DNA of 64,000 nt from Mobula hypostoma (lineage: Eukaryota). The stretch is from the NCBI RefSeq assembly GCF_963921235.1, contig NC_086097.1, positions 106,828,001-106,892,000 on the forward strand. The letters are read 5' to 3'. The notes under the pieces were generated by a model that was not told the origin of the DNA, made no database searches, and saw only the letters and a program-made list of their open reading frames with translations. The position numbers were made by a program, and so were the translations under genes. Shown piece by piece: positions 1-64,000 of the stretch; the stretch's first letter is position 1; every line of letters begins with the position of its first letter.

Positions 1-30
1 CACCAAATTCTACACACCACACTTCCCATA

Positions 31-1462
31 CATAGAAACATAGAAACATAGAAAATAGGTGCAGGAGTAGGCCATTCGGCCCTTCGAGCCTGCACCGCCA
101 TTTATTATGATCATGGCTGATCATCCAACTCAGAACCCCGCCCCAGCCTTCCCTCCATACCCCCTGATCCCCATAGCCACAAGGGCCATATCTAACTCCC
201 TCTTAAATATAGCCAATGAACTGGCCTCAGCTGTTTCCTGTGGCAGAAAATTCCACAGATTCACCACTCTCTGTGTGAAGAAGTTTTTCTTAATCTCGGT
301 CCTAAAAGGCTTCCCCTTTATCCTCAAACTGTGACCCCTCGTTCTGGACTTCCCCAACATCGGGAACAATCTTCCTGCATCTAGCCTGTCCAATCCCTTT
401 AGGATTTTATACGTTTCAATCAGATCCCCCCTCAATCTTCTAAATTCCAACAAGTACAAGCCCAGTTCATCCAGTTTTTCTTCATATGAAAGTCCTGCCA
501 TCCCAGGAATCAATCTGGTGAACCTTCTTTGTACTCCCTCTATGGCAAGGATGTCTTTCCTCAGATTAGGGGACCAAAACTGCACACAATACTCCAGGTG
601 TGGTCTCACCAAGACCTTGTACAACTGCAGTAGTACCTCCCTGCTCCTGTACTCGAATCCTCTTGCTATAAATGCCAGCATACCATTCGCCTTTTTCACC
701 GCCTGCTGTACCTGCATGCCCACTTTCAATGACTGGTGTATAACGACACCCAGGTCTCGTTGCACCTCCCCTTTTCCTAATCGGCCACCATTCAGATAAT
801 AATCTGTTTTCCTATTTTTGCCACCAAAGTGGATAACTTCACATTTATCCACATTAAATTGCATCTGCCATGAATTTGCCCACTCACCCAACCTATCCAA
901 GTCACCCTGCATCCTCTTAGCATCCTCCTCACAGCTAACACTGCCGCCCAGCTTCGTGTCATCCGCAAACTTGGAGATGCTGCATTTAATTCCCTCATCC
1001 AAGTCATTAATATATATTGTAAACAACTGGGGTCCCAGCACTGAGCCTTGCGGTACCCCACTAATCACCGCCTGCCATTCTGAAAAGGTCCCGTTTATTC
1101 CCACTCTTTGCTTCCTGTCTGCTAACCAATTCTCCATCCACATCAATACCTTACCCCCAATACCGCGTGCTTTAAGTTTGCACACTAATCTCCTGTGTGG
1201 GACCTTGTCAAAAGCCTTTTGGAAATCCAAATATACCACATCCACTGGTTCTCCCCTATGCACTCTACTAGTTACATCCTCAAAAAATTCTATGAGATTC
1301 GTCAGACATTATTTTCCTTTCACAAATCCATGCTGACTTTGTCCGATGATTTCACCGCTTTCCAAATGTGCTGTTATCACATCTTTGATAACTGACTCCA
1401 GCAGTTTCCCCACCACCGACGTTAGGCTAACCGGTCTATAATTCCCCGGTTTCTCTCTCCCT
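31..1462 (-). mobile_element. CR1 LINE, 5'-truncated (RT domain plus 3' UTR)
   Basis: ORF 130-1263 has [24 protein letters not shown] and RTRGH motifs; the frame continues upstream past one TAA. 3' hairpin ggtgcagg...cctgcacc and (TTTCTATG)n tail at 31-54. Confidence 0.95.
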
Positions 1463-1586
1463 CACTCATCAGCTAATCCCATCCAAAGATCACAATGCTA
1501 CCTATCCACCAATCTCACCTCCTAAATACTAACCATACTTCTTGAATACCAACATAACCCTCTGGTTACTTATTCTGTCATCTACC

Positions 1587-1800
1587 TATAGTCATAGTCA
1601 TACTTTATTGATCCCGTGGGAAATTGATTTTCGTTACAGTTGCACCATAAATAATTAAATAGTAATAAAACCATAAATAGTTAAATAGTAATATGTAAAT
1701 TATGCCAGGAAATAAGTCCAGGACCAGCCTATTGGCTCAGGGTGTCTGACCCTCCAAGGGAGGAGCTGTAAAGTTTGATGGCCACAGGCAGGAATGAGCT
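1587..1800 (-). mobile_element. Rex1/Babar-type LINE 3' end
   Basis: Minus strand encodes SFLPVAIKLY (typical C-terminus) and ends in AATAAA followed by a (GACTAT)n tail. Confidence 0.7.
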
Positions 1801-2054
1801 CCACAGAATCTAACAAGTCCCTATTGCTCTACTCAGAAGATGGCCCCAATACCTCTTTCTCAATCTCAGTCTTGTTCTTTACTCTTGCCTCACTTGCCAG
1901 CAATCCTGTCAAACCAAGACGTGCATATATTTTTTTTGTGTGTGTGCTCCTGATCAGTGCAGCAAAGGGAGGAATGGTTTGGTTGTACGAGGCTTGTACG
2001 GTCCAGTGCAGGAGTTCCCAGCCTTTTTTATTGTTGAAAACATTCTATTGAAAT

Positions 2055-2555
2055 CAGTATTGAAAGCATTCTATCCAGATGCACCGTGCCTTGGTATGGT
2101 AACTGCTCTGCCTGTGACCAAAATACTGCTGAGAGTGCTGTACACATCCCAGTACATCACAGAAACAGTCTCCCCTCCACAGACTCCATCAACACTTCTT
2201 GCTGCCTTGGTAAAGCAGCTAGCATAATCAAAGACCCCACACACCCCGATCTTTGTCTTACCATTGGTCAGAAGACACAAAAGCCTGAAAGGAAATACCA
2301 CTGAGCTCAAAAATAGATTCTATCCTGCTGTTATGATTATTGAACAGTTCTCTAATATAAGATGAACTTACCATACTGGTGAACTGTTCAATTCTCTTAT
2401 AACAGATCATTGAACAGGTAATTTGTTGTAAGACCTCACAATCTACCCTGTTATCACCCAATGGCTTATTGTCCACGTGCATCACACTTCCTCTGTAATT
2501 GTTAACACTTTATTCTGTTATTGTTTTACTTTGTACTACCTAATGCACTATTGTA
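2055..2555 (+). mobile_element. Degenerate Rex1/Babar-type LINE 3' fragment
   Basis: Remnant peptides WYGNCS and SLPSTDSINTSCCLGKAASIIKDPTHP. Confidence 0.75.
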
Positions 2556-2560
2556 AAACA

Positions 2561-2630
2561 TCATTGGTTCCCAACCACTTTTTTTATGCCATGGACCAGT
2601 GGCATTAAGGACAATGGACCCCAGGACTGA
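2561..2630. mobile_element. Decayed copy of the ~80-bp hAT-type MITE
   Basis: GGTTCCCAACC-T(n)-ATGCCATGGACCA..CATTAAG matches the copies at 5369 and 11341. Confidence 0.55.
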
Positions 2631-3267
2631 TGTAATTCATGGGCTTGAGGCACTCCTTGATGCAGACCTTTACACCTGCTAGCTAGCTGAAAATCAGCTG
2701 CTTAACATGTCAACTAATCTGCAAAGAATGGGATTCCAAAAAGAAAGACATCTCTCCATGGTCAAGTCTTCAAGATCTTATGATCTTTTCCATCCATTTT
2801 CCCTGAAGTATAAATATTTTGAGGATGCACCAAGGTATTTTATTTAAAAAAAATAGCAGTATTGTCGAAGTCTAATTGGTGCAAAATTTCCCATTCTTGA
2901 CAGACCAAGATTAATGCACAGAAGTTTAAATAAACATGATGATCACGGGGAATTTTTTAATAGAGTACTTGAGTGGGAATAACTCTCTGTCAATACTTGG
3001 CATAACTAAAAGTCAAGGCTGCATTACCTTCTGATATGCTAGGTCCACTGCTCTGAGATTTAAACCCCATGGAATGGTGAAGCCAGTTGTGATCCAACCC
3101 AAGCACCAGACAAAGATATAAGGAAAAACCAAGTCTCAATAATGTTGAGACAACCTCTCTATTTGCCAATAATTCTCACACAAAATGAAAGAGAGTGGAA
3201 AAAATGCACCAATTCCAGCAAGAATCAGTGGGCTACTCCATGAGAACACATATAAGTCTCTGGCAAA

Positions 3268-3405
3268 GGTCCTGCCGAAGGATCTCAGCCCGAAACATTG
3301 ACCGTATATTTTTCCATAGATGCTGCCTAAGCTGCTGAGTTCCTCCAGCATTTTGTGTGTGTGTGTGTTGCTTTGATTTCCAGCATCTGTAGATTTTCTC
3401 TTGTC
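3268..3405 (+). mobile_element. Penelope-like pseudo-LTR fragment with decayed hammerhead motif (3268-3303)
   Basis: GGTC-CTGCCGA-AGGATCTCAGCCC-GAAACATT-GACC, followed by gatgctgcc...ttccagcatctg as in the larger PLE copies. Confidence 0.8.
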
Positions 3406-3409
3406 TCTA

Positions 3410-4335
3410 ATGAAGGCATCTATTAGTGATCCATTAAATACAACATTGGCTTTGTAGAAGGCATCAAAGGGTGGTAGTGTAGGGTTGGGTTTTCAGATTA
3501 AAGGCCTATGACCAGTAGGGCACCACAGGAATTGGTACTGGTTCCACTGTTGTTTGTCATCTGCATTAATGATTTACATGAGAATGTAGTTGGCATGATG
3601 AATAAGTCTGCAGATGACACCAAAACTTGTCTTCTCTGGTATTGATGGTATTGACTAACAGTGAAGAGGGTTATCTAAGATTACAACAGGGTTTAAGTCA
3701 ACTGGTGAAGTGGGCCTAAAAACAACAGATGGAATTTAACTCAGATAAGTGTGAGGTGTTCCTGTAAGTTAAACCAGGACAGGAATAACACAATAACCCT
3801 GGCAAGTATTGCAGAACAAGTACATAGTTCCCTAAAAGTGGATATATAGGTAGACAGGGTGATGAAAAAGACTTTGGGCATGTTTGCCTTCATCAATCTG
3901 GCCACTGAATGCAGGAATCGTGACATCGCATTGTAAGTCGTTGGTGAGACCAACTTGGTATTATGTGCCATTCTGGTCACCCAGCTTTAAGAAGGATGTC
4001 ATTAAGCTGAAAAGGGTGCAGAAAAGATTAGTGGGTATGTTACCAGGGACTGGAAGGCTTAAGTGATATGCAGAGGCTCGGACATTTTACCCTGTATCAA
4101 AGAAGGCAGAGGGGTGACCTTATAGAGGTATATAAAATCACAAGGGCAAGAATCACGTCTTTTTCACAGGGTAAGGGAATCTTAAACTAAAGCCAAAGGC
4201 TTAAAAGACATATAGACTCACGCATGGAGAGAGCAAGTTTAAAGGGATATGGGTCAAATGCATGCAAATGGGACCAGCTCATTTAAGACAACTTGATCAG
4301 CCTGGCTCTGTTTTCATGTTATATAATCCATGACA
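3410..4335 (+). mobile_element. Old degenerate CR1 LINE fragment
   Basis: Frameshifted remnants of the PQG..LGPLLF, ADDTK and FWSP...KRVQKR motifs plus 3' UTR. Confidence 0.8.
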
Positions 4336-5368
4336 ATGACAGCAAAATAAAATTACAAAGTTAAATATACTGCCTTAAGGCTTTACGTAAAGAAGATGCA
4401 TAATCCAACTAATCATCTTCATAATCACTGACAGAATATATTACCCAACAACCAAATATTTGATGTATTAAAGAAAACAGAAGCAACAAATGCTTAGAGA
4501 TAGAATTTTAATGATAGCATTAGAGAGCCATTCCAACACATTTGGTTAAAAAACAGAAACACTTCTCAGATCTGTGGGGTTCACAAGGCAAAGCTACTGC
4601 AATAAAATACCCATGTTGCTCTCTTTAAGCAGTGAAACATAGAGAGAATTAAAGTTCAACAAAGATAATCTCTGTATCAAACATACTAAATCACATGGCA
4701 TATAAATAATATTTTGTAAAACAATGTGAAACATTATGTTCATACATTACCAGAATAGATATAACCTTTAGAACAAAGTACTGAAATTAACAGATAGTGC
4801 AGGTTTAATTCTTCACAATGTAGGATTAATTCATATCCATCACATTTTGTGAAGACAACATACCAAACTTGTATTGCATGCTAATTAAACATTGTACCCA
4901 GAGCAGGTGTTAAACTGCACTGTTAGGTGGCTGCATGTCTCTCCAGATACCACATGGTGACATTCATGGAGCCACCACTAACAGGAAACTCAACTGGATT
5001 AGCCACACTAATGTCATTAAACTGAAAAGGGTACAGAAAAGATTAATGGGTATGTTACCAGGGACTGGAAGGCTTAAGTGATATGCAGAGGCTCGGACAT
5101 TTTACCCTGTATCAAAGAAGGCAGAGGGGTGACCCCAGCAAGGCAGAGGCTGGGCTTGCTTAAATGAGTGAGTCCTCTCTTTACACCCCAAACCTTTGAC
5201 TGTCAGGAATGTGATAGAATACTCACTAGCTACCTAACTCATAAGCACCCATTAACCTCAACACCATCCATGACAAAGCAGCCTACTGATTGATCCCATT
5301 TCAATCACCTTAAAAATTAATTCCATCCACCAGCAGCATAAAGTCTCAGAACAAAAAGCAAACTAGAC

Positions 5369-5448
5369 CAGGGGTTTCAAACCTTTTCTATACCATGGAC
5401 CAATACCATTAAGCAAGGGGTCTGTGGACCCTAGGTTCTGAACCCCTG
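5369..5448. mobile_element. 80-bp hAT (Charlie-like) MITE
   Basis: Terminal inverted repeats CAGGGGTT...AACCCCTG; related copies at 2561 and 11341. Confidence 0.8.
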
Positions 5449-5513
5449 GTCAGGCAACACTTGTGGAGGGAAATGGATAGTCAGCACTTTAGATCGAGAT
5501 CTTTTATCTGGAC
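5449..5513 (-). mobile_element. Highly decayed PLE pseudo-LTR/hammerhead remnant
   Basis: Minus strand GTC-CAGATAA-AAGATCTCGATC-TAAAGTGCTGACT...tgcctgac aligns to the pLTR motif. Confidence 0.55.
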
Positions 5514-5579
5514 AATTTGCATGTTCCATTTACAAAATGCCCTGCAGTTACTTACCTAGCTACTGTGACAATACTTCTT

Positions 5580-6900
5580 AGATTCTTAGAGATAGGATCT
5601 ATGGGCATTTAGAGAATCATGGTCTGATCAGGGACAGTCAGCATGGCTTTGTGAAGGGCAGATCGTGTCTAACAAGCCTGATAGAGTTCTTTGAGAAGGT
5701 GATCAGGCATACAGATGAGGGTAGTGCAGTGGATGTGATCTATATGGATTTTAGTAAGGCATTTCACAAGGTTCCACATGGTAGGCTTATTCAGAAAGTC
5801 AGAAGGCATGGGATCCAGGGATGTTTGGTCAGGTGGATTCAGAATTGGCTTGCCTGCAGAAGGCAGAGGGTCGTGGTGGAGGGAGTACATTCAGATTGGA
5901 GGATTGTGACTAGTGGTGTCCCACAAGGATCTGTTCTGGGACCTCTACTTTTCGTGATTTTTATTAACGACCTGGATGTGGGGGTAGAAGGGTGGGTTGC
6001 CAAGTTTGCAGACGACATAAAGATTGGTGGCGTTGTAGATAGTGTAGAGGATTGTCAAAGATTGCAGAGAGACATTGATAGGATGCAGAAGTGGGCTAAG
6101 GAGTGGCAGATGGAGTTCAACCCGGAGAAGTGTGAGGTGGTACACTTTGGAAGGACAAACTCCAAGGCAGACTACAAAGTAAATGGCAGGATACTTGGTA
6201 GTGTGGAGGAGCAGAGGGATCTGGGGGTACATGTTCACAGATCCCTGAAAGTTGCCTCACAGGTGGATAGGGTAGTTAAGAAAGCTTATGAGGTGTTAGC
6301 TTTCATAAGTCGAGGGATAGAGTTTAAGAGTCGCGATGTAATGATGCAGCTCTTTAAAACTCTGGTTAGGAGTACTTGGAGTACTGTGTCCAGTTCTGGT
6401 CGCCTCACTATAGGAAGGATGTGAAAGCATTGGAAAGGGTACAGAGGAGATTTACCAGAATGCTGCCTGGTTTAGAGAGTACGCATTATGATCAGAGATT
6501 AAGGGAGCTAGGGCGTTACTCTTTGGAAAGAAGGAGGATGAGATGAGACATGATAGAGGTGTACAAGATAATAAGAGGAATAGATAGAGCGGATAGCCAG
6601 CGCCTCTTCCCCAGGGCACTACTGCTCAATACAAGAGGACATGGCTTTAAGGTAAGGGGTGGGAAGTTCAAGGGGGATATTAGAGGAAGGTTTTTTACTC
6701 AGAGAGTGGTTAGTGCACGGAATGCACTGCCTGAGTCAGTGGTGGAGGCAGATACAGTAGTGAAGTTTAAGAGACTACTAGACAGGTATATGGAGGAATT
6801 TAAGGTGGGGGCTTATATGGGAGGCAGGGTTTGAGGGTCGGTACAATATTGTGGGCCGAAGGGCCTGTACTGTGGTGTACTATTTTATGTTCTATGTTCT
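5580..6900 (+). mobile_element. Young CR1 LINE (subfamily A), 5'-truncated
   Basis: RT ORFs 5651-6424 and 6550-6834; (TTCTATG)n tail; nearly identical to 7839-11059 and 52282-54083. Confidence 0.95.
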
Positions 6901-8388
6901 CACAATTCTACATTTCACCAACCAGGCAAATGGTAACACTGCCATCAATGTTCTCCTACAAGTCACATACAATCCAGACTCAAAAATATACTGTCATTTC
7001 TTTGTTATGGCTTGACTGCTACAGTTGAAGAAAGCTGTTCATCAAAGTCAGTTAATTAATTAAGGTCAATTAGTGCTGGGCAATACATTTGAGTTTATTC
7101 AGTTAAATGCCAGTCAACAGCACCTAATCCCAAACAAACAAATAAATTAGGAAAAAGAATATGTGATAACTACTCTAAATGTGCACAATGTATACAATCT
7201 CAAAAAAGTAACCCATTTACTTGCTACCTAAATATTACTTTGGGGACAGTATTTTTGTAATGCAAAACCACGGTTAATACTATATCCACAATTGCAAATA
7301 CAGTGGATTTCAGTTAATTTGGCCATCAGTTAAATGGGGTAACTGCTTATTTGGGACAAATCTTAAAGGATAAAAATTAATTGAGAAAATAGCTGAGATT
7401 CTCTTCATTTATTTGGGACACTGTGCCATTTAATTGGGACAGGAAACCATTGCCATACAGTTTCTAACAACAATTAATCGTGTGCAAATGTGTGGTCCCA
7501 TTTTAGAGTGAACAGTTTTTAAATAGCATCAGTTGCCTGTGTTTGTGTTAAAAAAGTGATTTTTGTCACTGATAGTTGGTGAGAAATAAGCAGTAAAACA
7601 ATTTAGAACTGCTTTGCTCAATGCGGTTTGTAGCATTCAGGCTTGGAGATATCATAAAGACCAGGAGTGAAAATTAAATGATGTGACTACTTCAACAAAT
7701 TAGGAACTACAAAGAATTTGAAGATATCAATAATAATTTTGAATATTACAATGAAAGTGAAGATTTGGAGGATGCAACTGTTGAAAGCACTGTATGACGA
7801 CAGTCCATTAGGTGTTGGCACTAATTTTGTTCATTTATATAGAACATAGAATAGTACAGCACAGTACAGGCCCTTCTGCCCACAATGTTGTGCCGACCCT
7901 CAAACCCTGCCTTCCATATAACCCCCAACTTTATATTCCTCCATATACCTGTCTAGTAGTCGCTTAAATTTCACTAGTGTATCTGCCTCCACCACTGACT
8001 CAGGCAGTGAATTCCACACACCAACCACTCTAAGAGTTAAAAACCTTCCTCTAATATCCCCCTTGAACTTCCCACCCCTTACCTTAAAGCCATGTCCTCT
8101 TGTATTGAGCAGTGCTGCCCTGGGGAAGAGGTGCTGGCTATCCACTCTATCTATTCCTCTTATTATCTTGTACACCTCTATCATGTCTCCTCTTATTCTC
8201 CTTCTCTCCAGAGAGTAAAGCCCTAGCTCCCTTAATCTCTGATCATAATGCATACTCTCTAAACCAGGCAGTATCCTGGTAAATCTCCTCTGTACCCTTT
8301 CCAATGCTTCCACATCCTTCCTATAGTGAGGCGATCTGAAATGGACACAGTACTCCAAGTGTGGCCTAACCAGAGTTTTATAGAGCTG

Positions 8389-9367
8389 ACAACAGGAATT
8401 CTGCAGATGCTGGAAATTCAAGCAACACACATCAAAGTTGCTGGTGAACGCAGCAGGCCAGGCAGCATCTCTAGGAAGAGGTGCAGTCGACGTTTCAGGC
8501 CGAGACCCTTCGTCAGGACTAACTGAAGGAAGACTGAGTAAGGGATTTGAAAGTTGGAGGGGGAGGGGGAGATCCAAAGTGATAGGAGAAGACAGGAGGG
8601 GGAGGGATAGAGCCAAGAGCTGGACAGGTGATAGGTAAAAGGGGATACGAGAGGATCATGGGACAGGAGGTCCGGGAAGAAAGACAAGGGGGGGGGAACC
8701 CAGAGGATGGGAAAGAGGTATATTCAGAGGGACAGAGGGAGAAAAAGGAGAGTGAGAGAAAGAATGTGTGCATAAAAATAAGTAACAGATCGGGTACGAG
8801 GGGGAGGTAGGGCCTTAGCGGAAGTTAGAGAAGTCGATGTTCATGCCATCAGGTTGGAGGCTACCCAGACGGAATATAAGGTGTTGTTCCTCCAACCTGA
8901 GTGTGGCTTCATCTTTACAGTAGAGGAGGCCGTGGATAGACATGTCAGAATGGGAATGGGATGTGGAATTAAAATGTGTGGCCACTGGGAGATCCTGCTT
9001 TCTCTGGCAGACAGAGCGTAGATGTTCAGCAAAGCGGTCTCCCAGTCTGCGTCGGGTCTTGCCAATATAAAAAAGGCCACATCGGGAGCACCGGACGCAG
9101 TATATCACCCCAGTCGACTCACAGGTGAAGTGTTGCCTCACCTGGAAGGACTGTTTGGGGCCCTGAATGGTGGTAAGGGAGGAAGTGTAAGGGCATGTGT
9201 AGCACTTGTTCCGCTTACACGGATAAGTGCCAGGAGGGAGATCAGTGGGGAGGGATGGGGGGGACGAATGGACAAGGGAGTTGCGTAGGGAGCGATCCCT
9301 GCGGAATGCGGGGGGGGGGGAAGGGAAAGATGTGCTTAGTGGTGGGATCCCGTTGGAGGTGGCGGAA
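8389..9367 (-). mobile_element. Penelope-like element (Neptune-like), 5'-truncated: GIY-YIG endonuclease plus pseudo-LTR
   Basis: ORF 8815-9141 contains GVIYCVRCSRCGLFYIGKTRRRLGDRFAEH (GIY-YIG), with a Cys-rich linker upstream and a pLTR with hammerhead downstream. Confidence 0.9.
8485..8520 (-). ncRNA. Minimal type-I hammerhead ribozyme motif, intact core
   Basis: RNA AGUC-CUGACGA-A-GGGUCUCGGCCU-GAAA-CG-UC^GACU: CUGANGA and GAAA boxes, stem I AGUC/GACU, short stem II, palindromic ACGU stem III, GUC cleavage triplet. Confidence 0.85.
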
Positions 9368-11340
9368 GAGCTGCATCATTATAGAGCTGCATCATTACCC
9401 CGCGATTCTTAAACTCTATCCCTTGACTTATGAAAGCTAACACTCCATAAGCTTTCTTAACTACCCAATCTACCTGTGAGGCAACTTTCAGGGATCTATG
9501 GACATGTACCCCCAAATCCCTCTGCTCCTCCACACTACCAAGTATCCTGCCATTTACTTTGTACTCTGCCTTGGAGTTTGTCCATCCAAAATGTACCACC
9601 TCACACTTCTCCAGGTTGAACTCCACCTGCCACTTCTCAGCCCACTTCTGCATCCTATCAATGTCTCTCTGCAATCTTCGACAATCCTCTACACTATCTA
9701 CAACACCACCAACTTTTGTGTCATCTGCAAACTTGCCAACCCACCCTTCTACCCCCACATCCAGATCGTTAATAAAAATCATGAAAAGTAGAGGTCCCAG
9801 AACAGATCCTTGTGGGACACCACTAGTCACAACACTCCAATCTGAACGTACTCCCTCCACCACAACCCTCTGCTTTCTGCAGGCAAGCCAATTCTGAATC
9901 CACCTGGCCAAACTTCCCTGGATTCCATGTCTTCTGACTTTCTGAATAAGTCTACCGTGTGGAACCTTGTCAAATGCCTTACTAAAATCCGTATAGATCA
10001 CATCCACTGCACTACCCTCATCTATATGCCTGGTCACCTCCTCAAAGAACTCTATCAGGCTTGTTAGACATGATCGCCCTAACACAGGGCCATGCTGACT
10101 GTCCCTGATCAGACCATGATTCTCTAAGTGCCCATAGATCCTAACTCTAAGAATCTTTTCCAACAGCTTTCCCACCACAGACATAAGGCTCACTGGTCTA
10201 TAATTACCCAGACTATCCCTACAACCTTTTTTAAACAAGGGGACAACATTCGTCTCCCTCCAATCCTCCAGTACCATTCCTGTAGACAACGAGGACATAA
10301 AGATCCTAGCCAGAGGCTCAGCAATCTCTACCCTCACCTCGTGGAGCAGCCTGGGGAATATTCCGTCAGGCCCTGGGGACTTACCCGTCCGAATGTATTT
10401 TAACAACTCCAACACCTCCTCTCCCTTAATATCAACATGCTCCAGAACATCAACCTCATATTGTCCTCATTGTCATCAAGTTCCCTCTCATTGGTGAATA
10501 TCGAAGATAAGTATTCATAGAGGACCTCACTCACTTCCACAGCCTCCAGGCACATCTTCCCACCTTTATCTCTAATTGGTCCTACCTTCACTCCTGTCAT
10601 CCTTTTGTTCTTCACATAATTGAAGAATGCCTTGGGGTTTTCCTTTACCCTACTCGCCAAGGCCTTCTCATGCCTCCTTCTTGTCCTCCTCAGCCCCTTC
10701 TTAAGCTCCTTTCTTGCTACCCTATATTCCTCAACAGATCCATCTGATCCTTGCTTCCTAAACCTCATGTATGCTGCCTTCTTCCACCTGACTAGATTTT
10801 CCACCTCACTTGTCACCCATAGTTCCTTCATCCTACCATTCTTTATCTTCCTCACAGGGACAAATTTATCCTTAACATCCCGCAAGAGATCCCTAAACAT
10901 CGACCACATGTCCATAGTACATTTCCCTGCAAAAACATCATCCCAATTCACACCTGCAAGTTCTAGCCTTATAGCCTCATAATTTGCCCTTCCCCAATTA
11001 AATATTTTCCTGTCCTCTCTGATTCTATCCTTTTCCATGATAATGCGAAAGGCCAGGGAATCAATCAAAAGAAGATACCAGTGTACACTGTATGAATTCC
11101 TCCATCGATGACTATTAGGAACTAATCCACAGTTTATAGTACTGATACTGATAGTGGTACTGATGGTGTTGAAATTTGTTCTGTATTTCATTTAAATACA
11201 CAGTTAAATGGAAGTTAGTCTTTTACAAACTTTTTAACTATTTCTATTAAACTTCAGCTAATTGGGGCAGCCACTAACAGGGCCAAAATGTACTGGTCCT
11301 GAAGTGTTCCAATTAACTGGAACCCAATTTACATTTAAAA

Positions 11341-11410
11341 CAGGAGTTCCCAACTTGGGGTCCACAGACCCCTCAGATAATGGTAGGAGTCCATGGCATT
11401 AAAAAGATTG
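11341..11410. mobile_element. hAT-type MITE (opposite orientation to the 5369 copy; right TIR partly deleted)
   Basis: CAGGAGTTCCCAAC start; flanked by 8-bp atttaaaa/atttaaag, a probable TSD. Confidence 0.7.
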
Positions 11411-11899
11411 ATTTAAAGCAACAACTGATAGCATAATGAAATCAGAAGTCCGTGCAATAAGAATAATTTTGAAGATTTAACCCCATTTTAATGAAAATAA
11501 ATGAGACAGAAATTTTGAGGCATATAGGCATATGCACCTTTTTAGATCGAAACCCAGAAGCAGTTCTCTAAAGGGTGCACTTGTTGCTGTATTGATTGAC
11601 ATAATCAACACAGAAAATCAACGTTTTTATGCCTGATTCTCACTGTAGAAAGCATTGTTGAATGAGGTGTAATTAAATTTATAGAGTGGAATACAACATC
11701 ATAATTATATTTGAACAACCTCTCTGGGCTTAAAAATGTATACATATGGTTTAATTCCCTCAACAATTATTCCGCTGTTTCATGAATTTTAAAACAGTTA
11801 AATTAAATATATCCAAAATTTTCATGTTTAATTTTATCCATGTCTACATTTCAATCTTTCAGTAACATAATCTTTTTAACTATAGCTTTTTTTACTTCC

Positions 11900-12315
11900 C
11901 ATGTTGCTGGGACTGGATGGCCTGAATTATGAGGAGACACTGGAGAGGCTGTGACCATTTTCTCTGGAGTGCGGGTGAGTGATCTTGTAGAGGCTTATAA
12001 AATCAGAGATAAGGTGGATGGTCACAGTCTTTTACCAGGATAGAGGAGTGTAAAGCTAGAAGCCATAAGTTTAAACTGAGAGTAAAAATTAAAAATTTCC
12101 TCTCTCATCTTACGAGGGTAATGGGAATATGGATCGAGCTACCAGGAGAAGTGGTAGATGTGGGTGCAATTATAACATTTTAAATATATTTAGACAAGTA
12201 CATGGATAGGGAAAAAATTAGATGAATATGGGCCAAATGCAAGAAATCAAGACTAGCTCAGGAAGGAACCTTGGTCAACACAAACAAATTGGACTAAAGC
12301 CGTGCTTTGACTCTA
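11900..12315 (+). mobile_element. Old CR1 3' fragment
   Basis: Remnants MLLGLDGLNYEE.LERL, DL.EAYKI and the RGH-like motif, then 3' UTR. Confidence 0.7.
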
Positions 12316-15300
12316 CAGGCAGAATTCTTACATCTGATTGGTTGATGAGCTTGATCATTGATAAAGAGATTGCTGGTGAATGATGTATACTTGAAAAAAG
12401 CTGGTTTCCAATTGCAACTCCCACAGGAAAAGGCAAATTCATACCAAAGACCACAGCTGAGATGTGAGCTCAATTGAAATGATAACCATGATCACTGCCG
12501 CTTCCCTATCAACCCCAGAAATCCAAAATAATGGTATTTCATCTGAATGCTTGCTTATTAAATGCAAACAAGTGAAAATACAATGCAAGAAAATGGTGAA
12601 TATGCTTACTCTGGAGTTACTGATACAAAACATAAAGTGCATCAACATAGAAACCAAATGATAAAAATTGGTCTTATTTTAATGTAATGAAGCATATATA
12701 AAAAGTGATTTACTTGCTCAGAAACCTTTATTATTGTTACTTACAGAGTATCTAGGATCTGTGTGCACAGTATCTTCCAAATTCAGATTGTACAATTCTT
12801 ATATGGTACACAAATGACAATGCCAAAGGCATAGAATTAGAGAATTTGGCACCTCCAAGAAGAGGGAAATCTTGATTAGGTTCCTCCATTCCATGGCTGT
12901 AGATACAAGGTTACAAGGGGTGAGTTAAGAGCAGAATTTATCTTTTTACTCTATCCCCCAATGCAAACCTGCTACTGCCATCTACTTCGTGAAGTGCGTG
13001 CGTGCGCGTGTTTATGCAGATTTCCAATTTGCTGAAAGCTATCTGGTAGAGATAACAGGCCAAGAGCAGGTTTTCCTACTGTGGAAATAAGTATTGAATT
13101 TTGTATTTTTTTGTAACCATTTGATGTGACAAAATGGAGTTGTAGAGAATCACAGAGTGCTAAACTAATATGTTGCAATATATGTATGTGACTGCAAGAA
13201 ATGTGTCTACTAAAGGAATACGTGACTGCGAGCACCCAATGTACTGAACATTGTGCAGTACCTTGTCAGGTTTCTGAAATTCAAGGAACTACACTTTACC
13301 AGCATTAACCATGAATCAGATAAAATCAAAGAAATACAACTTTACTTAATTATGACTTCAGGATCCTCACTCAACAAAGCAAGATTCCACTAAATTTTGT
13401 CTTGTCATGGGTAAAATTGGACGAATTTGTGGTGAAATCTTTACTATCTTATGTGATGCAAATCCACCTATTCATAGGGGGTAAGATTAAACAGTTAATT
13501 CAATGTAAAGTCAAATACTGAATGCAAATTTATGAGTATAACATTGCAATTAAAACAGAGGAATAAACTCGACACATAGAAAAAGTCTTAAAAATATTCT
13601 CCAATAAAAATTAAAAGCTAGAAGAACAAGAAGGATTCATTCTGCATAAAAGTTAATTTTCAGTACCAGGAAATCCATTTGTAGAAATTAAAACTATAAC
13701 ATTGAAAATTTGCCTCTTCCAGAATGAATGCTTGTGTTTTGTGGATATCTTGGGCCACAACTTCACATACTTCTTGCATTACAGTAATATTTTTTTTTCA
13801 GCGAGGCAGGAATGTTTTCAAGGAGCAGTTTCAAAATTGAATAACAAACTGCAGATTTTTCATTTATGTAGTTTTACCATAACTCAGGATTATTACATCA
13901 TAAAGCATTCCCCACTAAAGTAAAGCAAACTGTTTTTAATTACTGTTTATTTATAGATAAAAGTAAGATTCAAGACCAGCAGCAAAGTTTTGATGCTTAC
14001 CTATAAGAGGATGCTTCAATACGTCTTGTTCAGGAGAAATTGTTCATACAAATCCTAAATATGCTGCAAAACCTTTTACAGAGTCTGTGAACAAGTATAA
14101 TACTACCACCATTACCTTCCAACACGCGTACATAAATCATACAGTACATAAATTATAAACCTTTCTGAGATAGAACAGAATCCTGAAGTGAAATTTTCTC
14201 AGGCTCTGATTTTGTGATCAGAAATAGCAGCATAGAAACAGAGCATATAAAAATGAGAAATCTATGATATTTTGAGTTTCATGTGGGCTAGATTACAATA
14301 AAATAAATTAACATCAAAATGGAATCAGAAGAATTTCAACAGAGATGGGGTAATTTAGTCCACTATCCCCTTTCAATTCAAATTTAATCTATATTCATGC
14401 CTCTTCATTGCCCCCTTCATTGCCCAGGGATTGTAGAGGGGCACTGTGACACAATTTTATTTTCACCATTCAGTTTGCAATACTTTTGAATTTCAAATTT
14501 ATGGAAATACATATTGTTAATAGTGCAGCAATACCATTGAGGCATTGTGGACCTCTTGAATATGTAGTCCAATAGTCTATACCTGTATACATTGTACCAA
14601 AGGGAAAACAGTGCTTTATGGGAAAGGAATTTAGGTTCATTAGAATCAAAATCTACAGCAATAGAATTAAATATGACATAAAAGAAAGAAAGCAAAATAA
14701 TTATATTTTTTATACAAGTTAAAATACCTATAAGCACAATGACAGCTTTAATAGTTTTCCTTCATACTCTCTGAAATCGTGTCATTTTGAAGACCATCTT
14801 TAATAAAGTGTTCAGTGTGTTATATAGAGCCCTAATATATATATATAAATTTAAATTCAGTAATGATCATATTTACATTCAGAACAGATAGCTCAAACCT
14901 GAGCATCCACAAAGTTCTGGAAGTGATGAATCACATAAATACTTGTCCTCTATCACAATTCGCAATTTCATGGTGAGTACCCTTTTCACTCTAACAACAC
15001 TGTCGAGTCAGCGGTCATTCCTGGCGCAATGAGGAATATGGATGGGCATTCAAGCGGTGTTTCTGAAAATGAGTTGGCAACTTGATAAAAATGCGATGTG
15101 CTGAACAACACAATATGCATGCAACAGTTAAAACCAATCAACCCAACAAAGAACTTGTTCACTTGTTCACTAAAAGCTCTAAAGTTGGTGCAAAAGGAGT
15201 CATTTAGTTATAGGCAAATAAATAAATAACTAAATGGAGGCACCAAGAACATCTCCAGAATCCAACATAAAAGAGCCAAAATCCAAGACTGAAGCTTCAG

Positions 15301-16099
15301 TCATAACTACTAAATTGATGATCCATCTCAGCCTCCTCATGAGGACCCTCCTCCTCTACTCTTGAGTCCAGTCCAGTCCAGTCCAGCAATGGAGCAAGAC
15401 TATGATACCCCAAAACATCTTGGCGGTAATATGAAGACTTGCACTCCAAAGCCATTACGCCTCTAATTAAGCTGTTCCAATATAGGTACAATCTTAGTAT
15501 CTAGTTGAATTAATAGGTCATTGCCCAGATATGTCTTGTCCATCAAATGGAGGATAAATCCATTCTGATTTATTACAATCCCGTCGGGCAATCAATCATC
15601 AGCAAAGTGATGGAAGATGTCATCCTCTGCGCTCTCAAGAGGCACTTACTTGCTCATCAATAATAGATTCACTAATGTTCACCTTGAACTCTGCCAAAGC
15701 CATTCAGCTCCAGAATTCATGAAGTTTCAAATGTGGACACATGCTGAGTTCCAAAGGTGAGTTGATGATGATATCAAAGTAGCACTCAATGTTAAAAAGT
15801 CCTGATAAATCTAAATGAAAAAAAAAATTGCTACAGCAGATCAACAATATGGCTATATATCTGAGCGGTCCTTAATGTGTTTCAAAATTTTTTAATTTTT
15901 CTCATATTCTCACTACTCCTGTATGCTTTTTTTGAGGTGGTAGTAAGGCGACTCACTAAAAAAAAGGGCATAGTCAAAATGTAACATCACAAATGTATCA
16001 CATGTTACATCATACGCACTCATGTGCCTGTTATGTAGCTCTCCCAAGAGGCATGGGATCTGCCAGATAGCCTGTCAAATTAGAAACTTAGATAGAAAC

Positions 16100-16258
16100 A
16101 CAGACCCTTACTTGAGAAATTACCTAGGGTTACCCATAGCCCTCTATTTTTCTAAGATCCATGTACCTATCCAAGAGTCTCTTAAAAGACCCTATTTGTA
16201 TCCGCTTCCACCACTGTCGCCGGCAGCCCATTCCACGCAGTCACCACTCTCTGCGTAA
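16100..16258 (-). mobile_element. CR1 (subfamily B) 3' fragment
   Basis: Matches the 3' ends at 28620-28830 and 56920-57048/60462-60550. Confidence 0.8.
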
Positions 16259-17110
16259 CAAAACTAAATTCTGAGATGTTCGACAGACTTAGTGGTGACG
16301 GATGAGGTGCATGCAGAGTTTAAGTAGTTAAATATCAAATCCGGTACTCCAGCCCTATATTTTGACATCATTATTAGGCTTTATCAGTTCTGAAAACCTG
16401 AGTCCATATCATAACATCTCATCATTGATTTTAAAATCTTAATTTGAATTACGTTGAATTTTAATTATTAAAACAAGATTTCCTCTTTTCACACCCAAAA
16501 ACTTAATTGTTTTGTTTTAGTTTTGTCAGTTTGATTCTCTGATTATAAAAGAAACACCAAAACTCATAGGAATTCTGAAATCAAGCTGCTAAAAAGTTTG
16601 AAATTCCAAAATTTCTGTTACGCAGTACATTTTCTTTCCAATCTGATCCATTTCAATCACTCCATCCTCCTCCAGGGTCCTAGTTACCATCAACTTTACC
16701 AATTGATTTTACAAATAGTTTGGCAGAAAGTCAAGGACCACAAAATACACATAGGGCTACCACTGTAACTTAACTAACTAAAACTCAGAACATCTTACCC
16801 AGGAAAGCATAGGTGCAAGTCCAAAGGGAAGGTGAGGGCACTTACTGCAGAATCTGATGATGTTCCTTTTCAAGAAACACTCAAGATTTAAGCAGCTAAA
16901 TAGAAAAACCCCTGTACTTCCTTCTCTCTGGAAATTCTAAACAATAGTTGCAGCAGCATTTACCCAGAACAGCTCACTAGCCAGAGCCCTCTCAAAGTAC
17001 CCTGCCCCTAATGTAATTACCCAAAATTGGAAATATGTCAGAAAATGCTCCAAGATTTTCCTGACAACCTTTACATTTCTTTCTTTTACTCTCCTCACAC
17101 AGTAGTGTAA

Positions 17111-17427
17111 GGGTGGTATGGTAGAGCAGCCATTAGCTTAACGCTGTTACAGTGCCAGCTGTAAGATCGCGGTTCAATTTTCACCACTGTTTGTAAGGAG
17201 TTTGTACAATCACCCCATGATCCCGTGAGATTCCTCTGGGCACACTGATTTCCACCATATTCCAGAGACGTACGAGTTAGGGTAAGTGAACTGTGCACAT
17301 ACTAGAAGCCTGGTAAGTCTTTTGGGCCACCCCCAGCACATCTCACACTGTGTTGGTACTTGATGCAAACAATGCATTTCATTGTATGTTTCGATGCACA
17401 TGTGACAAATAAAGCTAATCTTTAAAT
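17111..17427 (+). mobile_element. tRNA-derived SINE (V-SINE/HE1-like)
   Basis: Pol III A-box-like TGGTAGAGCAG, B-box-like GGTTCAATT, central ...GTTTCCTCCCACA..CCAAAG-type domain, AATAAA tail. Confidence 0.75.
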
Positions 17428-18621
17428 TTAAAAATGCAAACACGAGGAAATCTGCAGATGCTGGAGATGTCCTCCTTTTTTAAAGAAAGGGGCTTCCCTT
17501 CCTCCACCATCAACTCTGCTCTCAAACGCATTGCTCCCATTTCACGCACATCTGCTCTCACTCTATCCTCCCACCACCCCACTAGGAATAGGGTTCCCCT
17601 TATCCTCAGCTACCATCCCACCAGCCTCCGGGTCCAACATATAATTCTCCATAACTTCCACCACCTCCAACGGGATCCCACCACTAAGCATATCTTTCCC
17701 TCCCACCCTCCCACCCCGGCTTTCCACAGGGATCGCTCCCTATGCAACTCCCTTATCCATTCGTACCCCCCATCCCTCCTCACCGATCTCCCTCCTGGCA
17801 CTTATCCTTGTAAGCGGAACAAGTGCTACACATCCCCTTGCACCTCCTCCCTCACCACCATTCAGGGCCCCAGACAGTCGTTCCAAGTGAGGCGACACTT
17901 CACCTGTTAGTCGGCTGGGGTGATATACTGCGTCCGGTGCTCCCGATGTGGTCTTCTATATATTGGCGAGACCCGACGCAGACTGGGAGATCATTTTGCT
18001 GAACACCTACGCTCTGTCCGCCAGAGAAAGCAGGATCTCCCAGTGGCCACACATTTTAATTCCACATCCCATTCCCATTCTGATATGTCCATCCACGGCC
18101 TCCTCTACTGTAAAGATGAAGCCACACTCAGGTTGGAGGAAAAACACCTTATATTCCATCTGAGTAGCCTCCAACCTGATGGCATGCACACTGACTTCTC
18201 AAACTTCCGCTAATGCCTTACCTCCCCCTCGTACCCCATTCGTTATTTATTTATATACACACATTCTTTTCCTCTCTCTCCTTTTTCTCCCTCTGTCCCT
18301 CTCACTCTATCCCTTGCCCATCCTCTGGGCTCCCCCCCCCCACTTTTCTTTCTCCCTAGGCCTCCTGTCCCATGATCCTCTCATATCCCTTTTGCCAATC
18401 AACTGTCCAGTTCTTGGCTCCATCCCCCCCCAACACCGCGCCCCTCCCCCTCCTGTCTTCTCCTATCATTTCGGATCTCCCCCTCCCCCTCTCAAATTTC
18501 TTACTAGCTCTTCTTTCAGTTAGTCCTGACAAAGGGTCTCGGCCCGAAACGTCAACTGTTCCTCTTTCTAGAGATGCTGCCTGGCCTGCTGCGTTCACCA
18601 GCAACTTTTATGTGTGTTGCT
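17428..18621 (+). mobile_element. Penelope-like element (Neptune-like) with an inverted terminal piece and 14-bp TSD
   Basis: ORFs 17434-17910 and 17920-18213 (CKRNKC linker, VIYCVRCSRCGLLYIGETRRRL) separated by one stop; pLTR at the 3' end; direct repeat GCTAATCTTTAAAT at 17414-17427 and 18619-18632. Confidence 0.9.
18522..18557 (+). ncRNA. Hammerhead ribozyme motif with mutated core (probably inactive)
   Basis: AGTC-CTGACAA-A-GGGTCTCGGCCC-GAAACGTC-AACT; CUGACGA is changed to CUGACAA and stem I has one mismatch. Confidence 0.75.
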
Positions 18622-19026
18622 AATCTTTAAATCGCTATCTCACATTTGCAATTTTCCAATGGTCCATTCATCTCCTGAGGATCAAAGAGAAGCACTGCTC
18701 TGTAACCAGCATTTGAATTAAATTTTTTTCTTGCCAGATGGCCTGGAGATCATCTCCTTACTTCCTTCATCCTGTCTCACGTAAAAACAAATATAATTTG
18801 TGTACTTCCAGCCAGCAGCTGACACTGCTGATACTGCACACTACTTGGTTACAAAATGTACATTTATGTGCAAAATATCAAAATTTCAAACAGGACAGTC
18901 ATGAGTTTTAGATAATTAGTTTAAGTGTAAACAATTCTAAATCTGTATTGAAGTTAACATTGATAATTAAAAGAATGCGTGTCTACCCTGATGTTTCTGC
19001 ATGTTCAGTTTCTGCAGCAAAGAAAG

Positions 19027-19255
19027 GGTGGCAGAGCAGCTAATGAAGCTGCTGACTTGCATCTCCATTGATTCGAGTTCTCAATAACCTCGGGGGCTGT
19101 CTGTGTGGAGTTCACATTTTCTCCTTGCCACTGCACAGATGCTCTGGTTTCCTCCCACATCCTGGTTGATGGTTGGTAGATTAACTGGTAAATTGCCCTG
19201 GTACGAGGGTGGATGGTAGAATATGGGACATGCAGGAAGAAAACAAAATGTGAAT
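19027..19255 (+). mobile_element. Decayed tRNA-derived V-type SINE
   Basis: tRNA-like head and CTCTGGTTTCCTCCCACATCC central motif. Confidence 0.7.
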
Positions 19256-19256
19256 A

Positions 19257-19386
19257 GAGAAGATTCTGTAGATGTTGGAAATCCAGAATAACATGCACAA
19301 AATGCTGGAGGAATTCCGCAGTTCAGGCAGCATCTAGGTAAAGGAATAAACAGTTGACATTTTGGGTCAAGACACTTCATCAGGAC
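19257..19386 (-). mobile_element. PLE pseudo-LTR fragment with decayed hammerhead (19352-19386)
   Basis: Minus strand GTC-CTGATGA-AGTGTCTTGACCC-AAAATGTC-AACT (GAAA changed to AAAA), then gatgctgcc...ttccaacatctacag. Confidence 0.8.
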
Positions 19387-19653
19387 AAAATGTGATTAGT
19401 GTAACTTGGTGCTTGATCATTGTCACTGTCTTGGTGGGCCAATGTGTCTGTGTCTGCATGCATGAATCTACATTGCCAGCTGGAGGTGGCCCATGGGTCA
19501 AATGTTTTCAGGACCGACCAAGAAGACAGGACAAGACAGACAGAGATAGATAAGAGTTATTGGGAGGTAGTCACACCGAAAAGACGGGAGGTAGGCAACT
19601 GGGTGACTGTCAGGAGATGGAGGGGGAGCAGGTAGAGAGAGCAGAGCACCCCT

Positions 19654-20301
19654 GTGGCCATTCCCATCAACAATAAGTATACCGTTTTGGATACTGTTGG
19701 TGGGGATGACCTACCAGGAACAAGTTGCAGTGGTCCTGTCTCTGGCACTGAGGTTGGACCCTCGACTCAGAAGGGGAGGAGGGAAGAGAGGACAGCGGTA
19801 GTGATAGGGGATTCTATAGTCAGGGGGGCAGATAGGAGATTTTGTGGGGGAGATCGGAAGTCTCGGATGGTATGTTGCCTCCCTGGTGCCGGGGTCCGGG
19901 ACATCTCAGATCGGGTGCAGGTTATTCTCGAGAGAGAGGGCAAGAATCCAGATGTTGTGGTCCACGTAGGGACCAACGACGTGGATAGGAAGAGTGAGGG
20001 GTTCCTGCGTAGTGAATTCAGGGAGTTAGCTGCGAAGCTGAAGGGCAGGACCTCCAGGGTAACAATCTCAGGATTGCTACCTGTGCCACGTGCGAGTGAG
20101 GCGAGGAACAGAAGGATTATACAGATCAATATGTGGCTGAGAGGATGGTGCAGGAGGGAGGGCTTCAGGTTTTTAGATAATTGGGCTTTGTTCCAGGGAA
20201 GGTGGGATCTGTTCCGACGGGACGGTTTACACCTGAACTGGAGGGGTACTAACATTCTTGCAGGAAAGTTTGCTAGTGCTGCTTGGGGGGGTTTAAACTA
20301 A
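19654..20301 (+). CDS. CR1 ORF1p, SGNH/GDSL esterase domain (N-terminus incomplete)
   Basis: VVIGDSIVRG, CCLPGA, VHVGTND and DGLHLN blocks. Confidence 0.9.
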   Translation: MAIPINNKYTVLDTVGGDDLPGTSCSGPVSGTEVGPSTQKGRREERTAVVIGDSIVRGADRRFCGGDRKSRMVCCLPGAGVRDISDRVQVILEREGKNPDVVVHVGTNDVDRKSEGFLRSEFRELAAKLKGRTSRVTISGLLPVPRASEARNRRIIQINMWLRGWCRREGFRFLDNWALFQGRWDLFRRDGLHLNWRGTNILAGKFASAAWGGLN

Positions 20302-23300
20302 ATTTGCAGGGGGCAGGGATCCAGAATGTGAGAGAGGATAGCGAGATGAAGTATAAAGGACAGGTGGGGACTACACGGTTCCAGAATATTAAGTGTGAAG
20401 TAGAGAAAGGTGAGGCAGAACGAGTGATAAGGAGGATACATGTGCAGAGGGATGGTCTGATGGAGCATGGAGTTAAATGTGCAGAAAGAGTAAGTACATT
20501 TAAGAAGGACAACAAAATTCAAGGGGCGTATAGCCCGGTGAGAGTTCAGGGAGCTGGGTTATGCACAATAGGCAGCGATTTAAACAGAGAGAGGAGAAAT
20601 AGGTTAAAAATTCTATATCTGAATGCACGAAGTGTCAGAAATAAGGCGCATGAGCTTGAAGCTCAGGTACGAATGGGTGACTACGATGTTGTTGGGATAA
20701 CAGAGACATGGCTGCAGGGGGATCAGACCTGGGAATTGAAAGTACAAGGGTATATGTGCTATCGAAGGGACAGAAAGGTGGGCAGAGGGGGTGGGGTGGC
20801 CCTGTTGGTGAGGAATGAGATTCAGTCCCTTGCAAGGGGGGACATAGAATCAGGAGAAGTAGAGTCAGTGTGGATAGAACTGAGGAACAGTGAGGGCAAA
20901 AAGACCCTAATAGGTGTTAGCTACAGGCCCCCAAACAGTAGCATGGATATTGGGTGCAAGTTGAATAGGGAGTTAACAATGGCATGTGGCAAAGGAAATG
21001 TCGCAGTAGTTATGGGGGATTTCAACATGCAGGTGAACTGGGAAAATCAGGTTGGTACTGGACCCCAGGATATGGGAGTTTGCAGAGTGCCTACGGGATG
21101 CATTTCTGGAGCAGCTTGTACGAGAGCCGACCAGGGATAAGGCTATTCTGGATTTAGTGTTGTGCAATGAACAGGACTTGATAAGTGATTTTGAAGTAAA
21201 GGAGCCATTAGGAGGTAGTGACCATAATATGATAAGTTTTTATCTGCAAGTTGAGAGGGATAAGGGCAGATCAGAAGTGTCAGTATTGCAGTTGAACAAA
21301 GGAGACTATGGAGCCATGAGGGAGGAGCTGACCAAAGTTGACTGGTTGGATATCCTAGCAGGAAAGACAGTAGAACAGCAATGGCAGGTATTCTTGGGAA
21401 TAATGCACAAGGTGCAAAATCAGTTCATCCCCCGGAGAAGGAAGGATTCAAAGGGGGGAAAGTGGCCACAGTGGTTGACAAAGGAAGTCAGAGACAGCAT
21501 AGCATTAAAAAAGAAGTATAACAGAGCTAAGGTGAGTGGGAAGACAGATGATTGGGAAATTTTTAAGGAGCAACAGAACTTAACTGAAAAGGCAACACGG
21601 GGAGAAAAAATGAGGTATGAATGCAAGCTAGCTAGGAATATAAAGGAGGATAGCAGAAGTTTTTTTTAGGTATGTGAAGAGAAGGAAGATAGTTAAGAAC
21701 AATGTTGGGCCCTTGAAGAATGAATTGGGAGAAATTGTTATGGGAAACAGAGAAATGGCAGACGAATTCAATAAGTACTTTGGATCTGTCTTCACTATAG
21801 AAGACACAAGCAATCTCCCAGGTGTATGGATGGGCCAAGGACATAGGGTAACAGAGGAGCTAAAACAGATTGACATTAGGAAGGAAACGGTGATGAGTAG
21901 ACTGATGGGACTAAAGGCTAACAAATCCCCAGGTCCAGATGGTCTGCATCCTAGGGTACTAAAGGAGGTGGCTCTGGAAATTGTGGATGCATTGGTGATC
22001 ATTTTCCAATGTTCCTTAGATTCAGGATCAGTTCCTGAGGATTGGCGAATGGCTAATGTTATCCCACTTTTTAAGAAAGGAGGGAGGAAGAAAACAGAGA
22101 ACTATCGCCCTGTTAGCCTAACACCAGTAGTGGGGAAGATGCTAGAGTCCATTACTAAAGATGAAATAGCGGCATATCTTGATAGCAGTGATAGAATTGG
22201 GCTGAGCCAGCATGGATTTACCAAGGGCAAATCACGATTGACTAATCTATTGGAGTTTTTCGAGGATGTAACCAGGAAGATAGCCACGGGAGATCCACTG
22301 GATGTGGTGTACCTTGACTTTCAGAAGGCATTTGATAAGGTACCACATAGGAGATTGGTGGGTGAAATCAGAGCTCATGGCATTGGGGGGAGGATATTGA
22401 CATGGATAGAAAACTGGTTGGCAGATAGAAAGCAAAGGGTAGCAGTGAATGGGTGTTTCTCGGAATGGCAGGTGGTGACTAGTGGGGTGCCACAGGGCTC
22501 GGTATTGGGACCACAGCTGTTTACGATTTACGTCAATGATTTAGAGGAAGGCATTGTGAATAACATCAGCAAATTTGCTGATGATACTAAGCTGGGTGGC
22601 AGTGTGACATGTGATGAGGATGTTAGGAGAATTCAAGGTGACTTGGATAGGCTGGGTGAGTGGGCAGAAACTTGGCAGATGGCGTTTAATGTGAACAATT
22701 GTGAGGTTCTTCACTTTGGGAGCAAGAACAGGAAGGCAGATTATTATTTGAACGGTGTGGAGTTAGGTAAGGGAGAAATACAAAGAGATCTAGGAGTACT
22801 TGTTCATCAGTCTCTGAAGGTAAATGAGCAAGTGCTGCAGGCAGTGAAGAAGGCTAATGGAATGTTGGCCTTTATTACAAAGGGTATTGAGTACAAAAGC
22901 AAGGAAATCCTTTTGCATTTGTACAGGGCCCTGGTGAGACCACACCTGGAGTATTGTGTGCAGTTTTGGTCTCCAGGATTAAGGAAGGACATCTTGGCTG
23001 TGGAGGAGGTGCAGCGTAGGTTCACTAGGTTAATTCCTGGGATGTCCGGACTGTTTTACGCAGATAGGTTAGAGAGACTGGGCTTGTAAACGCTGGAATT
23101 AAGGAGATTGAGGGAGGATCTGATTGAGACATATAAGATTATTAAGGGATTGGACAAGATAGAGGCAGGAAATATGTTCCAGATGCTGGGAGAGTCCAGT
23201 ACCAGAGGGCATGGTTTAAGAATAAGGGGTAGGTCATTTAGGACAGAGTTGAGGAGGAACTTCTTCTCCCAGAGAGTTGTGGAGGTGTGGAACACGCTGC

Positions 23301-23413
23301 CTCAGAAGGCAGTGGAGGCCAATTCTCTGGATGCTTTCAAGAAGGAGCTAGATAGGTATCTTATGGATAAGGGAATCAAGGGTTATGGGGACAAGGCAGG
23401 AACCGGGTATTGA
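20283..23413 (+). pseudogene. CR1 ORF2 (APE endonuclease plus reverse transcriptase), disrupted
   Basis: [36 protein letters not shown] and FADD motifs; frameshifts near 21070 and at the T-run near 21665, and a stop at 23087-23089. Confidence 0.92.
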
Positions 23414-25817
23414 TAGTAGATGATCAGCCATGATCTCAGAATGGTGGTCAGGCTCGAAGGGCCAAATGGTCTACTTCTGCACCTATTGTCTATTGACAAC
23501 CAGCAACATAATAACTGGACTATCTCAAAGTTTTCCTACATGTTGGAATTGGAAAATTTATTGTTCACCATTGTTAGATCTAATTCCTGAAACTTCCTGC
23601 TCTGCATTATGAGATTTCCTTGCAGTTGTTATGTAGAGCAGTTAAACATAAGCAATAATTGCTCAGCTTGCCAGTAATATCTATATCATATAAATGAATA
23701 AAAATAAATCTTAGTAAATACATTCTGTAATTTCTTCAGAGCCACAGAAGTCGTAAGCATCTATTTCTAAAAGGCTTATGGGAAAATGGTACAAACTTCT
23801 GAAATCAGTACCAGTTTACAATTCATATAAATATAGAAAGATCCCTTTTTCAGAAAAAGATGCTTTTTTAAAAACATACTAGTAATGGGTTCATACCAAT
23901 ATTATTTTTCCCATTGGTTAAAGAAGTACAGCACTAAATCTTATACTACACAATACTTTAAATATTTTACCTAATTCTCTATAAGTATTAGAAGTTCAAC
24001 AGTGGGTAAGCATTTCAGAGGTACACTCCAAAATGGAATGTCACCAAATGAAAGCATTCATTGGCAATGGGTCTACAATTAACATCAATAAAATGGTAGT
24101 GTCTGAATTTCTCTCCCAAGTACTAACTGCAAGCAGAGCAGTCAGTACCCAAATTAACTGCAATTACTACTACAGGCAAAGCACAAAGTATCGAATTTCA
24201 CTCCCTAATTCCTATTTCATGTGTTTGAACTTGTGAAGTGGGAATTCTTGGCAACCTACCAATGCTCATCCCAATGCCGCTCCCAACTAAATAGGACACA
24301 GGATAGAGTCACTCACCTTCTCAAGTCTCTCGTCACATACAGCCAGACTTGATTAAAATGGCCAAATTTCCCTTCAATTGAAGGACATGAGTGAAACAGA
24401 CTGGGTTGCAGAACAATTGACTCATTTCATTGAAAAAGACTGCACTTTTTAATTTCAAATTTATTTACTTACAGGATTAATTAGCAGCATGATGGGATTC
24501 AAACCAATGTCTCTGGATCAATAGTCCAGGCCTCTGGACACTAGCCCATAGAATTAAAAGAAGCACTACTGTAACTTCATAAAATAAAAATTGTAAGCAG
24601 GGCTGAATTCCGAATCTGGACTCATTCAAAAATATTAATTTGTTGAATTATATTCTCTAAATTTTCTACATAATAAAAGCTGTCTCCTTTCGGCTTCTGG
24701 TACTTGTGTACTACACTGCTTTTTCATGGAAGGAACAAAGTGGTATTTTTGATAACATAACTATCGAATGCATTTAAAAACACCGATAAAGTGTTTCAGA
24801 TCAGGTCAGTCTTCAATTACAATAATGTATGAGTTTCATAAGCTGTTTATATTCTATATTTGGAAAAAATCAACTACTTATAGAACCCTATTTTCAGAAC
24901 TAGATCAGCTAAAACTATTGAGAAAACAAGGAGGAATTTGATTCTATCTATAACCAAAAGAGACTTACTCTTAGCAAAAAGAGAAAAAAAAGTGTAGACA
25001 TGAGGGAGTGATAATGTCTAGCCGAAGGCATCTGTTGTAAAACAAATCACTGAGCTGCTAAATCGGCTATATCAATGCTCTATCAGTGTCTGTGTTCCAA
25101 ACAAATCAGAACACAAGAAGGCGAAGATTTGGGTCAATAAGCTTAGGTGATTTACACATATAACTCCTCGAGCAAGGTAGAAACAAAGTCATATTGGCTT
25201 TTTTTTTTGCAGCTTTGTGCACCCAGCTTCTGTCAGTCCAAAGAGAACTCCAAATGTTAATATAATATGCTCTGTAACTCAGATAATTTAAAGAGCTCAA
25301 ATTCATAATCCTCACAAAATGTAAAGTGGCTTTGAAGATTTTGATATTAAACGACACAAAGGCAAAGTGATCAAGGCACAGGCACTGAGTATTGATGCTA
25401 CTAGACGGATTCACACATTGGCATGGGATCTATCATTACAGCTGCTTAAGAAAGACAGAAGAATATTGACTGAAAAGGTTTGAAGGCCAGACAAAAACTG
25501 GTGCCTGATTAGAAAATGTATGACATGAACCATTGAAAGCTATCTGATGAAGAACCTGCAGCAAGGAATTAAGGCAAAGTGGAAAAGTGTCATATAGAAA
25601 AGCTTAATTACTCTAAAAATATTAAAGAAGAAGAACAGAAATATCTTGACTATTATCATGTGTTTTATTAGGAATATTAAAACAATGAAGACAGCGAATT
25701 AGATTCCAACAACTGTTATGAGTTGAAAGTCATGAAATTCTATCATATACAGTACGGCAATATTTTCTGTGCACTACCGAAATGAATTTTATCAAAAACA
25801 CAGCAGTGTTGGCACAA

Positions 25818-25980
25818 ACAACAGGAATTATGCAGACGCTGGAAATTCAAGCAACACACATCAAAGTTGCTGGTGAACGCAGCAGGCCAGGCAGCATCTC
25901 TAGGAAGAGGTACAGTCGACGTTTCAGGCCGAGACCCTTCGTCAGGGCTAACTGAAGGAAGTTAGTAAGAGATTTGAAAG
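25818..25980 (-). mobile_element. PLE pseudo-LTR fragment
   Basis: Near-identical to 8389-8550. Confidence 0.9.
25914..25949 (-). ncRNA. Minimal hammerhead ribozyme motif, intact core, one stem-I mismatch
   Basis: AGCC-CUGACGA-A-GGGUCUCGGCCU-GAAA-CG-UC^GACU. Confidence 0.8.
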
Positions 25981-25984
25981 AGAA

Positions 25985-28832
25985 TACAAGGAATAACATG
26001 AACAAAGTGGATGAGCTTAGAGTGTGGATCAGTACTTGGAGCTATGATGGTGTGGCTCAGGGGCAGGAATGGCTACTTAGAGTGCTGGGCTTTAGATGTT
26101 TCAGAAAGGACAGGGAGGGAGGCAAAAGAGGTGGGGAGGTGGCACTGTTGATCAGAGATAGTGTCAAGGCTGCAGAAAAGGAGAAAGTCATGGAAGGATT
26201 GTCTACGGAGTCTCTGTAGGTGGAAGATAGGAACAGGAAGGGGTCAATAACTCTACTGTTTTTTTTTTATTGACCACCCAATAGTAACAGTGACATCGTG
26301 GAGCAGATAGGGAGACAGATTCTGGAAGGATGTAATAATAACAGGGTTGTTGTGGTGGGACAATTTCAATAGGCATGTCCCTGGACCGAGGGGTTCAGAT
26401 GGGGTAGAGTTTGTTAGGTGTGTTCAGGAAGGTTTCCTGACATAATATGTACATAAGCCTACAAGAGCAGAGGCTGTACTTGATCTGGTACTGGGAAATG
26501 AACCTGGTCAGGTGTCAGGTCTCTCAGTGGGAGTGAATTTTGGAGATAGTGATCACATTCTATCTCCTTTACCATAGCATTGGAGAGGGATAGGAACAGA
26601 CAAGCTAGGAAAGCATTGAATTGGAGTAAGGGAAATATGAGGCTACCAGGCAGAAACTTGGAAGCATAAATTGGGAACGGATGTTCTCAGGGAAACGTAT
26701 GGAAGAAATGTGGCAAATGTTCAGGGGATATTTGCATGGAGATCTGCATAGGTACGTTCCAATGAGACAGGGAAAGGATGGTTGGGTACAGAAACTGTGG
26801 TGTACAAAGACTGTTATAAATCTAGTCAAGATGAAAAGAAGAGTTTACGAAAGGTTAAAAAAACTAGGTAATGATTGAGATCTAGAAGATTATAAGACTA
26901 ACAGGAAGGAGTTTAAGAAAGAAATTAGAAGAGCCAGAAGGGGCCATGAGAAGGCCTTGGTGAACAGGATTAAGGAAAACCCCAAGGCATTCTACAAGTA
27001 TGTGAAGAGCTCGAGGATAAGATGTGAGAGAATAGGACCAATCAAGTGTGACAATGGAAAAGTGTGTATGGAACCGGAGAAGATAGCAGAGGAAAAGGAT
27101 CGACGATTGTAGTGGACTTACAGTGGACTGAAAAGCTTGAGCATGTAGATATTAAGAAAGAGAATGTGCTGAAGCTTTTGGAAAGCATCAAGTTGGATAA
27201 GTCATTGGAACCGGACAAGATGTACCCCAGGCTACTGTGGGAGGCGAGGGAGGAGATTGCTGAGTCACTGCATTATCGATGGGGACATTGAGGGTTACAA
27301 ATGTTGTTCCCTTATTCAAGAAGCAGAGTAGAGATAGCCCAGGAAATTATAGACCAGTGAGTCTTACTTCAGTGGTTGGTAAGTTGATGGTGAAGATCCT
27401 GAGACATTTGGAGAGGCATAATATGATTAGCAATAGTCAGCATAGCTTTGTCAAAGGCAGGTCATGCCTTACAAGCCTGATTGAATTTTGAGGATGTGAC
27501 TAAACACATTGATGAAGGTAGAGCAGTAGATGTAGTGTATATGGATTTCAGCAAGGCATTTGATAAGGTACCCTATGCAAGGCTTACTGAGAAAGTAAGG
27601 AGGCATGGGATTCAAGGGGACATTGCTCTGTGGATCCAGAATTGGCTTGCCCACAGAAGGCAAAGAGTGGTTGTAGACGGGTCATATTCTGCATGGAGGT
27701 CGGTGACCAGTGGTGTGCCTCAGGGATCTGTTCTGGTACCCCTTCTCTTTGTGATTCTTATAAATGACCTGGATGAGGAAGTAGAGGGATGGGTTAGTAA
27801 ATTTGCTGATGACACAAAGGTTGGGAGTGTTGTGGATAGTGTGGAGGGCTGAAAGGTTGGGAGTGTTGTGGATAGTGTGGAGGGCTGTCAGAGGTTACAG
27901 CAGGACATCGATAGGATGCAAAACTCGGCTGAGAAGTGGCAGATGCAGTTCAACCCAGATAAGTGTGAGGTGGTTCATTTTGGTAGGTCAAATATGATGG
28001 CAGAATATAGTATTAATGGTAAGACTCTTGGCAGTGTGGAGGATCAGAGGGATCACGGGGTCCGAGTCCATAGGACACTCAAAGCTGCTCTGCAGATTGG
28101 GGGGGGGCGGGGGGAGGGAACGTCGAACGTCAACTCAGACCTTGAGAAGCCTGCGTCGGGAAAAAGGCTTGCGCAGGTTGATTCTGTGGTTAAGAAGGCA
28201 TACAGTGCATTGGTCTTAATTAACCGAGGGATTGAGTTCAAGAGCCGAGAGGTAATGTTACAGTTGTATGGGACCCTGGTCAGACCCCACTTGGAGTACT
28301 GTTCTCAGTTCTGGTCACCTCACTACAGTAAGGATATGGAAACCATAGAAAGGGTGCAGAGGAGATTTACAAGGATGTTGCCTGGATTGGGGAGCATGCC
28401 TTACAAGAACAGGTTGAGTGAACTTGGCCTTTTCTCCTTGGAGTAACGGAGGATGATAGGTGACTTGATAGAGGTGTATGAGATGATGAGAGGCATTGAT
28501 CGTGTAGATAGTCAGAGGCTTTTTCCCAGGGCTGAAATGGCTAACACCAGAGGGCACCGTTTTAAGGTGCTTGAAAGTAGGTATAGAGGAGAGGTCAGGG
28601 GTAAGTTTTTTTTATGCAGAGAGTGGTGGGGGCGTGGAATGGGCTGTCAGTGACTGTGATGGACGTGGATACAATAGGGTCTTTTAAGAGGCTCTTGGAT
28701 ATGTACATGGAGCTTAAAAAAAGTAGAGGGCTATGGGTAACGCTACATTTTTTCTAAACTAAGTACATGTTCAGCACAGCATTGTGGGCCAAAGGGCCTG
28801 TATCGCGCTGTAGGTTTTCTATGTTTCTATGA
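25985..28832 (+). mobile_element. CR1 LINE (subfamily B), disrupted ORF2
   Basis: Endonuclease and RT remnants in ORFs 25974, 27279, 27481 and 27868; (TTTCTATG) tail at ~28815-28832. Confidence 0.92.
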
Positions 28833-29029
28833 CTCTGGGTCTGTATTGAGTATTGGTTGCTAAGCTCCTGAGATGAAGATGAAGAAGTTGAAATAGGGCA
28901 GAGATAAGCTGGAGATAAACCATATGAAAGTGAGAACAGGGTATATAGTTGGCAGCAAAGGTGGCAAAGCTTTAGATTTCTCAGAATTGGTAGAATCATG
29001 CATTATATAAACACTTTGTGCTTGCTGTA

Positions 29030-29860
29030 GGCTAACCATCTCAGCCTCAGGACTTTTCTGCTAGAGTCCTTGTCCACAGGACAATGTCGGGGCAATATGC
29101 TAGCCCACTGACTAGAGCTGCTTCACCATAAGACCTCAGTTTTGCTGATGACAATGCGATGTTTGATTCAATTTCCTATGACTCAGTTAACAGAACAGTT
29201 CTTTCTCACATGTAACAAGATGCAGGCAACATTTAGGCACGGGCTGCCAAATTGCAAAGTATTTCTTACTACACACAAGTAATTGGCATTGATCACTCTA
29301 ACAAGAAACAATCAACCCATTTTCCCTTGATGTTCGACTGTTTTAGCACCAGCAGTTCCCCTGCTATCAATAACCCCAGGGTCAGCAGTGACTGCAAGCT
29401 TTGCAGTAACCACATAAATACTGCATCTCCAAGAACTGGGTAAATGACTCCCCAAAGCCTTTTAGCAATCTGCAAATCAAGTATGTGGTGAAATACTCTC
29501 CACCTCCTGGATCAGTACAGCTCCATCAATATTGAAGTAGCATGATGAAATGTTGGACAAAGCAGCTGAATTGACTCAACAAGGAGTTCCTCATAAAGGC
29601 AAGGCTACTCTGACAGCACCTCCACCACCTGGGAGGACAGTCAGCAAGCAGGTAGAATGAACAGAAACTGCATCTATCACTCTCTGTCAAAACTCATCCA
29701 AACAGGAAAAACTATTGCAAATTCTTCTTCTGCACCAGACGAGATCAACTTCCTGTAACTCCTTACTGTGAAAATATGTACATTCACCATATGATTACAT
29801 CAGTTTAAGAATGCTGTCCAACACTATCTTCTCAAGGTCAAGTTCAAAAGGATATAAATC
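29030..29860 (+). mobile_element. Ancient CR1/L2-clade LINE remnant
   Basis: Decayed QG..LSPL, FADD and WQATF-like segments; similar pieces at ~4950-5570 and ~6900-7050. Confidence 0.5.
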
Positions 29861-30442
29861 CCAGTGATGTTAACATATAACGAACTAACAAACAAATTCA
29901 TGTGAGTAGGATCTAGTAGAACTGTGAGATAGTTGTTTTTTTCTCTATTTGAGATTATGAATTAGGCTTGCCAGATAATCAGAACTATAATTGCTCAACT
30001 ATGTACCCCTGGATATTATATATGAAAAAAAGGAACATTCTATTTCACTAGCTATGCCTGTATTCACAAATCAGTGTTTTAGCTAGCAAATGATGTTTGA
30101 CTATTGTAAGTTCACCAGTCATTCACAATCATGTAATAGGCAAGACACTACCCAAAATGCAAAAGCTACAAGTTCTCAGCAAAGGATACAATTTGTACAA
30201 GCGTAGTACATAGTTATAGTGAGCCTGGATTCAGGCATGACTATGTGAGGCAATGCACCAACCCAACAGACTTTTTAACGGAACAAGAGTGATAGATCAA
30301 TGCATTATATAATGTTATAACAAGAAATGGAAAACAATCCAAATACTTTTCTATAATAAAGACTTTGTGTACTAGAGCAAAACTAAACACTACTGGACCA
30401 CGAGCATTATTTATCATGGTAAAAAGGAGTTTCTCTGGTTAC

Positions 30443-30601
30443 CTTTATCACAGTAATATTCTGTTTCTTCACAGCTGAGATGTTCTGACTCGTACTCGGC
30501 TGAGAAGTTTTCTTCCTGAGTGTAGTCTCCTCCATTAATTGCATCATTTTCTTCAGACAAACATTCTTCTTCATCATCTTCAATTGTGTCTTCCAGTGGT
30601 C
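30443..30601 (-). CDS. zfpm2: Internal coding exon (exon 2) of zinc finger protein ZFPM2 / Friend of GATA 2
   Basis: Minus strand reads ...cttactattttaatAG|GACCACTGGAA...TGTGATAAAG|GTaacc, 159 nt, phase 1-1. It translates to (R)[52 protein letters not shown](G), colinear without gaps with human ZFPM2 [54 protein letters not shown] (recalled). Exons 1 and 3 were not found in the window. Confidence 0.92.
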
Positions 30602-30985
30602 CTATTAAAATAGTAAGAGGGTTCTCTGTAATATTGTGTGCACAGATCATTACTCTAAGAGCATCCATAAGAATGTATTTTCTTGTTTCATAGAATTCCT
30701 AACAGATTCAGCAATATAAATGAGGAATCCATAAACTTTGCAACAGTGGTAGGGCAGAGTAGACCCCCCGCAACCCCCCAACCCCCAAGCTTTTTCTGAC
30801 TTGCAGCAAATTTATACAACCAATAACTTTGTTCTAATATTTAAATCTTTCTGATTAACAAGATTTGGAATCTAAACTGCAGAAAAGATCTAATATGTGT
30901 AATCTCTCCCAGTACTTTAACACTTGGAGTCCAGTAATCCAGTTTTCATTCTGGTAAAACTGTACTCTCCCTTAGTCCAATATTT

Positions 30986-31600
30986 CCATAATACCATAAA
31001 ACAAGAGAGCAGAAATAGGCCACTTGGCTGATCAAGTTTGCTCTGCAATTGAATCATGGCTAATTTACTATCTCCCTCAACCCCATTCTCCTGACTTCCA
31101 TAACCTTTGATGCCCTTTCTAATCAAGAATCTATTAACTTCTGCTTTAAATATACCCAATGACCTAGCCTCCATCTGTGGCAACAAATTAAATCTGTGGT
31201 AATCCTCTGGCTAAAAAAAAAATTTCGTCATCTCTATTCTAAAGGGAAGTCCTTCTATTTCTGAGGCTGAGCGCTCTGGTCCTAGACTCCTCCACCATAG
31301 GAAACATCCTTTCCACATCCACTCTATCTACGCCTTCCAACATGCGGTAGCTTTCAATGAGATACGCCCCTCAATCTTCTAAATTCCAGTGAGTACAGGC
31401 CCAGAGCCATCAATTTTGTCATCCAAATGATTGATATATAACATGAAAAGAGGGGTTCCCATACTTACCCCTGCGGAATATAACACAAGTCAGCCAACCA
31501 GAAAAGACCCCCTTTATTCCCAATCTTTGCATCCTGCCAGTCAATCTTCTATTCATGCTAGTATCTTTCCTGTAATACCATGGGCTCTCAGCTTTTTCTT
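30986..31600 (-). mobile_element. Old CR1 3' fragment
   Basis: Remnants SLGIFKAEVNRFL..KGIKGYG and RMQRLGIKGVFSGW; ttatgg-type tail. Confidence 0.8.
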
Positions 31601-31824
31601 CCAAAATGTGGTGCCCAGAACTGTACAGAGTATTTCATATGTAAAGCTTTGCAGAGTTATGCAAAACCATAGCTCTATTTTATTCTAGTTTCATAGGTAT
31701 ATAAACATCAACATTCTGTTAATCTGTTTTTTATTATTTCCTCCATCAGTCCATGTCATTTTAATTATCTGTGTACAAAGAATGTTAATTCTCAATTGAC
31801 CTCCACAGTAGTTGTATTTTATTT

Positions 31825-31970
31825 ATTTTAGTGCTACAGCATAGTAACAGGCCCTTTTGGCCCAATGAGCCCTTGCTGCCTAATTACACCCTTGTGATCA
31901 ATTATCCTACTACTCCTGTGTCTTTGGAATGTGGGAGGAAACTGAAGCATAAGGAAGAAAGCTATGCTAC
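31825..31970 (-). mobile_element. SINE 3' fragment
   Basis: Minus strand GTTTCCTCCCACATTCCAAAGAC central motif and AAATAAAT tail. Confidence 0.65.
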
Positions 31971-32029
31971 CATTTAAAAAGTATGAAATTTCTTTCTATT
32001 TAGGTCCATTGTCTACAGTGAACACATTT

Positions 32030-32670
32030 GAGTCATAGAGAAGTACAGCACAGAAATCAGCCCATCTAGTCCGTGCCGAATCATTTAAACTGCCTAGTCC
32101 CATTGACCTGCACTGAGACCATAGCCCTCCATACCCCTCCCATCCATGCACCTATCCAGAAACTACTCTTAAACATTGAAATTGAGATTGCATGCATCAC
32201 TTGCACTGACAGCTCATTCCACACTCTCACCATCCTCTGAGTAAAGAAGTTTCCCTTCAGGTTGCCCTTAAACTTTTCACCTGTCACCCTTAACCCATGA
32301 CCTCTAGTTGTAGTCCCACTCAATCTCCATGGAAAAAGCTTGCTTGCATGTACCCCATCTATACTCCTCATAATTTTGTATACCTCTATCAAATCTCCCC
32401 TCCATCTTCTACATTCCAAGGAATAAAGTTCTAACCTATTCAATCTTTCCTTATAACTCAGGCCCTCCAGTCCCAGTAAAATCCTTGTAAATTTTCTCTG
32501 GATTCTTTCAACCTTATTGATATTTTTACTGTACGTAGGTGACCAAAACTGCACACAATACTCTATATTAGGCTTCACCAACACCTTATACAACTTCATC
32601 ATAACATCCCATCTCCTTAACTCAATACTTTGATATATGAAGGCCAATGTGGTAAAAGCTTTCTTTATAA
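32030..32670 (-). mobile_element. CR1 3' fragment
   Basis: ORF 32081-32647 contains EYCVQFWSP, GDLIEVYKI and TRGH. Confidence 0.9.
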
Positions 32671-33276
32671 CCCTAAATATTACCTAAATGTTTCAGCTAT
32701 TTCTAATTTTATGCTTTCTTGTATACTGCTTACAATGTCACATATTTTCTTTCCCATTTTATTAGTTACTACCATGGACACCTCACCCAAAAATTCAATA
32801 AACTTCATGAACCAATCAATTATTTCTAAATTTATGCCGTTTTCTGATCAGCTAAAAGTATTTCTAAGCTTGACCCTACCAATTAACCAGCAACATAAAA
32901 TAGATCAGCTAGACAAGCTTTCTTATGGACACAGAATTATGCTCAAGCGACCTAATTAATTGATTAATTGCTCGAGGAGTTTCCAAACTAAATGAGTACT
33001 CCTTGAATTAAAAAAACTCTCCCCTCTCCAATCAAAACAAGTTTCTGCTCACACAAAATGATGCTTAATGATCCGTAATTTTGAATTCCTTGCAACCACC
33101 ACATTTCTCCCTTTTCTTTCACCGAACACCCCCGCCAAACAATTAACGTTTCTAAAGTTGTTTAGTCAATGTTGTGACATTGCTTTTAATAGCCCTATCT
33201 ATGCATTCACTGGTAAGGTATTGAACAGGCTGAACCTTTATCCAGAGAAATCGAAAGGCATGAGAGATGAACATTA

Positions 33277-33535
33277 AGGGTGGCATGACAGTGGAGTGGT
33301 TGGCATAATGGTACAACAGTGCCAGCGAGCCGGATTCACTCCCACCACTGTGTGTGGTGAGTTTGTACATTCTCCCCATAACAGTATGGGTTTCCTCCAG
33401 GTGCCCCAGTTTCCTTCCACATTCCAAAGCTGTGTGGGTTATTAGGCTGATTGGTCACATGGATGAAATTGGGTGGCATGACTCCGTGACCTGCAAGAAC
33501 CTGTAACTGTGCCATATCTTTAAATAAAATAAACA
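33277..33535 (+). mobile_element. tRNA-derived V-type SINE
   Basis: tRNA-like head, GTTTCCTTCCACATTCCAAAG motif, (AAAT) tail. Confidence 0.75.
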
Positions 33536-33802
33536 TTAAAAAGCAGAAGATTCTGGCCAGTAATATGGATGCTAAGAGGATGATTCACATAGTGGGGATA
33601 TTTAGAACTAAGATATATGGAAACCAGCTTTTTATTTTCATTCTTTTTCTGTATCTAGGCATCACCAGCAAAGCCACTATTTATCACTTTTCCTTAATTG
33701 CCCCTGAGTGGATGATGATGACACACTAACTGAACTGCTTGGTCCTATATGCCCCAGGACCAATGAAATTAAACCCGGTGAAGATGAAATAATACTGGCA
33801 TA

Positions 33803-34825
33803 CACTCAATAACCACTTTATTGGGTACCTCCCATACCTAATAAGATGGCCACTGAATGCATGTTTGTGGTCTTCCATGCACTTCAACATTCACCAAATT
33901 ACAGGAAATTTATTAATAAGGTTGAAAGAGTGCAGAGAAGGTTTATAAGGATGTTGCCGGGACTTGAGAAACTGAGTTACAGAAAAAGGTTGAATAGGTT
34001 AGGAATTTATTCCCTGGAGCATAGAAGAACGAGGGGAGATTTGATAGAGGTATATAAAATTACGATGGGTATAGATAGAGTGAACGCAAGCAGGCTTTTT
34101 CCACAGAGGCTAGGGGAGAAAAAAAACCAGAGGACAAGGGTGAAGGGGGAAAAGTTTAAATGGAACATTAGGTGGGGGAACATTAGAGAGTGGTGGGAGT
34201 GTGGAATGAGCTACCAGATGAAGAGGTAAATGCGGGCTCATTTTTAACATTTAAGAAAAACTTGCACAGGTACATGGATGAGAGGTGTATGGAGGGATAT
34301 GGTCCAGGTGCAGATCAGTGCGACTAGGCAGAAAAATGGTTCGGCACAGCCAAGATGGGCCAAAAGACCAGTTCCTGTGCTGTAATGTTCTATGGTTCTA
34401 TGGTTCTACATATGGGTAATCTGAGTTACTGTCACATTCGCGTCAGCTCGAAGCAATCTGGCCATTCTCCTCTGACCTCTCTCATTAACAAGGCACTTTT
34501 GCCAACAGAACTGTCGCTCATTGGATGTTTTTTGTTTACTGCACCATTCTCTGTAAACTCTAGAGACTGTTGTGCATGAAAATCCCAAGAGATCAGCAGT
34601 TTCTGAGATACTCAAGCCACCCTGTCTGGCACCAACAATCGTTTCACATTCAGTCACTCAGATTACATTTACTCTCCATTCTGATGTTTGGTCTGAACGA
34701 CAACTGAACCTCTTCACTATATTTGCATGCTTTATGCATTGAGTTGTTGCCATATGATTGGTTGATTAGATATTTGCATTAATGAGCAGGTGTACAGGCG
34801 TACCTAATAAAGTGGCCACTAAGGG
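33803..34825 (-). mobile_element. Tc1-like DNA transposon, internally deleted
   Basis: TA-flanked TIRs of type CACTCAGTGGCCACTTTATTAGGTAC; ORF 34406-34657 IVGARQGGLSISETADLLGFSCTTVSRVYREW is a Tc1 transposase N-terminal HTH. Confidence 0.88.
33890..34407 (+). mobile_element. CR1 (subfamily C) 3' fragment nested in the Tc1 element
   Basis: KVERVQRRF...GDLIEVYKI; (TTCTATGG)n tail; similar to 57047-57550. Confidence 0.9.
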
Positions 34826-35534
34826 TATTTTCGAGTCAGGATGTGTGTGATTTTATGGATATAGAACAGCTAGGTGAAAAGATAAGGATACAGCAGATGA
34901 AATGTTGCATACAAAAATATGGTGTTTGTCTGTAAACTTAACGGATTTAAGTTCCAATACAACAATCTGCCATGCCATAATATTTACCATATTGCTTAGA
35001 TACTACAATTCAGATGTTTCAATCACATAAAAATAATTTCAGCATCTTTGCTAAAAATAATACAAGGAAGCATTCAAGATCATGATTAACGACCTTACGA
35101 GCATAAAAAGATTAAAATATTGGAAATATTCAGGTCAGAATCTGGTCAGTCCTGCTGAGTATTTCTAGAATTTTCTCTTTTTATTTTAGATTTCAAGCAT
35201 CCCAGTTTTGTTTATATTTTCCTTTACCTGTACGTAAATGTTCATCTTAAGCTAGAGATTCAAGATTGCACTTTCTACTGGTCACTTTTAGCTATGTGCC
35301 TTACTTGTCATTTAAGGACATTTAGTTGCTTACTCACTTGTCTAATCAACAAATTGCACAATAGAAAAGATGCAGTATATTGTTGAAAGTAACTTGTTGG
35401 TTTGAAAAGGGCTGGAGAGACAAAGAGAAACATGTCCAAAAATTATATAACACAGGTTAAGGCGTGGACGTGAAGGGCTAAAAAGCCTGATTCCATGCGA
35501 TATGACTCTTTGATTCTACGAGTTGAATCCAATT

Positions 35535-36430
35535 CCAAAAAGACTCAGATCATCTACCAACCGTCACCAACTGAGACAAATCGGATAGAACCATCAATTC
35601 AACTTGGCGAAACAACCCTGGAAAACATGGACCACTTTCCATATCTTGGAAGTCACCTCTCCTCCAATGTCGACCTTAATGATGAGATCCAACATCGTCT
35701 TAAATGCACTGGAACTGCTTTTGGACGTCTCCAAACAAGAGTCTTTCATGATCGTGACATCTGAACAGACACCAAAATGTTAGTGTACAAAGCAGTGGTG
35801 ATCCCAATGCTCCTGCATGCATCAGAAACCTGGACAATATACCAACGACATCTGAAGGCACTTGAAAAGTTCCATCAACATTGTCTTCGAAACATCTTAA
35901 ATATCAGCTGGGAAGATAGAAGAACCAACATCAATGTGCTAAATGAAGCAAAAACAACAAGCATTGAAGCCTATGTCATCAAGAACGAACTAAGATGGAG
36001 CGGTCACGTTGTTCGGATGAAAGACGAACGTCTGCCGAAACAAATCTTCTACTCCCAGCTTAAAGAAGGCAAACATAAAAGAGGAAGGCAACAGAAGAGA
36101 TTCAAAGACGTCTTAAAAGCCAACATGAAGAAATGTAACATTGACATCAACAATTGGGAAATCAATGCCAAGGACAGGAAACTCTGGCAAGCCATCATCT
36201 GAGAAGGAACAACAACTTTCGAAGCCAACAGATTGCAGAATTAGAAGAAATGAGAGGAAAATGGAAAGAGAGGCAGCAACTACCAAAGCCCGGTCTGTCA
36301 TCTGGAACTACCTGTCCTGAATGTGGAAGAACTTTCAAAGCCAAGATTGGACTCATAAGCCACCTGAGAGCCCATAAATAGACCAGTGGAACAAAGACCA
36401 TCATCCTCGACCTTGAGGGATAGCCACAAC
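35535..36430 (+). mobile_element. RTE-clade LINE 3' part
   Basis: FPYLGS, LL.ASETWT, LRWSGHVVRM.DERLPKQ and a terminal C2H2-like CPECGRTF...LISHLRAH. Confidence 0.9.
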
Positions 36431-38308
36431 ACCGGTCCTTATCCTTTAATAATACCTCAGCTTCACTCCTTATATTTCCAAACTCGAAAAATATACTGCT
36501 ATCTGGCGAATGAAGCTACACAGTTTATTCCCGTCAAAGAGTCAAAAAAAATAGGCAGATGCTGCAAATCTGAAACAAATCAGAAAATGTGCAGATCCTG
36601 AGCAGGTCTGACAGCATTTCAGAAGAGGGAAAGAGTTAATATTATTGATTGATGGCCTTTCATCCGAGTTTGCTGCTGTTCCTGTCTCCTCTGAACAGTC
36701 ATACCAGTTTCCCACAAAACTGTTGTCAGTACTGCTCCCTCGGTCTCTAGGCCAATCCATTCATTCTTGGTCATTTCAAACTCCAGACCTTTCCAATCTC
36801 CCTTACTATCTTTCTTCAAACAAATTAATTTTTTAGATTTTACCCCACCTCACCAAACTCTACCCTAAGCACCACAGCAACCAGGACATGTCATGTATTA
36901 TTGCAATGGTATTAATGACATACAAGGCTATGTCTTCTCTGTCTCCGCTCACAACACACTTCCCCCTCCTCATCCCAATTTTTTCTCCATTCTCTCATTT
37001 AAATACATGCTGTCTAGCTTTGGCCTTCGTTCACTATTGCGCAGGATACAGTACATCTGGAATTTGATGTGCTATCAAATGATATCACTGACAAACAGTG
37101 TGCAAATGATAAAATGAGAAGGTATTGGGTGATTTGAAGGTGAGAGTTAGTACCTGAAAGGAGAAAAACTGTTTCAATGAGGTTTCTGTAGCTAACAGCA
37201 TATTTAGCCATTTTCACAGCTACACTTCTAATGTATTTATTGGCAGTAAAACTCTGAGACCCTCGAACTGTGGGCATTCTCCCTATAAACAACCCTAGTC
37301 CGTTTTGTGACATTAAAGGACATGGTCTTAAATCTTTATAGTGAACCGCTGATTTAAACCCCCAATACCACATCTGATGTGAACACATAAAGCTTTCTGA
37401 TGTTAATTTCCTTTGCTAAATGTACTACCATAGCAGGACAATTATGAAATGCAAAGATAAGCCCCTGCTTCTCTTTACCACTACTAATCATCCACCTTAT
37501 CATCCACCTCCCTCCAGCCTCACTACTAACAAGTACAGTGAGATTTAGACCTTCATGCCACCAAGTTTGTCTGCTTTAATTCCCAGAATGCTGCTGTTCA
37601 GAGAGATCTTAGTGTCCTCATACACAAACTACTATATGTTAACAAATAGGAATTGGGGAGGGAGTCGAAGTCAATTGAAATGTTGGGCTTTATTGCAAAG
37701 AGGATTGAGCAAAAACGTAGGACAACCTTGCTAAAACTACACAGGACATTTGTGGGATCTGAAGTACAGTGCACAAATGTGTTTTCCTTATACTGAGCCA
37801 GTACAAATTTGGTTCCTGAGATTACAGCATTAGCCAATGAGGAAAGCCTGCTCTGGTTGGGCCAATACTCATCAGAGCGAGAGCATGAGAGTTATTCAAT
37901 TGAAACATACACAAATATGAGCAATGTGAAAGAGAGATGCTGAGAGGACGATTGCTCTTGTAAACAACATTTCAATGGCAGTTTATCTTACACACAGTGA
38001 AATAGCTGTATTGTTATTCATCACTTTCATTGCTAAATATTTTGCAGTATTGCATAAAAATTCATCACAGATAGAGAACAAACACTTTTTTTAAAACAAT
38101 CTTATATTTAATATTCAAAGCTTTTAGTTATTGCATCACACTTGTAATGAATAATTACAACTATTTCTGTGTATCTTTAAAAATCTAATTTACTTATTTT
38201 TATAAGTTATGGAAGTGCTTTTCTCACTTAGGTCTTCAGTGTTATCACTTTTGTTGTTTTGCATGCAGAATTGATTCAGTCTTCAGAAATATCAAACGCT
38301 GTAGTCGC

Positions 38309-38900
38309 AAGTTCAAGGTAATTGTTATTATCAAAGTACATATATGTCACCATATACAACCCTGAGATTCATTTTCTTGTGGATATACTCAACAAATCTA
38401 TAGAATAATTACTATAACAGAATAAAAGAAGGACCACCCATCTAGGTGCTCAACCAGATTGCAGAAGACAACAATGCAAATACAAAAAGAAGAAACAATA
38501 ATAATAAATAAATAAACAATACGTATCAAGAAAACGAGAGGAAGAATTCTTGAAAGTGAGTCATTGGTTGTGGGAACATCTCACAATGAGACAAGTGAAG
38601 TTCAGTGATGTTATCCCCTTTGATTCAAAAGCCTTAAGGCTGAGAGGTAATAACTATTCCTGAAGTTGGTGGTGCAAGTTCTGAGGCTCCTGTACCTTCT
38701 TCCTGATGGCAGCAGCGAGAAGAGAGCACGTACTGGGTGGTGGGGATCCCTGATGATGGAAACTGCTATCCTGCGATAGCACTTCATGTAGATATGCTCA
38801 ATGGTTCAGAGGACTTTACCTGTGATGAACTAGACTGTATCCACTACATTTTGTAGGATTTTCTGTTCAAGTGCATTGATGTTTCCATACCAGGCTGTGA
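38309..38900 (-). mobile_element. Rex1/Babar-type LINE 3' fragment
   Basis: Minus strand SIIRDPHHP..ALFSLLPSGRRYRSLR...FRNSYY. Confidence 0.8.
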
Positions 38901-39021
38901 AGAAGAATCCTGGTGCTTGAAAATGTACTTCTGAAAGGTATCAACAACTTACAGTTCCAAATCAACACATTTGCTTTCCAAGTTTATGTTGCTTACTGTA
39001 AATGTGACAAATATATATCAT

Positions 39022-39240
39022 TGTGGCGACCCACTTTCTATACAAGCGAACCGGCTCAGAAAATAGCCCGCGCATGGGGAGAGACTTTTGTAATGCACCT
39101 CTGACGCCATTTCTGCCCGGAGAGGGCTGAAAGAGAACTGCTTAAAAGCCAGTGCTGTGAAGTTTAAATAAACGAGTCTCGAGTGCGACTTACAGACTGC
39201 GTGTCATTATTTCTAGCTCAGTGTGTAGCACATCGCTACA
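39022..39240 (+). repeat. 5' LTR
   Basis: TGTGGCG...CGCTACA with internal AATAAA; direct repeat of 43013-43222. Confidence 0.93.
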
Positions 39241-39241
39241 T

Positions 39242-39255
39242 TGGTGACCCCAACG
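39242..39255 (+). promoter_or_regulatory. Primer-binding site, tRNA-Trp type
   Basis: TGGTGACCCCAACG directly after the LTR; complementary with one mismatch to the tRNA-Trp 3' end (TGGTGACCCCGACG, recalled). Confidence 0.8.
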
Positions 39256-39279
39256 GTCCAAACGGGATTTGGACCAAAG

Positions 39280-42200
39280 ATGATCAACTCTTCTTCATCT
39301 GTTCACGCAGTTTCACTAAAACTGCCAGCTTTCTGGACGCTGCAACCACGCGTGTGGTTTGACCAAGCAGAAGCCCAGTTCCAGATTCGGCAGATATCTT
39401 CGGATTCCACACATTACTATTACGTGGTGAGCTCCCTTGACCAGGAGACAGCTGCACGGGTTGGGGATTTCATACAGTCACCCCCCGAAGAAGGCAAATA
39501 TGCAGCATCCAAAGCGCTGCTCATAGAGACCTTTGGCCTCTCACGGTGTGAGCAAGGTGCCCGCTTGCTGCACCTGGACGGTTTGGAAGACAGGCCGCTG
39601 TCAGCATTAATGAACGATATGCTGGCCCTGGCTAAAGGACACAAGCCCTGCCTCATGTTTGAGCAGGCGTTCCTAGAACAACTGCCCGAGGACATACATC
39701 TACTGCTGGCCGAGGGAGATTTCAGTGACCCCCGGAAGGTGGCAGCCCGGGAAGACGTGCTGTGGAAAGCCAAGAGGGAGGGCGGGGCGTCCGTCGGACA
39801 GATTACCAAGCCACGCGCTCAACAGCAGGCCAGACCAGGCCCGGCAACCGAGCGCACACAACCCAGAGGAAGGAGTGAGGAGACCAATGAATAGTGGTGT
39901 TTCTACGACCAGTGGTGGGGCACAGAAGCCAGCCGTTGTTGCCCACCCTGCAAGTTCCAGGGAAATGCCAGGGCCAGCCGCCAATGACTATGGCAGCTGG
40001 CCACCAGGACAGCTTCCTGTACGTCTGGGACAAGCAGTCGCGACGCCGCTTCTTAGTCGACACTGGAGCGGAGATCAGCGAATTACCCCCAATGGGGTAT
40101 GACACCCGCAACAGGGCGACCCTGATGGCCGCAAACAGCAGCACGATTTGGACCTACGGCACCCGCACAGTTCAGCGCCAGCCGGTTCACATGGTACTTC
40201 ACACTGGCCGCCGTGGCCCAACCACTCCTGGGGGCGGACTTCTTGCGAGCCCACAGCCTGCTGGTTAATTTGCAAGGGAAAAGACTGGTCTATGCCAAGA
40301 CTTTCCAGACGTTCTCCCTGGGTGAAGCCAAGTTGCCGGCCCCACACCTCGACTCCATCACGCTATCTGACAATGAATTCACCAGAATCCAGGCGGACTT
40401 TCCATCGGTTTTGGCACCACAGTTCACGGCAGCCATGCCCAGACACAGAGTACAGCACCACATTCTGACCCGGGGACCACCACTCCATGCCTGCGCACGA
40501 AGGCCCCCTTGGACAAGCTCTGCCTGGCGAAGGAGGAGTTCAAGAGGATGGAGGAATTGGGGTCGTACGGCGGTCCGACAGCCTCCCACTTGCACATGGT
40601 TCCCAAAGCAGCCGGGGGCTGGAGACCATGCGGTGACTACCGCAGACTGAATGAGGCTACAACTCCAGACCGCTACCCCGTGCCACACCTACAGGACTTT
40701 GCAGCAAACCTGCATGGGGCAAGCATCTTTTCCAAAGTAGACCTCGTCTGGGGGTACCATCAAATTCTGGTACACCCTGAAGACATCCCCAAAACAGCAC
40801 TCATCACCCCGTTCGGCCTGTTCGAATTCCTCCAAATGCCGTTCGGCCTGAAGAATGCCGCACAGACGTTCTAGCGACTAATGGATGCGGTGGGATGCGA
40901 CCTGGACTTTGCATTCATCTATTTGGACGACATCCTCATAGCAAGCAGTAGTCATCAGGAGCATCTGTCCCACCTCCGCCAGCTCTACTCCTGCCTGAGT
41001 GATTTCGGCCCCGTGATCAACCCAGCCAAATGTCAGTTCAGACTCGACACCATCGACTTCCTGGGCCACAGGATTACCAAAGACGGGGCAACACCTCTGC
41101 CCGCCAAGGTAGACGCGATCCGCCACTTCGCCCGGCCCAACACAGTCAAAGGCCTGCAGGAGTTCATTGGTATGGTGAACTTCTATCACCGCTTCCTCCC
41201 CTCAGCAGCCCATATCATGCGCCCTTTGTTCACCCTGATGTCGGGTAAAGGCAAGGACATTACTTGGGACGAAGAGGCCGCGGCCGCTTTTGTTAAAGCC
41301 AAGGAAGCCTTGGCAGACGCTGCGATTCTGGTGCACCCCAGAACGGATGTTCCAACCGCCCTCACAGTGGACTCATCCAACACAGCAGTCGGTGGGGTGC
41401 TGGAGCAACTCATCAAGGGGCACTGGCAACTCCTGTCGTCCTTTAGCAGGCACCTACGGCCACCCAAACTCAAGTACAGTGCCTTCGACCGGGAGCTGTT
41501 GGCACTATATCTGGCAATCCGGCATTTCAGGTACTTCTTAGAAGGCAGGCCGTTCATCGTGTTCACGGACCACAAACCGTTGACCTTAGCATTCACAAAG
41601 GTGTCCGATCCCTGGTCGGCCCGCCAGCAGCGACATCTGTCCTACATCTCCGAGTACACGACGGACATCCAGCATGCCTGGGGAAAGGGCAACATCATGG
41701 CAGATGCGCTCTCCAGACCAGCTGTCCAGGCCCTGACCCAGGGGGTGGAATATGCAGCACTGGTGGAGGCGCAACAGGCAGACGACGAGATGCCCAGCTA
41801 CAGGACCGCAGTCTCGGGTTTGCAGCTGCAAGACTTCCTCATAGGCCCAGGTGAGAGGACCCTCCTGTGTGACGTGGCTACCGGCCAACCTCGCCCCATC
41901 TTCCCGGTAGTCTGGCGGCGGCGAGTTTTCAACTTCATACACAGCTTGGTGCACCCATCTATCAGGACAACTGTCTGGATGGTCTCCAGTAAGTTCGTGT
42001 GGCACAGACTTCACAAACAGGTCAGTGAATAGGCCAAAACGTGCACGCAGTGCCAAACAGCCAAGGTTCAGCGGCACACCAAAGCCCCGCCGCAGTGGTT
42101 CGAACCCACCTGCCGGAGGTTCGACCACATTCGTGTGGATATCGTGGGGCCCCTGCCAGTGTCACGAGGAGTGCGGTACCTCCTAACTATGATAGACCGG

Positions 42201-43000
42201 TTCACCAGATGGCCAGAGGCGGTCCCGCTCAACGACACCACCGCCGATTCCTGCGCCCGAGTGCTGATTGCAAACTGGGTAGCACGCTTCGGGATACCAG
42301 CCCACATTACCTCCAACAGAGGTGCCCAGTTCACCTCCAGCCTGTGGTCGGCTGTGGCCAGCCTATGAAGAACACAATTACACCACACAACTGCCTACCA
42401 TCCACAGTCGAACGGACTAGTGGAACGCTTCCACCGTCACCTGAAATCGGCTCTCATGGCTGGCCTGGAGGGGCCTAACTGGGTGGACCAACTTCCCTGG
42501 GTCCTGCTCAGAATCCGCACGGCGCCCAAGGAGGATCTGCACACCTCGTCGGCCGAGCTGGCGTACGGCACACCCCTGGTCGTCCCAGAAGAGTTCATAC
42601 CAGCCTCAAGGGGGCAAGAGGAAGAACCCGCAGCAGTCCTGGACAGACTATGCGAAAGGCTCAGCAACCTGGCCCCCGTACCGACTTCACAGCATGGACA
42701 GATCCCGACCTGCGTACCCAAAGACCTGCAGAACTGTTAGTTTGTATTCATACGAAGGGGCACACACCGGGCACCACTACAGCGGCCGTACGAGGGGCCG
42801 TTCAAGGTGATCAGTAACAACGGGTCCACGTATGTTCTGGACACTGGGGGGAAAGAGGAGGTTTTCATGGTGGACCGACTCAAACCGGCCCATGTGGACT
42901 TGGCACAGCCAGTCGAGGTTCAGGCACCGCGGCGCAGGGGCAGACCACCCAGACAGAGACTGATCCAGACTGTGGACATTGGGGGTGTATCGCCGGCTCT
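39280..43000 (+). pseudogene. Gypsy gag-pol, disrupted by stops and frameshifts
   Basis: Gag LKLPAFW...WF.QAEAQF; protease [20 protein letters not shown] and YLDDILIAS; RNase H LTVDSS and FTDHKPL; integrase DIVGPLP, IDRFTRW, HPQSNGLVER and a GPF motif. Confidence 0.93.
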
Positions 43001-43012
43001 GGGGGCGGGGGG

Positions 43013-43222
43013 TGTCACTTTCTACACGTGAAACGGCTCACAAAATAGCCCACACACGGGGAAAGACTTTTGTAATGCACCTCTGATGTCATTTCCACCC
43101 GGAGAGGGCTGGAAGGAAACTGCTTAAAAGCCAGTGCCGCGAAGTTTGAATAAACGGGTCTCGAGTGCGACTTACAGACTGCGTGTCATTATTTCTAGCT
43201 CTGTGTGTAGCACATCGCTACA
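43013..43222 (+). repeat. 3' LTR (7-bp deletion near its start)
   Basis: Aligns to 39022-39240. Confidence 0.93.
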
Positions 43223-43756
43223 TTATGATCTTTGGTGGAATCAATTACCTTTGATCCCAAATCAAGGCTATCACTAATGTTATTTTAAGACTGTAATTCA
43301 GTCTTAATATAGTGATATCATAGTCATAGTTCAAGTTTAATTGTCACTCAACCATACATGAATACCCATGAATACAAACAAAGCAGCGTCACTACAGGGC
43401 CAAGGTGCAAAACAAGAGTACCAACAATCACACAGCCCAAGGCACACAGATAACAAGCACATAAGTCACACAAAAGTATAGTCTACTTACATTCCATACT
43501 TACGGAGTTCTATTTAGATTGTAGTTAGTTATTACATTAACATTTCATAATTTTACTTCTGCAGTTATTGTAAATAAATCATTTGTTCTATATATGTAAA
43601 TATAAAATAATAAATCTCACAATAGAGGGTTCAATGGTGGATTTCTCTCAACTACCACAGAGACATTTTCAACACTCAGCTGCCAGTTCTTCAACAGGCA
43701 TCAAACAGAGAAAACTCCACTGGTGTTCACATGAATGTAAAACATCCATGAGATAG

Positions 43757-44085
43757 CACAGTGGCACAGCAATTAGAGCTGCTACCTCACAGGTCCAGGA
43801 AGCCAACATGATCCCAACCAAAGGTGCTGCCCATGTTCCTTCTGTGAAAGCATGGGCTTCTGCTGGAGGCTTCTTTACTCTCACATCCCATGGAGATGGT
43901 ATAGATTAACTGACTATTGTAAATTACTCCTTTGTGTTGGTAAATAGAAAATAATGAAAGGTAAATTGATCGACATGTGAGAGAGTAAGTCACCAGGGTG
44001 CAACAAAATAAGGAGAAGGGTAAAAGGACTTACAATATTGTTCTACTGCGCGTCAGCATGGACCTATGCCTCATTTTTCTCACAG
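43757..44085 (+). mobile_element. Decayed tRNA-derived SINE
   Basis: cagtggcacagc..agagctgctacctcacag head, as in the 19027 copy. Confidence 0.6.
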
Positions 44086-45249
44086 TAAACTACAGAAGAC
44101 GCAATCAAGGCCAAAACAGAAGCATAAAATGGTTAATATTTTAAATGATACCAACTTTCAACAGTACATAATGGAACACAAGTTATATGCACTCATTTTT
44201 TCCCAAGGGAGAAATAAGTTAAATAGAATGATTACTTTGATGTAGTTGAGATAGGAGTCCTGCATAGGCTATTATGATTGAAAATAAATTAATCCCGTGA
44301 TAAATTAATCCTCGAAAAACAAGGTAAGAATTGGGAGGCATTGATAACTATTGTGAAGTAATCTCTGAACACTGGAAAATACACTGGGGCGCTCCAATTA
44401 CTTTGGGTCCTTTAAATAACAGAATAGACACAGGGATGTGGTTTGCCCTCAAATTCCAATACGCAGTAAAGTAGGAACATAAATTGATTCCCCATAAACA
44501 GATATTGGCCCAAACTTTGCAGCCAACAGCAACGTGGCTGTACTTAAAGATGGCTTTAATAAAAAGGTAGCATGAGCTATTCCACTGATGAGAATTTTGA
44601 CAAAGACCAGCAAAATGATTTTGAGATGACTGATTTCTGGATGGCTCTTCACATGACCACAGAGGAAATATCAGAGGGGGTAATGCAACACAGACCAATC
44701 CACAGAATTCAGAACCATCTGATTGGAGAATAAGATGCATTTACAGACCTACTCTGAACTGCCCAGAGAAGTAAATAGAGTTTAAATGATGTTGGAAACT
44801 TTTAAGATCTATGAGAAAATTTTAGAATCTGTTACAGAAAAATTTAATTTACCAACTCTAAGAAAGATCCTCAGAAGAAAATTCTCTTTTAATAATCAAT
44901 TGAAAGATTTTAATATAGTCTTTTAAAATTAATTGCTCCTATTCCACCTGACACTTCAGTAATTATCCATTCTGCATCTGCACAGAATTCCAGAATATTA
45001 CTCATAATTAAAAATTAACAAGTTAAATTGCCAAACCTCATCTGCCCAGTTTTCTCATACACTTAAATTAAATCTGGAAGTCAATGGATTTGCAGGCGCT
45101 TTTGAGTTGAAGTCACAGAGTCAAACAGCAATATAGCACGGACAAGCCCACTGGTCCTACCACTCCATGCTGACCATGGTGCTCACCCAGCTCATCCTAA
45201 TTTCCTGCAGTTGTCCAAGTCTCTTCAAGCCCCATCCCTCCATGTACAG

Positions 45250-46430
45250 CAGGGGTCCCCAAGCTTTTTTGCACTGCGGACCGGTTTAATATTGACAATA
45301 TTCTTGCGGACCGGCCGACCGGGGGGGGGGGGGGGCCGGTGGTGGGGTTGCCAACGGACAAGAGTAGCAATCAAATACGTTGTGTTTACCCCGAGAAAGA
45401 CTACAATGACCATGAAGCCTTGCGCATGTATAACCTGCAAATGCGTGTACCTGCTGTTTTTTTTCTGCAAATCGCTTTTGACCACTCTGTTTGGGGGGGG
45501 AGGGGGGGTGTTAATCATGACCGGAATATAGGTGATAAGTGGCTAATACACTCAATTTTGTTTCTAAAAGGGATTATCTGACGAGTTTAACATTAAACAC
45601 ACAGCACATATTTCCCTCGTATGAATATAGTGATAAGTCAATCATCGGGGGAGGACGGGGAGCTTGAAGTAAGTGTTGAACGAACTTCCAGTAGAAGTGG
45701 TAGAGGCAGGTTCAATATTATCATTTAAAGAAAAATTGGACAGGTATATGGACAGGAAAGAAATGGAGGGTTATGGGCTGAGTGCAGGTCGGTGGGACTA
45801 GGTGAGAGTAGCGTTTGGCACGGACTAGAAGGGCAGAGATATTCCGTGCTGTAATTGTTATATGGTTATATAAGTCATTTAGAAGTCAATAGCATCATAA
45901 CATTTTAACACACAGCACATATTTTCCCCGTGTGAACATATAAAATCATTGCAACACACCAATATCGCTGAATCAGTGGGAGACCTGGGCTTGTTTCCCT
46001 GCAACAAGACGGTGCGATTGAAGGGTGATGGGAGACAGCAATTATCGAAAGGGATTCCTTATGTCCGGTCTATTACACAATTTAGTTTTCGTTGCATTCA
46101 TTGCAGAGTTATGTTGGAAATGGAAGCAACGTTTTCAGTGCTTTCGTAGCTACCTCAGGATATTTAGCCTTGACTTTGATCCAGAATGCCGGCAGAGATG
46201 TTACATCAAACATACTTTTCAGTCCGCCGTCATTTGCAAGCTCGAGGAGTTGATCTCTTTCCCGCGCTGCCATGGATGACGGCGAAGGAAATGACCTCAC
46301 ATGCGTAATGGCTCAACAGTGGGCGTGACAGGGAATGAGGAAAGGTGCAGCTGACTCATATCGCCAAATCATATTGCTTGCTCGCGGCCCGGTAGCACAT
46401 GCTTTGAAGCCCAGTGGTTGGGGACCGATG
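45250..46430 (-). mobile_element. Non-autonomous hAT-Charlie DNA transposon, copy 1
   Basis: TIRs CAGGGGTCCCCAA / TTGGGGACCGATG; perfect 8-bp TSD ATGTACAG; hAT dimerisation-domain remnant FWIKVKAKYPEVATKALKTLLPFPT. Confidence 0.93.
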
Positions 46431-46999
46431 ATGTACAGTACCTATCCAGGTATTTCTTAAATTACAATATCATACATGCCTCAACCTCTTCCTCCATTCC
46501 ATGAAGAACTTGTTTCTCAGGTCTCCTATACCCAGGGAAAATATTGTTACTGTCCAAATGCATATTATAATTTTAAATATTTCTATAAGGTCACCCCTCA
46601 TTCTCCTATGTCCCATAAATAAAGGAATAAAGACCTAACATTGCCAACATCTCCCAATAACCCTGGCTCTCTTATCCTGGCAACATCCTTGTAAATCTTT
46701 TTTGCACTCTTTCCAGTTTAACCACATATAATCTATAACATCATGATCAAAACTACATACACCCAAGTTCAGTCTCACCAACAAATTGTCGCTGTGGCCA
46801 AAAGGCACGTACTCTAGTGGCCTACAAATTATATAATAGCAACATAATGTCCCAACTCTAATACTCTGTGCCTTGACTGATGAGCACCCTTTTTACTTGC
46901 CTGTCTGTGACGCCACTTTCATTGAACTTTGCACTTGTACTCTGTTTCCCTCTTTTTCATGGCATTCCCTCATGCTCTATCATTCATAGAATAAGTCCT

Positions 47000-47108
47000 A
47001 AACACAAGGGATTCTGCAGATGAAGGAAATCTACAGTAACACACACAAAATAGTGGAGAATTCAGCAGGTCAGGCAGCATCTATGAAGGGGAATAAATGA
47101 CCAATGTT
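47000..47108 (-). mobile_element. PLE pseudo-LTR fragment lacking the hammerhead core
   Basis: ttctgcagatg...cagcaggtcaggcagcatctatg matches the pLTR; similarity ends near the ribozyme cleavage site. Confidence 0.7.
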
Positions 47109-47543
47109 GTTTGACTTTGTAACACGTATCACCTCAAACTTACCTACAGTATATTGAAATTCAATTGCAACTCTTCCATCCACTTCCTTAATTGATTAAG
47201 ATCCCCTTCTTATCTACAAAAATTTTCTTCACTATCATCAACACAAGATGGTGCAGGAAGTGGGGCTTCAGATTTTTAAATCTATGGGACCTGTGCAGAT
47301 GGGACGGCTTGCAGTAAATTGCAGGGGGACTAATATCCTTGTCAGATGGTTTGCGAATGCTACATGGCAGTTGCTTGGGGAATCTAGAGTTGCAGGGAGA
47401 TGGGAACCAGTGCCAGAGCAGCTAGTGCTGTGCTTATGGGAAAAGGTGTTGGGGCTACATACAAAGACAGGAATCAAAAGGTTGAACATAGTGTGAATAA
47501 TGTTCTGAGTTGCATCTATTTCAATGCAAGGAGTATTATAGGT

Positions 47544-48754
47544 CAGGGGTCCCCAACCTTTTTTGCACTGTTTAATATTGACAATATTCTTGCGAACCAG
47601 CCGACCCGGCCGGGGGGTGGGGGGGCGGGTAGGGTTGCCAACGGACAAGAGTAGTAGTCAAATACGTTGTGTTTACCCTGAAAAGACTACAATGACCATG
47701 AAGCCTTGCACGGGCACCAGTGCGCATGCGTGACCTGCCGATTTTTTTTCTCCGCTACAAATTGTTTTTGGCAATTCTATTCGGCGGTGGGGGAGGTTGT
47801 GTTAATCACGACCGGAATATAGGTGATAAGTGGCTAATACACTCAATTTCGTTTCTAAAAGGGTTTATCTAACGAATTTAATATTAAACACACAGCGCAT
47901 ATTTTCCTCACATGAATATAGTGATAAGTCAATTATCAGGGGAGGACAGGGGAGCTTGAAGTAAGTGTTGAATGAACTTCCAGTAGAAGTGGTAGAGGCA
48001 GGTTCGATATTATCATTTAAAGAAAAATTGGATAGGTATATGGACAAGAAAGGAATGGAGGGTTATGGGCTGAGTGCAGATCGGTAGGACTAGGTGAGAG
48101 TAAGCGTTTGGCATGGACTAGAAGGGCAGAGATGGCCTGTTTCCATGCTGTAATTGTTATATGGTTATATAAGTCACTTATAAGTCAATAGCACATAACA
48201 TTTTAAGTAACGTTTGGATATTAAACACACAGCACATATTTTCCCCGTATGAACATATAAAATCATTGCAACACACCAATATTGCTGAATCAGTGGGAGC
48301 CCTGGGCTTGTTTCCCTGCAACAAGACGATCCCATCGAGGGGTGATGGGAGACAGCAGTACTCGAAGGGGGTTCCTTATGTCCAGTCTATTCCGCGATTT
48401 GGTTTTCGTTGCATTCATTGCAGACATATGTTGGAAATGGAAATAACGTTTTCAGTGTTTTCATGGCTATCTCAGAATATTTAGCCTTGCCAGAATACCG
48501 GCAGAGATAATATGTCAAACATATTTTTCAGCCCGCCGTCATTTGCAAGCTCGAGCAGTTGATCTTCTTCCCGCGCTGACATGGATGACGTGTGTGTAAT
48601 GACCTCACGTGCATTCAAGCTCAACAGTGCATGACAGGGAATGAGGACAGGTGCAGCTGACTCATATCGCCAAATCATATTGTTTCCTCACAGCCCGGTA
48701 GCACATGCTTTGCAACCCGGTACCAGTCCGCGGCCCGGTGGTTGGGGACCACTG
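47544..48754 (-). mobile_element. Non-autonomous hAT-Charlie DNA transposon, copy 2
   Basis: TIRs CAGGGGTCCCCAACC / GGTTGGGGACCACTG; perfect 8-bp TSD TTATAGGT; colinear with copy 1. Confidence 0.95.
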
Positions 48755-49259
48755 TTATAGGTAAGACAGATCAGCTTAAAGAATGAATCAGCATGTGGAA
48801 TTATGACATTGTAACCATTAGTGAGACTTGGTTGCTGGAGGGGCAGGATTGGCAGCACAGTGTTCTAGGGTTTGGTTGTTTTAGATGTAATAGAAAGGGA
48901 GGTATTAAAGCGTATGGGGTGGCATTACTTGGCAGGGAAAATATCACAGTAATGCTCAGACAAGAGAGATTGGAGGGGTCGTCTACTGAAGCTATTAGTG
49001 GAACTGAAGAAAAAGGTATGACTACGCTAATGGGTTTATATCATAAAATAGACCTTCCAACAGTCAGCAGGCTTTAGAGGAGCAGATTGCGGGGGGAGGG
49101 GGGGGAGATAGAGAGAGACAGAGACAGAGAGAGAAAGAAAGGACAAGTGCAAGAAAAATAAGGTTATCATGGTTAGTGATTTTAAAATTCCACACATGAA
49201 CTGTGACTCCCATTCTGTAAAAACACTGAATGGGATAGAGTTTGTCAAATGTGTTCTGG

Positions 49260-50060
49260 AGGGCGGAGCTTAGGATGATGGCACCTAACGGCGACTCTTT
49301 TTCTTGCATCTTAGGAAACAGTTCTATTTCTATCTTTGACATCTCTTTTTTTTCCCCCTTTTCAGGGCTCTTTTGAAGACCCTGACCCGGAATTACACTC
49401 CAACTTTGGTTCTTTGCGGAAATGGTACCCGCTCTCAGGGCCTCATGACCGGCTGCTTTTTGATATGCCAAGGACACGGCCTGAAAGACTAGCGCGCCTT
49501 CAGGGTGCCGGATTTTTGTGGCTCGGGAGGCAGGCAGATTTGAGGTCGGTGCCGCTGCCTGTTCTGTCATGGGAGTACACGGAAGATTGAAAGCAGCGAG
49601 CTGGCTGCTGGCTGTGTGCTTGGAAAAAACGACGCAACAGATTTTTAACACCATAAATCGGTGAGTTGTTTTGTTATGTCTCCCCTCTCGCTGTGAAACA
49701 TGGATATCTCTTTTTTCCCTTATTAGGGAGAGAGAGCCTGTGGTATGTTGAATTGCTGTGTGAACGAGTAGTTTTTGGGGTACTGCAAGTCTGTGTCTTT
49801 ATTGATGCTTGCTGCACGCTTGCTCGGTGGAGGGTACAGATGCTTTTTTTGCTGGTGGGGGAAGGAGACGGCCGTTGCTTTGCTGCTGCTTATACGTGGA
49901 AGGGTGGAGCTCAAAGGGGCTTTGGAGTTCTAACATTTAACTGTCATTCATTCTTTGGGGCACTCCTCTGTTTTCATGGATGTTTGGAAAGAAAAAGAAT
50001 TTCAGGATGTATATTGTAAACATTTCTCTGACACTAAATGTACCGATTGAAACCTATTTG
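49260..50060 (+). mobile_element. ~800-bp non-coding insertion, probably a non-autonomous retroposon
   Basis: Interrupts CR1 between aaatgtgttctgga and aaaattcccttaatcaa; GATGGCACC-type 5' end and ATTGAAACC-like repeated tail. Confidence 0.55.
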
Positions 50061-51307
50061 AAAATTCCCTTAATCAATAAAAAGATTGATTAGACCAGAA
50101 ACAATATGATACTAGATCTCCTCATAGGGAATAAGACATGGCAGGTGACAGATATGTGTGTAGGGGAACAATTTGGATCTAGTGATCATAATTCCATTAG
50201 TTTTAAGAAACTATGGAGAAGGAAAATCAAAGACCTCAGAGCAAGATTGCTGGACCAGAGGGACATCAGGGACTGTTGTATTTTTTGTTTCTCAGAGACT
50301 TGGATATCTCCACCATTTTGGAATCACCGGTACAGCTCACTGGCTTCACAATGCTCTGCTAAGATAGGTCTCTGAGGAGGTGGAGTATGCTTTATGATTA
50401 ACTCATCCTGGTGCACAAAGGTGGTGGTTCCATCCCAGTCCTGCTCACCTGACCTGGAACATCTCGCAATCAAGTGTCATCTATTTTATTTATGTGGGAG
50501 TTTTCACCCATCATCGTGATAGCGGTGTACATCCTGCCTCAGGCCCCTGTCACACAGACTATAGGCGAACTGAGCAACATAATCAACAGGCATGAAACAG
50601 CACATTCTGATGCCTTTTCCATCATTTTGGGGGATTTTAACCAGACCAGCTTCAAGAAGTCTCTAAATAATTATCACCAACATATCACTTGTGAAACTAG
50701 AGGAGGCAGCACACTGGACCACTATTATACTACCATCCAGAGTGCTGACAGTGCCATCCCACACCCATACTTTGTAAAGTCAGATCATCTGGCTGTACTT
50801 CTACTCCCTGAACATAGACAGAGACTGAAGATCGCAGCACCAGTAGAGAGGACCTTAAAAAGTATGGACAAGAAAGGCAGAGGAGTACTTACCGGTACTG
50901 CTTCTTCGAGACAGTGGCCTGGGCAGTATTCAGGGATTCATTTTCAAATCTAAATGAACACACTACAGTTGTCACTGACATCATTAAAACCCGTGTGGAT
51001 GTGTCTGTACTTACGTGAACATACTGTACATACCAGAATCCAAACCAGGAGATTCATAATCTGCTGAGGGCTGGATCTGTGGCATTCAAATCCTATGATC
51101 CAAGACTATACATGAAGGCCAGATACAACTTATGGAGGGCTATCTCAAGAGCAAAAAAAACCTCCGATGAGGCTAGAGACAGAATTGGATGCATGTCAGT
51201 TTTGGCAGGGTTTTCTAGACCATTACTTCCTGCAAGGTGAAACCTAACATCATGAATGGCTGTGATGCTTCACTCCCAGGTGAGCTCAACACCTTTTATG
51301 CACGCTT

Positions 51308-51745
51308 TAGAAACATAGAAAACGTACAGCGCAATACAGGCCCTTCGGCCCACGAAGTTGTGCCGAACATGTACCTATCCAAAAGACTCTTAAAAGACCC
51401 TATCATATCCACCTCCACCAGTGTTGCCAGCAGCCCATTCCACGCACTCACCACTCTCTGAGTAAAAAACTTACCCCTGACATCTCCTCTGTACCTACTC
51501 CCCAGCACCTTAAACCTGTGCCCTCTCGTGGCAGCCATTTCAGCCCTGGGAAAAAGCCTCTGACTATCCACACGATCAATGCCTCTCATCATCTTATACA
51601 CCTCTATCAGGTCACCTCTCATCCTCTGTCGATCCAAGGAAAAAACGCCGAGTTCATTCAACCTGTTTTCATAAGGCATGCTCCCCAATCCAGGCAACGT
51701 CCTTGTAAATCTCCTCTGCACCCTTTCTATGGTTTCCACATTCTT
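51308..51745 (-). mobile_element. CR1 (subfamily B) 3' fragment
   Basis: ORF 51296-51739 ERVQRRFTR...TRGH; (TTTCTATG) tail. Confidence 0.92.
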
Positions 51746-51759
51746 CTATGTTCTTGGCC

Positions 51760-52010
51760 ACTTAGAAGAAATCTTCACTGCTGTTTCCGTAACAACTTTA
51801 TTTTGACCAGTCAAGGTTGTTAGCCCTGAGCTGAACACCTGAAACTGGATGACCAGTGGACCAGTCTTGGTCTGGCCTCTACCCGTTAACTGGGGTGACC
51901 CTGCCAAGAGCCAAAACACAGAGTCCTGATTCTAGCAAACGTAGCCCTCTGGGTTTTTGAGGCGTTCAGACCACAAAATCCTACAACAAGGTTGTAGTCC
52001 TCTTGGAGGT
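51760..52010 (-). mobile_element. Probable RTE (Rex3/Expander-like) 5'-terminal fragment
   Basis: Minus strand ACCTTGT.GT...GGCAGGGTCACCC...GGCCAGAC.AAGA.TGGTCCAC resembles RTE 5' UTRs as I recall them. Confidence 0.5.
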
Positions 52011-52281
52011 TAGTAACAGAAACATCCCATCATATGATCACACTCCATCTGTACATGAATAGTACAGATTAAATCTTATGCAGTTTGTTTCCCTTATCAG
52101 GTTGCACTAATCATAAATGCAAGCACTTCCTAAAAAAAAAATTGGGGACAAATTTGTCTTTGGTTCCCAAGGATAAAAAGCTATGAGGAGCATTTGATGG
52201 TTCTGGATCAGTACTCGCTGGAGTTTAGAAGAACGAAGGATGATCTCATTGAAATCCATTGAATATTGAAAGGCCTTCTTG

Positions 52282-54083
52282 AAACCCCAAGGCCTTCTTC
52301 AATTATGTGAAGAAAAAAAGGATGACAGGAGTGAGGGTAGGACCAATTAGAGATAAAGGTGGGAAAATGTGCCTGGAGGCTGTGGAAGTGAACGAGGTCC
52401 TCAATGAATACTTCTCTTCGGTATTCACCAATGACAGGGAACTTGATGATGGTGAGGACAATATGAGTGAGGTTGATGTTCTGGAGCATGTTGATATTAA
52501 GGGAGAGGAGGTGTTGGAGTTGTTAAAAATACATTAGACAGATAAGTCCCTGGGGCCTGATGGAATATTCCCCAGGCTGCTCCACAAGGTGAGGGAAGAG
52601 ATTGCTGAGCCTCTGGCTAGGATCTTTATGTCCTCATTGTCCACGGGAATGGTACCGGAGGATTGGAGGGAGGCGAATGTTCTTCCTTGTTCAAAAAAGG
52701 TAGTAGGGATAGTCCGGGTAATTATAGACCAGTGAGCCTTACGTCTGTGGTGGGAAAGCTGTTGGAAAAGATTCTTAGAGATAGGATCTATAGGCATTTA
52801 GAGAATCATGGTCTGATCAGGGACAGTCAGCATGGCTTTGTGAAGGGCAGATCGTGTCTAACAAGCCTGATAGAGTTCTTTGAGGAGGTGACCAGGCATA
52901 TAGATGAGGGTAGTGCAGTGGATGTGATCTATATGGATTTTAGTAAGGCATTTGACAAGGTTCCACACGGTAGGCTTATTCAGAAAGTTAGAAGGCATGG
53001 GATCCAGGGAAGTTTGGCCTGGTGGATTCAGAATTGGCTTGCCTGCAGAAAGCAGAGGGTGGTGGTGGAGGGAGTACATTCAGATTGGAGGATTGTGACT
53101 AGTGGTGTCCCACAAGGATCGGTTCTGGGACCTCTACTTTTCGTGATTTTTATTAACGACCTGGATGTGGGGGTAGAAGGGTGGGTTGGCAAGTTTGCAG
53201 ACGACACAAAGGTTGGTGGTGTTGTAGATAGTGTAGAGGATTGTCAAAGATTGCAGAGAGATATTGATAGGATGCAGAAGTGGGCTGAGAAGTGACAGAT
53301 GGAGTTCAACCCGGAGAAGTGTGAGGTCGTACACTTTGGAAGGACAAACTCCAAGGCAGAGTACAAAGTAAATGGCAGGATACTTGGTAGTGTGGAGGAG
53401 CAGAGGGATCTCGGGGTACACGTCCACAAATCCCTGAAAGTTGCCTCACAGGTGGATAGGGTAGTTAAGAAAGCTTATGAGGTGTTAGCTTTCATAAGTC
53501 GAGGGATAGAGTTTAAGAGTTGCAATGTAATGATGCAGCTCTATAAAACTCTGGTTAGGCCACACTTGGAGTATTGTGTCCAGTTCTGGTCACCTCACTA
53601 TAGGAAGGATGTGGAAGCATTGGAAAGGGTACAGAGGAGATTTACCAGGATGCTGCCTGGTTTAGAAAGTATGCATTATGATCAGAGATTAAGGGAGCTA
53701 GGGCTTTACTCTTTGGAGAGAAGGAGGATGAGAGGAGACATGATAGAGGTGTACAAGATAATAAGAGGAATAGATAGAGTGGATAGCCAGCGCCTCTTCC
53801 CCAGGGCACCACTGCTCAATACAAGAGGACATGGCTTTAAGGTAAGGGGTGGGAAGTTCAAGGGGGAAATTAGAGGAAGGTTTTTTTACTCAGAGAGTGG
53901 TTGGTGCGTGGAATGCACTGCCTGAGTCAGTGGTGGAGGCAGATACACTAGTGAAGTTTAAGAGACCACTAGACAGGTATATGGAGGAATCTAAGGTGGG
54001 GGCTTATATGGGAGGCAGGGTTTGAGGGTCGGCACAACATTGTGGGCCGAAGGGCTGTAGTGTGCTGTACTATTCTATGTTCT
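52282..54083 (+). mobile_element. Young CR1 (subfamily A) inserted into an older CR1 fragment (52165-52280 / 54084-54200)
   Basis: RT ORFs 52307-53925; TTCTATGTTCT tail; the host CR1 reads through ILKGL|NRVDVERIF. Confidence 0.95.
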
Positions 54084-54409
54084 AAATAGAGTGGATGTGG
54101 AGAGGATATTTTTAAAAGTTGGAAGTCTAGGACCAGAGTGCACATCCTCAGAACAGAGGGATGTCCCTTTAGAATAGAGCTGAAGAGGAATTTTTTTTAA
54201 ATCTTTGAAAGGGAGTATCAAGTTACAGCTATGAGGATCCTTGCAGCATCTGGTGACCTTGAGATCTCTGTCTTGGAGACTGTCTTTCAAGGGGGTAAAC
54301 CCTCACAAGGCGAAAGGCTTTGATGATTTTCCTATAGGGCTCTGAAAACCAGTGCCAACCAACTGACAGTTATGTTCAAAGATATTTTCAATCTTCTCTA
54401 AATGTTTGC

Positions 54410-55130
54410 ACTCCACTTGTTTCCTTTATATCTCTTTAGCGTCCAAAATTTCTTCCTCATTAAACACTGAGGAGAGGTATTCCCAATCATCTCCTGTGCT
54501 TCAGACTCAGGCAATCCTAGCCACCGTTTTACTCAAAATAGCTATAGAACCTCTTGGAATTTTCCTTAACCTTAATTGCCAGATCCATCTCACACCCTCT
54601 CTTTGCCCTCCTGATTTCTCTCTTAAAATGTATTATTCATCTTTTTAAAGTCATCAATGTATGCTTGCTTGCTTTTCTTGATCAGGCTCAGTATCACTCA
54701 TCCACCAAGGTTTCTAACCTGCTGGCTTTACCCATCATTCTAACAGGTACATACAGCTCCCTGACACTTGCTGTCACACTTTTGATACCCTTCTACTTGC
54801 CATCCATTCTTTTCCCTTCTGCAGGCTCACCTAATCAACCTCAGCTAGAACCTGCCTCATTCCTCAAAAATTAGCCCTGCTCCACAGTAGGACCCTAATC
54901 TATTTACCTGACCTATCCTTTTCCATCACTATAAAACTATTAGAATTATGTTCACTGGAGAAGAAGTGCTCCCTGACTGCCACTTCTGTTACTTGCCTTG
55001 CCTCATTCTCGTGCTCCAGTATTGTATCCTCCTAAGTACAGTCCCTCATGTATTGACTCAGGAAACTTTTCTAGACACATTTCATAAACTTCCACCCTTT
55101 AACATTCTACATGGCCACATCAATACCCCG
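54410..55130 (-). mobile_element. Very old CR1 ORF2 N-terminal remnant
   Basis: Decayed segments resemble CR1 QESFLSQY, SEHN and IKENPK regions. Confidence 0.55.
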
Positions 55131-56919
55131 AGGATCAAATTCTCTTGCAAATTAATTTCACTGACATAATAATACATTTGCACATGCTTTAAAATTCTTC
55201 ACAACAAATTCACAAGGTAGGGTCATAAATATAAAAGTAAATAACAAATCACAAAGTAATTGTGTAAAATTTCTTTTTCTGGTGGGTTCAGGAAAACAGG
55301 AAATAGATAGTAAACAATGAAAGAAAAAGTGTAGGAAATTCAACTCAGCCATGTTTCAGCAATCAAGACAATTGTGGCTGGTTGGAGTGGGAACAAACCA
55401 ACCAGCTTTATTTTTAGTACTTAATATGCTGCTTTCAAGTGCTTTATAAGTAATAGTTCTGAAGTATTGCTATAATGTTAGAATTGTAGCAACTAAAATT
55501 GTCCACCAGAAACTCCCAGAAACAGCAATGTGATAATGATCAGAAAATCATTTTTATTAATTTGACAGAAAGATGAAATTGTCGAAGAGATCTAGGAATC
55601 CAGGATTTCAACCTCAATCTTCTTCCAAAAAGTACCTGTGGATCTTTTCCAACCATCTGAAAGAGCACAACATCTCATCTAAAAGATGGAACTTACACCT
55701 CTGGGGGTAATTGAAGCAAAAAGCAAAATATATTTAAGGGAATGCTGATAAAGAACATGCAAGAGTAAATAACATAATAACATGATAGATTAAGTGCAAG
55801 ACAGCTCATACAGAGAAGAAATGAGTATAACACAATTAAATGGAATGGCTTGTTTGTTTCATAATTCTGCATATACACTATCTCCCGACTTTAGCTGTAT
55901 AATACTTCCCTACTATTCAGTAGCCCCTACACTTTCATCAACATTCATATTTTGAGAAAATTAGAAAATAGACAACATTTATAAGGTAATGCAAAACAAT
56001 GCATTTATTTTTGCCAGATCAGAAATACAGAAATTGTGTTGTTTGTGATGTTTTTCTCCATTGAATCCCTCTGAAATGCATTGGCTCACATTGGAATATG
56101 GTTGCATTGGGTCAGCTACTTCCAATTTTTTGAGTGATTATTTTCTACAAATGAACCCATAGTGGCAGGAAGCAGATCTTGTTTTTACTTTTTGGACATA
56201 AATAATTATTTGGACAGAATATAGAAGGAAGTGAAGCAAAAAGGATAAAAGGATTGTTACTATAAGAGAATGCTAAGTTTAGATTAACTGATGGAACATC
56301 AAGCATTCATTGTTATGAGTGTGTAATCCTCTTCCTCCAATTTTCCCTTTGGATTTAAACCAACGGAATATTAATAGGACAACAAGATAAGTTCACGCAG
56401 ATCCAGTCTATTTCCCATTCCTAATCGATTCAGTTTCATTTCACTTTGCTCGTCTTAAATTCAGTGCAAAGAAAATACAGTTGAAACAAATTGATCTTGC
56501 AAAGCTTGTCATGAATGTTAATGGCACAGACAAAAGCAGTCATTATTAGAGAGACAACAAAGAAGGCTATAGAATGGAATTTAAAATTTAAGTACTACTT
56601 CATTAAATATTATCACATTGTATCTGACCTTATGTTCAGATAAATGTCCTTAGCTATCATTTGATGTCTAAGTTTTTCTCAGTAACTGATGCTGCTCACT
56701 AGTCCAATGGTCTAAGTTTGTAATTTAATTTTGAATTAATTTTTCCCTTACCTTTTCTTACCTAGAGGATGAAATCAAATCAAGGCTAGATGGTACACAA
56801 TATGACAGTAAAATAGAGACACAAAAGACTGATGGAGAAACTGAGAAAAGGGGATGAAACCCTTACAAGAGACTGGATGGGAAGAGGTAGAGTCAGGATT
56901 GGTATGGCAGTCAGTGGAT

Positions 56920-59900
56920 TTAGAAACATAGAAAACCAACAGCACAATATAGGCCCTTCGGCCCTTGAAGCTGTGCCAAACATGTCCCTACCTTAGAAAT
57001 TACTAGGCTTACACATAGCCCTCTATTTTTCTAAGCTCCATGTACCTAGAAACCATAGAAACTACAGCACAGAAACAGGCCTTTTGGCGCTTCTTGGCTG
57101 TGCCGAAGCGTTTTCTGCCTAGTCCCACTGACCTGCACACGGACAATATCCCTCCATACACCTCCCATCCATGTATCTGTCCACTTTATTCTTAAATGTT
57201 AAAAAAAAACCCGCATTTACCACCTCGTCTGGCAGCTCATTCCACACTCCCACCACTCTCTGTGTGAAGAAGCCCCCCCCAATGTTCCCTTTAAACTTTT
57301 CCCCCCTCACCCTTAACCCATGTCCTCTGGTTTTTTTCTCCCCTTGCCTCAGTGCTTGCATTCACTCTATCTATACCCATCATAATTTTATATACCTCTA
57401 TCAAATCTCCTCTCATTCTTCCACACTCCAGGGAATAAAGTCCCAACCTATTCAACCTTTCTCTGTAACTGAGTTTCTCAAATCCCAGCAACATCCTTGT
57501 AAACCTTCTCTGCACTCTTTCAACCTTATTTTTATTCTTCCTGTAATTTGGTGACCAAAACTGAACACAACACTCCAGATTCGACCTCACCAATGCCTTA
57601 TACAACCTCATCATAACATTCCAGCTCTTATACTCAATACTTTGATTAATAAAGGCCAATGTACCAAAAGCTCTCTTTACGACCCTATCTACCTGCGACG
57701 TCACTTTTAGCGAATTTAGTATCTGTATTCCCAGATTCCTCTGTTCTACTGCACTCCTCAGTGCCTTACCATTTACCCTGTATGTTCTACCTTGGTTTGT
57801 CCTTCCAAAGTGCAATACCTCACACTTGTCTGTATTAAACTCCATCTGCCATTTTTCAGCCCATTTTTTCAGCTGGTCCAAGTCCCTCTGCAAGCTTTGA
57901 AAACCTTCCTCACTGTCCACTACACCTCCAATCTTGGTATCGTCAGAAAATTTGCTGATCCAATTTACCACATTATCATCCAGATCATTGATATAGATGA
58001 CAAATAACAATGGACCTAGCACTGATCCCTGTGGCACACCACTAGTCACAGGTCTCCACTCTGAGAAGCAATTCTTTACTACCACTCTCCGGCTTCTTCC
58101 ACTGAGCAAATGTCTAATCGAATTTACCACCTCTCCATGTATACCTAGCGACTGAATTTTCCTAACTAACCTCCCATGCGGGACCTTGTCAAAGGCCTTA
58201 CTGAAGTCCATGTAGACAATATCCACTGCCTTCCCTTCATCCACTTACCTGGTAACCTCCTCGAAAAACTCCAACAGATTGGTCAAACATGACCTACTAT
58301 GCACAAAGCCATGTTGACTCTCCCTAATAAGTCCCTGTCTGTCCAAATGCTTGTAGATTCTGTCTCTTAGTACTCCCTCCAATAACTTACCCACTACCGA
58401 CGTCAAACTTACTGGCCTATAATTTCCCTCATTACTTTTCGATCCTTTTTTAAACAACGGAACAACATGAGCCAACCTCCAATCCTCTGGCACCTCACCC
58501 GTAGACAGCGACATTTTAAATATTTCTGCCAGGGCCCCTGCAATTTCAACACTAGTCTCCTTCAAGGTCCGAGGGAATACCCTGTCAGGTCCTGGGGATT
58601 TATCCACTTTAATTTGCCTCATGATAGCAAGCACCTCCTCCTTTTCAATCTGTACAGTTTCATGATCTCACTACTTGTTTCCTTTAATTCCATAGACTTC
58701 ATGCCAATTTCCTTAGTAAATACAGACACAAAAAACCCATTTAAGATCTCCCCCATTTCTTTTGGTTCCACACTTAGCCGACCACTCTTGATCTTCAAGA
58801 GGACCAATTTTATCCCTTACAATCCTTTTGCTCTTAATATACCTGTAAAAGCTCTTTGGATTATCCTTCACTTTGACTGCCAAGGCAACTTCATGTCTTC
58901 TTTTAGCCCTCCTGATTTCCTTCTTAAGTATTTTCTTGCACTTTTTATACTCCTCAAGCACCTTATTTACTCCCTGTTTCCTATACATGTCATACAGCTC
59001 TCTCTTCTTCTTTATCAGAGTTGCAATATCCCTTGAGAACCAAGGTTCCTTATTCCTATTAACTTTGCCTTTTATCCTGACAGCAACATACAAGCTCTGC
59101 ACTCTCAAAATTTCTCCTTTGAAGGCTTCCAACTTATCGAACACATCCTTGCCAGAGAACAACTTGTCCCAATCCATGCTTTTTAGATCCTTTCTCATTT
59201 CTTCAAATTCCGCCTTCTTCCAGTTAAGAACCTCAACCCTAGGACCAGACCTATCCTTGTTCATGATCAAGTTGAAACTAATGGTGTTATGATCACTGAA
59301 ACCAAAGTGCTCCCCTACACACACTTACGTCACTTGTCCTAACTCGTTTCCTAACAGGAGATCCAATATTGCATCCCCTCTAGTTGGTACCTCTATATAT
59401 TGATTTAGAAAACTTTCCCGAACACATTTTACAAACTTTAAACCATCTAGACCCATAACAGTATGGGAGTCCCAATCAATATGCAGAAAATTAAAATCCC
59501 CTACCACCACAACTTTACGTTTCCTGCAGTTGCCTGCTATCTCTCTGCAGATTTGCTCCTCCAATTCTCGCTGACTACTGGGTGGTCTATAATACAACCC
59601 CACTAATGTGGCCATACCTTTCCTGTTTCTCAGCTCCACCCATAAGGATTTAGTAGACAAGCTCTCTAATCTGCCCTTCCTGAGCACTGCTGTAACATTT
59701 TCCCTGACAAGCGATGCTACCCCCCGCCCCCCCCCACCTTTCATTCCTCTGCCTCTATCACATCTGAAACATCGGAACCCTGGAATATTAAGCTGCCAGT
59801 CCTGCCCCTCCTGTAGCCAAGTTTCACTAATTGCTATAACATTATAATTCCACGTGTCAATCCATGCCCTTAACGCCCTGCCTTCCCCGTAATACTCCTA

Positions 59901-60895
59901 GCACTGAACTATATACACCTCAGAAGGATTTTACCACCACTCACAACCTTTCTATTTGTGGCTTTGCTTGAATTTTTAACATCATTTATTTTCACCCCAG
60001 CCACACTGTCAGCTCTGGCACTCTGGTTCCCATCCCCCTGCAAATCTAGTTTAAAGCCTCCCCAACAGCACTAACAAACCTCCCTGAAAGGATATTGGTC
60101 CCCTTGTAGTTCAAGTGTAACCCGTCTCTCTTGTACAGGTCCCACCTGCCCCAGAAGAGGTCCCAATGATTCTGAAATCTGAAACCCTGCCCCCTACACC
60201 AGTTCCTCAGCCACTTGCTCATCCTCCAGAGCATCCTATTCCTACCCTCACTGGCACGTAGCACAGGTAGCAACTCTCGAGGTCCTACCTTTCAACTTCC
60301 TACCAAGCTCTCTATACACACTCTCCAGGACCTCTTCACTCTTCCTTGCTATGTCATTGGTACTGATGGGCACCATGACATCTGGCCGACCACCCTCCCA
60401 CTTCAGAATGTCATGCAAGCGATCAGAGACATCCCTGACCCTGGCACCCAGGAGGCAACAAACCTATCCAAAAGTCCCTTAAAAGACCCTATCGTATCCG
60501 CCTCCACCACCGTTGCCGGCAGCCTATTCCACGCACTCACCACTCTGAGTAAAAAACTTACCCCTGACATCTCCTCTGTACCTACTCCCCAGCACCTTAA
60601 ACCTGTGTTCTCTTCTGGCAACCATTTCAGCCCTGGGAAAAAGCCTCTGACTATCCACACAGTCAATGTCTCTCAACATCTTATACACCTCTATCAGCTC
60701 AGCTCTCATCCTCCATCACTCCAAGGTGAAAAGGATGAGTTCACTCAACCAGTTTTCATAAGACATGCCCCCCAATCCATGCAACATCCTTGTAAATCTC
60801 CTCTGCACCCTTTCTATGGCTTCCACATCCTTCCCGTAGTGAGGCGACCAGAACTGAGCACAGTACTCCAAGTGGGGTCTGAGCAGGGTCCTATA
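56920..60895 (-). mobile_element. CR1 (subfamily B) 3' fragment split by a second CR1
   Basis: 56920-57048 rejoins 60462-60895 (catgtACCTA | ACCTAtccaa). Confidence 0.9.
57047..60461 (-). mobile_element. Near full-length CR1 (subfamily C): esterase ORF1 C-terminus plus disrupted ORF2
   Basis: DGLHLNYKGTNIL (60046-60273), YYRPP/GDFN/SDH and RT ORFs 58245-58634 and 57291-58244; (TTTCTATGG) tail; 5-bp repeat ACCTA at both ends. Confidence 0.95.
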
Positions 60896-61239
60896 ATATA
60901 CATGGTACAGTAAAACTGTTATTTCAGTCTGTTCAGAGTTTTGGTTGTGCTGGACTAATGGATTTTCCAGACTACTGGATATAATTTATTACTACTCCAA
61001 CACACTTTTAATTCACTATTTTTAAAGATGTTACACAGTCATATTATAGTGAGCCTAGCAAGTATCAAGTCCATTGATCTACATTTATAATTTTATTTTG
61101 TATTCATCCCCTTGCATGGGAATCTGAACCCCAATCAGATTCCACAGAACCAGTGACAGGACAGCCACACAGGATTCAGGACCCCAGTGAATAGAGAATA
61201 CAAACATCATCTGGTGAGCCAAATGCTAAACCATCAGGA

Positions 61240-62266
61240 TATCATATGGGGGGCGCTGGTAGCAGACCCAAATGCAAGACACAGACACTGAAGTACTAGG
61301 AACAGGACTCAACTAGAGAGCTGGAACAAAAACTCAGACTTGGGCTAGGACATTGGCTAGGCAAGCAGGACCAGGACAAGGAACTGAGAACTGGGAGCCT
61401 GGGCTTGGACTCCGAGCCGGAGACTGGATAAGGACCCAGAACCTGGGTCTTGACTCGGGCTTGGACCCTGGAACTAGGCGAGGACATGACGTGGCTACAG
61501 GATGAGGAGTGGCAACAGGACTGGCCGTGAGACTCTTGGTCAGGACGAGGGAACCCCAGCACCAAGCTGGGCAAGGCACATGGACAGGACGAGAACACGA
61601 AGCCTTGACTTGGTCGAGGGAGACAGGAACGCAGAGCCTTGGTCGAGGGAGACAGGAACGCAGAACACAGAGCCTTGGTAATCTTGGGAGACAGGAACGC
61701 AGAACACAGAGCCTTGGTAATCTTGGGAGACAGGAACAAGGTAGCGGCAAACAGCCGGACCTACCTAGCAAAGGCGAGGACACAAAGAGACAGTTCCAAG
61801 CAATGAAAGGTAGTTTCTTATCTAGACACAGCAAGGCTCCAGTCTTGCTCCAGCAGCAGAACTTGACGGCAATAATAGGCGAGGATGCCGGCGAGGCTTC
61901 AGGCAAAAGGTAGCAGGCAAGGCATCAGGCGAAAGGTAGCAGAAGGAAAGGGAAGAGGAGGGAATAGTCCAGCCTCAGGGTAATGGCAAAGGTAGCCTGG
62001 CTTACCCAACAGAGGCAAGGACAGGAAGGGACAGATCCAACCGCAGGGTAACAGCAAAGCCAGCCTGACTTACCCCACAGAGGCGAGGACGGGATACTGA
62101 CGAGATGAACCAGCAACCACACTCAAACCCAGGGCCACCTATATTCCCAGCCCCAAGACGAGCATCAGGTGCCTATGATTAAGCCCAACTGAAACAAGGG
62201 ACAGCCGGAAGACCCGGAGTCCAAAGTCCACGGACCGGACCAGACTTCATGGACCGGACCATGACA
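61240..62266 (-). mobile_element. Solo LTR (~1 kb, Gypsy-type)
   Basis: Termini TATCAT (decayed TGTCAT)...ATGACA; perfect 5-bp TSD CAGGA at 61235-61239 and 62267-62271; internal tandem repeats; TATA-like GAATATAGG near 62140 on the minus strand. Confidence 0.85.
61590..61740. repeat. Minisatellite inside the solo LTR (29-39 nt units)
   Basis: GGGAGACAGGAACGCAGAACACAGAGCCTTGGTAATCTT occurs twice, with shorter variants. Confidence 0.9.
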
Positions 62267-62497
62267 CAGGATTTCCAAATGATTGGACAAAGGATTATTA
62301 GAGTTTTATTGTAATAGAGGCTAGCTTTGGTCTTCACTCTTTTGCATTCTAACTGCCTCCCTCAAACAAATGACTTTATCAAAGACTTTATTTTCACATC
62401 CCTAATGTTAACAGAGATATTCCCTTTGTCCTATCCACAGTGCCACCTCACTCCACCCAACCTTCTCTGCAACTGAAAACTGGCTTGTTTTCACACT

Positions 62498-62580
62498 AGT
62501 TTTGATAAAGGGCCTTCAACCTGAAGTTAACTCTTTCCTCTTTCCACCGATGCTGAGAGCTTCCAGCAGTTACTGCTTTT
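62498..62580 (+). mobile_element. Ancient PLE pLTR/hammerhead remnant
   Basis: AGTT-TTGATAA-AGGGCCTTCAACCT-GAAGTT-AACT then gatgctg...ttccagca. Confidence 0.55.
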
Positions 62581-63759
62581 AGTCCTGCCATTAGGTGTTG
62601 ATGGTCCATTAGAACATATTGATGGGAGGACTGACAGAGTGAGACAGAAGGGACCAATGCTGGTTATAATGGCAGAATGACAAAGGCTTGGTTTAGTTAC
62701 CTTCAATAATGATTTCGAGAAGGAAGGATAAAGAGTGGCATGGAGAGACAAGGATCCAAAGCACCAAATCAATTCTATGTATTGTGTCCACTAAAACTAA
62801 GTAGTCTGGTAAGATTGACATCTGATTTTACAGAACTAGATGTTTACATTTAAAGAACAGCAAACAATGCCATTACATTCAACGATGAGGTAGGGTGCCC
62901 ATCGTATACCTCTGCCTTCTGTTACACTAGTTCACCAGAATAACTGATCTATATATTATTGCTTAACTCTGAGAAGATGTTAACCAAGGTAAAATTAAGA
63001 AAGAAAGTAATAAGATAATGTTGGAAATATTAAGATAATATTTACTTAACTTTAACAGAAATTTTATTTCTTCCACTTTAGATTTCCTTATGCATACATA
63101 CATACATACATACACAGGAGAAAAATACTTTAAACTTCAAAAGAATCAAAATCCTAAAGTGTCATGAACACTACCCACTGCAAAACTAACCACAGCCTTT
63201 CATGTGTGGGATAATACATTACAGTTCAGGTGCAAATTTTGCTACTTACTCCTATCTATACCTAACCACAATAACAGGAGTTTGAATGAAGTCTGGTATC
63301 CATCCTTGTCTGTCAGGAACAGGCCCATTCATACTGCAGTGGCCAATGGCACATTTCAGATTGCAGCAAGCAACCCAAAGATAGTATGCTGGGGAGGAAG
63401 CTCAGAACACTGTCAAAGTTCCGTTTATTACCAGTCAGAAGCAGATTGCTGCCTTAGCGGCTCGAGCCTTAGGGCCATGATGACAGTGGTACAATTTTGC
63501 CTCAACCATTCAGTGTTCATATGATGTCTCAGCTCACAGGATGCCCATTATTTCTGCAGAGTAAGAATGTATCACCCTTGCTCAGGATGATGCCATTACT
63601 GATATTCTAAAAAGTGTTTTCATCTCCATTTGTTTCATATTTGTTACCTCAGGCTGCTGTACCATGTGTCCACTCCGCAGTCTTAAAAGACAACAGTCAT
63701 CCACCAGTTAGTAAGCAACCAGAGGAGATCGGAGTGTAGAAGGAGCATCAAGCAACCAA

Positions 63760-64000
63760 GCATGGTAGCATAACAGGGCACCAAGGTAGCGTACCAGGGT
63801 GGCATGGTAGCGTACCAGGGTGGCATGATAGCAGAGACATTAGCACAACACTTCATAGAGCCAGGTATAAGATCTGGGTTTGATTCCCAGCACTCTCCGT
63901 AAGTTCATCCCGTGACTTTCCTCCCACATTCCAAAGGTGTACAGTTCGGGTTAGTGAGTAGTGGTCATGGTATATTAGCACCAGAGGCATGACAACAGTT
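63760..64000 (+). mobile_element. tRNA-derived SINE with a tandemly multiplied head (runs off the window)
   Basis: GGGTTTGATTCCC B-box-like, TTTCCTCCCACATTCCAAAG motif; similar to the 17111 copy. Confidence 0.75.

Follow-up and report, generated by a model that had tools for sequence, protein, structure and literature searches.

The 36-base motif on the minus strand at 8485..8520 of the window (the whole 64,000-nucleotide stretch of DNA analysed here) is a minimal hammerhead sequence in the terminal repeat of a young, very abundant Penelope-like element (PLE) of Neptune type, and it is probably a slow, protein-dependent ribozyme that mostly remains uncut during reverse transcription. Judged by its letters, it belongs to the minimal PLE hammerhead class by every feature but C11.1. 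Counted from its first base (+1 = 8520), it comprises a 4-bp stem I (AGUC/GACU), CUGACGA, an extra A, stem II with a U at position 11.1, GAAA, a palindromic ACGU and C17. Hammerhead rules and the established core numbering predict a cut after C17 (GUC/GACU), at 8488..8489 on the minus strand. The earlier note had described a 36-mer here with CUGACGA, GAAA, UC and a 4-bp stem I but had given no strand; all of these are present, on the minus strand, and related sequence was found at all seven other positions at which the motif was said to recur. The whole core is kept in only two of the eight window copies (8485 and 25914). The core pattern matches six times in the window against 1.49 expected, a number reached by none of 100 shuffles, and two of the six matches are unrelated.

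The other copy with a whole core is a short young one at 25815..25980 (-), with its 5' end at about -32 and one stem I mismatch in its motif (25914-25949). An older truncated copy at 17464..18621 (+) retains the end of the endonuclease and the pLTR, and its motif at 18522-18557 has decayed, with G8 lost and a stem I mismatch. A short copy at 3269..3402 (+) belongs to an older lineage with C6 in the core and starts at motif +2, and a short old copy starting from the motif edge (19256..19386, -) has lost G12 and shows an apparent target duplication on either side. Two decayed, weakly related remnants lie at 5479..5513 (-) and 36630..36670 (-), and a possible remnant at 62498..62532 (+) matched, as an nhmmer seed, nothing but itself in 1.06 Mb. 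An old leader fragment without the motif, absent from the earlier list, was found at 47007..47085 (-).

The motif at 8485..8520 sits close to the 3' end of a young, 5'-truncated PLE insertion of 980 bp (8389..9368, -), which contains the endonuclease end, the 3' UTR, the pLTR with the motif and the leader to about +132. Its C-terminal CX4CXXC linker and GIY-YIG endonuclease (8815..9327, -) share 96% identity with the intact ORF P0002. A 10-bp target-site duplication has its 3' copy at 8379..8388 (-) and its 5' copy at 9380..9389 (-), after which 11 bp of target DNA are copied a second time (9369-9379). The PLE is hosted by a CR1-type LINE (7839..11037, -), which is split into 7839-8388 and 9379-11037. 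Three young CR1-type copies of one family, 92-96% alike, occupy 5580-6895, 7839-11037 and 52282-54088 of the window, and the family carries PLE insertions elsewhere too, for example at locus L018.

The CUGANGA...GAAA...UH core is present in the window motif and in the two motifs that intact units carry. Closure is possible for helix I (4-5 bp) and for helix II, and helix III is a palindrome only. The unpaired base between positions 9 and 10.1 is present in the motif and is an A in 26 of 40 homologous motifs. At 10.1-11.1 the young family has a G-U pair (T in 55 of 66), and the older groups mostly have C; a G10.1-C11.1 pair is conserved, not absolute, in PLE minimal hammerheads. A search with the Rfam hammerhead families, a check asked for by the earlier note, returned no match in the window, and Rfam on positions 1800-2200 of locus L051 returned just two sub-threshold matches, both unrelated. 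Minimal hammerheads were described from the pLTRs of metazoan PLEs, among them the fish elements Xena, Poseidon and Neptune, by Cervera and De la Pena in 2014 (PMC4209133, in part). The motif shares with that class, as characterised in the available part of the paper, the core boxes, the lack of a stable helix III, the palindromic 15.2-16.2, the extra base between 9 and 10.1, the helix I of 4-5 bp, a single motif in each pLTR with about 3 kb between them, and many single and opposite-strand pairs. It differs from the class in the U at 11.1 of the young family, and its 4-bp helix II is unlike the 7-8-bp helix II of the Schistosoma families; identical copies number at least 32,886 here, against about 9,000 in Xenopus and about 4,000 in the coelacanth (PMC4209133, in part). 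One supplement of that paper contains no shark or skate names, and a literature search made without most subscription titles and Repbase turned up no publication dealing with PLE hammerheads of elasmobranchs.

Across the 3.48-Gb genome there are 32,886 exact occurrences of the 36-mer and none of its reversed control, and young leaders number at least 85,245. A sample of 800 kb of unselected DNA contained 41 motifs of the family in which the core is complete, and 133 homologous pieces; this puts the total at some 100,000 copies or above, although the sample overshoots the exact count by about 1.45. Searching with the ORF's 5' portion gave 30 loci, of which 14 long copies were extended; in seven of these, two identical motifs at a distance of about 3.5 kb enclose an unbroken ORF for RT and GIY-YIG. 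The complete unit runs motif, 134-nt leader, 1,016-aa RT/endonuclease ORF, 3' UTR, motif and tail, with the motif in both pLTRs on the sense strand, and identity between units is about 99%. Full-length units mostly have a partial copy upstream, and the layout shows pLTRs formed from partial tandems, inverted 5' copies and an optional tail, in agreement with the arrangement known from PLEs. The 3' ends fall in two clusters, 54 of 149 at +96 to +101 and 52 of 149 at +133 to +141.

P0002 (1,016 aa) has Pfam RT and GIY-YIG matches, both under the curated cut-off. It carries a CX4CXXC linker between RT and endonuclease and, by eye, cysteines between the GIY and YIG boxes (a CCHH motif). Neptune-clade features include a CX2-5CXXC linker, cysteines between the boxes, plus GIY-YIG at the C terminus (Craig et al. 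2021, PMC8557442, in part). By that scheme the linker and cysteines exclude the Penelope/Poseidon, Hydra and N-terminal-endonuclease clades; Penelope/Poseidon is marked by a missing linker, and the zinc linker is present in P0002. A Neptune-type assignment thus fits the domain layout, the clade being placed by motifs alone. The element also shows the 5' truncation, partial tandems, inverted 5' copies and 30-40-bp tail of the Neptune clade, and is distinct from the available description (PMC8557442, in part) in the clear 7-15-bp target duplications on its insertions, among which no bias towards microsatellite targets was noticed. The best named protein relative, from the bamboo shark Chiloscyllium punctatum, is 72% identical (70% over 600 aa). 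The identity proposed in the earlier note, a hammerhead module of an elasmobranch Neptune-like family, is therefore retained: the motif is of the minimal type I hammerhead kind and sits in a pLTR belonging to a Neptune-layout PLE, an elasmobranch host being probable. The label "self-processing module" is unproven: neither the monomer nor the dimer is predicted to fold in the active form, the insertion ends show no clear excess at the cut site, and a lineage with an A6C core nonetheless amplified. P0002 residues ~160-285 (L051 2600-3000) form a long proline/serine-rich insert that lengthens this ORF by about 100 aa compared with most full-length relatives.

Selection on the fold had been claimed from stem I covariation across copies, and this reasoning did not survive. 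The 18522 copy reads AGUC/AACU, with a C.A mismatch from CpG decay. The 3268 copy, with its GGUC, is truncated and begins at motif +2, so its first G is 5' junction DNA, and the source of AGUU/AACU is the solitary 62498 remnant. Genome-wide, the outer stem I pair is A..T in 32,886 copies, G..T in 962, A..C in 178 and G..C in 8, the last being the double change, of which 5.2 would be expected if the two changes were independent (P=0.16). On these counts within-genome stem covariation was rejected as evidence of selection. Because copies decay freely once inserted, a covariation test belongs between lineages.

We therefore turned to 80 metagenome loci encoding relatives at 30-63% identity. A pairing descriptor found 24 sense-strand motifs in 23 of the 80 loci, two antisense ones and none in 20 shuffles. 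Since this descriptor required pairing, covariation was counted solely on a core-only scan, which required none and gave 43 sense and 12 antisense hits against 4.25 per shuffle. In 40 distinct sense rows, which include alternative readings of one site and chance hits, 101 of 160 stem I positions were Watson-Crick paired against 44.8 in permutations, and 74 of 120 stem II positions against 33.9; the pair types were many, and none of 5,000 permutations reached the observed pairing, a test that related sequences inflate. Helix III was palindromic in 22 of these 40 homologous motifs, compared with 8 of 85 from shuffled sequence. The stem pairing beyond permutations and the sense-strand excess make selection on the hammerhead fold across distant homologous PLEs well supported. 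In older subfamilies within the genome, whose copies were found with motif-containing seeds, the commonest core letters are those of the young motif except at CpG columns, column 24 and in the C6 lineage, and the flanks differ. The identity of motif against flank (0.94 vs 0.47-0.86) was set aside because the copies had been selected by motif.

In its best predicted fold, at -10.0 kcal/mol, the 36-mer has its core paired to the cut strand; the hammerhead form is predicted at -6.0 kcal/mol. Pairing probabilities in the 36-mer are 0.65-0.89 for stem I and 0.95 for stem II. For the dimer, the active type is predicted at -9.5 kcal/mol against -28.3 kcal/mol for the best structure. Folding energy as a sign of structure was uninformative (z = -0.61). 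The older lineage spread while carrying an A6C core: among the first 100 listed of 1,461 non-A6 matches, obtained with a narrow pattern and tallied by hand, position 6 is C in 84, T in 9 and G in 7, and neutral decay would favour G. C6 is found in 9 of 67 callable copies in 800 kb (66 further pieces are uncallable), and several C6 copies have diverged endonuclease remains upstream. In other hammerheads A6C strongly lowers Mg2+ cleavage (PMC7151607, in part). The core C6 is common to the lineage and the A6C hammerhead of phage Bcep176, which is a phage ribozyme preferring Mn2+, whereas the Mobula C6 motif belongs to a multi-copy PLE lineage (PMC7151607, in part).

The ends of insertions provide a record of the templates that were copied. 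A 30-mer was scored as a 5' end if a purine stood before it in place of the element's pyrimidine; this gave 261 at -4, 1,894 at +1, 367 at +17 and 1,137 at the cut site, +33. Insertion 5' ends thus peak at the first base of stem I (+1/+2), and starts at +1 make up about 4-5% of motif copies, the denominators for +1, +17 and -4 being estimates. Each of the 30 inspected +1 cases was a junction lying on +1 or no more than a few bases away: 13 were stand-alone inserts (95-142 bp) that had target duplications, 15 adjoined an inverted copy and two were other arrangements. Six of the 13 stand-alone inserts join target DNA without an extra base. Among downstream-anchored copies (the first ~100 on C1, 101 found), 10 of 101 have their start between 0 and +2, where 1.6 would be expected (P of about 7e-6 in a window chosen post hoc; this sample cannot show +33 ends). 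The peak has broad shoulders, with 12 of 101 at +5 to +11 and 14 of 101 at -30 to -7. Ahead of +1 we found no overall excess of a cap-type G (45 G and 55 A in the first 100 listed, counted by hand), and a G stands at some resolved junctions. At L002, L268, L279 and L363, which are unrelated insertions, the same short run of additional bases ending in TG precedes +1.

At the cut site there was no clear excess of ends: the 1,137 cases stand beside 85,245 leaders, and the 30 inspected (L303 and L304 among them being one locus) included 16 point variants and no stand-alone inserts. An apparent 3-4-fold excess was rejected, since the larger denominator and the point variants reduce cut-site junctions to about 0.6%, similar to controls. 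In three of the 30 (L290-L292) the join falls precisely on +33 with no microhomology, and these may derive from cleaved RNA; several other +33 junctions use short shared letters. Within L283-L312, 13 of 16 C17 point variants are G, not A, perhaps a small sub-lineage with a non-cleavable site.

The +1 peak and the A6C lineage together suggest that reverse transcription takes place mostly on uncleaved RNA. We infer that transcription would often begin with the first base of stem I or a neighbouring one, in which case the RNA has motif plus leader at both ends. Reverse transcription would start internally, at one of two tail sites, and would usually read through the uncut motif. A start on the 3' repeat would give the usual truncated copies; one on the 5' repeat would run off at +1 and yield motif-led inserts of 95-140 bp, or jump to another template, and such jumps would build the inverted and partial-tandem structures. 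By analogy with other PLEs, the cut after GUC would require the PLE protein or a second copy supplying stem III, and would serve RNA processing or turnover without being indispensable for insertion. The lack of +33 ends need not mean that there is little cleavage in the cell, because cleaved RNA would leave none if it were circularised or degraded.

A more specific form of this account, which we put forward tentatively, holds that transcription starts at the first base of the hammerhead itself, that ribozyme and leader together act as a region like retroviral R, and that internally primed strong-stop cDNAs of 95-140 nt run off at +1 and then insert as motif-led mini-elements or transfer to the 3' repeat, building partial tandems without cleavage or a circle. 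Of 22 homologous motifs, 8 have a TATA-like box 26-50 nt upstream of the core; in other windows the figure is 16 of 153. The +1 base fits an initiator consensus, and the motif edge also resembles a 3' splice site. TATA plus initiator has been described in a rotifer PLE pLTR (PMC3846280, in part), and a likeness to a 3' splice site at the motif edge in Drosophila virilis Penelope (PMC4209133, in part). A single start site leaves the shoulders at +5 to +11 and -30 to -7 unaccounted for. We looked for splicing to the motif edge and found no GT..AG joint ending there among the joints listed (15 of 18; 15 of 156). At L051 ~5450-5486 and at window 8519-8545 (-), a branch-point-like heptamer and a pyrimidine tract are followed by AG before or at the motif start; the stretch occurs in young and old subfamilies and, with so many copies, could be a common source of cryptic acceptors.

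Partial tandems also figure in the 2014 proposal (PMC4209133, in part), in which two motifs per transcript cleave as a dimer, the unit RNA circularises, and reverse transcriptase rounds the circle, so that cleavage is required. Circular or degraded products, which leave no +33 ends, would be compatible with this model. It accords with the two identical motifs 3.5 kb apart in intact units, the usual position of the partial copy upstream of full-length units, the palindromic stem III of the homologues and the low dimer cleavage of a Schistosoma motif in vitro (PMC4209133, in part). We nevertheless regard it as doubtful, for a circle has no +1 end, where about one copy in twenty or slightly fewer begins, the active-type dimer lies far above the best dimer in predicted energy, the A6C lineage amplified with a core change that cuts Mg2+ activity (PMC7151607, in part), and Anolis core mutants still insert in vitro (PMC11167929, in part).

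It is unlikely that the +1 peak arose artefactually, through template switching or microhomology at the inverted repeat of stem I, and has no bearing on transcript starts. Half of the inspected +1 cases do lie next to an inverted copy, the peak is broad-shouldered and +33 junctions share short letters, as such an origin would have it; against it stand the stand-alone inserts on target DNA, six of them without an extra base, and the TATA-like boxes before the core. Least probable, and in our view improbable, is that the family's motif no longer cuts and is kept as a promoter, splice-acceptor or protein-binding element at the start of the transcript, with an inherited hammerhead look: the U in place of conserved C11.1 in the young family, A6C in the older lineage, the best fold and the initiator-like and splice-site-like edge would suit this, but older subfamilies keep the core letters outside the exceptions given above, the stems covary among homologues, and a related Anolis motif cleaves with C3-G8 dependence (PMC11167929, in part).

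The preferred reading of a slow, mostly uncut hammerhead agrees with one in vitro study, that of the Anolis carolinensis Poseidon element PAc (Frangieh et al. 2024, PMC11167929, in part), whose motif cuts only with protein, whose cleavage is not needed for insertion in vitro, and whose reverse transcription starts internally at two sites. PAc and the Mobula PLE have in common the pLTR motif and, probably, two RT start sites that define the tail and uncleaved RNA as the main template; PAc has no RNA ends at the cut site, and the Mobula insertion ends show no clear excess there. They differ in clade (PAc is without the zinc linker), in the position of the ORF, which begins inside the motif in PAc and 134 nt past it in Mobula, and in the type of evidence, biochemical for PAc and genomic here (PMC11167929, in part). 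Non-LTR retrozymes are short, motif-bearing, non-coding units related to pLTRs, found in the one chondrichthyan sampled (bioRxiv 10.64898/2026.07.22.740005, in part). They form tandem arrays, whereas the short Mobula inserts are dispersed single or inverted pieces that share ends with the autonomous element; among the loci inspected we found no tandem arrays of ORF-less motif monomers.

The identification itself is ordinary; its value lies in scale and testability. With an intact element and tens of thousands of young copies, insertion ends can tell which RNA templates were copied; this is relevant to the literature's open question of what the PLE hammerhead does and how partial tandems arise, and the counts favour uncleaved templates starting at the ribozyme. 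The A6C lineage is a natural core variant. If the reading with a retroviral-R-like region is true, the ~85,000 young copies would be a natural experiment in which a PLE hammerhead stays uncut in vivo while being copied, in a genome that also shows that a lineage with an A6C core can spread.

Several further features were observed. At an inversion junction in L004 (5620-5845), a ~100-bp stretch of the 5' part of the ORF stands in tandem. The window holds a Gypsy-type LTR retroelement (39032-43224, +) with two 211-bp repeats 89.6% alike and broken frames, in which remains of DUF7041, RT, RNase H and an integrase zinc finger can be recognised. A LINE at 19636-23301 (+) has an SGNH/GDSL esterase-like ORF1, followed by AP endonuclease and RT. 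Direct repeats of 1.2 kb (45250-46415 and 47544-48721, 85% identity) and of 124 bp (3996-4119 and 5011-5134, 97.6%) are also present.
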